Shown here: positions 1 to 64,000 of the stretch, one piece after another
Layout: each line of letters starts with the position of its first letter
Position numbering within the stretch: the first letter of the stretch is position 1
Assembly (NCBI GenBank): GCA_036867785.1
Contig: CP145417.1
Coordinates: 806,001 to 870,000, forward strand
Source of the DNA: Plasmodiophora brassicae
Taxonomy: Eukaryota
Length of the DNA stretch: 64,000 nucleotides
Reading direction: 5' to 3'
The notes under the pieces: model-generated
The model's input: the letters and a program-made list of their open reading frames with translations, nothing else
Database searches by the model: none
What the model was told of the DNA's origin: nothing
Made by a program: the position numbers and the translations under genes

Positions 1-105
1 ATGAATTCATGATGATGATTCACTTCCGCTGTACATCCCAGGAGAGGGTACCCGTGCGCTGCTCATCAACGAATATACATATAGGAAACCGGCGCTGAAA
101 TGGTA

Positions 106-1146
106 TCACGGAAGCCCTGCGTCAGACGTTGGATGATCCAGGGCGTTCGCGAGTATCGCAATTTGTCGGAGAAGCTCGGCTCGTTCGTTAGCGACAGGTT
201 CGGGCTCCTTATCAGCACGTTGCGTTCGCAGTTCCCGTTCACGAAGGGCGGCTAGATGGGTCTCGAGAAACAGGCACGTGTGCGCGTCGGACGCCATTTG
301 GGTCTTGAGGTCCAGTGCGACCTTGCCTTGCGCTTCAAACGCGGAGCGAACTTCTTGCTCGATCAGGGCATTGGCTGCAATCTGAGCCTCGATATCGCTT
401 AACAACTTCTGCTGTCGCTTAGTGTCGGACGCCATCTCTTGTACACAGCCATCCAATGCGATTGCGGTTTGACAAAATGTTAGCGCATCAGCATGTGCAG
501 GCGACGATTCGCGTTCGCACAGGGACAGCGTCAGCCCTTCAGAAACAGACGCCCCCGACCTGCACGACGTGCAATCCCGTCGCTCAACAGCGCAGATATA
601 GGATGATGTATCGAGTGGCGATAAGACAAGTGTGTACCGGTTGTGAGTCAGCGCGCTAGTCGGCGCCTCAACACGAGCAGGCGGGCGCTTCACATATCGA
701 TACGCATGGGATCGAAGCAGTTCGCGGCGCCAGGCTTTGCACACCCGGTGCAGGGCCGCAAGCGTATCCAGCCCAAGAAACGTGCACACTGCGGGCCAGG
801 TAGCAGGTTCCGGCCGACGTCGTTCGTCGGCCTCATGCGAAACAATGCAATTCTGGATATCCAGTTGCGACGCAAGCGTGTCAATGTGGGCGTGCTGCGT
901 TTGCAATGCGGCCCGCGAACGGTCGGCATCATGGCATAGGCGATCCGTGGCTGACGACAGGTCGGCGTCCTCCACACGCCATCGTTCGATCTGGCTCCTG
1001 GCATATTCGAGCGTGGCGACCGCCGCACGACGCTGACCGTCCGCGTGCCGCTCGCGGGCCGCCTCGTTCGCCAGTGCCGCCCGCTCCAGGTCTGCACAGG
1101 CCGCGACCGCCCGCGCTGCCAGCACAGACACGTCGGCATCCGCCAT
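106..1146 (-). CDS. Hypothetical coiled-coil protein with a central F-box-like motif (exon structure uncertain)
   Basis: 346-aa ORF rich in heptad-like A/E/R/L/Q segments; WPAVCTFLGLDTLAALHRVCKAWRRELL resembles an F-box. Confidence 0.55.
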   Translation of the reverse strand: MADADVSVLAARAVAACADLERAALANEAARERHADGQRRAAVATLEYARSQIERWRVEDADLSSATDRLCHDADRSRAALQTQHAHIDTLASQLDIQNCIVSHEADERRRPEPATWPAVCTFLGLDTLAALHRVCKAWRRELLRSHAYRYVKRPPARVEAPTSALTHNRYTLVLSPLDTSSYICAVERRDCTSCRSGASVSEGLTLSLCERESSPAHADALTFCQTAIALDGCVQEMASDTKRQQKLLSDIEAQIAANALIEQEVRSAFEAQGKVALDLKTQMASDAHTCLFLETHLAALRERELRTQRADKEPEPVANERAELLRQIAILANALDHPTSDAGLP

Positions 1147-1374
1147 GGCCCCGTTGCAGTCCCACCTGAAACGCCGCGACTGTGTTCACCGATCCGTTCC
1201 TGCACAACAGAGCTGTAATCGATGGACGCGTTCCTGTTGGTTATTGCTCTGAAGGTCTCGTTCGTAACGCCTCGGTTGCGTTGCGCAGCTACAGCTGCAC
1301 TGTGGGGGGAACCCGAACCCGGCGCCGGTGGCTCCGTCATTTTGAAAAGCAGCTGCTGAGCTGCGGGTCGCAGG

Positions 1375-4145
1375 ATGCGCCGCGTGGCGATTCGGGTCTG
1401 GGGTCGAGCCCGCCTCCCTAGGCGCCCGTGCAGCGGCCATGTCGCAGTGTCGGCGGGCGAGGTCGCGTGTTCGACGGTGCCCAGCGATGCGGTCGACGCT
1501 GCACGGTTGCTGTTGCTGGGCCCGGGGCGGACGCCAGCGGACGTTCCCGATCGACGGACCGGCACCGCATCCGAGCCGGAGCCGCCCTCAGACAACAAGA
1601 TGACGCACATGCTGCACGAGGTATTGAAATCTCGTCCGAACGACCTGGACGCGTTGAACGAAATCGCGATTACGATGCGCAAGCACCGAGGGCGTCTGCG
1701 ACCGAAAGCGCTCGCCAACGCCCTGCATTCGATCTCGAATTGCACGACGTTCCAGCTGACTTCGCCTGTCCTCCAGTTGCGCCAGGCGCTCATCGAACGG
1801 TTCATGACGAGCCTGTGCAGGAGCGACAAGACGACCCCGAACGATATCGCGCAAGCGGTGAACGCGATGAGGAAATTCGCCCCGCAGGCCGTCCATCATG
1901 CGTCGTCCCGCGCTGTCAATCTACTACCTCAGTACGGTTCCAGGGACCTGGCGCTGACGATCAACGCGTTCGCGACGTGCCACCCTGACTCCATCCGTCC
2001 CGCCAAATGGAGGGCGCTGGCCGAACGGGCGTCCCAGCTCTTCGTAACCTGTGATCCTCGAACGCTGGCTCTGCTCATACGTGCGTTCATGGTCTCTGGG
2101 CGACCATTCGATTTCGATGGTGCCATCAGGGCGTGTACTCGCGTGGTCGGCGAGTTCGACTACGTATCGATGGGAATCGTTCTTTCTGTATTGCATGATG
2201 CGAAGATGACGGACAAGATCCCATGGGCTGCGTTCGTTCCACGAATCAGCGAGCTCCTACCCAATGTCAACCCCCGGGCCCTGGTATGTGCCACAGATGA
2301 CATATCCAAGGTTTGATCTGAACGGCGTTTGTGTTCCAGTCGAACATCACACGGGTTGTGTGCAGCGTCGCCCCTGCCAACGCACCGCTGGTCCTGTCAC
2401 TTGCCGCGCGAGCCATGGAGATGGAGGATCAACTTAACGCGGACGACGTGTCGACGCTGCTTCAGGCGTTTCGCCAACCGAGCTTCGAGCTCGTCTGCGT
2501 TCTTGCCCATCGGGCAAATGTCGTCCAGGACAACATGTCAGCGTCATCCGTTGCCAACGTCGTCCGTGTCCTGTCGTACCATCCGGGCATCGAGCGGAAC
2601 GTTATCGTTCAGCTCGCTGGTCGAGCACTGGAAGTCCTTCGGGATGCAACCGCCCACGAAGTCGCTCTGCTGGCGTTCGCGTTCTCCCATCACGGTCTAC
2701 CGCTGGCTCCAGTCTTCGCGAACTTCGCCGATCGTGCACTTCAGTTGCGAGCCGACCTGAACGCCATCGACGTGTCGATGACTCTGCTGGCCTGCGTGAC
2801 GGCAGGGCACAGTGACGAGGAGTTCGTCCGACAGGTACGTCTTCAAATGTCGATCGATAAGCGCGCTCACCTATTGTCCCATTAGCTTCTTAAACGTGCT
2901 GCCGAGGTGAGGGACGACCTGAGCGCGAACCACGTGTCGGCGATCTGTCTAGCGCTGACGCGGTCGGAACTACCGATGGATTCGTTCGATATCGAAGCGA
3001 TACGGCATCGTTATTTGGCTGTCGCCCATTCGATGACACCGACGCAGCACGCCAACTGCCTGCACGCGTTCGTGCTGGATCCCTGGGCGTCCGTCACCTG
3101 CATTGAGACGGCCACGAAGTACCTGAAAGCCATGCCGCCCGGTGACACGGTCAGTGCTCTTCTTGCCGTTGCCGTTACGCCATTGGCAATGCAGTCCATT
3201 GTCGACCCGATTGTCCATCGAGCGGAGCAACTCCTTCCAACCATGGACGCCGACCAGCTCGCCACGACGCTATGGGCGCTTGTCTCTGCGAACAGGAACC
3301 GGCCCGATCTATTCGACAAACTTCTTGGGCGACTGGTCCCAATCGTCACCGACACGAACCACCGGGTTTCCGGGAAGGCCCTGGCGAACATGATGTGGGC
3401 AGGAGCCTATGCGTCCCTTGTCGGGTTCGACGAGGTCGCCAAGGCTTGTGTATCCCGGGCGGTTCACACTGATGGCGTCGAGGCGCAGGCACAGGGCATC
3501 ATTGCATGGTCCATCGCCGCCCTGGACCTTGTCTCCGTTGAGGAAAAGCATTTGAGGGGCCTTTGGTCGCGTATCGTTCAAGAGTTCCACGAGAATGAAG
3601 CCGCGTATCCAGCGTCCACGAAGCGGCTCTGGCTCACGCAGCTGTGGCTTGCCTATTACTGGACCGCCCTTCACTTCCCGAACGTATTCCAGTACGTGAA
3701 CAAGACGTCGTTGTCGGCGCTGACCTCTTTAGGTCACGCGACAATGGTGAGATCGCGACGCGAACCTGAACTTGGGTCATTGCAAGGCGACATCGTTCGA
3801 CTAGTTCGAGACCTCGGCGGGGCCGACAACGTCCAAGAAGAATTCGAATGTCCGACCACTGGGTACCACATCGACCTGGTCTACACCAGCCCGGTATCGG
3901 GTCGTCGGGTCGCCCTCGAGATCGACGGCGGCACGCACCTGTTCGGCGATCGCATCAACGGTGCAACTGTGCTCCAGAGCAACCTGCTTCGGGCGGCAGG
4001 ATGGTCCGTCACCCGGGTCGATGCCGCCACGTGGACGGGCATCGGTTTCGACAAGGTCAAGTTTGTCATCGACTTCCTAATGCGGGCTGACGCTACCGAA
4101 ACGAAGGAGCATCCGACGGAGGCTCCTCCTGATACGACTGTATAA
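1375..4145 (+). CDS. Helical-repeat protein with C-terminal RAP domain (FASTK/OPR-like organellar RNA-binding protein); introns 2284-2339 and 2835-2885
   Basis: Three ORFs join in frame via GT-AG introns. Repeated helical motifs (LATTLWAL, LANMMWA, IIAWSIAAL); RAP motif YHIDLV...VALEIDGGTH...LLRAAGWSVTRV. Start codon uncertain. Confidence 0.8.
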
Positions 4146-4189
4146 CAGCTCGAATACAATTAGTCTGTGTTCAGCATATTCTCAGGACG

Positions 4190-6365
4190 CTAAGCAGCAG
4201 GCACTGCAGCCTGCTTCTTGGCCCTTTTCGTTTCGGGACCGTCGGGCTGAGAACCTTTGGACCTCCTCGCCGACTTCTTGGTCGCCTTAATGGCGGAGAG
4301 GACTTCGTCGAGCCTGGCATCGGTCGCACCCTGTTCCACAGTGGCGGGGGCAGGGCCCGGCATGTCCACCTTGCGTCGCTTCTTCTTCCCGGCCTTCTTC
4401 GTCTTCTTCGACTCGCTCTTCCAGACCTGTTCGATCTCCTGATCGGCAATCTTGCCCACGGCCTCATCACCATCGTGGTCCTGCCCGCCTGGACTGCTTG
4501 CCTCGACGATCCCCAATGTCTTAACGAACTCTGGATCATCTTCAAGAATGTCGGCAAAAGCCGCTTTGGCCCGCGTTCCTCGAGTCTGCGATGCTTCCCA
4601 TTCCCTTTCATCACGCTTGAACTCGGAGATCTTCAGCTTAGCTAGGCGTCGCAGGCGTCAGACCATTGCAGCACAACTGCGACTGAACACAACCCTACCT
4701 AGCACAACGGCGCCATGCTGGGTTCCACTGATCTCCCTGTAGTTATCCCGGAGGTGACCAGCAATGATCTTCTTCCGGGACAGGTCCGTGCCCAGGTACA
4801 ACTTTTCAAGGCAGAAAGATCCATATGGGTTCGACGCGAGACGGACATACTCGCCAGCGAGCTGGTCCACGAGTCGATTCCTGTTACGAGCCTGCAGAAG
4901 CGGCGATGCCAGAAGAGATTCCAGAGCGCGACTGCCAGACTTGCTGCATGCGATGTCGGCGATGCCTTCCGTGTGCAGGAAACTGTCGACGACGGATTGA
5001 CAATCGTCGAGTCGCAGCAGGGCCTGCAGGAGCCGGCTGCCAGCATCGCCAACGTCCCCAGAAAGGAGCTTACTGACAAGCGACTTGTCCTGAGCAGGGT
5101 CGCGGATACCCATGGCTGAGTACACCGCCTTCAGAACGGGTTTCTCCTCGATCTTGAAACGGGAACAAAGGTCAACGAGAGCGACGACCACTCCGACCCG
5201 ATTCCGCTGGACGAGCTCAGGGACCACATCGACTAGTTCGCGAACGCACATCATCGCCTGAGCCGCGTCTTTCATGGACGCCAATACCCGCTGAACGACA
5301 TGGTTCGCAGATGCGCCTAGCGACATGTTGTGTAGATGTCCTTTGAAGGAACGTAAGAACAAATTCTAAACATCCAACAGATTGAGCAACGTAATGGCGG
5401 GGTGTACCCCGAACCAGCCGTACCTGGAACTCAGATTCGGGGAGCGATGACACCAGACACTCAATGAGATGCGACGCACACCGGTCATTGATCAGAATTT
5501 CAAACTGACGCGTGTCGTCGCCGACCACCACACCAGCGATACGCTTTACAGCAGTCTGCATCTTGCGGTCAACAAGGGCTTTGATGAGGCATTGCAGAGT
5601 TGCGCTGCCAGAGGCGGATGCAGCGACTTCCGCAAGCGGCAATGCTGCAATGGCGTTCTCCAGCGAGGAGAGACAGCGACGCATTGATTTATGCTGCGAC
5701 GTTAGCGAGATCAGTTGACGAACGACATGAGACGCCTGAAACGCGTAATCAGATGATGCTGGAATGGGGTGGCGTTTAACGGGTTCACTGACAGGCGTGT
5801 TTTCGAGAAGTGTCTTGAGCTCAGGGACGACAATTTCGACAGAGTCCTCGATGAGCTGGGTCATGGAGGGGACGTTCCGTGAGTCGATCTCACACTCGGA
5901 CGTGTCCTCGTCGGTTCCAACAATATCACCAGCCCGTCGCAGTACAGCCTCGATGACATGGGACGCGCAACGGTCCACACAGAGAGGGAGGAAGACGCTG
6001 TGCAATCGCGAGAGCAGATTCCGGCATAGCGCTGGAGAGCATGTTGCGACCGCCTAAATGACGTTAGTTGCTACAGTTGCGTAATCAGCTGCCCGGACCG
6101 ACCTTCTCTAGCGCAGAACTTCCCAGACGGTTCACACAGAGCCTGTACTCCTTGCTTGTCGTCTCCTGGATAGCTCGATCACAGATAAGCGGCGCTTCAT
6201 CCGGTTCGGCATTCTCAAGCATTTCTGCAAGGCCCCGATAGTACGAGATCGTGTCCTAGACAGGCAGCACATGAGTACTGCTGACAAAGTCACAGAAAGC
6301 GACTAACGAACATGATCAAGACGCGGGCCCTTTTCAGCCTCACTGATCGGGTACAGTTGCTCCAT
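4190..6365 (-). CDS. NOP9: Nucleolar protein 9 (Pumilio-repeat 18S rRNA maturation factor), multi-exon
   Basis: PUF-type repeats LCVDRCASHVIE, LINDRCASHLIE, IACSKSGSRALE, LASNPYGSFCLEKLY; N-terminal DTISYYRGL; Lys-rich C-terminus. Confidence 0.8.
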
Positions 6366-6370
6366 AGCGA

Positions 6371-6775
6371 ATGCTGTCGGCTGACGTCAGTGGCTTTCCG
6401 CAGAACTCCGTGACGGACTCCGTGCGGGCCCTGCTGAACGCCGTGGTACGAGCACACCCAGGGGGGTACGATAACTGGGACAGGACGCAAAGATGCTACG
6501 GTAGTACAGACAACCTACGATACAACTACATCCATGGGCCTGGTATCCTGGCCAACCGTCAACCCTGAGTTGTCGTTAAGCGCCCCTTCCCAGTGGTCGG
6601 TAAATTCTTCGATAGTCAGGGCGAGAGAGCGTTTCGTAACGCCTTCGTTGACGACGTCGAACGGTACGTACTGAACAGTAACGCTCCGAACAAGCATCTC
6701 AACGAATTCGATTTTAAGGTCCAGCCATCCATCGACCGTTACTCGTCACGAACAGATATGAGCTGTGTGCTTTGA
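6371..6775 (+). CDS. Small hypothetical protein; putative intron 6543-6593
   Basis: ORFs 6371 and 6593 join in frame across GTATCC...TTCCCAG to give ...YNYIHGPVVGKFFDSQGERAFRNAF...; no recognised family. Confidence 0.4.
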
Positions 6776-6856
6776 GCTCAAGGTCGACCTTAAAGGAAAA
6801 AGGCTGGACCGGAACCGCCCTACTATATTGTAACCACCACGACATTCGGGAAGCAG

Positions 6857-7369
6857 TTAGGACGCGACAACTCCAAGGGCCAGCGCCATCTTGTTGTTGA
6901 CATCAATAGCGATCTGCGCGACGGCTTTCTCTTTGTCGTCCTTGGCGCCCGCCAGGCTGCCTTCGGCTTCTTTCAGGTTGGCCTTGACCGCTTCTGGATC
7001 CAGCTCATCCAACGGCACGGCCTCGACAGCCGAAATATCCGTCGTCGAATTCCCATGGACGAACGCGAACCCGCCCGACACGAAGTATTTGACCGGATCC
7101 TTGCCGTCGCCGAACTCGATCGTCACGACGCCGGGTTGTAGTTCCGTGACGACGGGAACGTGCCCGGCGAGGACACCGAACTCCCCGTTGGGCGACGGGA
7201 TCGTCACCTGGCGCACCTCCTCGTTCTTCACCAGGATCTGATGCGGGACGACCATGTTCAACCGCAGTTTCGACGGCACGCCGCCCGCCGACCCGGCCTC
7301 ACTCGCCCCGGCACGCAGCACCGCCCCCGCCCGGAACCCACGTGCAGCCACACGGCACGCTCCCAGCAT
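6857..7369 (-). CDS. ATP16: Mitochondrial F1Fo ATP synthase subunit delta
   Basis: Presequence MLGACRVAARGFRAG, then LRLNMVVPHQ, GEFGVLAGHVP, YFVSGGFAFVH, ISAVEAVPLDELDPEAV; single exon. Confidence 0.95.
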   Translation of the reverse strand: MLGACRVAARGFRAGAVLRAGASEAGSAGGVPSKLRLNMVVPHQILVKNEEVRQVTIPSPNGEFGVLAGHVPVVTELQPGVVTIEFGDGKDPVKYFVSGGFAFVHGNSTTDISAVEAVPLDELDPEAVKANLKEAEGSLAGAKDDKEKAVAQIAIDVNNKMALALGVVAS

Positions 7370-7724
7370 CGTCGTCCTCTGCCCTCCACCCCCGGGCACA
7401 AAACTATTCCAACTGGCACCAACAGTGTGGTCGAAATTTGCCACGGCCGCCCCGCAGCTCTTCTGAGGGCAACCGCGTCGCAACTCGCAACACTCCGTCA
7501 CGTTTTGATTTCCCCATGCGACTCCCTCATTTTTGTCGTCCACAACAAGTGGCTCCACGTTCCGCGACTGCGATGATCCATGATGACCCCGATGTATGCT
7601 GACATATGATTAATCGGGCGCGCTGCTCGAGTTGATGCTTGGCGACCAATTCTATCGGTAGCACAACTTACCATCGTCCGCCGGTCCAAAGGTCACTATT
7701 CAAACTATCTGGACAAACAGAATC

Positions 7725-8186
7725 GTGCAAATGGTGGTGAAAAAGCTGAGGATCAGCCGCGACAAGGTGCTTAACTGTCCTCATGCACGGGTTCCTGGTA
7801 ACCCAGCCACGATCATCAACGACGTTATCGAAACATTCCTGTGCAGATCGAACGAGAGGCGCTGGCCGTTGTCCCTACGAATCGCGAACGCGTTTGGAGC
7901 GATGGACATTCGCGTGTCGTGGGACGACCTCGTAGCATGCCGCGTGTTTCAAATCTGGACACGAGACGGGTGCATTGTCTGCCAGAGCGAATCGGCAATG
8001 ACAGCGATCGACCTCGTGTTTGAGTTCCTCCCCGATACGGCTTGCTATAACCTGTCCCTGGTGAATCGTGAGCACAATCGCCAGCCACGTGTGCACCTGG
8101 TCAACACTCGCCGCGAGGCATTGCAGAAAGCGGAGCACCTTCTCACGCTCGCCATTGGATCAATTGGAGCTAATACGACTGACTGA
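7725..8186 (+). CDS. Hypothetical protein, possibly with an F-box-like segment; boundaries uncertain
   Basis: 153-aa ORF filling an intergenic gap; IDLVFEFLPDTACYNLSLVNR is weakly F-box-like. Confidence 0.3.
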   Translation: MQMVVKKLRISRDKVLNCPHARVPGNPATIINDVIETFLCRSNERRWPLSLRIANAFGAMDIRVSWDDLVACRVFQIWTRDGCIVCQSESAMTAIDLVFEFLPDTACYNLSLVNREHNRQPRVHLVNTRREALQKAEHLLTLAIGSIGANTTD

Positions 8187-8244
8187 ATAGGGCTGAACTA
8201 AGAGATGCATCGTGAATAAAGAAATCCAAACCCACGTTTGCCAC

Positions 8245-8880
8245 CTAAGCGATCTGGATTTCGCCCTTGCCGTGTCCTTTCACGACCACCTTGACGTATG
8301 CGGGATCGTTGTTCTCCACTCGGATCTCAACGTTGTGGTCTCCTAGCGTGCGAATGATCTCGGTCTTGATATTAGACGTTGGAATGTCAATGTTGTACTT
8401 TGCGAACAGGAGATCCCCAATGTCCTTAGCTAAGGAACACGTCACAAACGTCAGCGATGCCAGCTTCATCGAATGGCCCTGGAGCCATACCTGTCACGGA
8501 TCCATACAATTCAGAATTCTCGTTCGCCCGACGTTTAAACGACAGGACGATCTGGCTCAGTCGGCGACGGGCGGCGTCCCGCTGCCTCTGGACCCGAACG
8601 GACTCAAGCCGAGCGTCATTCGGGTCGATGGCGTGCTTCTGCAGGTTCTCAGGCGTGCCATACATTGCAATACGCTGCGGAACCTGCAACCATGCATGAC
8701 GACGAATGCATGCGACGGGGGCGCTGACGTGGCACCCACCAAGTGGTTCCGCGCGTACCCGGCACGAACCTCCTTGACCTCGCCGGCGTACCCCAACTGC
8801 GGGAAGTCCTTGACCAGGACGACCTTGACCCGAGTTCGGGCACTGAACGCCCGTCGGCCCCACGTGACGCCGGCAAACAT
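8245..8880 (-). CDS. MRPL9: Mitochondrial ribosomal protein bL9m, 3 exons
   Basis: L9 N-terminal signature [37 protein letters not shown]-terminal domain LYGSVT|AKDI...[11 protein letters not shown]. Confidence 0.9.
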
Positions 8881-9006
8881 CGCCACCGCAGCGATTCAAG
8901 ATCAACAATGTCGGCCACGGACAATGCCCAGGACAGCGTAACAACAACAACCCACTCCGCAGGCAGCTCTGAGCTCTGATTGACGACATAGCGTCCGACT
9001 TGCCGT

Positions 9007-9445
9007 TTATCGGAATGCGTTTCGTACTTTAGAGGCGGTGACTGGCGTGAACAGCGCCACAGGGATCCAGCTGCCAAGGCCGATCGCGACGCCGAGTGAG
9101 AGAAGCGTCAGCGTCCAGATGCGTGGGTTCACGGTTTGGTCGTAGACCTGCAGTGGGGGCATGTTACGACGGGTTCCCGCTGTGGTCTGGGTGACACGTT
9201 TACCGTCGTTGTCGTCGGATTCGCAGGCTGGCGCGGGCATACGACGAAGAACAGGATCGTCAGGAACGACATGAAGAATCCGATCATTGTGAATAGCCTG
9301 TGGTAAACATGAGCCGTATGGACAGTGATGTGGGAGATCTGGCAGACCCCGGCGTTGTCGAGTACGATCCGAGCCACACGATGATGAGGCTTGCCAGCAG
9401 AATGATTGCGATCGCGAAGATGCCGTCCCCGACGCCGGCGATCAT
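9007..9445 (-). CDS. TMEM218: TMEM218-like ciliary transition-zone protein (3 TM), 3 exons
   Basis: MIAGVGDGIFAIAIILL... / ...ILFFVVCPRQ / VYDQT...RIWTL... follows the TMEM218 pattern (GVGxGxF, xxPR, third TM). Confidence 0.7.
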
Positions 9446-9630
9446 GGCGCACCGTCACTCGAAACACTGGTCAGTTCCTCCGACGCGGCCCTCTCCTGCG
9501 GCCACGATTTCCGCAAGGTCTGATCAACTCTGAAACGGTACGCTTCGTTCATTATCGGTCCCCAGACGCCAAGCGCCCCAGCGCAGAAACGCAACGGAGC
9601 CGGCCAAAGCGCGCACCGCTGCGGACTGCG

Positions 9631-10156
9631 ATGGATGACCTGGATGCTGCGTTCGACAGCGTTTTGTTTCTCGAACAAGAGTTTGCTGCTGCCGGCAGGA
9701 GCAACGGGTTGGAGGGCATCGCACACTTGACGCAGGAATATCGATTGATGTTTGCCGCAGTATCGAAGCTGGCCGGGCATCAGCGGCGGAGACAGCGTTT
9801 GGCAAAGGCCAGGCGCTCGGGCGCGCACTTGGACGTGAAATTGGATTCTACAGAGGATTTCTCCTTGGACTGGAGACTGGGGCAATATTCGTCGCCGTAC
9901 CTGAAAGGTAATTCGACTGACTACTGCGTACGAAGGTTCTGAACGCGGTTTCAGAGCGCGAAAAAGTATTCCCAAGCTGAAGCATGCGGTGAACCTTGTT
10001 GAACAGTCTGTGCGGTCGTTCGACGCAGACGATTTCTTGCAAGGACGCTTACGGCTTGCACGTGCGAAATTTCGTGCACTTACGAAGGTCCTCGAAATCG
10101 ACAATCGTCTAGAGATCATTGAGCCCAGACAAGGCGCTCCGTGTGGATCGTTCTGA
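9631..10156 (+). CDS. LTO1: LTO1/ORAOV1 (Yae1_N family) protein; first intron 9708-9760
   Basis: FDSVLFLEQEF, GxxxG repeat GQALGRALGREIGFYRGF, and LARAKFRAL. Confidence 0.8.
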
Positions 10157-10649
10157 ACGTCATTGTGGTACGGCTAATGCGAGACGCGATGGGCATATGA
10201 AATTACCCATTCTGCTGATGTACCGTTAACACGCCGCCCCACTGGGAACGATTGGTTACCTGCCTAGCCTCACGGGACCATCGTCATTGGTATCCAAATA
10301 TTCGTACACGAAATATGACGTTTCCGTCGCATAAGGTTTTCGCCGCATCATCACTCGTGGCCCGTTCGTCACGAAGGTCGACTTGGAACAAAGGTTCCGG
10401 CTGGACGAAGATGGCACTGTCTCCTGGCTATCTTCGTACTGTGTTCGCCTTCCCGTTTGTCGAGATGATCGACACGTCGCTGTGGACGGCGCAATTGTTC
10501 ACGACGTCGTCAAGCCCGCTAACCGTTGCTCTTTGGCGTGTGTCGCTGTCCACCTGCATGCTTGCTAACAGACGCTATCACGCACGCTGATGTTGCACGT
10601 CGCGTACACAGTGACAATTTGTGACTGATGATGTGGTCCCTGCAAATCA

Positions 10650-10721
10650 GCCCGAGTAGCGAAGTGGTAACGCGTATCCCTCCTAAGGATAAGATCGCCG
10701 GTTCAAGCCCGGCCTCGGGTG
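10650..10721 (+). tRNA. tRNA-Arg(CCT)
   Basis: Acceptor GCCCGAG/CTCGGGT, anticodon stem TATCC-CTCCTAA-GGATA, T arm GCCGG-TTCAAGC-CCGGC, followed by a T-run. Confidence 0.95.
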
Positions 10722-11125
10722 CGACTCTTTTTGGCTCCGCTGTCGTACTGCAGAAGCAGAGGCGGCGACCATGCGACGAATGTACGTAACACACAGCTAT
10801 TGTACTTACCGTCATACAAGACCCCTTAATCACCACGTCGGATTTAGCCATGACCCGCAAGTCAAGCACAGGCGGATCGGTGACCCGACTAATCGCAACC
10901 TCAAGACTCAAGTTGCTGCTGCCCACGGATTTAGCTCTACGGTGACGTGGCATGGCCGACGCCGAGGACGGGATGGGATGATACAGCTCATTGGGAGATT
11001 GGTTCGAGAGTCTGCACTTCAGTGTGCCCAAGCAGTGGCAGGCTCTCAAAACGGAAAGCATTGAAATCTGCGACCCCCTCGTCTATTTACTCTATATACG
11101 CAGTACTATACGTTCTCGGCCACCA

Positions 11126-12973
11126 ATGAGCAGTGGCAGTACCGCCAGCGACGCTCTTCGTGAGGCATGTCGAGAAGGAGATTCCGCTCGGGTTCGGCAA
11201 CTGCTAAACCTGGTAACGAAGGGGCGCACTAAACCACCGGATCCGAATACGGCAAACGGGTGGTGCCTGCAGGCGTTGTGCGAGCGGGGACACCTTGAAT
11301 GCCTCAAGCTCCTACTCTCCCATCCTAATTTTCATGCTACAGCGTGGGAGAACGCAGGCTTACGTTGTGCAGTGCGACGTGGTACGTGCCCTCTCCAGAC
11401 CGCAATTTGCCACAGCACCATGACGCTGTGTGCAGACCATACCCACGTTGTGGAGTACCTTCTTCAATGCCCGGGCGTCAACCCTGCTGATTCCGCATCC
11501 TGGGCACTACGAAAGGCGGCGCTGAACGGGAACACGAGCGTGGTCAAAGCGCTTATCGATGACGCACGCAGCGACCTGACCGCCCATGCCAACTACGCGC
11601 TGAACGTTGCCGTCAAGGGTAGTCGCCACGATATCGTCCACATGTTGCTGGAATCGCCCGCAGTTCGCAACGCCGCTATGGACGGCGTCGCGCTCGTGTA
11701 CGCTGCCTCCGACGGCGACCTGGACCTGGTCGAGCTGTTCCTCAGCAAGATCCCCTGCATCGACGCCAGCGCAGGTGACAGCTTGGGGTTCGTGAACGCT
11801 GCTGCGAATGGTAGGACAATCTCAAGCTCCTGGGTCGCAGGTACCTGACCGCTTCCCACAGGCCACACGCGTGTCTGCCGTCGATTGCTACAGGAACCCG
11901 GCGTCTCCGTTGCCGGGCAGTCCCACGACGCCATTGTCTACGCGGCCTTGTACAACCATTACGAGTCAGTGTTGTACTCGGGTATCGTGTACGTGGCATT
12001 GTTCCTCATAGTGACGCGCAGGACTTTGCGGTTCCTGCTGGACTGTCCTGGTGCAGACCCTGGCGCGCAGCAGGGCGCCGCGCTATGCTGGTCGGCCAGC
12101 AACGGGCATACGAGTATCGTCCAGCTCCTCATTGGGGACGGACGCGTACCTGTCAATAGCCGCGGCGGTGCCCCATTGGTACCAAACGTGCCCCTGTAGC
12201 GCAGCGTCATTTAACATCACCGTGTTAGTTGAATGCGGTGAAGAACGGTCACTTGGAAACCTGCAAGGTGTTGCTCGCGGGTGGAGCGGACCCAGGGCTC
12301 CGCGAGAGCGAATCGTTGATCTTAGCCGTCACGTATGGGCATGTCGACCTGGTGGCGTTGCTGGTCGAACTCGAAGCCGTAGACGCGAGCGCCCAGAACT
12401 GCAAAGCGCTCATGTCGGCCGCAGGGCAAGGCAACCTGATGATTCTCAAGGCGCTTGCCAGTCGTAATGATACCGGAATGAGGTCACGAGGATCTGAGGC
12501 GTTAACCATAGCTGCCAGACGTGGGTGTGTCGACATTGTTGATTACCTGCTACGAAACGCGGACGTTGATCCTTGTACGACGGTTCATGAAATGCATGCC
12601 AACCGGGTTTTAACCGCTGTCAGGTGACGGCGACGGGATGGCGTTATTATGGGCAACGTTGGAAGAGCACACTCCTGTCGTCCACCGTTTGGTCCGCGAC
12701 AGCCGCGTTGCTGAGTTCGTTGTAAGCTACGGGTGCCGTCGGAGGCCGGCATTAATTGCACAGGCAATGGAACAGGTTCGTGATGAGTGCCGTGAAGCGA
12801 TTTCGATGGCGTTCGCGATACGAGGCCATCGCAGCAATATCTCACTTCCAGTCGAGTGCCAGAATCTCATCATAGTGTTCGCGTTCGGTGATTTCCTGCC
12901 CGACGCAGCCACCATCGACTGTATCTGCAAACGCATTCGGAAGAAGTCTCAGCGGCGCTTGGATCGCACCTAA
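11126..12973 (+). CDS. Ankyrin-repeat protein, copy 1 (6 exons)
   Basis: Repeated ankyrin motifs (ALRKAALNGNTSVVKALI, ALCWSASNGHTSIVQLLI); five short GT-AG introns shared with copy 2. Confidence 0.9.
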
Positions 12974-13149
12974 TGCACGGACGGGAAATACGACACTACG
13001 TATCATATCGTTGCCTGGTTTAACCATCTTGTTTGTCGTTCCGAGTAATTGCAAGTAGTTCCAACTGGTCACATCATTCCATCCTCACTGTCGTTCGCAA
13101 CAGTTGCGTGTTAGAACAGTCCATATCGGCGTGGTAGGTCTTTCGCCAA

Positions 13150-13760
13150 GGTTGCCAGCAACCAAGATGCTATGGCATGCACCATTATCTGATCAAACGT
13201 ACCGAAGTTCGGCCTCCACTCGAGCAATGTTTTCAACAGTGGTGTCCGAATTGGGAACATGATCATAATAACCTTGATGGGCCAATTCCGTTCCCCGTAG
13301 TAATGCCTGACAGATGGTCCCTGATGATCAGATTCCGTTCTAGATCGTGTCTTCCCTCCTTTTAGACGCCGGCGTAGCGTACAGTCAGTCCATGTGAATC
13401 TCTTGGTTCGCTCGTACGCAATGAACAGCTGCCGTCATCGGTGTGGGAATCTCTACCCTGCCCCGTGTCGGTAAACAGTTCACTGCATGCGTTTCAGAAC
13501 GTCCTCATGTCCTCATCGCAATATATATAATTTCAGAACTCTCCTAACTTCTTCCCCGAGGCTGTTGCCGCCCGCACGAGAAGTTGAACATAAGGCCGGC
13601 TTCGGCTCATTACATTTGTCCAGTACGATCGTTTGTCTCTTGCTTTTGACGAAGTGGTCCCCACCATTCTTCGGTCGCTTTGGTCCACTGAGCCGTGGCT
13701 TCTGGGCCTTAAGGATCTCGTCCGCGGTTGGCTATTGGAATTCTTTCCTTCTAATGACCG
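13150..13760 (-). pseudogene. Degenerate Gypsy-type integrase relic
   Basis: Minus-strand translation with stops and frameshifts: CLPTRGRVEIPTPM..VHCVRANQEIHMD*LY, LIIRDHLSG, DTTVE..LLEWRPNFG. Confidence 0.55.
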
Positions 13761-14211
13761 TATCTGTCATCGATTTGACGCTTTGGGCGGGCTGGGGCGG
13801 GGTGGGGTCCACTATCCGGTGCACCCGTCGTCAGATCCGACGACTCTTTGTCGTCACCTGCATTATGCAGGATAACGTAGTTAAACCTCTGAATGTTCAC
13901 TGCCCGTCGTTGTAGTGCACCGTCGGCCTCGACATATCGGACAGCTCTGCTGAGTACTGCGGAAGCAGATGCGGCCCTGCGGTGAAGGTATGCTACATAT
14001 GTATAGATATCGCTTCATTCGAACGACCTTGTCACGAAGTCGGATGTAGCGGCGACGCGCAGTTCAAGCACATGCGGATCAATGACCCGACTAATCGCAA
14101 GTGGAGACTGACCTGATGGGCAGCAATGGCTGGCTATGAAAACGGAAAGCATTGGCATCTGCAACCGCCTCGCCGTTCTACTCTTTATCCGCAGTACGTT
14201 CTTGCTCACCA

Positions 14212-16057
14212 ATGAACATTGACGCCTGCAGTGCTCTTCGCGAGGCATGTCGAGCTGGAGACACCGACCGGGTCCGGCAACTGCTGCAACCGTCAACCGC
14301 GGCGCTCACTGAACCACCGGATCCGAATACGGCAAACGGGTACTGCCTACAGGCTGTATGCGAGCGGGGACACCTTGAATGCCTCAAGCTTCTACTCTCC
14401 CATCCTAATGTTGATGTTACAGCGAACGCGAACTCTCCTTTACGTCGTGCGGCCGAACGTGGTACGTACCCTACCCAGACCGCAGTTTGCCACAGCACCA
14501 TGCATAATGCTATCTGCAGGCCATATCCGCGTCGTGGAGTACCTTCTTCAATGCCCGGACGTCAACCCTGCTGACTTGTCATCCTGGGCACTACGAAAGG
14601 CGGCACAGAACGGGCACACGAGTGTTGTGAAAGCGCTTATCGATGACGGGCGCAGCGACCTGACCGCCCATGGCAACTTGGCATTGAACTTTGCCGTCAA
14701 GGGCGGTCACCACGACATCGTCCACTTGTTGCTGGAATCGCCCGCAGTTCGCGACGCCGCTAAGGATGGCGTCGCGCTCGGATTCGCCGCCTCCAATGGC
14801 GACCTGGACCTGGTTGAGCTGTTCCTCACGGGGATCCCCTGCATCAACGCCAGCGAACGCGACAACTGGGCGTTCGTGAACGCTGCTGCGAATGGTACGG
14901 CAATCTCATGCACCTGTGTCACAGGTACCTGACCGCTTCCCACAGGGTACACGCGCGTCTGCCGTCGACTGCTACAGGAACCCGGCGTCTCCGTTGCCGG
15001 GCAGCGCCACAACGCCATTGTCTACGCGGCCATGTACAATCATTACGAGTCAGTGTTCCGCGCCGGTATTGTGAACGTGACTTTGTTGATCATGATGACG
15101 TACAGGACGTTGCGGTTCCTGCTGGACTGCCCTGGGGCGGATCCTGGCGCTCAGCAGGGCGCCGCACTGTGCTGGTCGGCCAGCAACGGGCATACGCGTA
15201 TCGTCCGCCTCCTTGTTGAGGACGGACGCGTACCCGTCAATAGCCGCGACGGTGCCCCACTGGTACCAAACGTGCGCCTCTAACGCTGCATCACCTAACA
15301 TCACCGTGTTAGATTCGTGCAGCGGAGAATGGCCACTTGGAAACTTGTAAGGTGTTGCTCGAGGCTGGCGCGGATCCAGGGCTCCGCGAGAGCGAATCGT
15401 TGATCTTTGCGGTCAAGTATGGGCATGTCGACGTGGTGGTGTTGCTGGCCGAACACGAAGCCGTAGACGCGAGTGCCCAGAATTGCAAAGCGCTGATGAC
15501 GGCCGCAAGCCAAGGCAACCTGAGGATCCTCGAGGCGCTTGCCAGTCGTAATGATACGGGAATAAGGTCGCGAGGGTCTAAGGCGCTGGCCATAGCTGCC
15601 AGTCGTGGACACGTCGGCATTGTTGATTACCTGTTACGAAACGCGGAGGTTGATCCTTGTATGACGGTTCATGAAATGTATGCCAACTGGGCTCTAACCG
15701 CTGTCAGGTGACGGCGACGGGTTGGCGTTATCATGGGCAACGTTGGAGGAGCACGCCTCCGTTGTGCATCGTTTGGTGCGCGACAGCCGTGTCGTCGAGT
15801 TCGTTGTCCGGTCTGGGTGCCATCGGACGTCGGCACTGATTGCACAGGCCATGAAACAGGTTAGTGACGAGTGCCGTGAAGCGATCTCAGTGACGTTCGC
15901 GTTACGAGACTATCGCAGCAGTATCTCACTGCCAGGCGACTGCCAGAATCTCATCCTAGAGTTCGCGTTCGGGGATTTCCTGCCCAACGCTGCTACCATC
16001 GACTGTATCTACAAACGCATCAAGGAGAAATCTCAACGGCGTCTGGTTCACACATAA
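14212..16057 (+). CDS. Ankyrin-repeat protein, copy 2 (tandem paralog)
   Basis: Colinear with copy 1 in exons, introns and flanks; reading frame appears intact. Confidence 0.9.
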
Positions 16058-16788
16058 TGCACTGGGCGGGATGACCCCCGACACGAACTTCGGAAATCGG
16101 CCCTGAACAATACGGCACCACGTATCATGTCGTTGCTTGGGTTAACCATGGCCAACCGTTTGTGTCGTTCCGAGTAATTGCAAGTAGTTCTAGAGCATAT
16201 TCTTTCGCGGGTAAGCTACCGGTAGTTGGACGGTGTCCCGCTAGTGCCATATTCTCGAATGCCAGCTCGTGTTCGGGAGTTTCCCAATGAATCCTGTCCT
16301 GCCAGGTTGGTCCCTCATACGCACTCCATATTCCCTTTGAGACAGGTATAGCTTCCTGAGATAGAGTAACTCATCCACTGAGCTGTCACGGTTTGTGCAG
16401 CCCTTGCCGTCCTATGTAGGTAGGCGGCGAGGTATAAGGGAGCGCGACTTTACTGAATGGATGGTGATTGAAGACGAACCTGAAAAGAACTGGTCGACAG
16501 AGGCACATACCGGACGGAAGACGCGAAACGTGTACTGTTTGAATTCTTCACCAAAGTGGAGAGGTTATCTTTATTACAAGTGAGCAGCTTTGCTCAGAGC
16601 AGTAAACAAGGCCTGCGTAGCGATGAACGCTCGCACGACATCCTTCCTGAAAGTCTGAAACGCTAACTTCGAACGGACGTGAGCATGCACCATTTTGCAG
16701 GCGCAAAACAAGTCGTACGGCCTACGGGCGCCGTCGTGTAAGTCCGTGGCGGAGTCCGCCGTAAGCCCGCTCCAGTGGTGTGCCGGTC

Positions 16789-17162
16789 ATGGCGACGTAC
16801 TACGATGAGGTCGATCTGGACGATATGGAGTTCGACGAGTCCAGCGGCATGTATTCGTATCCATGCCCGTGCGGTGATCAGTTCTTGCTGTCGCTGGTAT
16901 GTACGGTGACGGCGTCGGCAAAAATCGCCATCGCTGACCCTGTGCCGTAGGACGATATCATCGACGGCGAAGACGTGGCGCGATGCCCATCCTGCTCACT
17001 GCTCTTGAAAGTTGTCTACGATCCCGTACGTTGCATTGTTGCCAGTCGTCTGTGTCCGTGTAGCGACGCGTCTGACATGCTTCGCCTCAGTCCGAGTTCG
17101 CAGACGATGCCGAAGACGACCATCTGGCCTTGATAACAACGTCAGAGCTGCTGGCCTGCTAA
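16789..17162 (+). CDS. DPH3: Diphthamide biosynthesis protein 3 (CSL zinc finger), 3 exons; absent from the ORF track
   Basis: MATYYDEVDLDDMEFDESSGMYSYPCPCGDQFLLSL|DDIIDGEDVARCPSCSLLLKVVYDP. Confidence 0.95.
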
Positions 17163-17323
17163 GCCTAAACCCATCCTGAATGCCATGCCTAATTATAAAC
17201 CAGTACATCGTTATAGCTCACATGACGGTGGCCTTGTATGTACCTGTTTCCCAGCGCCGACCATGCCCTACCGGCTACCTCCATGCCCTGGCTGGCTATT
17301 ATTATTGGCGAGTCGGCGCATGC

Positions 17324-20300
17324 ATGGCGATGAAGGGGGGTGGCGCAGGACCGCCGGCGACGATCGAGGAAGGCGCTGGACCGCCGGCCCATCTGCCCGT
17401 CCCACCCGACGACGACGACGTGTTGCCGGATATCGTCGATGACGATCGTTCACCGCTGAAGATTTTCGACGGCAACCTGGCCAGGATGCGATTGCCCAGA
17501 TCGCTGCCGCCTTCGGCACCCTGGGTCGTCGAAGCCAACGTCGCCTCCACGTTGGACATCGACGGCGTACGCGTGCATTTCCCCAACGCCAAGCCGTTCC
17601 ACACGCAAGTCGCCATGATGACCAGCATGATCGGAGCGTTTCGTGCCAGCCGGCACGCCCTGATCGAGTCTCCAACGGGAACGGGCAAGAGGTCTGTCTG
17701 CACTGCCAGGGCACCCTGCCAGCCAGCGCCTGAACGCTCCCCCTGTAGTCTGGCGCTGCTGTGCGCTGCGATCGGGTTCCAAATCCATCAGTACGAGCAG
17801 GTCGCTGCCGGCAGGTCGGAAGCTGTTATCCCGTTAGGCAAACGCCCTGCATGCGATGGTGCCTGCCCGAATCTGACGTCGTCGCCGCCCGTCGTTTCTG
17901 CAGGCGTATAATCCTGGCGTCGCGAACGCACAGCCAGCTCGTGTCGCTAGCAGGGGAGCTTCGTCGCAGCCCGTACCGGCCGCGAACCACAACGCTCGCG
18001 TCCCGGAAGCAGTTGTGTTGCAATCCGGTGGCGAGGTCGTCGCCCGGCGGCACGGACGACGCGTGCTCCGAGAGGCGTCACGAGCGATATGACGAGAAGA
18101 GCGATAAGGGGTGTGTCTTCTTCATGAACTTGACGGAGGAGGAGCATGCAGCGACCGGTATGTCGCGGGACGACGGGCGTGGACATGTCTCAACTGACAG
18201 ATGGGGCGCAGTTGCTGATGTCGTTCGAGGGTCAGGTGGGTCGGACAGTGTGATGGACATTGAGGACCTCATGCGTCTGTCTCGGTACGGCGGGTACGGT
18301 TGCCCGTATTACACGTCCCGGGAAGTGTCGTACCGGTCGCACCTGGCTCTTGTGCCGTACAATTACGTCGTCGACCCGGCGATCAGCCAATCCCTGGACC
18401 TGACCCAGGACTCGATCGTCATCATCGACGAGGGCCACAATGTCCTTGACGTCGCCATGGTTGGATACCCGTGTTCGGTACGACCGTGTTCGGCTGACGT
18501 TTGCGCGACAGGAAGTCGGATCCGCTGATGTGACGAGGGACGAACTGTTAAAATGCGTTCAAGCTTGCGATGCACTGCGCCATGTTCGCCAGGAGAAACT
18601 GAGCCGGGCACCTACCAGTAAACATCGCGCCGTGATCGACGAGACGTACCCGAGGCTCGACGTTGTCCGATCGTACGGGTCGCGCATCCAGGCCTGGCTC
18701 CACCGGACCAGCTGTCAGTTCCGTATCCAGGTCAAGGAACAGGAGCCCGACGACGAATACGTAATCTGGTCGACCTATCCGCCGTCATCGCCCGCCCCGA
18801 GCGTCGTCCTGCGCGGCCTGGACATAACCTGTAACCGGCAATGTCGCCTGACGTTCCCTTTGCTAATTCGGTTGCTGTGATAGCCCCCGTCTGCAGGGAG
18901 ATCCAAAGGCTGCTGAAAGCGTGGTCGGAAGCTGCCCCCAAGTTGGAACCAAAGATACGCGCGTTCGTCGGTCAACTGCACCCGATGGGCGCCCTCGCCA
19001 ACGCGCTTGCGTTAGCACTTGTGCGACCCCATGACTATCGTAAACGCGTTATTGGTTGTTCGTGACAAGCGACCTTACGATGTCGTCCTTCAGGGATATG
19101 TATCGTCCGATCGTTCGATAAAGGCGAATCGCAGTGGTATTCGTCGTTGCGCGTTATGTGCCTGTCCGCCGAGGGCATCATCGCGATGCAGACGCAGCCG
19201 TCGTTCTCGTTCGTCATTACATCGGGGACGTTATCACCAATGGGCGCCTTCCGCGACGAACTTGGGAACTCGTTCAAGAACCGTCTGGACGCCATGGTGA
19301 CCAACCCTCATGTCGTTCGAATGGCCGACCAGGTTCTTGTCGGCGCCATCGGCGTCGACGATGCTGGCATGGCTTTGACAGGCACGATGAAAGGCCAATG
19401 CAATTCCTACTTCGCCGGTGTTGGACAAGTCGTTGCCCGCATCTGCACGATGACGCCGCATGGCGTCCTCGTCTTCGTCTCCAGCTACAACATCATGAAC
19501 AAGTTCCTCGATGCCTGGAAGCGCGCCGGTTTGCTGCAGATCATTACTCGAGCCAAAGGCGAACCGTTCGTTGAACCAAAGTGTGTTTCGCGCCCCTTCG
19601 ATGGTCGTGCCCGCGTCTAAACTCGCTGCGCCCACAGTTATGGAGGCGACGAGATGTTCAAGAAAGTGTGCATTGGGTACAGAAACGCTGCCGTCACTGA
19701 GAAGGGCGCGCTGCTGCTAGCAGTCTATCGAGGCAAAGCAAGGTAAATCGCACCGTACATGCTGGATCCGTATGCGCTAAGTGCTCGACGTCTGACAGCG
19801 AAGGGATTTCATTCTCCGACAATGTCTGCCGAGCATGCATCTGCGTCAGTTTGCCATTGGTTGGTATCTGCTCTTCTGTTGCGAAGCTGTTGCTCTAACG
19901 GTCGTTTGCCCAGGCATCGTACGGTGATGTTCGCATCCAGTCCAAGTTGGATCATGAGAACGCGAGGTCGGGCAACGGTCGGCGCTGGTATGAACGGCAA
20001 GCGTACAGTGCAGTGAATCAAGCGCTCGGGCGCGTGATCCGCCATGCAGCGGATTACGGCATCCTGCTGATGGTCGACAAGAGGTTCGCCACATATCGGC
20101 ATCCAAACGTCACCACCTGGCTGCGCCAACACGTTGAGGTTCGCCGGTGTGTCGAAATAGCGTTCCTGGTTGCTGAACGCCATTCAGGTCTTCGAGACGG
20201 TTGAGGTGATGACGGAACGCGTGAATTCGTTCTTCCAACGAGTTCGGGAGCTTGCTCCCTTCACGTATGTGCCTCCGAAACAGTTCGAAATACCGACGAC

Positions 20301-20490
20301 CTGCAATCGGTCGGCACGAGCACGTGTTCCGCAACGTGTCAACCTTCCCGAGGTGAAACTGGAGGTGAACGACCCGATGGACGTGGACCTGCCACAGCTG
20401 GACACTATCAAGCGTGAACGAGTCGGCCGTTCTGCACCAGCACTACAAAGCCTGTTGGGCTACCAGACATCGAATGAACCATTGACATGA
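17324..20490 (+). CDS. Rad3/XPD-family Fe-S DNA helicase (FANCJ/RTEL1-like), multi-exon; 3' end uncertain
   Basis: ALIESPTGTGK, ASRTHSQL, LASRKQLCCN, GCPYYTSR, VIIDEGHN, TSGTLSP, AVNQALGRVIRHAADYG. Confidence 0.9.
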
Positions 20491-20547
20491 AAGGTGTGTA
20501 TCAAATCACGTTACTCAGGTCTCTCGTGCCAGGCCGACGCAGGCTGG

Positions 20548-23500
20548 TTATGCAGCGTTGAAGCGAATCTCGAAGTCATCGGTGATTCCGATCCATGGCT
20601 TCCGAACGATTACCTGGTCTGGATTGAACGTTTGGACAAAATCGAACGCGACCTGGCTGTTCCCAGCGCCCATCGTGACGGACGATAGCCTACGACGCAA
20701 GCCGACGACAATGATGCGTTCGAGACGATTGTCTGCCATGAACTTGAACTGGGTTCGCGCTGCGGGTGATCCACGAAGCGTCAGGTCCTCGAACACGAAT
20801 GACCTTAATGTAAACGCCCCAGTTTGGTGTTCAAAGGTGTGGCCGTCATCAAGGTAAAGCGTGCCGTAAGCTGATTCCTTGGCATCAAGAGCAACGACGA
20901 GGGTGAACGGGTCGTTCAGTTGACAATGCGAGCTGCGTCGCGCCCGACCGTGCCTGGCAATTATGGAGCCGCCGCGTTGATAGACAGGAATCTAAAGAAC
21001 CCCTTCAGTCCATAGAGCGAACGAATTACATTCATCTATGCTGACCCTTTCGAAAACAACAGCAACGGATAGCGTCTGGTCTCCAACGAAGCCCTGGTGG
21101 GTGACAGTATCGTACCAGATTTGCTGTTCCGATCCGGGGAAAGTAACCATCACGCTCGTCTCACCGGCAGACGTGATTGGACGGACAAGCAAGTCACTGC
21201 CAAGTAGGTGGTGGTCCTCAATTGCAAACACCCTGGAAAACAAACATGAAGTACACGCTCAACGACTCCGACGACTAGCAATACGTACTTCACGTCAGAA
21301 GGAAATTCGACCCAAAGCGGGCGCATAATGGGCAGGCCTGAGACGGAGGCATTTCGGAAAACCGTGTAGAGGTACGGCATCAGGGAATACCTAGCCAGAT
21401 CTATCACCATCAACGAGATGGAAGAATACCCTTTCAAAGTACCTGTCACGGATCGCTTGCTGGATGATCCAGGTATTGTCTTCACCGAATAACCACGGCT
21501 CACGACGCGCCGTGTCAATATGCGCATGGCCACGAAAGAATGGCTGATAAGCACCAGCCTGGTACCATCGAACAAGCAGCTCGGGATCGGGGTCCTGTGC
21601 ACACCAAGTCAGCCTACGCGCCAACACCCTCAACTCAGACAAAACCTTAAAGAAACCGCCGACATCAGCTCCGACAAATGGAAGGCCCGCAACACCCATT
21701 GACATGATCATCGGAAGCGATGCCTTCAGATGACCCCAGTCGGCGAGATTGTCGCCCGTCCAGACGGCGCCGAAACGCTGAGAACCAGCGAAAAAGGATC
21801 GAGACAAAATGAAGGGGCGGCGAGACACGTCTGGCGACGTTGCAGCACTCTGGCGAGCAAGCTGCCCTTGGAAGGTTGCCATTTGGTCATAGAACCCGTA
21901 CTGGTTGTGTACGTCACGGTGCTCGACCCCACCCTCATGAAGGCAATCCTTGGGCATCGTAATTTCGGGACCATTGAACACAGACGGTTCGTTCATGTCA
22001 ATCCAGGAGAACAGCTGAAACGTCGACCCGATGTATGTGTCGAACCGAAAGAGTGACGCCCAGAAGTCACGGACCTACGAAACGGTCTCACAACCTATCC
22101 TCGAACCGCGCTTAGGGACAAAACCTTCTGCACGGTAAAGTCAAGGTACGACACGGATCCTGGCCAGCACCAGCCCTCGTACACACTTTGGCCGTCTGCC
22201 TTTTTAACGTAGAGCCCGTCTTGTTCAGCGCGTTGATGAACCTGAATCCCGTTAGGAAGCCGATGAAGGAGTGCAGAGGGCAACGGAACCCACGAAATAG
22301 TCCGGATCCCGTTTGATGTGGGGATCCACGATCGTCACCATACGGCGTTTGTGCCCCCAGAGACGGTCAACCATACCAGCTGGGTTTGGGAACTTCACAG
22401 GATCCCACGTAAAGTATCTACAAGAACCACCATCAGCACCTCAAGTACCGACCAATGCACATCAGCTGCACTTTTTCTGGTCGGTGTGTTCGATATCGAG
22501 CCAGAGCACATCGTAAGGAATATCATGGTCGTCAAAGCCTTGATCGACGGCGAACACATCCGGTTCATCGCGGTAGTTCCAACGGCACTGATGGTATCCC
22601 AGAGCGAACCTACCATTGAACCATACCATGAGTTCGATAAAGCCTCATTCCTACCCATCTTCACTTGCCTTGGCGGCAGTGCAGGCAGGCCTGTCAGCGA
22701 GGCGTATGCGAAGAACACAGACGATGGTGTCGGCGAAGAGAACAGAAACGCGTCAATTACTCCACTCTCACTGATCCAACGTGCCTTAGAATGTCGCGTC
22801 AGCCAGTATCAACGAATCGTTAGGACAAGTAGCACACCTGCTTTCCACTGGGGTCCGAGGACACATCGATAAACGTCTCAGCCGCATTCAACCACAGAAC
22901 AGCGGCGGTGCCCTCTATAGGGGCGTCAAGCACTAGCGCAGCGTACAGAAGATGGGCGTACCTTGACCGAGCGCCATCATAAAAGGGATCGCACCGTACA
23001 ACGCCATTGGAACGTCAAGCTCGTATTCGAAAACATCCAGGTTGAAGAGACGGTACGGCTCCGAATAACTGAGCCGACGTCAGTACGCCGAACGTATCAC
23101 ACGCATTGGCGTAATACTAACTGATGGAAATCGCCACGCGTGTCTGGCAGCGACAGGTTGGTAGCATGCTCCGGAATCCCATATACGTGCAGTGCGGATT
23201 CAAACTGGAAGTCTAAGGACACGGCGGCGGGTCCGCGAGGTCGACTGTCAGTTTGCCCACCGAATGACTCCGACCACGTCCCCTCCTGGTCGTAAACCGC
23301 ATTCGGGTCAACATCAGCTGCAACGATACGTAAGCTGTCGGAGAGGTACAACGATTACTACTGCCGACCTTCGTTCTCCGGCTTGGGGTTCGGCTTGCGA
23401 TACGTCTCGAACTGCATCAGGTCCTTGGCATTAACGGTTAGGCGAATCTTGCCACCACGTTGAACCTGACGTTTGAAGTTCGATGAACGAAACAGAGGGC

Positions 23501-24039
23501 CTGAAAACGCCTCACAACTGACCTGGACTCTGAACGGGGCAAATCGAACGAAGACGGTCAGATCGTCATCAATAAACATTGCCGTGCGTGTGGAGCCACT
23601 GACAATCCGCTGGGCGCGTATCGTTTGAAGCCCTGTGACAACGGTTTTCACCAACGCATTGCTATGAAACCGGAAGGCCCCTACCACTCGGTTGGAGGAC
23701 GTCGCGAACACGGTGACGAACATACAGGGCTTCGCCGTCAAGCTCGTCGACAGTAACACGAACCACGTTATTGACATACACTTGAACTTTCATCTGGACC
23801 CTGGTGCCCTTCGGGTCAACAAGAACAGCCGACAAGGCCGCATTGTCGACGTCGGCAGCGACCGACTGAACGTCCACGTTCCACGGGCCCAGCGTCTCCG
23901 CGTCGCGCAGTCGCCTGCAGAACCCGGTCTGCGCGCACGTGCGGAACTTGCCCTGATCGACGGCATCGCCAACGCCTAGCAGACACGCGACAGCAAGGAC
24001 GGCGACGACGACCGCGGCCCTTGCCCGCATCATCACCAT
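20548..24039 (-). CDS. GANAB: Glucosidase II alpha subunit (GH31), multi-exon
   Basis: Signal peptide, then [68 protein letters not shown]. Confidence 0.95.
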
Positions 24040-24563
24040 GCGGACGCTGGACTTGCAAAACTGCCCTGTCGTTTTGGCGTCGGGGAACACCCATTTTCCG
24101 GAGAGCGCGCGCGCTGTCGCCCCCCCCCCCCCCCGCCGGATCGGCGCATCATGGTACTTATTAGTCTATTACCGACATGTACCTCCGGGCGTCCAAGTCG
24201 ACGCCCGGGAGTCGCCACGTTGCCAAGGGCACGCGTTCCCGGCCTGTCGCCTTGCTGCCGAGGCTCCACAGAGCGATTCGATGCGATCGTACCGCCTTTA
24301 CGTTTTATTGGGGCACCTGCCCATGCGGTTGGCGCGGGGCAACCACCGCTCTGCACAAACGAGATAACGTGCTCGCGAGCCAGGTGGGACTCTTCGCTGT
24401 ACTGCCCGTTGTCAACGATGCCTAGCTGGGTCAGCGTACAACCGCCGGTGCTTGGCGCTCCTGCGTTCGGCAACGAATGCAAACCCGCCACCGACGCGGT
24501 GCAAGATTACCCTGCCAGTACCATACGGTACGCAGCGCCCATTGTTGTGCCAGCCGGTTAACG

Positions 24564-25721
24564 CTATCGCTGTATTGCGCGACGGCAGATGAAGATGACG
24601 TTGTTCAGGAACGCGACGTCGTGCGCCAGGGAGATGCTGAACGACATATCTAAGGGCATCGTCGCTTTAGACACAAAGGCTGACGGCCCGCATACAACGA
24701 CTACATGGGAGCCTCGTGATCACGTCGACCTCGTAACCCATGGGCTCGAGAACATCAACGACCAGGGCGTTCGCAGCAATCTCGATTGTGCCGTCAAGCA
24801 CGTCGCCCGGCAGGCTCTGTCTGGGTTGCCGCCAACCGGTGCCGTCCTCAACACCACTGACGCACACGTCAATGGGACATTTTACCGGACGCGGTACCGT
24901 ACTATACGGTTTGAACGGGAGCACGACGGCAAGAATAAGGCAACCGTCGTCGTTGAGCATGTCGCGTAGCGTCGACAGCAGCGTCAGTGGTTCATCACAT
25001 CTGGGCCATGGTCGATCCCCCCAATACTGCTAACGACGTCCGAGCGCCATTACCGATCGAGGACGTTCAGCAGGGAGATGCAACTGAACCGGCGAAGAGC
25101 GCCGTCTTTCACGAGCGAACGCGGGTCGCAGGTCGGAACGCATTCGTACCCGAGGCTCTGCAGCCGTGCAACCATTGGCTCGGATACCTGGCCAGCTTCA
25201 ACGTGAGCTATTCGGAAGAGCACAATGGAAACGCAGGCAGGTACCTCAGTGGTCGTCACCGATTCGAACAAAGGCGCCAGGCGCGCTGTGATGGCACCAT
25301 CACCGGCGCCGACGTCGAGCAGCGACGACAGGCGGGTGCACGTCGTGTCAGACGGCTGCCCCAGGATCCACTGAGCGGCCTGCTCCGTCGAGAAGATATG
25401 CATTTCGCCGGTGCCGCACAGCGCGTTGGCATCGGTGGTCGACATGACCCATCGCAGGGCCAGAGCGGCGCACACGCGCAGGAACCCGACCTGCCGGGAC
25501 CGCTCGACGAACACGCGGGCCGCGTCGTCCGGCGCGCTCTCCCGGACGCGGCCGCGGACGCGCTCGACGAACCGGCCGACGTCCAGACTGTACCGGCACC
25601 GGCAATCCCAGGCGCACGCCGGCGCCGCTCGCGATGCCTCCAGCAACAATTGCCGACGCGACGCCCTCATCCGGCCTCCACCAATGGCCTGTCTGCTGCC
25701 CGTCCTCCATAAACAGGCCAT
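24564..25721 (-). CDS. METTL9: METTL9/DREV-family methyltransferase, multi-exon (start at 25721 or 25670)
   Basis: TDANALCGTGEMHIFS, LLDVGAGDGAIT, TEVSEPM, ISLLNVLDR|CDEP, ILAVVLPF. Confidence 0.85.
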
Positions 25722-25822
25722 CGACTGGCACCCTGCTGGGCGGACAGTGTCAGCTGAGCGACCCGGGAGACGCACGAGAGACGTGTGCGCCACACACTAT
25801 TGTGTAATAAACCCACTGCTGG

Positions 25823-26721
25823 TCATGGGCGATCGTCGTCGCCGCCGGTCTGCGTGCTGGACTGCTTCGTGCGGGCGGCGATGAAGATCGTCTGCTGGTA
25901 GTACCGGAGCTCCTCGATGGATTCGAGGATGTCGCCCATGGCACGATGCGCCAGTTTCTTCTTCGGGCACTTGGAGAACCACTTCGGGTACCATCGCTGC
26001 GATAAATCGACGGTTACCTACCTGGCGAGTGCGACGACAACCGTGGCAGAACTGACCTTGCAGATCTCCTTGATTGTGGAGACGTCTATATTCCGGTAAT
26101 GCAGGGTGCGCTCGAACGTCGGCATGTACGCTGCGAGGAATTGCCGGTCACAATGAACTGACGAGCCACCTAGTGGCGCCTGCCAGTCGACGTCAGTGAC
26201 CACCACCAGTCATCCGTTCGGTTCACCCCGGTCACCTCGGATGGCTTTGCAACCCATCGGTTAACGAATTCCAGTACCTGAGCACACAACACGACTGAGA
26301 CGGGTTCGCCACGAATGCAATCACGTGGCGGGCGACTTGTTCCTCTGCTGCCTTCATTGTCGTTGTCGACTGTCGAACGCGGTCGGTTAGCCCACTCTTG
26401 CCGTGATTCTCGATACACCACTCGCTCATACTCTGCAACACTTCGCCACGTCACGTAAGGCACATCGCTTTGCTCAAACCTCTAACGCACCATCCTCATC
26501 ATGGTGGATGACGATTTCCGGTCCTTCGATGACTGTCTTCAGGTCGCCGTCAGTCAGAGCGACAGCGATCTCCAGGATCGTATCCTTCGTCGGATCCAGG
26601 CCCGTCCTGCAACCATCGGCCAGTCACCCGCCGACGACACGACCCTGATGCCCATCAGCAGGGCTTACATTTCGCAGTCGACCCAGACGATGGGCTGGCG
26701 AAGGCGCCGCTGCGTCGTCAT
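25823..26721 (-). CDS. REXO2: Oligoribonuclease (DEDDh), multi-exon
   Basis: [63 protein letters not shown]. Confidence 0.95.
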
Positions 26722-26756
26722 GCCGGCCAGGACCGTCGCGGTCTTGCGCAGATCCA

Positions 26757-27425
26757 ATGGCATCTGAAGGCCGCCGGGACGCCGCCGTGCGCGATCGCAT
26801 CGTCAAATTCGCCGGCGGGTCCGTTCGCCTGGCGGTTCTCCTGGCCGTTGTTACCGCCCGCGAAACGGTCGTCGCGGCGCTGCCCCGTTACGTGACCTTC
26901 TTCGTGCTTGGCGCGGGCGGCGCCCTCGTCAACGTCAATGTCATTAAAAGTCCCGCTGCCAAGATCGTCGGGTTCGTACTCGCCAGCGCCCTGTTCCTTT
27001 GCGATCTCCGATACGACGCGCTTGTGTTGGTGTACGTCTCGAAGACGTTGATCCCAGATGCACTCGCCGGCAAGATCGACACGTCGTTCATGAAATGGAC
27101 CGTGGCCATCGTAGCCGTGTTCGCGGCCGCGTTCACCGCCTCCGGGCGAATGCCACCGGGCCTCGCCGTCGTCTGGATCCAGCACGCCCTCGCTCAGTAC
27201 GTCTGCGAATACGGCGACAACTACCTGGAGCGGTACGCGTTCTTCCGCCACCGGTACACGTTCGACATCGCCTGCATCGCCGTCTACGCCGCCCTGCCCG
27301 TCACGACCCTTCCCGCCCGCCTCGAGATGCAGCTCCTTCAGCTGGACATGACGGCCTGCCTCGCGTACCGCATGACAAACGCCTGGGCCACGCTCGCCCA
27401 TGCAGCCAGCCGAAAAGTTGTGTAA
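26757..27425 (+). CDS. Hypothetical multi-pass membrane protein
   Basis: 222-aa single ORF with several hydrophobic segments and strongly GC-ending codons. Confidence 0.7.
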   Translation: MASEGRRDAAVRDRIVKFAGGSVRLAVLLAVVTARETVVAALPRYVTFFVLGAGGALVNVNVIKSPAAKIVGFVLASALFLCDLRYDALVLVYVSKTLIPDALAGKIDTSFMKWTVAIVAVFAAAFTASGRMPPGLAVVWIQHALAQYVCEYGDNYLERYAFFRHRYTFDIACIAVYAALPVTTLPARLEMQLLQLDMTACLAYRMTNAWATLAHAASRKVV

Positions 27426-27545
27426 AGCTCCCGCGCGTTTCCAGTGTCCACGTTTTGATCAGCACGACGTACGGTGTTGCACGGCCCCCCCCCCCCCCCC
27501 CCCCCCCCCCCGCGACTGTCGCCGACGGTCGTTCGGGAAGGCCCC

Positions 27546-27939
27546 ATGGGGTCGCGTGCCGATCCGGTCGACGACCGGACGGACTGGGCGGCGCTGATCG
27601 TGCCGCAGCGGAAGGCGGCCTTGGCGGCGCGATCCGGCGCCGCCCGGCCGCAGACGTTCGGGACGCCGCCCGTCACGAAACGGCGTCGCCGGGCGTCCGG
27701 GTCGAATTCGACATGTATGTGGCGTGAGGTTAACGTTGCCTCCACTGTGCAATGTTAACGCCCGCGCTGCAGCGAAAACAATGGCAGGTTGTTCGCCAGA
27801 GCGGGCTGAGTCGCCGGTGGGCTGGTTCGACGAAGACGTCGCGCCCGGGGAATCGCGTGTCCTCTTCTCCTGGAGCGAATTTGCCGCCCGTTGCGCGAGT
27901 GCCCTCGACACGGTTGCGTCTGAACGCGACCAGCCATGA
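27546..27939 (+). CDS. Small hypothetical protein; putative intron 27715-27772
   Basis: MGSRADPVDD... joins SKTMAGCSPE... in frame across GTATGT...CTGCAG; NLS-like KRRRR. Confidence 0.45.
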
Positions 27940-28014
27940 CGTGGCTGTTCCCCTGGCTTACGTTTATACAATATGCATAATATGTTATTGTTGCACTTGC
28001 AATCGTGTGCTGGC

Positions 28015-29861
28015 CTACGTTGGCACGGCGCTTGCATCCGACGTAGCAAGCTTGCAGAGGTACAGGTATGCGTCCAGGCCTGGTACAAGCAGCCGTCAGG
28101 TGAAGGATCGCATATACGTAAACGGGGTTACCATAGCCATGCATCGGGATCAGAATCTGCCGGTGAACACGACGGTTCAGTAGGTTACCAAGCAAGCTCA
28201 GGTGCGGCAACGTACCAGATCTAACGCCAACAACCGCCAGTCGCACAAGCGGTCAGTATCTGCTTGATTGTACAGTTTCTCAGTGTTGTCCTACCTCCTT
28301 TGAACGCCCGAGCATGAAGCCTTGAGATGGGCAACCCGTACCCTGTCAAGAGTTGTCAGGCGGGGAGTGCATGAAGGTCGTTGCGCAACACACCGAATCC
28401 AGCCATTGGCGCCGCCACTGTGACAAGGAGTGACATGAGCGCCTGAATACCGAAGTCGAAGGGGGAATGCACTGACAGAGTGGACCGATGCTCGCCTGCG
28501 GTGCAGGATCTTCCACGCTCTGAGGCGTGGGCGCAGTCGAATAGGCGTACGTCCACACCTTCTGCATGTCCTTTCGTGGAATTCCTCCACCACAGTCGGC
28601 AACTAAAGGACGCTAAAACACATAGCCGTGCCAAAGGCAGCCATATCGCTTGTGTCTACCTTTCATAACGATGTCATCGTCGCCGTCGGAAATGACTACA
28701 AGGCAAATGTCACCGATGCACATCATCCGAGCGCGTCGAACGTTGCCATGGTACTTACTGACTTCGATCGGCGGCAGGTCATCCCGCTTGCCCAGATCGG
28801 TATACCTCTCTACGACAGCACGCATGGAATTCTTCAGGAGCTCGTACAGAATGTAGTGGATGTGGTCGGGAATGTGGGGGATTCGCAAATCCGTAGCCCC
28901 TTTCACGATTACTGTAGCAGGCGTCAAAGATTCTGTCAACACCGACCCGCTGATATATCCACCTTGGGGTGCTGTGCCGTAATTTCGTTCGCAGGTCTCA
29001 GTCGCGTTCGTCGCGGCGTCTACGAAACGACAGTGGGTCTCGTGCTGCACCTCGTACCAGCTGCCATGAGGGAAACGTACCATCCAGAACCTCAGCAGGA
29101 CTGCATTGTTCCTGTATGATGCCAACCCAGCCTGTGCGCGATTCGTGTAAGGACAGGTGGTGTGCTGTTAGGCAGCTGGTTCAGAACACCATTCGAATCG
29201 AAACCCGCGTCCATTGCGGGCACCGACCAATCAGGACTCGGATGCCTGCCCCAACCCGTTAGGAAACGAACGCTGTCCAATGCAGGTCGTAATTCTCACC
29301 GATCCGCGAGAAGTAGAACCGATCCAGGAAATCCTGCAGATACGGGCATTCATCAATGAACTGGTCATTGTTATTGCCGAGCGTGGCCTTCAACTCTTTG
29401 ATGCCAACCGCCATCAGCTGAACGACGTCCCGATGCCTCTGCAGCATGCCTTGTATAATCTTCATGAACGCGTGCTCGCTGTTCGTATTCGTCGGTTTCG
29501 GCGACGACGTGATCTTGATGAACGAGTCGACATAAAGCGCCTGCACCTTCTTGACGCTGGGCGTATTCGACAGCCCATAGGGAAGGTTCGTCAACTCGAC
29601 AGCCCGTTTCGCTAGACGGATCGGCAGCTCCTCGTACAGGAACGCCGCGCTCTGGACGAGCGTCGCCGACGACGACGGGACGCCGCGCCCAATATCAAAC
29701 ATGGCGCGTAGCGTCACGTCGGTCTGCGGCTTCTGGGCGAACGCCCGGATCTCTTTCATGGCGAACGACGACACACAGAGCGCGCGCCGCGTCGTCCTGC
29801 TGTACAGTTTGGCGGCATTGCCGGCGACGCGCCACCGCCATCGCATCATCATCATCATCAT
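28015..29861 (-). CDS. PDK: Mitochondrial pyruvate/branched-chain ketoacid dehydrogenase kinase, multi-exon with a 5-nt microexon
   Basis: [71 protein letters not shown]. Confidence 0.92.
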
Positions 29862-30693
29862 TCGTCGTCACGCCCGACCGCAACGTACACTGTAACCGTC
29901 TGCAGCCCCGAGACAGATTCGCTGCGACAGTCTGGAAAATGCAGCTGGTCGCGTTTCTCGAACCCAGTCGGTTTCGCATCACCACGACCAGTAGCCTCCA
30001 TCATCGTCGAATCCCGTATGGACACCGCTATGAGCATGGACGTCGCGGTTTCCGCAGGGCACAATTCGTGTCCTCCCGGCCATGGAGGACGTCATCCCGA
30101 TCGTGCAGAGCGGCCGCCGCGACGTCCCCGTTTGTGGCCACCGTCTGGCCTGCAATTCCAACCTCGTGTCGCATGCTCGTTCTGGCATGCAATTTCTCGA
30201 AGATTCGGTCAAGCCTGACCCTCCCCACATGTCGTCGCCGACTCATTCCTCGTACGGATGGGGAGGTGCCCGCGGCGATCACGCTTAGGCCACGACAAGC
30301 GTTCCTGACCGCTGCTGCGACGGCATCGAACCGCTTCTGTGCCTTCAGTACGTGACGATCCGCTTTGACCGACATTGACGTCAGCAGTTATTTCGGCCTA
30401 GATAATCTGGGCATTGATTGCACGCTCCATCTCCTCGCTGACACCGTCCACCTGATGGGATCGTCGGGTAGCGGTCACGGTAGCCATTCTGCCTTATTCC
30501 AATTCATGGCGCGCATCGTTTGCAGAATGCATACAAGCACCGATCTTTATTGATCTCAAAGATGATCCCGGAACGAAAACCGGAACAAGGTCGGCGCCAC
30601 CAATGGATGGAGCTGGTTGCGCTTGTGCCCGAAAATGAATGGAATGTTGCGCTTGTTCTGGACAGATGTCACCGCCGATAGAAATTGGAGCCG

Positions 30694-32103
30694 TCAGACC
30701 TTGGAGGTGTTACTAGCAACGTTTGGGCGCAAAGGCAAGCCGTCGCGGTTCTGTTTGGATGGGGTCCAAGGTCGCGTCGCTGGGTTGGCCGGCACTCTGT
30801 TGGGCAGGGTTCGTTTGCTTGACGTCCATCCGAACCTACTCAGGATCGACTTGGTCGCGGGACGGATAAAGGCGAGAAAAATCCATTGGTGCAGGGCGCT
30901 GAAGAACAACCATGTCCCGTAGGCGGCCATGAAGGACGCCGGCGACAGGCCCTGAACAAAGACAAATACAACCTGGCCTACCAACATGCCGAACCCAAAC
31001 AGCGTGCATATGGCGGTCTTCCAGGCGAACACCAGCGCGAACTTGGTCGCCTCGGCAGACAGGCCTAGATTGGCGCCACCGGTTAACAGCACCTTGGAGA
31101 TCTTGCTGGACGCCTTTACGTTCATGCACCAGAACACAAAGTTGGGGAATGCCAGGGCCACCGCCAAGGCCGTGATCCCGAACGGAAACGTCTGCGTCGC
31201 GAACGCATACAGGGCAACGCCCAGGTAGCTCGTTGCAATTCCTGCCATAGTCAGCGTGTAGGACACCATGAAAATGCGAGCCGGTCGGCTTGGAGCAGGG
31301 GCGTCCTTCGCCGCAGTGGCTCGAAGGACGAACCCAGTGGTGACCCGGGTCATGTAACCGAACGGTGCATCGCCGAACATGGCCCAGAGCATCGTCGAGT
31401 AAGGCAGCGCTTTCGCATCCAGGAAGGCGATGTTGATCCCCAGGGTCAGCGTCGCAGTCGCCATGGCCATCATGAAGATCAGCGTGAGCAGAGCGAACAC
31501 CGGCACGGGACGTACCGCGCCGCTGGCGCCGAACAGGAACGCTACGAGTCTCAGCACGATGCCGACGATGGTGATACCGCGAATGACGACAATCGTGGCA
31601 AACAGTGCCCGAATCGCAGTGGACTGGATGACGTCGCCGGCCGGGTTCGGACGCTCGTTGGCCGTCAGGGTTACGATGGTGCCAGGGGCCAGGGTGTCAA
31701 TGGCGGCAGCGCGCATGGCCGCACAGGGAACCGATGCGAACGGCGACGTCCTTTCCGTCCGATAGGTCCAGGCGGTTATCTCGAGCATGGACTGAAGATT
31801 CGACGCCGGTGCCGCGTAGAACACCACGCCGGCACACGCAACGTCGGAACAGGCCGACGCCCATTTCTCAACGTTGATGGTCGCGGTCTGGACGTGGACG
31901 AACACGATATGGCCGGACGCGGTCGCGTCGATCGTAGCGCCGTCAGCGAACCACGCAGGGCCTCTGACGGCGAACGAATCGTTCCCGAGCCGATAGGAAT
32001 ACGTCGGGATGGAATGCGCCGCCCCGGTCGCGTCGTCGTACAGTAGCGAGCGGACGGCGGGCAGGACGAGGACGGCGACGAGGACAACCCGATGCCGGCC
32101 CAT
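30694..32103 (-). CDS. Signal peptide, extracellular domain and ~7-TM receptor-like membrane protein (single exon)
   Basis: 469-aa ORF: hydrophobic N-terminus, ~140-aa ectodomain, about seven hydrophobic helices, basic cytoplasmic tail. Confidence 0.7.
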   Translation of the reverse strand: MGRHRVVLVAVLVLPAVRSLLYDDATGAAHSIPTYSYRLGNDSFAVRGPAWFADGATIDATASGHIVFVHVQTATINVEKWASACSDVACAGVVFYAAPASNLQSMLEITAWTYRTERTSPFASVPCAAMRAAAIDTLAPGTIVTLTANERPNPAGDVIQSTAIRALFATIVVIRGITIVGIVLRLVAFLFGASGAVRPVPVFALLTLIFMMAMATATLTLGINIAFLDAKALPYSTMLWAMFGDAPFGYMTRVTTGFVLRATAAKDAPAPSRPARIFMVSYTLTMAGIATSYLGVALYAFATQTFPFGITALAVALAFPNFVFWCMNVKASSKISKVLLTGGANLGLSAEATKFALVFAWKTAICTLFGFGMLVGQVVFVFVQGLSPASFMAAYGTWLFFSALHQWIFLAFIRPATKSILSRFGWTSSKRTLPNRVPANPATRPWTPSKQNRDGLPLRPNVASNTSKV

Positions 32104-32761
32104 GATAGGCCGTACTAATAGGCGATCGGCTGTGCCGCAAGCCCACTATGAGTGTGGCCGCCCTTTTCATTAAAGGTGTTGCATTTGGTGCTCCTAACAA
32201 ACACGTAAGGGGCTGTACGGTCGATCGGGTAGGATCGCTGGAGCTCGGCAGCAAGGCCGCCCCGGCCGGGACCGCGCGAACTTGGCATAGCGGCGGTTCC
32301 CGGCGTCCACGTATGAGGGCAGGTGGCTTGGTCTCGTTGTCAGGCGGCGCCTTCGCGCCTCGCACTAGGCGCCGGGTGCCTCCGGTTCCTATCGACGACA
32401 ATCCCTTGGAATGGGGCTCCGCCTGTTCCAGCGCCTCCTGAATCTGGTCGGCATCCGAGCCCACCGCCCGGCCGTTATCCCGTTCCGGGGTCTCCAACTC
32501 CCTCCTCGCCTCCTCTCCAGCCCGGTTGCCTATCTCCGTCTTTCCGATCCCATGTCGCCCGGAACTTGTCGTTCTCGAAAGCGCTGACTTGCGCCTGGGT
32601 CTGTTCCAACATAACGACTAACCCTTCCGCTTTGCATCGAGCTCATGAACCCCTTCCGAATTAAGGGCCACTTTATCGCAACCTGATGCCATATCAACTT
32701 GGCTTGCTCATGGCGCACACACGAACTGAAAGTGGTGTAGTTCAATACGTCCAGAACAATA

Positions 32762-32990
32762 ATGACGGCGACGGTGGGCATAACGGTTGGGGGATGCCGG
32801 ACGACAGCGCTGCTCGACACGGGAGCCGGTATCAATGTGACCTGTCGGCAAGCGATCCAGTCCACGGGGGCAACCGTGTCTGGCGAGGGTGCTCAGCTTG
32901 AGGACTCTACGGGACGACCTGTGGGCGACGTCGGATCAGCACAGCTCCCGTTAAGCATTGGGCGTACGGTCGTTCACGTGGCGAGGGCGT
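32762..32990 (+). pseudogene. Retropepsin (Gypsy-type aspartic protease) fragment
   Basis: VGITVGGCRTTALLDTGAGIN...LEDSTGRPVGDVGSAQLPLSIG; no adjoining gag or RT. Confidence 0.6.
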
Positions 32991-33146
32991 CACGAGGGTA
33001 GTCGTTGTATCTAAGCGACGTCGTTCAGCCTTTCGCTGGCGCATGACGTCGCGTTCGTGAACAACGTCATCGTCATCTGCCGTCGTGCAATACTGCGGTA
33101 GCGTTAACCGGCCGCAACAACGGTGGGCGATGCGTACCGCATGGCT
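32990..33146 (+). repeat. Degenerate inverted copy of the METTL9 3' end (source about 24520-24721)
   Basis: CTGGCGCATGACGTCGCGTTCGTGAACAACGTCATCGTCATCTGCCGTCGTGCAATAC aligns to the reverse complement of about 24570-24630. Confidence 0.85.
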
Positions 33147-33443
33147 GGTGCCCGGAACCACACCTGACACTATCTATGTAGGTAGGCCGGCTCAGACCTG
33201 TCGGAGTGCGCTGCGCGGGTGGTGGGTCGCTGTGCAAGAAGGGAGCCGCTGGCCCATCTCCGGCCATCCGACTGCCCTGGTAACGCAGACAGCGGCGGGG
33301 CGCAGCCCATTACGGTTTTCGCGGACACTCGCGGGCAAAACGCGGGCTTGGGACGAGGTGGCCAGCGTTGTCACCCCCAGCGGCCCACGTCAATTGTCTA
33401 ATCGGTTGCCCGGCCGCTGGGGGAACCACGATACGACAGCAAC

Positions 33444-34988
33444 ATGGCCAGGCAGACGCGCGCCCGGCAGGTTACGATCGATGCGCTGTTCGTGCAGCGT
33501 AAGCGCACGCGGCGCGACCTGCCCAAGGCGGCCAAGTCGACGAAGACGTCGCCGCCTGTCAAGGATGCACCTGTGACGTTGGACCTACCATGCAAAGACC
33601 GGCGCCCGTTGGCGACTCCTGCGCCGGTCGAGATCGACCCGTTGCATCACGCCGTCGAATTCATTGGGTCCTGTTCGTCCGATCGCGACCTGATCACCGC
33701 GTTACACCGAGACGGCATCGACGGCGTTCCCGAATCACTTGTTGGTCGCGTCCGGACCCAGCTGGAGAATTGTGGAACGAGCCTCAGCACGGTCGGGGCC
33801 ATGTGCGGCGCTTGCGACCGGCAGTCGGCGCTCGCGACGATCTGCACCCACTGCCGAGGGACCGATGTCTACATCGGCCGCGATCAGCTCCCGTTCCAAT
33901 TCGTTGGCGTGTCGCGTGAACTCATCCAAGGCCGCACGGCATCTGCTGCCCTTCGTGGCCTTGATGCCGCTTTGCGCCTCCTACTGAACGAGGCCAACAA
34001 GGCGACCGCTTCGTTCGACACGCATGGCGGCGACGCCCTATTTTTGTTCCGGTTCCTGGCGCAACGTGCCAGCGACGAACGCGTCCGCGTGACTGCATTG
34101 CAACTTCTGAAACGCGTAATGGCTCGCTGGGATGAGCGGCACCCATCGCTATCGCTCAGGAAAGGAAAACACGCGCACCACCACGTCCTGTGCTTCGCTG
34201 AGGCCGTTCACGCCAAACTGTTCCTGTGCGACCCGGCGACGCTACCCGACCTTCGCGATCAGCTTCGCGAAGCGCTAGCCGGATTCCGTCTCCAGGAGCT
34301 GATCGCGTTCGTCCCTGGCCAGCTTCTCTACCTTCCCGACGGCGTTTGTGGGAACTGTCTGAAAAAGAACAACCTGAAGAAGTCGACCCTGTGTGCATCG
34401 TGCAGTCGTGAAATTTCTCCTGCTATCGATTATCAGTCGATGTTCTTCGCCTTGGTCTGGTCCGGCCTGTTCCGCAACCTAGACGTCGACCTGAAGGCCT
34501 CGGATCATTGTTGCCGAGTCGAGGACATTCTGCATCACATGGGAAGCCTTCGACCGTATCGATCAGTGGATGATATCGGCCACAGCAGCTTCATGGGCCA
34601 GGCCTACTTCGTGACGCACCTCATCTTCGTAATGAGCGACTGGGGCGCACATCGTCTTGATCCTTCGCTCTTCGCCGAGGAGGTCGTCTTTATCATCAGC
34701 AACATCGAGACTGCCATCCGTCTAGGCGACCCTGAGCTCGTCGGCGAATTCATCCACAGCCTGAGGATCCTGGGCGCGTCTGACGCTGATTACGCCGTCC
34801 GACGCGGCGTGGGGTACCTTCTGCAGAAGGAGCGATCTCTGAAGGGCAAAGGGTCCTGGGTGAAACCGAATCGCCCGTTCTACCAGGTCTACCATTCCAT
34901 CTACTGTGCCATAATCGGACTAGTCGAGATCGATTGCCATCCAGTCGCCGCTCTTCCCGACCCGTCCTGGAGGAGGCACTTTCTATAG
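33444..34988 (+). CDS. Uncharacterised 514-aa protein with two CxxC-pair clusters and a DUF6895-like helical C-terminal domain
   Basis: Single long ORF; CGAC..CTHC and CGNC..CASC; motifs AYFVTHLIFVMSDWG, DPELVGEF, YHSIYCAIIGL. Confidence 0.75.
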   Translation: MARQTRARQVTIDALFVQRKRTRRDLPKAAKSTKTSPPVKDAPVTLDLPCKDRRPLATPAPVEIDPLHHAVEFIGSCSSDRDLITALHRDGIDGVPESLVGRVRTQLENCGTSLSTVGAMCGACDRQSALATICTHCRGTDVYIGRDQLPFQFVGVSRELIQGRTASAALRGLDAALRLLLNEANKATASFDTHGGDALFLFRFLAQRASDERVRVTALQLLKRVMARWDERHPSLSLRKGKHAHHHVLCFAEAVHAKLFLCDPATLPDLRDQLREALAGFRLQELIAFVPGQLLYLPDGVCGNCLKKNNLKKSTLCASCSREISPAIDYQSMFFALVWSGLFRNLDVDLKASDHCCRVEDILHHMGSLRPYRSVDDIGHSSFMGQAYFVTHLIFVMSDWGAHRLDPSLFAEEVVFIISNIETAIRLGDPELVGEFIHSLRILGASDADYAVRRGVGYLLQKERSLKGKGSWVKPNRPFYQVYHSIYCAIIGLVEIDCHPVAALPDPSWRRHFL

Positions 34989-35082
34989 CACGATGATTAG
35001 TATTTATGTTATTGAATATACGCGATCTAACAAGAGGAGGCGTGAGTCCAGGTCACGGTCAGATCACATCATCGTTAGGCAA

Positions 35083-35823
35083 ATGGGTGTCCGTCGAAGT
35101 ATGGTGGTGGCCTCGGTCGTGGAGATCGCGATTGTCATTGCGGTCGTCGAGGAAGTCGACATATCGTACATGCCGGAAGAGATCCGTCGATCGTTACTGC
35201 GAATTGGCGATGCCGAAGATATCGACGGGTCCCAGTCTGAGCTGGACAAGAATCTTGAAGACGAGCTATTATGGCTGCGAGCGAGGACGTTATCACTCCG
35301 GTCGCGTCGTAACGCCCCCGACTGTCCTGGAAGTGCCATCCACTGCCTCGATGCGACGTTGGTGCCCATTGCAGATCTGGCGAAAGCGAAATCGCTAAAG
35401 GCGGCCAGCAAGGCCAAACTCGGCGAGAAGCTCCCTGCAGGGCTGGCGAGTGTTGCTAAAGAGATGCTGTCGACGCATCCGGGCAATGAGGTCGTCCTAC
35501 GTGTGATTGTCAAGCACGGGTATCCTTTCGTGACGTCACCGGACGTGGGAATCATAGACTGGAAGGGCGCGAATCAGCCCGAGATCGACAAGCTGGTGCA
35601 AGCGCTGAAGACGATTGCCGCCGACGACGGGATCGACAGGAAACTCATTGCTATGGGCCAGCGCGCGCTTGATTTCGTCACGGACGGCGCCGACGACCCT
35701 TTGCGTCCCGAGCCCTGGCAGCTCGAGACGGTTCTCCTGATCGGTATCCTGTGGTACGCCCTGTACCAGGTCTGGCTCTACAGAATGTATCGGCCCGTCT
35801 ACACGGTTCGCTACAGACGTTAA
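35083..35823 (+). CDS. Hypothetical protein with hydrophobic N-terminus and C-terminal TM helix
   Basis: Long ORF; VVASVVEIAIVIAVV near the start and VLLIGILWYALYQVWLY near the end. Confidence 0.6.
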   Translation: MGVRRSMVVASVVEIAIVIAVVEEVDISYMPEEIRRSLLRIGDAEDIDGSQSELDKNLEDELLWLRARTLSLRSRRNAPDCPGSAIHCLDATLVPIADLAKAKSLKAASKAKLGEKLPAGLASVAKEMLSTHPGNEVVLRVIVKHGYPFVTSPDVGIIDWKGANQPEIDKLVQALKTIAADDGIDRKLIAMGQRALDFVTDGADDPLRPEPWQLETVLLIGILWYALYQVWLYRMYRPVYTVRYRR

Positions 35824-36154
35824 CGGATGACATAAATGCAAATATCACCGCCTTGTCACAGGCCACCCGCCCTTGCGTCGGTTCACGATTATCCCTGGAG
35901 TCTGCCCTTCTTCGCCTGCCTTGGCCTGACCTAACCGCTCGTCGAGTCGTTGGAGACGCGGGTCCCCGCCACTGTGGACGTCATCGTTTCGGGGTCTATA
36001 CGTGCCTACTTTTACCAAGGGGCGCGCACGCATGCGGCATCGCGGCCAGCGGACCAGAGTCGGCGGGGTATCGATTCGCGTGCATTGTGGGCCACCCGCG
36101 GTACGTACGAACAGGTAAGCCGCGGCTCGCAGCGCGCGCCACGGAATCGAGTTC

Positions 36155-36555
36155 ATGGACCGGTCGGTGATCGCGGCGTCGACGGATGATGCCGATGCCG
36201 GGCCGTCGGCCTGGCACCGTCTGGGCTACTTCGTGCGGCGTTTCCCGTTGGTATGTGGGACAGGCGATGAACGATCAGAAGGGGTTCATGTGACGACCGA
36301 CGATCGCAGATTGCTGCTGGTATGGCATTCACGGTCGGGTCGTTAGGGGCAGGGCTAGTTTACTTCAAGAAAGGCAACCGGGCAATGTCGCAGCAAATGA
36401 TGCGGTATCGTATTGGCGGGCAGGCGTTCACGTTCCTGGCCATAGCGTTCTACGCGATGCCGGCATCCATCGCCACTGGTTCGTATAAACCCCGTCTCAA
36501 ACCTGTACCAGCGGGTATGCTGACACGGGTCGCTGGTTTACAGAGACCGCCATGA
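36155..36555 (+). CDS. HIG1-domain protein (Rcf1/HIGD family), one intron near 36251-36309
   Basis: Exon ending RRFPL, then GMAFTVGSLGAGLVYFKKGNRAMSQQMMRYRIGGQAFT. Confidence 0.85.
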
Positions 36556-37159
36556 CGGATGCGACCAATGAGTCTTGATCATTAAATCTATACCGCATGT
36601 GGCCATCTAACGAATTCTTTTCCAGAGCGCGCTGGTCATCTGTAATCTCGATTAGTCGTTATATATTGCGATTGCCGTCCGAAATGCAATCGCCCCAACT
36701 ATCAACCGTCGCCACGCATTTTTTTCGCGATTGTTGGTGCCCAACTATCGCGAGCGCGCTTGCTCGGCTGGTTTGACTTGAAACCTGTAGCTTCCAGAAG
36801 ATATAGGGACGGGATGTGGCAATCTTTCAGTCAAGCAGGTAGAGAAGATACGTAGCGGCGATTCTGATCAATTAAACGGAGCTCGAGAAACAACCGTCTT
36901 CGCAATCGTGTCCTGTTCGGTAGTGGTTGACCTGAGACTAGTTGTTATACCTGATTTGGATTGCACGAGCGCGTGATTCAAGCAGTTCGAAGCGCTTAGG
37001 AAAGTGAAAGTCCCCAGTGTATCTAACGTGGGGGAAGCCGACGTCCCCATGACGTCGCACACACAGTGGCACGGTCGCCACTGTGCACCAGTTGCGTCAC
37101 GTCGTCGTGACTCATGGGTCGGCCACTGTCGCTAGCCTTCCCATTATGAATCAGCCGCC

Positions 37160-37815
37160 CTAAGGCGCCAGCGACAGGTCCACCCGACCCATCCCGGCCG
37201 CCCTCTTCATGACCTCCACAGGTTCACGAGTGGTCGGCTTGGTGAGCGCGTCCGCCGGATTGTTCTTTGACGCCACGCGCTCGAACCGGAGCAGTCCCTC
37301 CTGGACGCACTCTCGCACATAGTGCCATTTCACCCGAATGTGCTTGTTCCGGTCCGTGACCCCGAGCGTCTTCACCATCTGCTCGGCAGCCGTGTTGTCC
37401 TCCAGCACAATCGACGGGTCCGTCAGAGTGAACCCGATGTCGGTGAGGAGCATCCGGACCCACACTACTTCACGCGCCAGCTCGCTGGCCGCCACGTACT
37501 CCGCGTGCGCTGAGGAGGTCGCCACCAGGCTTTGCTGCTTCGATCGCCAGCTCACAGCTGCGTCCATCAGCGTGACGATGAATCCCGTGACCGACTTGGA
37601 TGTGTCCGGGTCCATCGCAAAGTCCGAGTCGACCGCCGCCCGGGGCTCCGACTCCTTCACGTTGTCTTTGTTCAGTGCCATCGGGTCGAATTCAGTCGCC
37701 GGTGTCTTGCTCTTCGCGTAGATGATGCCGACATCCGTGTTGTTCTGGACATATCGCAGCACGTGGAGCATCGCCTCGAAATGCTCCCGACCCGGGTTGT
37801 TCAGGGACGCCTTGA
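37160..37815 (-). pseudogene. Copia RT C-terminal stub plus RNase H, out of frame with the integrase
   Basis: PGREHFEAMLHVLRY, VDSDFA, VSWRSKQQSLVATSSAHAEY, EDNTAA, KHIRVKWHYVRE, NPADALTK; no YVDD core. Confidence 0.9.
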
Positions 37816-39185
37816 GCAGCAGGTCCTCGATCCCCGCCGCCCTGAGCTGCTTGCTCATCGCGTCCGTCATGCCGGTCTTCACCGGCACCTGCGAGTTCCC
37901 TGGCACGGTCGTCCCCGCCGCCGCCTCGCTGAATGGCGCGGCCATCCTGGCCGCCGCCCTGTTGTTGACCGACGCGACCTTCTCGATCGCCGTCGTCTTG
38001 TCGTGCGACGCGATCGTCCCGACCGCCGTCGTCTTCTTGCCCATGACGATCGTCTTGACCGCCATCGCCGCCTCCTTGCAGCTGGGCTTGCGCCGTCTCT
38101 TGGCGCTTGCGGGTCTCCTCTCCGCGGGAGCCGCTGTCATCCTTGAACGGGAATTCGTTGGGGAAGAAGACCACGTCCGAAGACTCGATCATCTTGCGGC
38201 TGTGCCACAGCAGCAGCCGGTACGCCTTCTTGTCGATGCACACCCCCATGTGGACCGCGCGCTCGGCCCTGGCGTCCAGCTTGCACTTCTTTTGCCGCCG
38301 GATCCTGACCCACGCCTCGCAACCGAATGGCATCGCCCTCGACAGGTCTGCTTGTTCCCCCGTCAGTTCCTCGATTGGCGTCGTCCGGTGGCCGTGTCGT
38401 TGGAGCGGCACGCGGTTGGCTACCCACGTCTGATGCCGCCCGTTCTCGGTCCAGTACTTGCGCGGGACGCCTGACTGGACACGAGCTGCGCGCATCATCT
38501 TGACAATCTTGCCACCGAACGTCTCCGCGAGACCGTTCTGGTGCGGGCGGTCCGTGTCGCTGAACTCCTGTGCGATTCCCCGCTCGCGCAGCAGCTTCGC
38601 CAGGCGCGTCGAGGTGAACTCGCCGCCCTGGTCGGCGCGGAACGTGTCGACGCGTGTGCCGCCCATGACCTCGAGCCGGGTCAGCACGTCCATGACGACT
38701 TGCTCCTGGTCACCCTTATTTGCCAGGTTGACCGTGGCACCGACACCAGTCGCGTGGTCAACGTAGCACGCCATGTACGTCTTTCCGTCATGCGACCTGG
38801 TGTCGAACGTCTGCAGGTCCGCCCCGACGATCTGCAGCTTCGAGAGCACCGTCCGTGTCCGTCTCCGCGGGATCGCCGTTCGGTTGAGGTTGGCCTCGAT
38901 GCACACCTTGCACCTGGGCACCTCGTCGCTCGCCAGGTCGGCCTCGTCGATGTTGAGACCGGTGATTGCCCCGTTCTTGACTGCCTTTCTGATCGTGATC
39001 GTGGACAGGTGGCCGCACCTCGCGTGCGCCTCCGCCAATGATATCGTTCTGTCGCGCTTTACGTCCGCGGGCTTGCGCGTTTCCTTCTTCTCGGCCGGCT
39101 CCTCCTTGCTCGGGCTCTTGTTTTCTGGCTGGTTTGGATGATCGTGATCGGGGGCGGCCAGCGCCACCCCCGCTACTCGAAATCC
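37692..39185 (-). CDS. Copia integrase ORF in the -1 frame relative to gag-PR
   Basis: HARCGH...CKVC zinc domain; GADLQ, RADQGGEF, PHQNGLAE core; KLDARA and SSDVVFFPNEFPF. Confidence 0.9.
   Translation of the reverse strand, partial: GFRVAGVALAAPDHDHPNQPENKSPSKEEPAEKKETRKPADVKRDRTISLAEAHARCGHLSTITIRKAVKNGAITGLNIDEADLASDEVPRCKVCIEANLNRTAIPRRRTRTVLSKLQIVGADLQTFDTRSHDGKTYMACYVDHATGVGATVNLANKGDQEQVVMDVLTRLEVMGGTRVDTFRADQGGEFTSTRLAKLLRERGIAQEFSDTDRPHQNGLAETFGGKIVKMMRAARVQSGVPRKYWTENGRHQTWVANRVPLQRHGHRTTPIEELTGEQADLSRAMPFGCEAWVRIRRQKKCKLDARAERAVHMGVCIDKKAYRLLLWHSRKMIESSDVVFFPNEFPFKDDSGSRGEETRKRQETAQAQLQGGGDGGQDDRHGQEDDGGRDDRVARQDDGDREGRVGQQQGGGQDGRAIQRGGGGDDRARELAGAGEDRHDGRDEQAAQGGGDRGPAAQGVPEQPGSGAFRGDAPRAAICPEQHGCRHHLREEQDTGD
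39149..39185 (-). promoter_or_regulatory. Putative -1 programmed ribosomal frameshift signal
   Basis: G_GAT_TTC (39185-39179), 6-nt spacer GAGTAG, 10-bp stem CGGGGGTGGC/GCCGCCCCCG with GCTG loop. Confidence 0.8.
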
Positions 39186-40642
39186 TGGACCTTGTGCAGA
39201 TCCAGGTAGTACAGGCCCTTGCGGACCGTACTGGTCACGATCGTCCTTCCGGCCCCGTCCAGGAGCCGGGCTGAGCGCGTCTGCTCATGGTGCTCCGCGC
39301 CCGTCTTGCCGTCCTTGCCGAGCTGCAGGAGTGCCGAACGCACCGCGAAGATGTTCGCGGATGCATCTGGCGCGTACGCGACGTTTGTCAGCGTGATCGA
39401 CTTGCCGTTAGCCAGCTTGAGGCGGACGTTGCCCCTGGCATGGACCTTGATTCGCTGCGGGCCGATGCCGCCGATCGTCGGCCGGTCCTTGTCGGCGATG
39501 AAGTCCAGCTCCTCGAAGTGCGCCTTGTGGGTGGACACGTGGCCGCACGTCGCCGCGTTGTCGACGATGAAGTCGCGGATGCCCTTCCGCGGCGCGTCCT
39601 CGACGCCCGCCAGGCTCGTCAGGAGCGCGATCGACGCCGAACCGCCTTCCTCTTTGCCCCCCTTCCGCTTGCCGTTCCTGGCCTTGCCGCGCTCGGCGTT
39701 GCCGGTCTTCTTGCGGCTACGGCAGTCGGCCGCCCTGTGTCCAGCCTTTCCACAGTTGAAGCACTTGCCGGAGAACCCCGTCGTCGTCATGGCCGCCGAG
39801 GAGCCGCTGTCGTCGTCGCCGCGCTCTATCGCTCCCCGCTTGTACTGAGCGAGCACTTCTGCGCGGACCTTGCTTTGCGTCAGCTCTCCGATGGGACCGC
39901 GCAGCATCGCGTTGACTAAGTCCTTGTACTCGGTGTATGGCAGCGAGATAAGGACCTTCGTCGCCATGTCCGACTCAGTCTTCGTCCGATTCGGATCCGC
40001 CCGGGCCAGGTTGATGCCCAGGTCGCGCATCGCCGTCAGGTGCGCCTTGGTCTCCGTGAGGTCGGCGCCCGCCTTAAGCTTTGTTGTTGACAGAAGAATG
40101 TCGAACATCGCCAGGTCCGTGCCCGTTTGGCCGGAATACTCCGTCTGGATGGCGCTCCACGCCAGGTCCGGACGGTCGTCGGGTATGTCGAGTATCAAGG
40201 GAAGTTCGTCTTCATGCACGTTCTTCTTGATAGCGTACATTGCGTGGAGCCTCTCTTGCTCCGACGCCGGCTCTTCGTTGTGCCCGCGCGTCGCGGGCTC
40301 CACGGCCTTTTGCAGGCCCGACTTCTTGAGCATCGTCGTCATCGACGACGCCCAGACCAGGTAATTGTCCTTGCCCTTCAGCTGGACGGAGATCTTGATG
40401 CCGGACTCCTTCAGGCCCGTCAGCCTTTCCTTCTGCGCAGCTTCCAGCCGCGCCAGACGATCCTTGAGCGCCGCGTTCTCGCGCTGGCCGGTCCCGCTCC
40501 CGGCCGCCGCTGCTTGCAGACGTTCAACCTCCGCCTCCAGCCGATCCTGCTGCCGCTGGGCCTCGGACAGCGCAGCGCTTATCTGGGCGATCACGGCCTC
40601 TGCTTGGGCCAGGTCGGCTGGGATGCTTGGGATCGTCGCCAT
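39173..40642 (-). CDS. Copia Gag-protease ORF
   Basis: LKGKDNYLVWASSM, zinc knuckle CFNCGKAGHRAADC, protease FIVDNAATCGH, LTNVAYAP. Confidence 0.92.
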   Translation of the reverse strand: MATIPSIPADLAQAEAVIAQISAALSEAQRQQDRLEAEVERLQAAAAGSGTGQRENAALKDRLARLEAAQKERLTGLKESGIKISVQLKGKDNYLVWASSMTTMLKKSGLQKAVEPATRGHNEEPASEQERLHAMYAIKKNVHEDELPLILDIPDDRPDLAWSAIQTEYSGQTGTDLAMFDILLSTTKLKAGADLTETKAHLTAMRDLGINLARADPNRTKTESDMATKVLISLPYTEYKDLVNAMLRGPIGELTQSKVRAEVLAQYKRGAIERGDDDSGSSAAMTTTGFSGKCFNCGKAGHRAADCRSRKKTGNAERGKARNGKRKGGKEEGGSASIALLTSLAGVEDAPRKGIRDFIVDNAATCGHVSTHKAHFEELDFIADKDRPTIGGIGPQRIKVHARGNVRLKLANGKSITLTNVAYAPDASANIFAVRSALLQLGKDGKTGAEHHEQTRSARLLDGAGRTIVTSTVRKGLYYLDLHKVQDFE

Positions 40643-40647
40643 CAGAG

Positions 40648-40663
40648 AGTGGGACTCTTAATC
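40648..40663 (-). promoter_or_regulatory. Primer-binding site complementary to the anticodon arm of tRNA-Lys(CTT)
   Basis: Plus-strand TGGGACTCTTAATC abuts the LTR and matches the eukaryotic tRNA-Lys(CTT) anticodon stem-loop as I recall it. Confidence 0.75.
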
Positions 40664-40957
40664 TGATTCAAGCAGTTCGAAGCGCTTAGGAAAGTGAAAG
40701 TCCCCAGTGTATCTAACGTGGGGGAAGCCGACGTCCCCATGACGTCGCACACACAGTGGCACGGTCGCCACTGTGCACCAGTTGCGTCACGTCGTCGTGA
40801 CTCATGGGTCGGCCACTGTCGCTAGCCTTCCCATTATGAATCAGCGCGAGCAGACGATGTAACGCCCGTTCAAGGTTGTAGATGTGATCTGTGGCGTCGT
40901 GCTCCCTCTTTTTCAGTTACAAAATTATTGCAAAGCGCGTAGGTGCCAGCGTTGGAG

Positions 40958-42140
40958 ATGGCGGCCGCTCATGGTGTACACGTGTCCGAAGCAATTGAAA
41001 GCCAACATGCTACAGAGAACACCAAACTGCATGCGCTGTACGCCTACTATTTCATCGGCCTCAAGCAGAATCAGATAGCCCTTTTGTATCGCAAGGCGCC
41101 ATCGACGATCGGCAGATGGATCGAGCGGTACGAGCGCACCGGTGCCGTATCCCGTAAGGCAACAGAGTCGCAGCGGAAGTACACGCCTGAACACCGCGAA
41201 TGGATAAGGGACTACTTCCTCGCCAACCCTTTGTCCTTTCTTGACGAAGCCAAGCTGGCATTCGAAATCAACTGGAAGAACGACATCAGTTTGAGCACGA
41301 TCTGGCGCATACTTCGCGAATACGGCTTTACTCGAAAGGTACGACTCGAACAGGAATGGGTTATCAGTTTCGGCTTACTGTTGAATAGCTCATTGTCCGT
41401 CGAGCCATCCAGATCAAGGAAGCAGACATCGTCCGATTCTTCGAGGAACTCAACGCTATCGACTGGACCCACTCCAGCCTGTGCTTTCTTGACGAGTTCG
41501 GCCTCGACAACCGGGACATGCTACGTCGCAAGGGTTATGCGCTTAAGGTCTGTCGACGAGTTCCCCAACGTTATCCGTATACAGGACCCTAACATGCGTT
41601 ATGCAGGGCCAGGAACTGCTCTTCAGAGGCGAATTCGTCAGAAGGCCGCGTAGCTCGTTGTTGTGCTTCATCGGATGTGATGGGTTGGAAGGCACATTTC
41701 TCACAGAGGGCACGTTCGATCGTCAGAAATTTGTCGAATGCGTCCGTGAGCATGCTCTGTCCGGCCGAGTTCAGAAGCATCCTGGGCGGCAATCGGTTTG
41801 GATCATGGATGGAGCCAGGATACATTGCCATCATACGATAGTCGAGTACCTACGGGATCTCGGCATCATTCCCATCTTCCTGCCAGCCTACTGTCCGATG
41901 TTCAACCCGATTGAGATTGTGTTCGGTCTTGTCAAGAAAAGCCTTAGGCGTTGGTATGCTGAAGGCAATGTCAAACCGAAGGACCTCCCTGTTGTAATCT
42001 TAACGGAACTCAAGAAGTTTCGGAGATATGATATGAGAGGTCTGTTCAAGAAATGTGGGTTTGGCGCAAACGGAAAGTTCAATCCAGGCGTCGCCTACAA
42101 GGACATCACCAATCGCATGACGGAGGCCGGATTCGAATAA
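40958..42140 (+). CDS. IS630/Tc1-mariner transposase (DD34E); introns 41339-41388 and 41548-41606
   Basis: HTH (IALLYRKAPSTIGRWI), FLDEFG, IMDGARIH...FLPAYCPMFNPIE with 34 residues between D and E; spliced frame intact. TIRs not found. Confidence 0.9.
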
Positions 42141-42142
42141 AT

Positions 42143-43312
42143 TTATTGATCCTCATGGTCTACATCACTCTGATTGGGAGCCCTCTGCAGCCTGTTCAGA
42201 TTATCAGGAAGTTCCTCGGGATGAAGACTAGCCCTAAGCGCCTCAGCAACTCGTCGATGTCGGCGCACGGTGTCGCGCATCTGCCGCATCTGGCACCCAA
42301 CGCTGTCGCGAAACGCCTCGATCTGGCGATGGATAAAGTCCTGAAACTCTTGCAAGTGATCGTCCATCGTGTCCAGAATCGCTAGCGTTGTGGAATTGTC
42401 TTCCCGGAGGGTCGTGAGCAACGGTCCATTTTGTAGTGGCGAGTGCTCGAAGAGGTGGACGATTTCGTATGGAGGCGGATCCTCGATCAAAGCAGCTCGA
42501 CGTGTGACCGGCTCGCGCGCGATGCGACTGGCCCAAATCCGCCAGTTGGCTGACTGGGATTGATATACCGTTCCCCAGTGATCCTTCAGTTGGCGTTCGA
42601 TCGCTCTCACTTGTTCATCGGCAGCGGCGCGAGCACGGTCCAACTGCGGAGCCGAGAACACAGACGCTTGAAACTTCTTGAAGTCCGATGCGTTTCGCAG
42701 CTCTTTCCCGTACTGATAAATGAATAGACTCGGGACGTCCTTACTCCAGCGGTTAAGCGTGTCCTTGGTTATGCCTGTATGCCAAGAACAACATTCAGTG
42801 ACTAACTTCAATTTGAACGTTAGCACAACAGTTGGGGTACGCATTGGATCTCGGTGATCCTCGCCATGTGGACGGTGGAAGGCGTAGAAGTGATTGTTGT
42901 GTTTGATGGCAACAAACTGGTCCAGTGACGTTAACGTTACGGTCTCCTTAGCAAGTATATACGTCGAGTCGTCGTCAGATGACTTGCGAGCCAGGCCGTC
43001 TACGTTTTCTTGAACGAGACCAAGTACGGCGTCTGTAAAGTCGCCAACGGTGGCCACTTCGACGTCGAATTGGCCTAGAACGTGATACAACGTGTTCCGC
43101 GGCTGTATGCTTACATACGGTTTCACAATCACGTCAAGTGTGACATGAACACGATCATCTCCTTCGAGGATCTCATTGGCGGTTGATCCACTATCCCCAG
43201 GTCCAGACGACGCCATCGTTGGTCGAACAGCTGGCAACCTGAGCGCGCTGATCGCAGGCTGACGTACGGAGTTTGGTGATGATCCGGAGCGATCCTGACC
43301 AGTCATCACCAA
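42143..43312 (-). CDS. Hypothetical protein convergent with the DD34E transposase (may contain an intron near 42780-42840)
   Basis: 389-aa ORF; LKDHWG...NWRIWASRI and a coiled-coil C-terminus. Confidence 0.7.
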   Translation of the reverse strand: MVMTGQDRSGSSPNSVRQPAISALRLPAVRPTMASSGPGDSGSTANEILEGDDRVHVTLDVIVKPYVSIQPRNTLYHVLGQFDVEVATVGDFTDAVLGLVQENVDGLARKSSDDDSTYILAKETVTLTSLDQFVAIKHNNHFYAFHRPHGEDHRDPMRTPTVVLTFKLKLVTECCSWHTGITKDTLNRWSKDVPSLFIYQYGKELRNASDFKKFQASVFSAPQLDRARAAADEQVRAIERQLKDHWGTVYQSQSANWRIWASRIAREPVTRRAALIEDPPPYEIVHLFEHSPLQNGPLLTTLREDNSTTLAILDTMDDHLQEFQDFIHRQIEAFRDSVGCQMRQMRDTVRRHRRVAEALRASLHPEELPDNLNRLQRAPNQSDVDHEDQ

Positions 43313-43521
43313 AAAATGCCGTCGCGATACTTGGATCCACGGCTGTCAACTGACGCAGAAAATTTCATTTTGGATGAAAACGACCAATATTATTGCGACC
43401 GATTAGTTTCCCATTCTGAGATGCTCATGATTCGACCACATCGATGACATGTGCGGAAGACGATCGCCGTTAGGGTCCAGGAGACACTCGCTACATTTGT
43501 ATTCTAGAAAAGCAAAAGGAA

Positions 43522-43606
43522 TGCGTTCGGCAGGATTCGAACCTGCGCCCCCCGAAGAAGACTAGAACCTGAATCTAGCGCCTTGGACCAACTCGGCCAC
43601 GAACGC
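43522..43606 (-). tRNA. tRNA-Leu(CAG)
   Basis: Acceptor GCGTTCG/CGAACGC, anticodon CTAGA-TTCAGGT-TCTAG, long variable arm, GCAGG-TTCGAAT-CCTGC, downstream T-runs. Confidence 0.95.
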
Positions 43607-43813
43607 GCGGTTGTTCTGCAAGCGATCGGCGATGACTGATGCCTCATAAGCCATACCAGTCCTGGCTCTAAATCAGTCGAGCGCATGGACAGGGTTGATG
43701 GGATCCGAACCCATTAGAACATTACAGTAGTTTGCTCAGCTGAAGAGAATGGTCAATGGGGCCGCCTTCAGTTTAATGTCGTCGGATGCAAGTCAGGCCA
43801 GACGCACGATCAT

Positions 43814-44821
43814 CTAATCGTCATCGCCGCTCATGACGGGATCGTCATTTCTGGCAGCCAGCAACAGCTCTTCAGCGTCGCGACGTCCCAGGGCCCAGTC
43901 CAGCGGTGCCCGGTCATGTACGTCCTTCACCCAAATAAGGACCCCTTCGACCTTCAGCAGTACGCGGATGACATCGGCCTGTCCGTCAGCAGCAGCATAG
44001 TGCAGAGGCGTCATTCCTTCCTTGTCACGAGCGTTGACGTTGATTCCGCTGACATTTAACAGCAACTCGACGATTTCGACATCTCCAGCCGATGCGGCTG
44101 CGTGCAGAGCCGTCATCCCGTCTTCGTCCTTAGCGTTAACCATCTTGGACACGTGCACCAGCAATGCTACAACGTCGACGTGTCCGCGCGACGCTGCTAT
44201 GAGCAAGGGCGTCGTTCCCGTGTAGTCGCATGCGTCGACGTTGATTCCGTTTGCCCTTATCAGTAGTGTTACGACGTCGACATGACCTTCGCTGGCGGCT
44301 GCTAGTAGTGGCGTCTTGCCGAGCTTGTCCTGTGCATTGACGTCGACCCCAGGGTCACTGAGAAGCAGAGCGACAATTTCAACGTGCCCACGTTCAGCGG
44401 CAACGCGCAAGGGCGTCATGCCATCTTCGACGTCGGGTATACGGACGTTAATTCCTGGACAGTTCAACAGCATCTCGGCAACCAGAGTCTGGTTTTCTCT
44501 TGCGGCCCAGTTCAATACGTTCCCAAGAGAATCCCATGGTTGGTCGTTGATAGCAGTGAGATCGCCGGTACCGCCAGCCCGCAGGTTGTTAAGGACTTGA
44601 TTGACAATTGCTTTCTGTGGATTGGTGCCGGCAGAACGGTAAAGGCGAGCGATACCAGGGGCGTGCAATAGGTGGCCCATGGCAGATGAGGCGCTGGCAA
44701 TGCGGTTATTCGAGCGGCGACTTGGTCTACCGGCGCCATCGGTAACGCCGTACAGAAACACGATTACAACGAAGGCCGTCGTTGCAACACGAAAGCTCGT
44801 CGGGGTGCCCATCAGATGCAT
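43814..44821 (-). CDS. Secreted ankyrin-repeat protein (candidate effector), single exon
   Basis: Signal-like FRVATTAFVVIVFLYGVTDG followed by about 7 canonical repeats (GMTPLRVAAERGHVEIVALLL). Confidence 0.88.
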   Translation of the reverse strand: MHLMGTPTSFRVATTAFVVIVFLYGVTDGAGRPSRRSNNRIASASSAMGHLLHAPGIARLYRSAGTNPQKAIVNQVLNNLRAGGTGDLTAINDQPWDSLGNVLNWAARENQTLVAEMLLNCPGINVRIPDVEDGMTPLRVAAERGHVEIVALLLSDPGVDVNAQDKLGKTPLLAAASEGHVDVVTLLIRANGINVDACDYTGTTPLLIAASRGHVDVVALLVHVSKMVNAKDEDGMTALHAAASAGDVEIVELLLNVSGINVNARDKEGMTPLHYAAADGQADVIRVLLKVEGVLIWVKDVHDRAPLDWALGRRDAEELLLAARNDDPVMSGDDD

Positions 44822-47448
44822 CTCTGTATCGGACGTTCCTCTTGTCTGAACGCTGCTCAGCTCGTCGTTTCCGTCAGATACTACAATGCAATCCTGGAAG
44901 ACAAACCGCGCCGGAAAATCTGACGCGCAGTCGCGGAGTTTCCACTGCGAGCACAACAGATGGCCAGTATTTCGTTGCACAACAGTTATCGTTCCTTCCA
45001 AAGTAATCGTGGATGTTTCAGAATCAATTCCTTGTGCAACACAATATTCAGATTGACATTGAGCAATCTCGGAAACGGTATAGGCCAGACAAACTCGTGA
45101 CCTGGTGCGGTCGACACAGGCAGCATATCGGCTACAGCGGGGCTATGTACAATTCTGCGGAGGAGCGACAAATCGGCTACATCAGAGCATCCCCAACCCG
45201 TAGCTATTTCCCTAGCTATAGTCAAAATTTAGCTAGAAAACAGCCCCACCCGGGCTAGCTATCGCTATATTTTCCGGGTTGACCGACAATTAACGCCAAC
45301 TCGAGACTGTTGTGATCCAGTTTGTCGACCTCGTCTGAATCTCCAAACGTAAATCGACTTCCGGTCTGGGTGCGGAACAATCGGCATATCCAGCCCTGAC
45401 AAAGTGCTGGGTAAATAACCCAATGACGACAATAACCTGGTGCTGTTCTCCTACCGGTTCCTCGCTGTCGCCGACATCACTTGGAACGCTTGTACGATGT
45501 TACGCGCAAATCAGATTGTCGCTGATAACGCGCGTTTCACGTAGTGCATCCATCGCTCCACGAAAGCAGTTCCAGGCACTCTGCCTGGCACAAGCCGTCA
45601 ACACAATGAGAGCACTCGTATGTAGTATTTTCCTACTGAAATGGTTTTCATGGTCGCTGGTCCGCATCCCAGCGAGCGCGGCACGAAATTTCAGAGCGAT
45701 ATTGTCAAGGGCATACATATATAACAGGGGTGGCAAACGTTGAATAGCCCTTGTGAGGAAAAGGCTGCCACTTTAGCCAGTTCCATATAATCATATCCCT
45801 GAGATGACGTCAGAAAACTGGCAGACGCGCTCAAGCAGCGATGAGTACCTCTGGACGTGGAGAAGACGCGTCCACTTTGGGAACCTATCGGACGCGTCCC
45901 CGAAGGAACCGCAAACTTGATGCCAATGTTGTGGTCCACGCCTTGTAACCTGAAGAATGGATATTCAAATTCTTACAATCTGAAGAGGGATAAAGCATAT
46001 CAAACCGGTGAAAAAGATGCTTCAGAACACTCGGCATGGCATTCACCAGCATCGGGCGGAAGGGCTTCCCCGACATCAAGATCGACAGTGGACAGGTTGC
46101 ATTCAGCGTCATGCGTACGGTAACATGCATCTTAACGGCCTCTGCTGATGCATGGTCGGAGCCATACGACTTATCAGAAACAGATGAATCGGAATCCTCA
46201 TGCGTATGATCGACGACAGAAGAGCTGACGATGATGGGCATTGGAGACGATGGACGAGTGCTGTTCGATGGTGGAATCTGACTATAAGACGAACTGGCCG
46301 CATCAGTGCGTGCAGCCTTCCTGGCACGAAGAAGACGAGGCAGCGAGGCGACACACGGTGCGGCAAGTGAGAGGAAGCCGCCGAAACAGGCGAACCGCGT
46401 ACACTACGCGTATCAGTGGCAGACCGCACGCGTAGACGGGAAATTGTTTCTCTTCCCGCGGGATGACACCCCCGATTGATCCCGCGGGACGAAAAGGACG
46501 TACTTTTTCATCCCGCGGGATCACATCCCGCGGGATGAAACGTCATATTGATCCCGCGGGGCGAAGCGGCATTTCCCGCGGGACGAATCTATAGGTTCAT
46601 CCCGCGGACGAAAAGCCAGCGTGTCGTGCTCAGGAAGGAGTAGTTGGTGCGTCGGGTACAGGACGGAGCCAGTCTCACTCGACGGTCAGCTGTTTGACCT
46701 AGCGGGCTCATTCTTTCCGTCAGGAACAATAGACTTAACAATTACGCCAGAACAAATGCAACCGCCAGCCGCGGGTGGAGGATGGAGCCGGTCTCCCGGT
46801 CTCGCTCGACGGGCAGCTGTTTGTCAACGGCGACTAACGCAGATCTTCACTGGTGCTCATTCGCTATATCATGAACAATAAACTTTAAGGCGGTGTTGCA
46901 ACTTTACTATTTGTTATCGAGGTAGAAATCGGCGTGCAAAAACCAGTACATCCAGCGCAACCTCATGACGTCCATGCACGACGACTTGAACGTTACCGGA
47001 AGGCTTCTGGCAAGAGCTTCCGCCATTGTCAAAACAAGCATGCCGCAATTGCAATCGTCCAATTGGCGCGGTCCCGCCAAGACTCTCGTCTCGAAAGGCT
47101 TGGCAGGAAACGCCGAAGTCGCCCAGGGCATGATGGCATTGGTCGCGATGGATCGCAGACGAGCGGTGTAGGTTGGATCGCAAAGACTGTCGTACAGGTA
47201 CACCAGCCCCAAGGCAGCGTCGACGACGACCAGACACCAATGCACATTGAAGAACTAGGTACCATGAAACCAGCAGTGAGCAAAACCCGTAAGTCAACAG
47301 CAGAATGGATTGGACTTACGTTGACTGGACAAAGGAACATCGTTGCGCTCGAGTCACATTCGGCGATGACTCCCCACCTGCCGTGGTCGTTCATCTCGAC
47401 TTTGCACGGCGCCACGTGCGTGCTGTCCTTTGAAATCAGAGTCATTGC

Positions 47449-49055
47449 TGTGGAGAACTACCTGACAACGCTGGTGCACGACAGTGTGCGATGACTACCG
47501 ATCACGCGGTGTATCGAGTAGACATGAGAATGCTGACTGAGGACCAGGGCGCGGCTGGTGAAGGCCTTGGTCTCGGAACGTGGCTTGGTGCCGGAAGGTG
47601 GCTAGATGCCGGAAGGTGAGTGGCGTGAGTCATTGTGGTGGAGATGACTCATGACATCATCCCCCGCCAAAAAGGGATGTGGGGGTGGAAGGTGCGCGTG
47701 ATGAGCGGCTTGATGAGGTTGCGGGTCAAGTGAATCTTGATGGTGCGCGTGATGTGCGGCTTGATGTGATTGGGCTGGCTCGCAACTTGAGAACTGTGCG
47801 ATCTGGCTGGAGACGCGGCTCATATTTGTTTCGGACTCGCAGAATCTGTGACAGGATGGCAGTCGATAATGTCGTTACCGTGGGCGATGCCGATGACGTT
47901 GCCATATACGCTGGGACGTTCAGTGCCGGAGTGGCACATTCCTGGGCTGAGACTGATTGATGCGGATGATGAGGGTGGCGAGGAGCCGGTTGAAGTCGTT
48001 GAGTGGAGGTCGATGAGACCGATTGATGCAGATGATGAGGGTGGCGTGGAGCCGGTAGGACCGTCGGTGATGTCGTTACCATGGACGATGGCGATATCGT
48101 TGCCATATACGTTGGGATGTTCAGCGCCGGAGACGGCTGAGACCAATTGATGCGGATGATGAGGGTGGCGTGGAGCCGGTAGGACCGTCGGTGATGTCGT
48201 TACCGAGGACGATGGCGATGTCGTTGCCATATACGTTGGGATGTTCAGCGCCGGAGACGGCTGAGACCGATTGATGCGGATGATGAGGGTGGCGCGGAGC
48301 CGGTAATGCCGCTGGAGAAGACTTTGAAGAAAACTCTACCCAGGGCAGGAGGGTCGTAAGAGGCGCCGTTGACTAGGGATCGTGAACGACGTGCATGCAG
48401 ATGTGGCTGACGGAAGATCTGCGCTTGTAGACAGTTGCGCCTGGAAGTTGAGCAATAGAACTCGTGGAACCTCGGGAGATTCGCGGGCAGAGGTACCCAG
48501 TACGGTGAATGCGGAACGGGGGCGACGGCTGGAATGGTGCCGGTTGTTGTGCCGGAAGAGCGACTTCCATGTGGATGAAAGTCTCCCCGATGATGTCGGG
48601 TACCGGCCGGTGGATTTGCGTCCGGCGCGGATGGTACGGTTCTGAACCGGGGGTCGTGTTGATGACGGCGCTTGACGATATCCTGCATGGAGTCAGCGGG
48701 CGCATGCGGGTATCTAGCGTGTCGTGCATCGCGCTGTTGCTTGTTGGAGAGGCCGTGCTTGTCGGACCTCAATGATCGCGCGGAAGAGGATATGGTTAGG
48801 AGCCCTTTTCTCCACCTTCGTGTCGGTTGGTTCATCGCAAAAAAAAATGTGGAGAACTACCTGACAACGCTGGTGCACGACAGTGTGCGATGACTACCGA
48901 TCACGCGGTGTATCGAGTAGACATGAGAATGCTGACTGAGGACCAGGGCGCGGCTGGTGAAGGCCTTGGTCTCGGAACGTGGCTTGGTGCCGGAAGGTGG
49001 CTAGATGCCGGAAGGTGAGTGGCGTGAGTCATTGTGGTGGAGATGACTCATGACA
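47449..49055 (-). mobile_element. Small non-autonomous LTR element (TRIM-like, probably Gypsy-derived); 208-bp LTRs; 5-bp TSD ATTGC
   Basis: LTRs 47449-47656 and 48848-49055 look identical (TG...CA); ATTGC at 47444-47448 and 49056-49060; PPT-like GGCGGGGGATGA on the minus strand. Confidence 0.93.
47865..48305. repeat. Imperfect tandem repeat of about 124 bp (roughly 3 copies plus a partial) inside the small LTR element
   Basis: Recurring ATGTCGTTACC...GTTGCCATATACG...GATGCGGATGATGAGGGTGGCG..GAGCCGGT; units at 48069 and 48193 are 124 bp apart. Confidence 0.85.
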
Positions 49056-50543
49056 ATTGCCTCGTGAACGACGGACGAGTTAAGCCACGATCTGTGAGCC
49101 AGGTGGAAGATCAGGTCGTGGAATGACAGCTTGATGACTTTTGAGACGTCCGAAACGCTCATCGGAGAGCGAAGTTCGTACAGGACAAATTGCGCCATTC
49201 CCTCGGCATCCAAGCCATCGAGTGGAATGGGCGGCTGGCGACGCCTCTTCTCCCGACCCTCGAACGTCAAAAGCCAATCCAAGACCTGGCGTACACGTGG
49301 CCGCATCATAACGGCTTCGTGCAGTCGCGTCATTATGACTACAAGTTTACTGAAACATATAACAAGTCAATGTGCAAGTCCAGATGGAAGAGGCAAACCA
49401 CTTACTAGCTCAGAGCAGCATCGCAGCACCCGGGAAACATTATACCAGGGTCTCTATCTTCGCCGGTCCCAAGTTCAGTCGACATACGATCCCACTCCCT
49501 ATCCACAAGTGGATCTACGACTGGGGGACACTCAATCAGGGAGTCGGCAAATAGGAGATCGTCCAGCGGCATCAACGCAGCGAAGTCCTATGGGATGACG
49601 TCAGAGAGGGCCAACAGCACACGCGGCAGCATAGCCCACTGCTTGTGCCGGTAACCCGGCTACATCAAGAAAGCATGGCTGTGACCCAGACTTCACCAAA
49701 ACGGGTGGAATCTGGGTCACGTCGTCTTCAAAGTCAATTAACTTTGAATGCTGAATCCTACTGTAGGCTTGTACACTCGACAAGTGACCATCGGGGTTAT
49801 GATCCGGCAAACGTGGAACGGAATCCACCATAAAACTGTGTAGCTGCATCATCGCAGCCAGCGGCTCCCTAACCGACACACGTTACATAGGCATGTTGCA
49901 GCCAGGATGAATACCGAACCTTGCATAGTATAGGGGCACCCCTGACAAACGAACGGCGGACACGTGATCATCGGCAGTAGAAGAGGATTTCGAAAACGCT
50001 TTGAGACACCGTCCAACCAGAGCCAGGGGGAATATTACGTCCGAATCATGCGCAATCTGTGCATGTCCTTCAGGGAGACATTCAAGGTACACTCGCTTCT
50101 TGGCCCAGGATTCATCGATCTGTGAAACAGTCAAAATTAAGCTTCAGATGGAGCTGGCAGCAGGATCTTAAATAGCGTATCCTACGTGACGGCGGCAGGT
50201 CTGCAAACACTCCTGGATCCCCAGATAGCTTCGAGCGCTGACGGCAGCGTCAGTGCCAGCAACAGCCAGTTACGACGCAGCAGCTGGTACCTCATTATTT
50301 GTGTAGCGTACCAGATGACAGAAAACACAGACTCTAGCGGCCGGGTGACTGATCAGACATGTGTAAACAGCCCATCAACGATGTACTAACCATGGTCGTG
50401 CTGGCGATGAAGAACGTGATCTCCGCGTGGCGAACTTTCGGTTTCAGCCAATGCACCATCGTTGTTGGACACATCCTCCTCCGCTCCGTGATCTGTATTC
50501 AGGTCGCGTCAACAGGCAGGGGGAACGTTAACCACGAAGTAAG

Positions 50544-53218
50544 CTAACCTTGCTGACGACTATCGTAAAACGGACATTTGCGCCCTGAACGATGATCTGT
50601 TGCGGTGACGCCATTTCGCAGACACGCATGACACTTGGCGGCCTGCCTGTCCGTTGCAGAACGGGCGTCAAGTCGAGACGTGCGTTGAACACGATCAGGC
50701 AGTCGGCCACGCATTGCCCCCTGCCGCAACGGAGGACGAACGGCAACGTGAGCTTCTTGAGGATCCGCTGCGTGTCGAGCGCCAGCAAGATGCGACTGAA
50801 ACTCGGTTTGCAAGGAGGCAAACGTGGACATCAAGCGCCGATACAAGTGCTCGTTGGATCGGGCATCATGAACCAAACGCCCAAATGCCTCGGTGAGTTT
50901 TCGATACCGAACCTCCTGTTTCGACGGGTAGACGACTCGGTGATAAATATCGTCCTGGGATGCACGAACTGACACTGCTGGTTCATCAACCACGATACTG
51001 TCGCACGAAGCGTCACGTTCTGGAAGCATTGCATGATCTCCACCGGCTGCCGGCGCGTCAGGGACGCGAAGGTTCCGCCTCACTGCCTCGTATTGTGGAT
51101 GAAGGCGAAGCCACCATCGGCGGTGGACGTACTGCAAACTGAAGATATCATCTTGCGTGCGATTGAAGACAGCACAAATGCCGCTACACGGAATTAGTGT
51201 AGACCTACGAGAATAATCAGGAAGATATGAAGCACAACGCAAAGACTGTACCTAACCTGAACTCGGGGCACGTGCAAGATGGAATGTTGCCAAGGGATAC
51301 ATCGCCGAGCATTACGTGGTGTCGATCCGGCTGGTCAGAGGTTCCCACTTCGTACTCCCCTAAACAGATGTCACTGTAGGTAAACCCCAAACTGAATGCA
51401 GTATAGACTCTCACCTGTATCCACCTCCCTAACTGAACTGAGAAGGCGCGAATTGAGCTGTCTCTCTCGAAAAATGCTGTCAACGTAGTCGCTCCAATGC
51501 TTGCCCTTGCGAATAAGGTTAGACAATAGTCTTGCCGCCTCGTCCTCCTGTTGTTTCTGTATCATTTCCAGATGCGTAAACATCTCGAATAAGTTCGCGC
51601 GTGAGAGCCACGGCTGCACATCGCGTTTGGTACGGCTGATCGTGCCTTCTGCCCGCTGGTTTGACGAGTGTGATCCGGTAAACTTACAACTGGTGAATGT
51701 ACGACAAAGTTGTTGTCTCTTGTCAACAATGTCGTCGAAGAGTTTCACGGCTCCACCGTACTGTAGAAACATGAGGCGATACTCGTCCGCCTTCGCGAAG
51801 AACGCGTCTTCGGACGGAAATATGTGATAAACTAGCGTGTTCGCCTTGATCATGAACTCCTTCCCCTCGTGGCCAAGCCCTATAATGATGTTGTCTAAGA
51901 ATTCGATAACGGCAGTACGAGAGTCGCAGAAACTAATTACCTGCACAGGCGCGAGCTATCTTCGCCTGATAATGCTTGGTGCATTGGTGGTACACCATAT
52001 CGCATTCCACGGCAGCTGCCCGAAATGCTAGAGCATCGTCGGCGATCAGAACAGACTCGCTTCGTTTCACCCTAAAGTATTCTAGCGTCTTCACGACGTC
52101 CGCTTTGTTTTCAGCGGAGGGCCCAGCCATCGCGCCAACCACATACGACTTGCCTATTACCCATTGCGGTCACGCAAAGATATTGATCACAGCACGACAA
52201 ACGTACCAAGGCAATCGATAACGGTGACCGGAAGGAACACAAAGCCGTACGCGTTCATCTTCGCGCCGCCGTCGATTTGTACAACGTCGTTGTACACAGA
52301 CGCGAACTGAAGCCCTTCAGCGCGCGCTAGCCAGATTTTTTCCAATCGACAATCGACATCGATGTCGATTTCAAAGAAACCTCCGTGTTCTTCGTAGCTT
52401 CGTCCCAGGTTGATAAGGGCGTTCATAGCATCACGATCGCCGCCGAACGCCTGCAGTTTCCCCTTCCGCAGAAGACGGTGCAATAATGGCTTCTGAATTC
52501 TGCAGTCTGGAAATTGATCGGACAGCATGCGTGTGACCTGTAACATAGTTATACACGGAAAGGAGCTCGTAATCCCCATTTACCATTGGAAACGGAAGGG
52601 AATACTTGCCCAGGTTAATTATGTACGACAACTGGTCAGGAGTCAAATCCCGTTGGTCATTGACAATTACTGTCGTTGGAGATGGGATCATCACAAGGTG
52701 GTTGTGGGACAGACAGAATCTGTCCCCCTTAATGACGTATTGCCGTCGTCCAACATCGTACGTGAACGGAATGTTCAACGAACACGACGACTTCACTGAC
52801 CGATCAGCTTTCTCCGACTCGGTCTTAAAGTTGCAGTATCCATCACCTGACGATGGCTTATGAGTAGGAACCAACAACGCAGTGAAGGAACGAAATAACG
52901 AACCACGCGCCCAGGCTCCTTCGTGTCCGAACAACTCTACAGAGCGAGATGCCTTGGCGAACGTTTTGAACTTTATGATGACCTGTGAAAAATGTCAAAA
53001 TAATGGTACTTCAATTCACGGTTGGATAGACTTACACGGCACCCAGTCCTCTTGGCGAACCCTTCGATGAAATTCTTCAGTTCGAGTTGGGTTTCAAACT
53101 CCATCCCCGGAGCAGGGACGCCACAGACAGAATCTTGACCGGTGTCGCCGTCATCATCGCCAATCTCAATCTCCGGTAGATCCGGAAACGCTTGGGCGGC
53201 CTCGTCAACGCTCGCCAT
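50544..53218 (-). CDS. MULE transposase (FAR1-like, DDE, SWIM and C-terminal zinc knuckle), multi-exon
   Basis: PGMEFETQLEL, CLSHNH, VVQIDGGAKMNAYG, LIADDALA, HQCTKH, SNQRAEG, SWIM CTCPEF...IPCSGI, CHAC...HRSGRKCP. Confidence 0.88.
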
Positions 53219-53708
53219 CTCAATCTCAACCAGATCAACGGGCCGCGGGACGAATCTATAGGTTCATCCCGCGGACGAAATCACGGACAGCGAACGCGGG
53301 CACCCGCAGTAAAGCAGCAGCTCGCGGGACGAATGGCATTTTTCGTCCCGCGGGATCAATCGGGGGTGTCATCCCGCGGGAAGAGAAACAATTTCCCGCG
53401 GGATGAAAAAGTACGTCCCCGCGTAGACGTCGAGACCGTCGTATACAATGTAATACGAAATAGATGCTGACACGGCAGCAGATATTTATTGTTTATCCTG
53501 TTCAAATCGTGGAACACTGTACCTAGCCTTGTGACGACTGAAGTCGGCAGTGAGCGGCGTCCTGCCAGAGTCAGTGCGACCGGCTCGGGAGACGGGTGCT
53601 GCATGAAGGCCGCGCAACCCACGCACGCAGTGGTCTCGACCCAGTCAGACTCCGACCCGGCCCCTGCTGCTCATTCATGACGTGCGCTCACAACCAGTCA
53701 AAGTGATA

Positions 53709-55993
53709 CCACCACGGGAAGATGATTTTGCATAACGGGGACGAAATTTTTGCATAGCGGGGACATAATTTTTGCATGGCGGGGAACAAATTGAAGGTTG
53801 GCGGGGAACATAACGAATGGATGGCGGGGAAAAAATGCGTGGATGAGTGGCCCAAAATAAATGGATCGTCTCAATGCATGCGGGACGCGCGAGGGGGCCG
53901 CCTCATTGTGTACGGTACGGTACCCCCGTTGCAGGACGACGTCACCAGAACAATGGCCGGGATACAACCGATAACGGTAAGCCGATACCATACAGTAACT
54001 CCGACGTACCTACCGTACGGGTACCGTATTCTGACTTCATATCCCACATAGGTAGGAGGGTTGCAATCGTCGCCGACGCCCGCGCGTAGGCGAGTCGGTC
54101 GTCCTGCGATGAACCCGGAGCGGATTCCTCGCTTGGACCCTACAATCGCGTCGGACCCTAGAATCTGTGAAATCGACTTTACGACACCGGTTGCAAGGAT
54201 CCAGAACGCCGCTGAGCAACGCCGCCTGGAAGAACAGTGTCGAATCGCTCGCGAAAAAGCTCGACAGCGCGCATACCAGCAATTGCAGCAAATGGAGAGC
54301 GCTGCTGACCATGTTCGGGCTGTTGCTGACAGGGAGATCGACCGCATCCATCAGGTTGCGGACCGAAAACGACGCTTCGCTGACGAGTTGGTCGAGTGGC
54401 AGGCCCGACTGTCGGCCGACGAAGTCGCTGTGGAATCTGTTCCAGAGCGATTTCGTAAGGCTCTTCTCCCGCGGAAGCCACATATCGACGAAGACGAAGA
54501 TCGTCTTATGCATGCTCTGGACGGAAAGCGTTCGCAGGTATCGACGAAGACGAAGATCGTATTATGCATGCTCTTGACGGCAAGCGTTTGCAGGTGGAGA
54601 TCGCACGCGAGGTCGGCTGTGCTCAGTCAACGGTCTCCCGTCATCTGAACGGGGTATCGCAATCCCGTGACGGTTCTGCTCGAGGCCGGCCGCGGAAGCT
54701 GTCGGATGAGATGCTGAATGCTGCAGCGCGATTCATGTTTCTGCTCCCTGGTGCGACACTGACACTTGCAGCCGCATTTCTCCAGTTGTCGTACCATGTC
54801 GTCGTGTCCCGGAAGACTCTTGGGAAACACTTGCGGCGTAGGGCAGGGTTCCGCCTTGGTGACTTCAAAACCTTCCACGTACAACGCAATGCGCCAGAAA
54901 CAATCGATATTCGGTTCAGATACGTTGCCCGTCTGGAGTCGGAGGATTATCGCCGAAAGTTCGGCCCGAACCCGCTCTATGACGCGATCTACTACGATGA
55001 GATGCCACTAGCTCGGATTGCCAACCGAAAAATCTGGTCCGTTCGCGGTTGGATTCCGTCTCTGGTTGAAGAATCGGTCAGAGGACGCCACGTTTCGCTT
55101 CTGCTTGCTGTGAGCCCAGCAATTGGGGTTGTATGGTACGAAGTTCTCGATAAGACAATTGATGGTGACGCGTTCCTCGCTTTTTGCAACAACTTGGTCA
55201 AATCGTATGTGAATACTTCCAGGAATGGTCGCCCGCGGCTGTTCATTTTGGATAATGCTCGATTTCACCATGCTCGCTCGGTGGAGGCCTTTTTCGGACG
55301 CGACGAGGTCGCTCGCCACCTTGTCCTTGAGTTCCTTCCGCCATATTCGCCCTTTCTCGATCCCTGTGAGGAGCTGTTCGCTCTTATTAAGATCCGTATA
55401 TGGCTCAATTGGATTGCCGGCTCCTCCAATGAGCGGTCACTTGCACGCAGCAAGCAAACACTAGTTGAAGAAGTCCGGCGAGTAACGACAGACGATATCC
55501 GTCAGACGTACGACCATATGAGGGAATTCCTATCGTATTGCAAGGACCGGCGACCTGTTTTCACCCAAAAGTTGTACGAGTGTGCACACCATGGAGACGA
55601 GGAGCGGATGTGTCCGACGGGATCTTTGGAAGTGGATGATTTATTGAACAGTTACCTGCCCCAGTTTTATGAGGAGTTTACACCGAGCCGCTGTCAGCAT
55701 CTTCGTGATGTGTTTGGTTGTTCACGACTGACTAAAGACATCGTCGAGCAGTTCTACGACGCACATGTGCGTTCTGCGGGAGGCGGCGGCGCCCATGGCA
55801 GTGTGCGCTGAGTCGCTGCCACGCGCACGCACCTAACGCTCCAGCTATCGGTTTCAGAGAGACAAAATACATGCATAACGATCCATTATTTTTGTGCTCG
55901 TCATCCTTCAATTTGTTCCCCGTCATGCAAACATTATGTCCCCGCTATGCAAAAATTTCGTCCCCGTTATGCAAAATCATCTTCCCGTGGTGG
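53709..55993 (+). mobile_element. Complete Tc1/IS630-type DNA transposon; ~89-bp TIRs; TA TSD
   Basis: TA|CCACCACGGGAAGATGATTTTGCATAACGGGG... at 53709 and its reverse complement ending at 55993|TA; internal TTTGCAT..CGGGGA repeats. Confidence 0.95.
54109..55811 (+). CDS. DD38E transposase with N-terminal coiled-coil extension; predicted intron 54538-54593
   Basis: HTH QVEIAREVGCAQSTVSRHL, RGRPRKLS, YYDE, ILDNARFH...FLPPYSPFLDPCEE with 38 residues between D and E. Confidence 0.9.
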
Positions 55994-56739
55994 TATTGGG
56001 AAGCTCAGTGTAGCTCGAGATGGTGCGACGAAGACGAGCAGCGTCGAGGTTGTACAAGTGCGTCGACCTTCTTGTCAGGTAACTGACTGTTGGCATACGA
56101 ACACAGGCAATAACGGGAAGATGTTGCAGAGAATGAACTGGCAACGTCGCCCAGTCCTGGCACAACTCTGGACCCGTTTGCGAGCAGGAGAAATCGGTCC
56201 TTACCGCAGGGGCCGATTGCGGCGTATTTGTCCCAAGAGAACGTTAGGGCGGCAATGACGCCCCAGCGAAAGGCGATACGAGATGAAAGCGTTATGCCCC
56301 GCGTATGTCAATCATGGTTTGGTCTGGCACTGTACTATCTGACGAAACCGTGGATGTATAGCTATTACAGTGGCAACGATTTAAAGGACTGGCTGAGGCA
56401 TCGCGATGATCTCAGTGAAGAGGATGTCGACCTATAACCATACGTATCTGAGTAAGCGTGTATTCTCATGTAAATACGACTGTTACCACAGGGAACCATC
56501 TGGGGTCAAATAAGGGTTCAAATGAGGCTTTTCAGCATTGCCCCAAGATGACCCCTGTTTGACTCCCACTTGCCATCCAGTCACACTGTCGTCGGGGTGC
56601 CCGTCACAACCCTACTAAATTTGGAAACCTACTATTTATAGTTTCTCTCGGCGTGCACCTCGCTCGGAAACGTTGGGAGACATAAACCTTTTTATTACAT
56701 AATGGCGTCTGGAGCCTCACTTTTTCCATGGCGATTACC

Positions 56740-57509
56740 TCCTAAAATGAAAAGTATACATTGGATAATACCAGCAACATTGAGATCCACAGAGCAAGCT
56801 TACCGGTAGGCGCCGTCTTACACGCGATCAAGGACTTGCAGAAGCCCAGCGACAACCATGTCAATGATGTGGCTCTCACGAAACTGCGCGTTCGCCTCAT
56901 GTGGCATTAGTTGTTGTCTCAACTGTCGGAGAAAGTCAAACAGGCAGTCGTCGTGACCATCTACACAATGATTATTAAATTGGCGACAAATATGTGAATC
57001 CTTCATCTCCGTACTTTCAGTATGTCGGCACAGCACGTTCGATTCGCGCGAACATACATTTTCGGCCTTACGCTTGCTCTTGCGCGTCTGCTTAATGACT
57101 GACACGAAGATACGTTTAGAATTTCGAGACAAGATTTGGTTGCAGACTTCGACAAACGTTGCTTTGTATCCTCTACGGTCCACCATTTGACCGGAAGTCC
57201 AATGGATGGACCCTCTCTTAACATCCTGATGTGTATCTCCACGTCTTTATGGCAATCCCTCGACAGGTCGGCCTTGTATGTCCTATACAATAACAGTTAA
57301 TGTTCGTTTCGCCGGACAGACACGCGTGTAACGAACGACGTGTATATCGTCCTGGCAAGGTTGATTGCACGTTTACGCTCTGCTGTGCGCTCTTGCCGCG
57401 CGCCTTGTGACCGAAACTTCTTCAGAAGTTCTTCCTCTTCCGCAGACGGCACGCCCGCTTGTCTCTGCGCCAGACTCAGGGAAACGGTATGCGACCCTGC
57501 ACTCGCCAT
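56740..57509 (-). CDS. Second, accessory gene of the EnSpm element (hypothetical, multi-exon)
   Basis: Three consecutive minus-strand ORFs (57509, 57290, 57186) separated by intron-sized GT-AG gaps, inside the TIRs. Confidence 0.55.
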
Positions 57510-57872
57510 ACGCTTTCGTTATTGAGCAGCAACCGCCAGTCTCACGTCACACGAGGCAGCCGCACGCGCTCACCGGGCTGGCCGTACACTGTAACTGCAT
57601 GCGACATCGGGTGCCGGTTGCTGCACTCTGCAGCAAAGCGCGCGACGGCACTCCGAGTCGCACCTTCTCGTTTCTGCCCTCCGTGGCAGGCAGCGGCGAA
57701 TGCGATCGTGAAATCGGCAGTGGCCGTATCGATTCGCGAAGCAATTCAATATCGACGCGACTACTCAATACCCTTGTATTGCTTGCAAATGCTTAGGAGC
57801 TAGCTACCGTACAGGTACTTGATTCAGATAGTTTCGTACAAGAGTTCAAACAACAATGCAATGTACCTTGAC

Positions 57873-60800
57873 TCAAACTGCCGCACCGATATCTCGAGCA
57901 ATTGTTGACTGTAATGTTTCAGCAGTCATGTTTCCTCTGGATTCAATACAAACCATTGTCGCTTGTACGACGGCATTGTTGTGGATGACTGATGCCGGAA
58001 CCGTAACGATGTTGTTTGGAACGACCTCGTGAAGCGCCTGCCACATCGTATCTGCGCTTCCAGGGTTATACCACCCATTTCCTACACAATGACAAGTCAG
58101 TTACAAAACCAAGAGAAGAACTGCTGATAAATACGGTTGGGATAAAATCTGGGAAGAACTCGATCGTACGGCTTGTCGCAGGCGTGAAGTTTGTACCATC
58201 GGCCAACCAGAATTAAGCAAATCGAATCCGCCTCATGTGCCAACCGATGCGACCAGCCTAGATCGAGCTTGACGAGGTTGCTTATGTCACCCATGTAGAG
58301 GCCAGCCTCTTCGAATTCGACAACAAACTTCGAGTTGCATGTCTTGTACGACTCGTCAACGTCCTGCTTCCGAAACATACATCTACCTGAAATGATTTCA
58401 AACCAATTGTCGTGAACCAAAATGGCAAGCTCAGTACCGATGTCAGCACGAGAGCTGGATTGAACAGACTTTGGAAGGCAGACTGATCCGAACGACGATT
58501 TGTGCAACGAGCAGAACAGATCGAAGCTTCCAAGATGACGAAACATGCCAGAGAATGAATTCAGACCTCTTGGATTCCCAGACGCCTGCGCATAAAGCGC
58601 CACCAAACGCCGATACCGGACCCTCCAAGAATGATTCTTGGTAGAGGCCCAGTGCGTATTTGAATACAGATGAACATGCAACCAACACCGCATCGTATCG
58701 TTAAGTTCTACAGACGACAGCGGAGGGCGCAGATCGATGGGTAGGGTCGACAGATGCGCGGTAGGAATTTCATCCATGCCTGTGGCATTACCAAACATCA
58801 AGGGGCAGTCATTCCTCAGCGAATATTGTCTGTAGAAGTCGCTGCGCAGGAACGTAGCAGCACAGATCAGCTGCATGTAGGACGCGATGTTGACCGTTTC
58901 AGAGACGGTCGCTTGTAGAACGTCTTTCATGAAGTGCAGCCATCGCTCCATTGGCCAGACCCAAATAAGACCGACCAGCGGACCCCATCGCTTGATTATT
59001 TCCGGCAAATGAACAAGAGAATGCATCTGACACGAAAACATCAGAACAGTATGAAATCGGTGAAGCCGTGAAGCCGTTTGTGAAACGTACCGATATGGTC
59101 ATCAGCCCGCAGGGCATGACAGATTCTAGATGCGCCAGAGCGTCGAGAAAGTTAGAAAACACACGATCTAGGTTGCTTCTAACAAAAGCCTTCGAAAGCA
59201 TTGATGACAGCGCATCGAGAAAACGAAACATCGCTATCCAGAACGAAGCAATGGGAGAGTCTGGACGGGTTCGAACCAGCACCCGCGAAACAACAGACCA
59301 CCAGATCCCAATGCCAACGTCGCCGAGCCAAACAAGGGAGTCAGCTGCTTTCCACCAGGAACTCACCAAAGGGTTCCTTGGTTTCGTTGAACCACCGGTT
59401 CGCGATACCCACGTAAGGTTCTCCAAAACATGATCGATTTCAACAGCCAGGGAGGACCATTTTACACCAGCCTTCACTTTAGCGGGATAGGCAGTGTTAT
59501 TGGGCCAAGCCCACACAGGACTGGGACAGTCTCCACGACCGAACAGTTTCTCAGTCTGTGCAAACGGTGTTACAGTTGGCCGTGCAGTCGAGCAGGCCCG
59601 CTTACCTCAGGATTGTAATATGATGAACCCGATCCGTAGAAGTCGATCGCTTGAAAAAGCGGGCGAACAGCACGCATGCAGATGGCGTGCATAGGATCGT
59701 GCACGTAATTGGACGCGTGTCCAAAACTGCACAGAAGGCCAACGGAGTAGACGTCATAACCCGGGTGACGGTATCCACCACGGTCACCGACGTTCCTCGA
59801 CGTCATGCGACGCCGAACTTCGTCGTCGTCTTTGCAGCGCACATCATCACGTAGCTGATCAAGTGAACGCACGTCGCTCGGCCTTTTATCGGAAGGCAAT
59901 GCGTCGAGATACTCCAGCATGTCTTCATATTTTTTACAGAACTATATCAGCAAGCATAAATCTTCAGTGATCAACCCGTACTTAGCAACGCTACCAGTAT
60001 ACTGACATGGCGTTGGACATCCGATGACGCGAACATAAATGCCCCATGGTACTTGACAGATCGGTTTGCTGAACGGCCTCTGATGCTGCATTTATTGCAA
60101 GCATCCTGCTTGCCGTTCTGGCTAGTACAGCTCGTGTGACAGAGCTCGATATAATCCATTGGCTGATGGAGGCGGTTAATACGGGTATTGCAGCATACAA
60201 ACTGTTATATGTGGACAACATACCATCACTGCCGAGATGCATCGAACATGCTTGACTCTCTTCTCGACTGCGTCGAACACTGGGAATCCATAGTAGTTCA
60301 TCAAATTCAGCTCAAAAGCGTCCAGTCTCTGCACTGCACGTCGATGACCCTTAGCAACGTTTGGGATCAATGCCACAGGGGACATAAGGCCCTGATTGCA
60401 GCGAACCGAAGCCGGTAACCCCATCACAATTTGGACAAGAGGAACAACTGACTTAGATCCCCAGCTGAGAAGATCTGCCCCGTCGATCATGGATGACAAC
60501 GAGAGAGGGAACTCGCCGTTCTCGAGGCAAGACTTCATAAACGGCGAATACACCGTATAAAAGAAGTCTCCATCCGTCCAGTCTTGCATATACGTACTTC
60601 TCAAAGGAGCCGATGCGATTTCTCGATGGCGGTCGAGTTCGTCGTGGAGCATCTTGCAGAACGTGTTCGACCGGAACAGACACTGCAGAAACAAAATTCG
60701 CGAAAAGTAGATACACGGCTCTGACTGACGACAGCAGGCCTCTGACGATGGCACATCTGCGCCATCGGGCCACACATGACCACCGCAGCAGGCCTTGTAC

Positions 60801-61620
60801 CTGATAAAGGGTGACGTCACCCCCATATCCAGAAGGTGTCTGCGTAACACACTGATAGATTCGGCTGTAGCATTCAGGTCCACATCCAGAGCATCAGTAA
60901 AGTCGTCACTTGGTACCCCTTTGGCCTCACAAATATCACGAATCTACCAAATGACCATGAGAACTTACATTCGTGAACAAAGCGGTGTGTTATTACCAGT
61001 GCATTTCGACGAATACGTGACTCCTTAGCACGGTTGGAAGCAATCTTCAGCATATTATTGAGGGAGTTGTACGATCCCTTTGACCGCATCACCTCATCGA
61101 AATTGTCGAGAATTGTCGGATCGATGTTCGGTGCCTCGAGTTCCTCCAGCTTCTTGCTGATTTCGGCCACCAGGAAATCGGAAAGCCTGAGCTCATTCAT
61201 GTACTCTTTGCAGTTAGTTTCGCGCCACTCGTTGAATTCCTGAACATTGGAACGGGCATTGTTCTCCAACAGCGCCGGGCGGATATCAAACGGCTCCACA
61301 GAAACATTGTCTCCATGCCTCGTTACAGTCATCGTCGGTCGACGTTGGCGCCGCCGACGGTGCTCATCGAAGAGCCGGAGAAACGGATTGTGCATGACGT
61401 CGACTGAAGGATTGCGCCGTTCGCTCAGAGCTCGACGAGCAATCTCAAGAAAACGGTTGCCGGCGGCGACGTTGTTCCGCTGGCGATCAGAATCGGCAGC
61501 TGCGCGACGACGCTGGTATTCGCGCACATGCTCAAAGAAGATATTCACGTCCCGAGAAGCATCACCGCCCGGATGCTCTGGTGAGTCGCTACTCGATCCC
61601 AGACTGCGTGGTCGACTCAT
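57873..61620 (-). CDS. EnSpm/CACTA transposase (Tnp2/TnpD-like), multi-exon; ends approximate
   Basis: MQDWTDG, LSSMIDG, MGLPASVR, ACNKC, HDPMH, MHSLVHLPEIIKRWGP..WVWPMER. Confidence 0.85.
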
Positions 61621-62006
61621 TCACAGACGCACACCAATGACGCCGCGACTCACGCACTTCCGAAAACGATACTTATGTTGTGAAAATCGCAATGTGGCCA
61701 GTCTGGAGCAGAATGCCCCGAATTGACCCACAGTGGTAGCAATTCCTGCAGAGTCACCAAACACACCGTACGTGTGACCGAATGAAGGGATCTCTATAAC
61801 TGTATGACAGGTTGACCGACCACCATTCTGGAGGCCGCGTTGCCCAATTGACCCCGATTTGACCCCGATGGGTTCCCTGTGTACTGAATATTTTGACTGC
61901 TCGTAGTGATCAAAACCGAGATTGTGAGGCGCCGGGATGACCGGGATACGCCCTCACCAAGAGGGATTTCAGGGGGGAGGGGGCTGGTAAAGTGTATTAA
62001 CACGCT

Positions 62007-62382
62007 CGTCGGAAGAATCGCAAAATCCCAATTATTGGGACTTTGCGATTCTTCCGACGCACCTGAGATCCCTAAAGTGAATTTCTTGGAGTCTGGATTC
62101 TGGGCCGCAATTGGCCACAATTATTGTGGCCCAGAATCCAGACTCCAAGAAATTCACTTTCATCTCGAACCTTTGGGACGAGCTGGGCGATGATGATGAG
62201 GAGGAGGATTACACCTGGGTGCACCCCGACCTCGTTAAGACGACGGCTCGTCATATAGGGCGCGCCAAGCAAGAACTGAGGAATCGGTAATACAATTTCA
62301 CGCTTTCCCGCCGGAGCGTGAAATTGTATTACCGATTCCTCAGTTCTTGCTTGGCGCGCCTTATATGACGAGACGTCGTCTT
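62007..62382. repeat. Cluster of three long inverted repeats (62007-62059, 62074-62160, 62237-62382)
   Basis: Arms of 26, 33 and about 68 bp with 0-2 mismatches, read directly. Confidence 0.92.
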
Positions 62383-62427
62383 GCGATGCGTCGCATTGGA
62401 TACGGGTTTCCATAGCAAATAGCAGAA

Positions 62428-62780
62428 GGGCTGCATCCGGGCTACATTTAATGCAATCTGTACCCGAACGGCTACATGTACGCTACATTAGTGTAGCGCT
62501 TATGTGCCCGAAAGGCTACATCCAGGCTACAAGTAATGTAGCATAAAAATGTATCCAACGGGCTACAACTCGGACACATTGGATGTAGCGTGTACGTGCC
62601 CGGAAGGCTACATTCAAGCTACATTAATGTAGCATGAATGTATCAAACGCGCTACAAACGTGACACAGGCATGTAGCACCTCTGTGTCCGATCCGGGCGG
62701 CTACATGTTTGTAGCACTCACGATACAACGGTGACACACCGTGAATTATTTATTAAAAAATATGTTGCGCGCGTGTAGCG
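62428..62780. repeat. Array of GCTACA/TGTAGC motifs, about 45-bp imperfect period
   Basis: More than 15 copies, typically GGCTACA-n-GCTACA-n-TGTAGC. Confidence 0.8.
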
Positions 62781-62802
62781 GATCTGCTGCCTGCGCGAGT
62801 TA

Positions 62803-63960
62803 TCGTTTGATGAGTCGATGATCATCGCTCTGAAAACCATGGCAACTCTTATGACTGCTGCTGACCTTCAGCAGTTTCTATGTGCGCTCAACTGGATGCC
62901 TAACGAGGAGTCGGATCAGGGTGTAGGCATGGCTCGGAAATGGGCGGCCACCGAGTAGGACAGGTTTGGCGTGCTGAAGAAGCCGGTCGATTGCCAACAC
63001 GGTGCCGCACAGGGTCGCAGCCACGATCTCGATGGCCAGGGACGGCATGCGGCAATCCAACTGGACGTCCCACAAAGGCGGCCAACCTCGCCGCCGATCG
63101 TCGTCCCGGCGCGACCGACCTCTTGTAATCGTCGATGGTAGTAGGCGGCGGTAGGCACGCCCGACACGATCAAGACGGTAGATGACAGGGCCCGAACGAA
63201 CAGCTGGTAGCACCATGAAGCGAAGGTCGACCGCCAGATGTCGACATCTGGAAACACGGTGGCGTTCTGCCCAGGCGCACGCGCTGTCAGGACGCCATTG
63301 AGCTCGTCACTGGAGCCGACGAGCAGGAACGGCATTGGAACGCGACGCGTCCGGGCGCCTCGGGACCCGTCGTTGGTGTAGAGGTGCGACGATGGAGGAT
63401 TGCCCACGGTTGGCCCTGACGACGAGTCAGTCAGCGAGCTGGTGGACGGCAGTTGATATCGGTGTGTCCGCCTCTTCTTACACATGGCCGCCACCGCACC
63501 AGTGTCGTAAATGTTGAAGTACTGCGTCTCGAAGGGGCATGCGATGTCCGACTTCGGACGCATTGTTGACGATAAACGTGGCTGGCCGACGTGAACGACG
63601 ATAGTTCCGTATTGAGCCGGTGTGGGCGTGTGCCAGGACCGTGCCTGGGGTTGCTCGTATGGCACACGCTCATACGACATACCGCTATGGTACATGGCAA
63701 GCGGTTTCGCCTTCTCGTCCATGCCGTCGGTACAGTCGACTCGTGTCATCCTGCCTGGACAAGTACTGAGTAGTCGATTCTGCAGGGTGCACGACAGGTC
63801 TTCTGCTGATTGTTGCCCCGTTGACCGCGTTCTCCAACTTCAGGTACGGCGCGGACGGTCTAGCATTGGTCTTAATCGCGTTACGATCGCTGATCTACGG
63901 GGTCGTATCCGTCTTCACCGAATTGTCGCCCACTGCCTTGTCCGGCTCATGGTTCCTGTC
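62803..63960 (+). pseudogene. Degenerate Gypsy pol relic
   Basis: SFDESMIIALKTMATLMTAADLQQFLCALNWM at 62803-62898 matches the post-RT LxxFLGxxNW motif; the remainder is fragmented and its extent uncertain. Confidence 0.5.
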
Positions 63961-64000
63961 GACTAACGCGCGACGTGCCTGCTTCTACCTATGGGTAGCC

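Follow-up and report, generated by a model that had tools for sequence, protein, structure and literature searches.

A short cassette of heptamer, stop codon and hairpin at positions 39149-39185 (minus strand) of the 64-kb stretch of Plasmodiophora brassicae DNA analysed here (hereafter the window) is probably the programmed -1 frameshift signal of a distinct Ty1/copia clade, in which a -1 shift would lead from an ORF1 encoding Gag and protease (Gag-PR) into an ORF2 encoding integrase, reverse transcriptase and RNase H (IN-RT-RH). Judging from the sequences compared below, we put the probability of this reading at roughly 0.78. A defining trait of LTR retroelements is how they set their Gag:Pol ratio, and to our knowledge Copia elements have been taken to do so by splicing, read-through, +1 shifting or translation of one undivided ORF, with protease always on the Pol side.

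On the minus strand, the heptamer G_GAU_UUC at 39185-39179 is the proposed -1 slip site, with GAU in the P site and UUC in the A site. It is followed by the spacer GAGUAG (39178-39173), which consists of one sense codon (GAG) and the ORF1 stop UAG (39175-39173), and then by a candidate stimulatory hairpin of 10 bp with a 4-nt loop (39149..39172), which was recognized by folding and stands in the same place in all five junctions compared below. Its 5' arm CGGGGGUGGC spans 39172-39163, the loop GCUG 39162-39159 and the 3' arm GCCGCCCCCG 39158-39149, so that heptamer, 6-nt spacer and 10-bp hairpin lie in the sequence as the first-pass annotation had described them. The 81-nt junction context folds at -35 kcal/mol vs -22.9 +/- 3.2 kcal/mol in 200 shuffles (z = -3.78; no shuffle equalled it). 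The hairpin itself has a stability of -24.3 kcal/mol, a value reached by 11 of the 3835 36-nt segments of the element, every one of them overlapping the junction. The element has a single CAGGATTTY; GGATTTY occurs 11 times on the two strands of the window, therefore the heptamer by itself is unremarkable. In the zero frame G_GAU_UUY also departs from the canonical X_XXY_YYZ pattern, with full re-pairing for the A-site codon only. What goes beyond chance is the heptamer, frame offset, stop codon and hairpin together, recurring in relatives. An Rfam search of the element returned no family match at E <= 1. A pseudoknot was rejected: the window copy and one relative (L001) each have a perfect 4-nt loop complement downstream, but 617 and 303 of 2000 shuffles, respectively, did as well or better, and loop-to-downstream pairing in the other three relatives (L002-L004) was no better than in shuffles. 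Identity of the hairpin with the GalEa 'Conserved Hairpin Site' was likewise rejected, as the available description of GalEa places that site at the primer-binding-site position, outside the coding region.

The cassette belongs to a minus-strand LTR retrotransposon bounded by a target-site duplication, CGCGC on the element strand, whose 5' copy (40844..40848) and 3' copy (36969..36973) were read from the sequence. Repeat comparison placed the 5' LTR at 40664..40843 and the 3' LTR at 36974..37153; each is 180 nt, the TG...CA ends of the 5' LTR were read from the sequence, and the pair is contained in a 182-nt direct repeat that is 100% identical, the two flanking bases being a chance match. Adjoining the 5' LTR is a putative primer-binding site (40651..40663) containing ATTAAGAGTC, which matches 10 of the 11 bases of the FunCo1 primer-binding site as quoted in the available text of PMC5445492. 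ORF1 (39173..40642) encodes a 489-aa Gag-protease, identical to the protein P0157, from the ATG at 40642 to the TAG at 39175-39173. The Gag-PR frame is open over 40657..39176, and a second frame, offset by -1, is open over 39284..37695 and encodes PGFRVAGVALAAP and then integrase. Pfam searches identified zf-CCHC and Pol_BBD in ORF1, with Retrotran_gag_2 at 24.8 bits, below its cut-off of 27, which two relatives pass (P0158, 54.9 bits; P0159, 34.1 bits); in ORF2 they identified gag_pre-integrs (weak), rve and SH3_retrovirus. ORFs and Pfam domains together confirmed the earlier claim that Gag and protease share one ORF up to this TAG while integrase is in the -1 frame. The protease of this family has a D-N-A active-site motif, which is unusual.

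From the slip site, the -1-frame ORF (37692..39185, stop 37694-37692) runs through a linker, an integrase with zinc finger, rve and SH3 regions, and an acidic/Gly-rich linker, and continues past a deletion junction as an out-of-frame tail; it is 56% identical to residues 26-355 of the relative P0152. The deletion junction is a 7-nt repeat at 37799..37805, where public contigs show that about 1256 nt of other copies are missing: record 9 of run X12 carries window 37799-38012 at its positions 1-214 and window 37260-37805 at 1464-2009, and contigs of runs X1 and X4 diverge from the window sequence at 37799/37805. Beyond it, 37160..37807 encodes a C-terminal RT-connection/RNase H remnant, 54% identical to P0152 residues 784-989 and in the Gag frame in the window copy (stop TAG 37162-37160). 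Pfam identified no RT in the window element, and the counterpart of P0152 residues ~356-783 is missing. It is the internal deletion that returned the remnant to the Gag frame. As 1256 mod 3 = 2, the longer form would have RNase H in the IN frame, and by this length arithmetic a full-length master copy would have an open IN-RT-RH frame.

Several features identify the element as a Copia: the identical LTRs, the TG...CA ends, the 5-bp target-site duplication, and a domain order (Gag-PR-IN-RH remnant in the window; rve, SH3_retrovirus and RVT_2 in ORF2 of relatives) that is the Copia order. An RVT_2-type RT is missing in the window copy and found in relatives, and public contigs contain the longer form. 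The earlier assignment to a Gag-PR-IN-(RT) Copia therefore holds for the layout of the family, but the RT of the window copy itself is deleted and only an RNase H remnant is left. The window contains no second copy of the element. Run X12 shows an empty site as a joint over 3875 nt, which equals the element (3870 nt) plus 5. With its identical LTRs, its target-site duplication and this empty site, the family is young, mobile and polymorphic in the host, and its member in the window inserted recently and, having lost RT by deletion, is a non-autonomous derivative of a signal-bearing family. This copy may still be able to produce Gag-PR and, if ribosomes shift, a Gag-PR-IN protein that ends in a junk tail.

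At the protein level, two further Gag-PR relatives (P0158 and P0159, 41-42% identical) both end in QDF-x-stop (...QDFQ and ...QDFA), and P0008 reads NPGFSVRGLAPAAP across the junction in the IN frame. The ORF2 proteins P0002, P0005, P0006, P0007 and P0152 are 932-1069 aa long, carry rve, SH3 and RVT_2 domains and start just before integrase. Gene callers break such an element into two 'hypothetical proteins' that look unrelated. In an integrase tree, the window copy and its seven nearest relatives form a clade with SH-aLRT support of 100. Fused PR-IN proteins, which the first-pass annotation had named as evidence against a frameshift, are not found there (fused Gag-PR in 0/7), whereas outside the clade 81 of 124 rows have at least 250 aa fused upstream of integrase, and five of the six outside rows that appear to start at integrase have the C-terminal end of protease in the IN frame. 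On these sequences, the PR/IN break is specific to the clade. P0009 is in the +1 frame where it crosses the junction and only then joins integrase, and P0001 also differs upstream of integrase, indicating extra linker indels in some copies. A search with the Gag-PR query for longer, fused polyproteins gave 0 matches among 8000 candidates, which is weak evidence, and a profile search with the Gag-PR alignment recovered only the same three proteins.

At the DNA level, a metagenome scan yielded 299 pattern matches, from which four relatives were confirmed (L001-L004, integrase 34-61% identical); scans of genome contigs (256 pattern matches) and viral contigs (148 pattern matches) for further DNA relatives confirmed none. 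The junction comparison thus comprises five DNA sequences only, the window copy and these four. In all five, CAGGAUUU is invariant and is followed by U or C, one sense codon, a stop and integrase in the -1 frame. The heptamer is GGAUUUU in four junctions and GGAUUUC in the window copy. The stop, always 3 nt past the heptamer, is UAG in the window copy and UAA, UAA, UGA and UGA in the relatives, whose proteases all end in QDF-x-stop with integrase in the -1 frame (4/4). The relatives' hairpins are GC-rich, of 7-11 bp, and start 5-7 nt after the heptamer with arms of differing sequence; across the five junctions stabilities range from -16 to -26 kcal/mol and loops from 3 to 6 nt. No 36-nt segment is more stable than the hairpin anywhere in the window element, L003 or L004. 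In the other two relatives it is not the strongest local structure, falling in the top 22 of 1023 segments (L001) and the top 9 of 1591 (L002). The PR and IN frames overlap by 112, 112, 79, 16 and 16 nt (window, L001, L002, L003 and L004). In L003 and L004 a -1-frame stop directly precedes the GGA codon, and the 16-nt overlap contains the heptamer. All five encode GF over the heptamer in the -1 frame and then unbroken ORF2 coding past the junction. The conserved QDF and GF residues could in part reflect protein constraint. At the junction GAT is used in 5/5 and TTT in 4/5; in the rest of these ORFs GAT accounts for 35 of 117 Asp codons and TTT for 4 of 34 Phe codons. By these counts, the wobble bases of the heptamer, which would be needed only for slippage, appear to be held against codon preference.

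Conservation of the offset and heptamer and covariation of the stem were checks that the first-pass annotation had proposed; across the five sequences the offset and heptamer are kept, and the stems differ in sequence yet stay paired. In a model-fitted alignment, 76% of cells are paired vs 66.6 +/- 3.9% in shuffled controls (7 of 500 as high), 4 of 10 stem pairs have changed on both sides, and the covariation score is 0.31 vs 0.146 (1 of 500 as high), with all slid controls lower than the true register. These statistics are modest, coming from five related sequences in an alignment that imposes a 10-bp/4-nt geometry and puts L001 and L002 out of register, so the pair counts understate the pairing and the hairpins are better described by per-sequence folds.

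The closest known counterpart of this arrangement is the p33/p94 site of Pea enation mosaic virus 2 (PEMV2), for which the available sections of PMC4737148 describe an experimentally validated G GAU UUU, 3 nt upstream of the stop, and then a hairpin with a G:C base. According to the same sections, mutation of the U run abolishes frameshifting, removal of the stop lowers it more than 3-fold, and P-site re-pairing matters moderately. The likeness covers the heptamer (GGAUUUU in 4/5 junctions; GGAUUUC in the window), the single sense codon, the stop and the GC-rich hairpin about 5 nt after the heptamer. In contrast, the PEMV2 hairpin, as described there, is bulged, 88-95 nt long and dependent on a long-distance 3' interaction, whereas the Copia clade hairpins have 7-11 bp and a search for a loop-to-downstream partner found none better than shuffles. 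PEMV2 is moreover a plant RNA virus making an RdRp and the Copia clade a retrotransposon making IN-RT-RH; as there is no sequence homology between them, the resemblance is convergent. In another study, GGAUUUA was treated as a mutated, inactive site (PMC2805616).

Of the alternatives to a frameshift, the one that survives best, though we consider it improbable, is that ORF2 is made in another way, by termination-reinitiation, internal entry or a subgenomic RNA, and that the hairpin serves RNA packaging or dimerisation, a folding pause for Gag-PR or formation of transcript 3' ends. The hairpin does stand exactly at the ORF1 stop and the heptamer is non-canonical, and a conserved 11-bp stem is also present at the sirevirus gag-pol junction, its function being left unresolved in the available part of PMC5009743. 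Against this alternative, the -1 frame of L003 and L004 opens just 3 nt before the heptamer and lacks an AUG there, and the GF coding over the heptamer, continuous with ORF2 in 5/5, also speaks against it, as do the slippage-only wobble positions kept against codon bias and, so far as the PEMV2 account goes, the proof of the same signal architecture as a -1 site.

Splicing is less probable still: a short intron over the junction would remove the stop and join PR to IN in some transcripts, much as the Ty3/gypsy element Ogre joins GAG-PROT to RT-RH-INT by an intron, according to the available text of PMC6317226. Short introns do seem to occur in the host, judging from a 54-nt GT..AG joint elsewhere in the element, and a GT dinucleotide occurs in the spacer of four of the five junctions. 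But the spacer of L002 has no GT, the frame overlap is only 16 nt in L003 and L004, and what has been conserved is a slip heptamer with a hairpin, not splice sites. The junction is crossed by contigs from three public runs (X12 record 11, X1 record 3 and X4 record 21) with no differing letters, no gaps and no joint; the X1 and X4 contigs continue past the identical junction into the RT-bearing form, about 1256 nt longer. The RNA nature of X1 and X4 is only guessed, and in X20, a true RNA run, two 151-nt pieces of the integrase region are present at depth 3, coverage that excludes the junction. The lack of a junction joint in the four public runs, although the 54-nt joint was detected in the same contigs, is weak evidence against an intron, as contigs can drop rare isoforms.

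An inactivating indel, private or inherited in a dead copy or lineage with heptamer and hairpin coincidental, is the least credible explanation and is already largely refuted: the window copy is indeed defective in lacking RT, and L001, L002 and L003 each have further frame breaks elsewhere (they are probably decayed or error-bearing copies), but 5/5 junctions, at 34-61% protein identity and with different stops and stems, share the frame offset, the heptamer, the place of the stop and the hairpin, both flanking ORFs are still recognisable and conserved, the break is confined to one clade and the family is young and mobile, so that the private indel named as a refutation in the first-pass annotation does not fit.

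If the cassette is a -1 frameshift signal, most ribosomes would translate Gag-PR and terminate at the ORF1 stop, two codons past the GAU (Asp) codon within the heptamer. For a minority, a GC-rich hairpin 5-7 nt downstream, which has the stop codon at its foot and resists unwinding, would cause a pause during which tRNA-Asp occupies the P-site GAU and tRNA-Phe the A-site UUY. Such paused ribosomes could slip back one base to GGA_UUU and read on as ...VQDF/RVAGVAL... into integrase and, in full-length copies, into RT-RNase H. That ribosomes slip here, how efficiently they do so and what the stop codon contributes are predictions from these sequences, and the expected outcome would be abundant Gag-PR and rare Gag-PR-IN-RT, a high, alpharetrovirus-like ratio of Gag-PR to Pol.

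In alpharetroviruses, the -1 shift of gag(PR)-pol lies downstream of the protease. A -1 shift at the pro-pol junction is also used by beta- and deltaretroviruses, such as HTLV-1, as described in the available part of PMC7075266. The window clade resembles these systems in having a protease upstream of the proposed shift site, which would be made above the level of the downstream enzymes, and a -1 heptamer with a downstream structure; it differs in pol order (RT-RH-IN in Retroviridae vs IN-RT-RH with an RVT_2-type RT) and in the heptamer itself. With other Copia elements it shares Gag, PR, IN, RVT_2 RT, RNase H, the 5-bp target-site duplication and the need for more Gag than Pol. The modes of Ty1/copia expression described in the available text of PMC5580714 and PMC6317226 are +1 frameshifting in Ty1 and Ty4, stop read-through in Tca2, splicing in Drosophila copia, BARE and EVD, and single ORFs in plant lineages; Ty1 shifts +1 before PR, whereas the window clade breaks -1 after it. 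As tabulated by Neumann et al. 2019 (PMC6317226 Additional file 5), 16 plant Copia lineages have either one ORF or a GAG/PROT break, with a PROT/INT break in 0/16. The earlier statement that Copia recoding normally falls before the protease agrees with this table and with the introduction of PMC5580714, the portions of the two sources that bear on it. The Ty3/gypsy elements Ogre and Retand (GAG-PROT/RT-RH-INT) likewise end ORF1 after the protease and carry the remaining enzymes in ORF2, as the same part of PMC6317226 describes, but they belong to another superfamily.

A literature search found no description of a -1 PR/IN arrangement in Copia; it covered the survey of Gao et al. 2003 through its summaries in PMC5009743 and PMC5580714, from which a case may escape. 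We lean towards the view that no Pseudoviridae (Ty1/copia) lineage with a -1 shift after protease (Gag-PR/IN-RT-RH) had been recognised before this one, which would have reached independently an alpharetrovirus-like layout and a signal of umbravirus type (GGAUUUY, then a codon, a stop and a hairpin). Its clade would be widespread in environmental microbial eukaryotes and now mobile in a plant-pathogenic protist, and a stoichiometric D-N-A protease may hint at a changed role of PR in particle assembly.

If true, a -1 signal after protease would mean that the retroviral design of protease at Gag levels also evolved in Copia, in an arrangement that some retroviruses and plant viruses have and that is apparently undescribed for Copia, with a non-canonical heptamer whose other documented users are plant umbraviruses. 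The cassette, of about 45 nt, would provide compact and naturally varied hairpin stimulators for studying A-site-only slippage. For annotation, pipelines may wrongly label such copies as frameshifted pseudogenes. Since the family is young and polymorphic in the host, its expression logic would bear on ongoing genome variation driven by transposable elements.

The window contains a Copia-type LTR retrotransposon of 3870 nt on the reverse strand (36974-40843), with LTRs of 180 nt each that are 100% identical and end in TG...CA, and with a 5-bp target-site duplication, CGCGC. A PBS-like sequence on the same strand (40651-40663), immediately 3' of the 5' LTR, contains ATTAAGAGTC, which shares 10 of 11 bases with the PBS of FunCo1, a fungal Copia clade; according to Donnart et al. 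2017 (PMC5445492), the latter is complementary to a stretch inside a tRNA-Lys gene. ORF1, also on the reverse strand, runs from an ATG at 40642 to a TAG at 39175-39173 and encodes Gag (with a Copia-type match that scores under the cut-off of Pfam), followed by a zinc knuckle of CCHC type and a Pol beta-barrel (protease, PR) domain. Another reverse-strand frame, which is open from 39284 and lies in -1 relative to ORF1, encodes the pre-integrase zinc-finger region, the integrase (IN) core and an SH3 domain. The protease motif at ~39560-39575 (ORF1 residues FIVDNAATCGH) reads D-N-A-A-T, and D-N-A-A-P in the related metagenome locus L004; D-N-A is kept in 4/4 clade members covering the site (window, L004 and the Gag-PR relatives P0158 and P0159), the usual motif of Copia and retroviral aspartic proteases being D-(S/T)-G. 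A Tc1/mariner-type transposase starts 100 nt from the 5' LTR and is split into two overlapping forward-strand ORFs (HTH_23/HTH_32, then DDE_3; 40943-42140), being either a frameshifted copy or a gene with an unrecognised intron. Further along, a 442-aa reverse-strand ORF (43817-45142) carries many ankyrin repeats (Ank_2, 224.8 bits), and a clubroot pangenome preprint reports that ankyrin-repeat effector loci adjoin LTR-rich regions.

At the junction of ORF1 and integrase the RNA reads CAG GAU UUC GAG UAG, followed directly by CGGGGGUGGC-GCUG-GCCGCCCCCG. Re-reading of the sequence placed the elements of the putative -1 frameshift cassette exactly where the first-pass annotation had put them, all on the reverse strand: the heptamer G_GAU_UUC at 39185-39179, the spacer with the stop at 39178-39173, and the hairpin (arms CGGGGGUGGC and GCCGCCCCCG, loop GCUG) at 39172-39149. 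At -35 kcal/mol, the fold of the 81-nt junction context was equalled by 0/200 shuffles (z = -3.78), and no 36-nt window of the element is more stable than the hairpin: 11/3835 windows attain -24.3 kcal/mol, and all 11 overlap the junction. By folding energy the junction hairpin is real; pairing of its loop with downstream sequence, compared with shuffles in the window and L001-L004, gave no support for a pseudoknot. We assign a probability of roughly 0.8 to a conserved programmed -1 frameshift at the PR/IN junction. In the proposed mechanism, tRNA-Asp on GAU and tRNA-Phe on UUY would slip to GGA_UUU, with the hairpin acting as stimulator and the neighbouring stop codon probably helping, to yield a transframe product ...VQDF/RVAGVAL...-IN(-RT-RH). 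The slip heptamer is non-canonical; GGAUUUA is regarded as an inactivated site in one paper (PMC2805616) and was proposed as a totivirus slip site in another.

Comparative evidence backs the frameshift reading. A metagenome scan reduced 299 pattern matches to four confirmed loci, L001-L004, all including the junction. In the window and these loci (5/5), the protease ends in ...QDF-x-stop with integrase in -1, and CAGGAUUU is invariant. The codon after the heptamer differs (GAG, GUC, UGC, CAG and CGU), as does the stop codon (UAG, UAA, UAA, UGA and UGA), the position of which is constant. Each junction has a hairpin of 7-11 bp starting 5-7 nt past the heptamer, with unlike arm sequences. In the window element, L003 and L004 no other local structure of the sequence is as stable as this hairpin, which lies within the top 22/1023 windows in L001 and the top 9/1591 in L002, both of which have stronger structures elsewhere. 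The GGA codon of L003 and L004 is immediately preceded by a stop in the -1 frame; the resulting frame overlap of just 16 nt confines any shift to the heptamer. The wobble bases needed for slippage are retained against codon preference: Asp is GAT at 5/5 junctions and in 35/117 codons elsewhere, and Phe is TTT at 4/5 junctions and in 4/34 codons elsewhere. A covariance model of the junction found these five sites and no others in the 69 kb searched. In its rigid alignment of the five sequences, 76% of cells were paired versus 66.6 +/- 3.9 in shuffles (7/500 as high), 4/10 pairs had changed on both sides, and the covariation score was attained by 1/500 shuffles with all slid controls lower; coming from five related sequences, these figures are modest and are not probabilities. 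L001, L002 and L003 are probably decayed or error-bearing copies, since they have further frame breaks elsewhere. L002 also has a second strong hairpin (272-315) ~45 nt upstream of the heptamer, with 36-nt windows down to -18.9 kcal/mol; the same folding revealed no such outlier in the other four junction sequences. In Pea enation mosaic virus 2 (PEMV2), a conserved upstream hairpin dampens frameshifting, according to PMC4737148.

The offset as a private indel of the window copy is contradicted by its recurrence in L001-L004 and by contigs of the public runs X1, X4 and X12 that cross the junction with no indel. The other alternative raised initially, an intron that removes the stop, is unlikely: no indel or joint occurs at the junction in contigs of X1, X4, X12 or X20, the coverage by X20, a true RNA library, consisting of two 151-nt pieces of integrase. 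Inside gag (40358-40411) lies a 54-nt joint, antisense to the element, whose ends read GT..AG on the forward strand. It is present in contigs of X1 and X4, whose library type we guess to be RNA, and absent from the DNA run X12; either splicing of an antisense transcript or a copy variant that lacks 54 nt in frame may account for it.

The integrase part was used in an exhaustive search that returned 20436 proteins at E <= 0.001. Among the best 150 of these, the closest long matches were P0002, P0005, P0006 and P0007 (42-50% identity, BLASTP); P0152, a member of P0001's cluster, is 59% identical to the window integrase part. All five are 932-1069 aa, begin slightly upstream of integrase and have rve, SH3_retrovirus and RVT_2 in the domain order of Copia. 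After exclusion of 20 of 151 proteins with <220 integrase residues covered, at least 250 residues were fused upstream of integrase in 81/131, 11/131 started at integrase and continued for 300 residues or more beyond it, and 39/131 were uninformative. A maximum-likelihood integrase tree (LG+G4, quick search, 132 rows) groups the window with its 7 nearest rows in a clade (SH-aLRT 100) comprising 5 proteins that start at integrase, 2 fragments and no fused forms. Outside it, 5 of the 6 rows starting at integrase are truncated single-ORF proteins, because a C-terminal protease segment sits in the integrase frame (N-termini read by eye); the sixth, P0124, is ambiguous. Only two Gag-PR relatives were found, P0158 and P0159 (41-42% identical), which end in ...QDFQ and ...QDFA, the window ending in ...QDFE. 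In P0008 (63% identical) the integrase frame gives NPGFSVRGLAPAAP over the junction. P0009 passes through it in the +1 frame (…CRILSKGAAGGP…) before integrase is joined, and the N-terminus of P0001 before integrase is unrelated; additional indels in the linker between PR and IN probably explain both. Judged from these protein sequences, the PR/IN frame break is a clade character.

The closest analogues in gene layout are retroviruses with the protease upstream of the -1 site, as in alpharetrovirus gag-pol. HTLV-1 pro-pol has the same arrangement (PMC7075266). Among documented signals, that of PEMV2 comes closest: PMC4737148 describes G GAU UUU 3 nt 5' of the stop, then, ~5 nt past the heptamer, a hairpin whose base is G:C-rich; there, mutation of the U-run reduced frameshifting to background, blocking P-site re-pairing left 36-40%, and stop removal lowered it >3-fold. 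Among 16 plant Copia lineages, the prevailing organisation is a single ORF or a GAG/PROT break, and a break that sets GAG-PROT apart from the other domains is confined to Ogre (intron) and Retand (stop codon), both Ty3/gypsy (Neumann et al. 2019, PMC6317226, Additional file 5). For Copia, +1 shifting, read-through, splicing and a single ORF are listed both in PMC5580714 and in a review by Atkins et al. (2016), and the initial description of Copia recoding as usually placed before the protease agrees with Neumann et al. 2019 and PMC5580714. Full-text literature searches, with Gao et al. 2003 and Repbase outside their coverage, turned up no Copia element described as having a -1 site at the PR/IN boundary. 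The mechanism is well known; its position and signal type have apparently not been reported for the Copia superfamily.

A Pfam domain search found no RT domain in the window element. Its IN-frame product aligns to residues 26-355 of the full-length relative P0152 and a downstream remnant in the Gag frame to residues 784-989, the RVT_2 region being residues 484-716. In a 2009-nt contig of X12, the 7-nt repeat of 37799-37805 is present twice and its two copies enclose 1256 additional bases; as 1256 mod 3 = 2, the RNase H remnant would join the integrase frame by length arithmetic alone. Two other contigs, one of 2997 nt from X1 and one of 2820 nt from X4, show 0 differences over 37799-40361 and then continue into sequence that the window lacks; the junction of the RT-bearing form is therefore identical. 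The deleted junction (37799-37805) was not seen in any of the 3 public runs covering that place, and an X12 joint skipping 3875 nt, the length of the element together with a single duplication copy, represents the empty site. From these contig comparisons, the window copy is a recent, polymorphic insertion. It (36967-40843) resembles a young, polymorphic, 'dead-on-arrival' insertion. It probably lost RT by template switching at the 7-nt repeat, and this deletion possibly arose during reverse transcription. Longer family members should be organised as Gag-PR / -1 / IN-RT-RH, at about 5.13 kb; the window copy is defective, but its family is not.

Follow-up and report, generated by a model that had tools for sequence, protein, structure and literature searches.

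A Tc1/IS630-like element and its transposase gene

The window analyzed here, that is, the whole 64-kb stretch of Plasmodiophora brassicae DNA, has a GC content of 56%, and its host ORF at 33402-34985 has its best named relative in Spongospora subterranea (44% identity). At 53706-55996 lies a Tc1/IS630-like DNA transposon, and a 56-nt tandem duplication sits inside its transposase gene. Comparison of the element with the window by blastn delineated a left terminal inverted repeat (TIR) at 53706-53822, which pairs with 55996-55881, and a right TIR at 55881-55996; the two are 91% identical over 117 nt and fully identical in their outer 64 nt. The dinucleotide TA at 53707-53708 and 55994-55995 adjoins CCACC at both ends and also lengthens the inverted repeat. 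About five copies of a 22-bp subterminal direct repeat occupy 53726-53836 (TRF period 22), and a mirror array of the same repeat is found by TRF in the right arm at 55917-55986; these repeats are possible binding sites for the transposase. No second copy of the element was detected within the 64-kb window by blastn, and an Rfam search of 53000-57000 yielded no matches at gathering scores. Among ten flanking ORFs, none matched a Pfam family at E <= 0.001. A likeness of the ORF at 52190-52579 to Mutator-type transposases is accordingly unsupported, with no Pfam family at the same threshold.

The assignment of the gene is based on its downstream ORF, which matches the DDE_3 family (PF13358) with an E-value of 7.9e-17 and a score of 61.9 bits (cut-off, 28.6). 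Weak helix-turn-helix (HTH) matches precede the DDE_3 core, including HTH_5 at 22.4 bits (cut-off, 22). The putative catalytic D, D, and E were placed by motif (YYDEM, LDNARF, and PCEELF) with a spacing of D-84-D-38-E; these residues are conserved in the alignment with relatives, whose source annotations are Tc1-like or IS630.

The gene lies on the forward strand and is modeled with three exons, drawing on the ORFs, the alignment with relatives, and a joined contig from one sequencing run, designated X1 (see below). Exon 1 spans 53868-53976, as far as that contig reaches, and contains in-frame ATGs at 53878 and 53953. It is followed by intron 1 (53977-54051; 75 nt, phase 0), which is skipped in the contig at the joint 53975>54051 (cut +1) and reads GTAAGC...TTCTGAC...CATAG, with the branch-like A of CTGAC 17 nt from the 3' end. 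According to the alignment, exon 2 (54052-54537) encodes a GRP motif, a coiled-coil region, and the first HTH helix, and it includes copy 1 of the duplication (54483-54538), the parent unit that is kept in the joined contig. Candidate intron 2 (54538-54593; 56 nt), essentially copy 2, reads GTATCG...CTTGAC...TTTGCAG and corresponds to a second joint in the contig, 54533>54590. The remaining HTH and the DDE_3 core are encoded by exon 3 (54594-55811, with the stop codon at 55809-55811; Pfam and ORF evidence), beyond which the transcript-like contig continues through a 3' untranslated end at 55812-55883.

A gene start at ATG 54109 had to be revised. Residues G16, R17, and P18 of the GRP motif are invariant among the aligned relatives and lie upstream of that ATG. 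Between 54052 and 54109 there is no other ATG, and the frame is closed by an in-frame TAG at 54049-54051, the last three letters of intron 1; once the 75 nt are removed, the frame joins exon 1 in phase 0 and reaches ATG 53953 or 53878. Intron 1 itself had been missed in the first reading of the sequence. With both introns removed, a 575-aa frame is open between ATG 53953 and the stop codon that ends at 55811, compared with 572 and 554 aa in relatives. If intron 2 were left in place, the predicted product would be 206 aa long, ending at TGA 54646, and would lack a complete HTH.

The 56-nt tandem duplication

TRF identified 54483-54595 as a period-56 array of 2.0 copies with 92% matches, no indels, and a score of 198; no other array of this period was reported in the 64-kb window. 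In a direct comparison, copy 1 (54483-54538) and copy 2 (54539-54594) share 52 of 56 letters. The four differences (copy 1/copy 2) are C/A at 54505/54561, G/T at 54519/54575, A/C at 54525/54581, and C/T at 54533/54589; two of them are synonymous and two are not. Translated in their own frames, copy 1 encodes IDEDEDRLMHALDGKRSQ and copy 2 encodes IDEDEDRIMHALDGKRLQ, which agree at 16 of 18 residues. The 56-nt unit ends in CAGG and is followed by T, so that the junction between the copies reads CAG/GTATCG, and the 3' end of copy 2 with the letters that follow reads TTTGCAG/GTG. The tetranucleotide AGGT occurs once per unit, and at the unit boundary it provides both the 5' GT and the 3' AG of the candidate intron. 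Because of this single occurrence, 54538-54593 is the sole 56-nt removal with GT..AG ends. Its excision joins ...KRSQ to VEIARE... in a continuous frame. Both the tandem duplication of coding sequence and the exact fusion of the two ORFs upon excision (KRSQ/VEIARE), as originally proposed, are thereby borne out.

Relatives of the transposase place the duplication in an evolutionary context. A search of 1.84 billion representatives returned 1295 matches. The closest full-length relatives are 39-43% identical, with sources including the red alga Rhodosorus and oomycetes, and the closest full-length sequence in this search is P0029 (42%); the fragments P0036 (68%) and P0041 (69%) are closer, with the site outside their coverage. 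A common architecture was observed, in which a GRPxxLP motif, a coiled coil, a short helix, a QSTVS recognition helix, and the DDE core belong to one protein. Each of the 11 relatives that extend across the site contains the segment a single time, within one continuous protein, a count that refers to protein sequences and excludes P0005, which starts inside the segment, and P0006, which has no HTH. This single segment directly precedes the HTH recognition helix. The best 12-aa self-match in relatives reaches at most 6 of 12 residues, compared with the 16 of 18 shared by the two copies in the window. The upstream ORF, whose absence from relatives had been named beforehand as a point against the original prediction, is conserved and aligns with their N-terminal halves. 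Since relatives carry the segment as a single copy in one protein, the upstream ORF is real coding sequence and the two-copy state is derived. Two further searches were negative: a transposase search of metagenomes gave 81 pattern matches, none of them confirmed, and a protein search with the N-terminal ORF gave 95 candidates, none at E <= 0.01.

The length of intron 2 is typical of the species. Published P. brassicae introns are summarized with a median of 55, a mean of 55.66, and a standard deviation of 7.01 (n = 86; PMC2483917), a range that includes the 56 nt found here; another source gives 60 bp on average (PMC4471660). The commonest branch hexamer is listed as TCTGAC (PMC2483917). No published 5' splice-site consensus for P. 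brassicae was found in the literature. The GC content of intron 2 (0.48) is like that of intron 1. Its 5' site is GTATCG, compared with GTAAGC in intron 1, and its pyrimidine tract is nearly nil; judged from the letters, the splice signals of intron 2 thus appear modest, with a 5' site and a pyrimidine tract that are unremarkable at best. Other introns in the window offered little guidance. An ab initio search, in which ORFs were joined across GT..AG segments throughout the window, produced too many candidates to use, and the paralogous genes at 10950-13000 and 14030-16090 (91%) share candidate introns of 49-51 nt that do not stand out in their alignment.

Two of the four differences had been proposed to improve splicing, a claim that goes beyond what the letters show. 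The G/T difference at 54519/54575 does create TTGAC, the single YTNAY motif of copy 2, in which the A lies 16 nt before the 3' end, close to the 17 nt of intron 1. On the other hand, copy 1 has a YTNAY motif of its own, CTTAT, 29 nt from the unit end and missing from copy 2, and the C/T difference at 54533/54589 only exchanges one pyrimidine for another. The latter changes Ser to Leu in copy 2. Relatives have T, S, N, or P at this place, never L, which suggests that copy 2, relieved of coding constraint, was the one to change here. Where the copies differ as L/I, I or V predominates among the relatives, nearer to copy 2; substitutions may therefore have fallen on both copies.

Joined and unjoined forms in sequencing runs

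Four sequencing runs (X1, X6, X17, and X18) were compared with the element as contigs, not as reads. X18 covers 54662-55780 only, with the copy junction outside. X1 contains a single 1885-nt contig of the element at a depth of 21.2, which has no mismatches to the window and covers 53868-53975, 54051-54533, and 54590 to about 55883; the last coordinate was obtained by arithmetic, because 1872 of the 1885 nt reach up to 55870. The contig lacks 75 nt (53977-54051) and 56 nt (54538-54593), both bounded by GT..AG, the second when the cut at 54533>54590 is slid by +4. It carries the copy-1 letters at four of four diagnostic places, including the last at 54533, and its ends lie inward of the TIRs, away from the stretches that these share. 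The original prediction that 54538-54593 is removed from transcripts is supported by this loss of exactly 56 nt, seen in one contig of one of the four runs, a run guessed to be RNA.

The label of the X1 run reads "RNA? (a guess: may be DNA)", and no listed run with words of the element is recorded as RNA. In X1-X4, 0.80-0.84 of the words of 53700-56000 are present; by arithmetic, the three exon pieces alone would give about 0.79, and DNA with the whole element about 1.0. Contigs of the element family number 1 in X1 versus 47 in X6. Four features suggest that the joined molecule is RNA: it lacks both TIRs, the word share in X1-X4 is close to 0.79, it is the single family contig of its run, and intron 1 has textbook signals. 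Its reading as mRNA is made stronger by the fact that intron 1 is required independently, by the conserved GRP motif and the TAG. Going by this contig of a guessed-RNA run, the gene appears to be expressed. Runs with words of the element also include several plant metagenomes.

X17, likewise guessed to be RNA, presents the unjoined form. A 118-nt contig (54453-54570) runs across the junction of copy 1 and copy 2 with no differences, at a depth of 96.7 compared with 104.8 in the neighboring window-type exon contig, and no 56-nt joint is listed in this run. An assembly artefact as the source of the duplication is ruled out by this independent contig. A loose end at 53979 corresponds to the same intron-1 joint as in X1. 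If X17 is RNA, retention of intron 2 dominates in it; if it is DNA, DNA copies lacking the 75-nt segment exist, and a DNA origin of the X1 contig becomes less far-fetched. In X6, guessed to be DNA, the letters before copy 1 run straight into a unit aligned to copy 2 (loose end before 54539). X6 may thus contain a one-unit form in DNA, and such a form could represent the ancestral condition in this species.

The junction contig of X17 also bears on the age of the duplication. It overlaps by 30 letters the sole X17 contig over 54541-55420, which departs from the window sequence at 24 positions (15 synonymous, 9 not) and contains no stop. The two-unit form in X17 thus seems to continue into this diverged half, in which case the duplication would predate the 2.7% divergence and the frame would have been kept open since.

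Probable intron gain by duplication of an exon segment

Taken together, the data make it likely that intron 2 is an intron of the type envisaged by Rogers, born by tandem duplication of an exon segment. The origin proposed at the outset, duplication of an AGGT-containing exon segment, is thus supported, by the X1 contig and by the single-copy state in 11 of 11 relatives. In this scenario, a 56-nt coding segment with CAGG as its last letters and T after it would have been duplicated in tandem, so that the second copy opened with GT and closed with AG. The new 56-nt segment would have had the intron length preferred in this group and, 16 nt before its end, would carry the branch-like sequence TTGAC. 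Excision of copy 2 by the spliceosome would leave an mRNA that retains copy 1 only and encodes the undisturbed ancestral 575-aa protein, from the N-terminal motif and the coiled coil through the HTH to the DDE core, a protein that we infer to be active. The host gene would accordingly be a three-exon transposase of a Tc1/IS630-like element residing in a plasmodiophorid genome. The four substitutions would have come later, in an order that we infer. An introner or transposon-derived intron was rejected as an explanation, as intron 2 copies the adjacent exon and the transposon is the host gene.

It is conceivable, though we consider it rather doubtful, that splicing is real but incidental, the copy merely happening to be excised from a decaying element with no active transposase. 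Transposase activity is a prediction from sequence, the placement of the DDE residues follows from motifs, and X6 contains internally deleted derivatives (joint 54140>55802), as found in old families. Against decay, the frame is uninterrupted over 575 aa, the two TIRs show no difference in their outer 64 nt, and the gene appears expressed. Moreover, 22 of 39 family differences among the rows listed are synonymous, compared with 24-27% expected (p ~1e-5 to 1e-4). The open frame is by itself a weak argument, as a neutral-decay simulation gave a probability of 0.12 for its remaining open at 3.6% substitutions.

A further alternative, which we regard as unlikely, is that the duplication is a frameshift that kills this copy, and that the joined X1 contig is DNA, from a one-unit allele or another copy, and not a product of splicing. 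The RNA label of X1 is a guess, X6 (guessed DNA) contains an apparent one-unit form, and in X17 the junction is unspliced at undiminished depth and is accompanied by an intron-1-less joint, one of DNA if that run is DNA. What speaks for splicing is that X1 lacks two separate GT..AG segments, one of them unrelated to any repeat, and agrees with the window at all of the remaining 1872 nt. A one-unit sister predating the 4/56 divergence between the copies should differ elsewhere too; with 4 of 56 letters changed between the copies and 0 of 1872 between the X1 contig and the window, an old one-unit sister copy is not the source of the X1 molecule. Further points against a DNA origin are that the word share in X1-X4 is about that expected without TIRs and introns, that X1 has one family contig compared with 47 in X6, and that the frame is open across 575 aa. 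Finally, it is highly improbable that translation starts at ATG 54564, present within copy 2 in the downstream frame, and that the upstream ORF is separate or meaningless, given that this ORF aligns with the N-terminal halves of single-protein relatives, that a start there would delete most of the first HTH helix, and that the X1 contig unites both frames.

Under the reading of intron 2 as a duplication-born intron, the case fits the model of Rogers (1989) as first formulated, with a duplicate made up of exon sequence only. Gained introns with an identified source sequence are described as few, and clean natural cases of the original model as very few (PMC4974935). In the literature, no such intron was found in a transposase or in plasmodiophorids, as judged by paper listings.

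The closest parallel is the ATP2A1 intron, reported as about half a billion years old, for which the duplication event was re-enacted experimentally (PMC3265369). There, as here, an exonic AGGT segment was duplicated, the GT and AG come from two unit boundaries, and the peptide is unchanged after splicing. The ATP2A1 event is ancient, whereas parent exon and intron still share 52 of 56 letters in the present case; in addition, the host gene here encodes the transposase of a mobile element and belongs to a rhizarian, whose introns are very short. Duplication-born introns with 24-bp units are reported in two fission-yeast genes (PMC4974935). These resemble the present case in that a young, recognizable tandem coding duplication supplies both splice sites and in having transcript support, which here consists of a contig from a guessed-RNA run. 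The fission-yeast intron covers several short units, whereas here one 56-nt unit makes up the whole intron at a species-typical length. A potato RdRp intron was likewise gained recently by tandem duplication, with an identified source (Ma, Lan & Niu 2016, PMC4974935). The potato duplicate spans an old intron-exon boundary and inherited its branch site, pyrimidine tract, and 3' site from it, whereas the segment duplicated here is purely exonic.

A parallel of a different kind is provided by the transposase gene itself. Retention of the third intron in the Drosophila P element leads to a truncated repressor. In both elements, a transposase gene with an unspliced intron yields a truncated N-terminal protein, predicted here at 206 aa. 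The retention product of the P element acts as a repressor, whereas the truncated product considered here, without a complete HTH, is a prediction from sequence.

On this reading, the locus is one of the rare cases in which a new intron is still young, with parent exon and intron copy side by side at 93% identity, the ancestral one-copy state seen in relatives, and a joined, transcript-like molecule present in X1. The intron length coincides with the narrow optimum of the organism, which hints at how a copy of exon sequence could have been recognized immediately. As the intron lies within a mobile element, a new intron of this kind could spread through the genome by copying.

A bolder reading, which we put forward as speculative and improbable, is that the newborn intron serves as a traveling splicing/retention switch and that short-intron genomes steadily gain introns by such duplications. 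In that event, copies bearing the duplication would have transposed and diverged after it arose. Splicing, as in X1, would yield the full transposase, and retention, as in X17, would yield the 206-aa N-terminal coiled-coil protein, which, devoid of a complete HTH and of the DDE core, would damp transposition in a P element-like manner. Genomes with introns of about 55 nt would then turn any AGGT-containing tandem duplication of that length into an intron immediately, and plasmodiophorids would possess a steady route of intron gain.

Gene start and termini of the transposase element

The transposase gene of the Tc1/IS630-like element extends further upstream than the original prediction, which had placed its start at 54109. 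A 75-nt intron (intron 1, 53977-54051, plus strand) with canonical signals (GTAAGC...TTCTGAC...CATAG) lies within the coding region, and its removal connects the conserved transposase N-terminus with a short first exon in which ATGs occur at 53878 and 53953. Inside both terminal inverted repeats, 22-bp repeats are arrayed in three to five copies (53726-53836 and 55917-55986) and may serve as multiple transposase binding sites.

Possible variant copies in run X6

Contigs from X6, a sequencing run taken to be of DNA, were compared with the window. At a loose end before 54539, the letters 5' of copy 1 of the 56-nt tandem unit run straight into a single unit, and this contig may represent an unduplicated, one-unit copy of the element in DNA. 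An X6 contig joins 54140 to 55802, with 1661 nt of the element interior missing and two filler letters at the joint, and resembles an internally deleted, non-autonomous derivative. The protein fragment P0041, which is related to the transposase (69% identical), likewise looks like an N-terminal piece fused to a C-terminal piece.

Probable short introns in neighboring paralogs

Two adjacent paralogous genes (10950-13000 and 14030-16090) are 91% identical and carry GT..AG segments of 49-51 nt at matching places, such as 11811-11861 and 14895-14945. In every such segment a branch-like motif lies 10-14 nt before the end. The shared segments are probably short introns.

Other repeats and genes in the window

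The window is repeat-rich for a genome with a reported repeat content of 5.4%. The minus strand at 37162-40657 carries ORFs of Copia-type LTR retrotransposon character, in which gag, zinc knuckle and integrase domains are present. A tandem repeat at 48014-48305 (period 124, 2.4 copies, 95% matches, score 542) overlaps a minus-strand ORF (48245-48856), for which a Pfam search returned no match. An ankyrin-repeat protein gene (Ank_2, E 1.3e-67) is located at 43817-45142 on the minus strand; the effector candidates described in the P. brassicae genome paper include ankyrin proteins.
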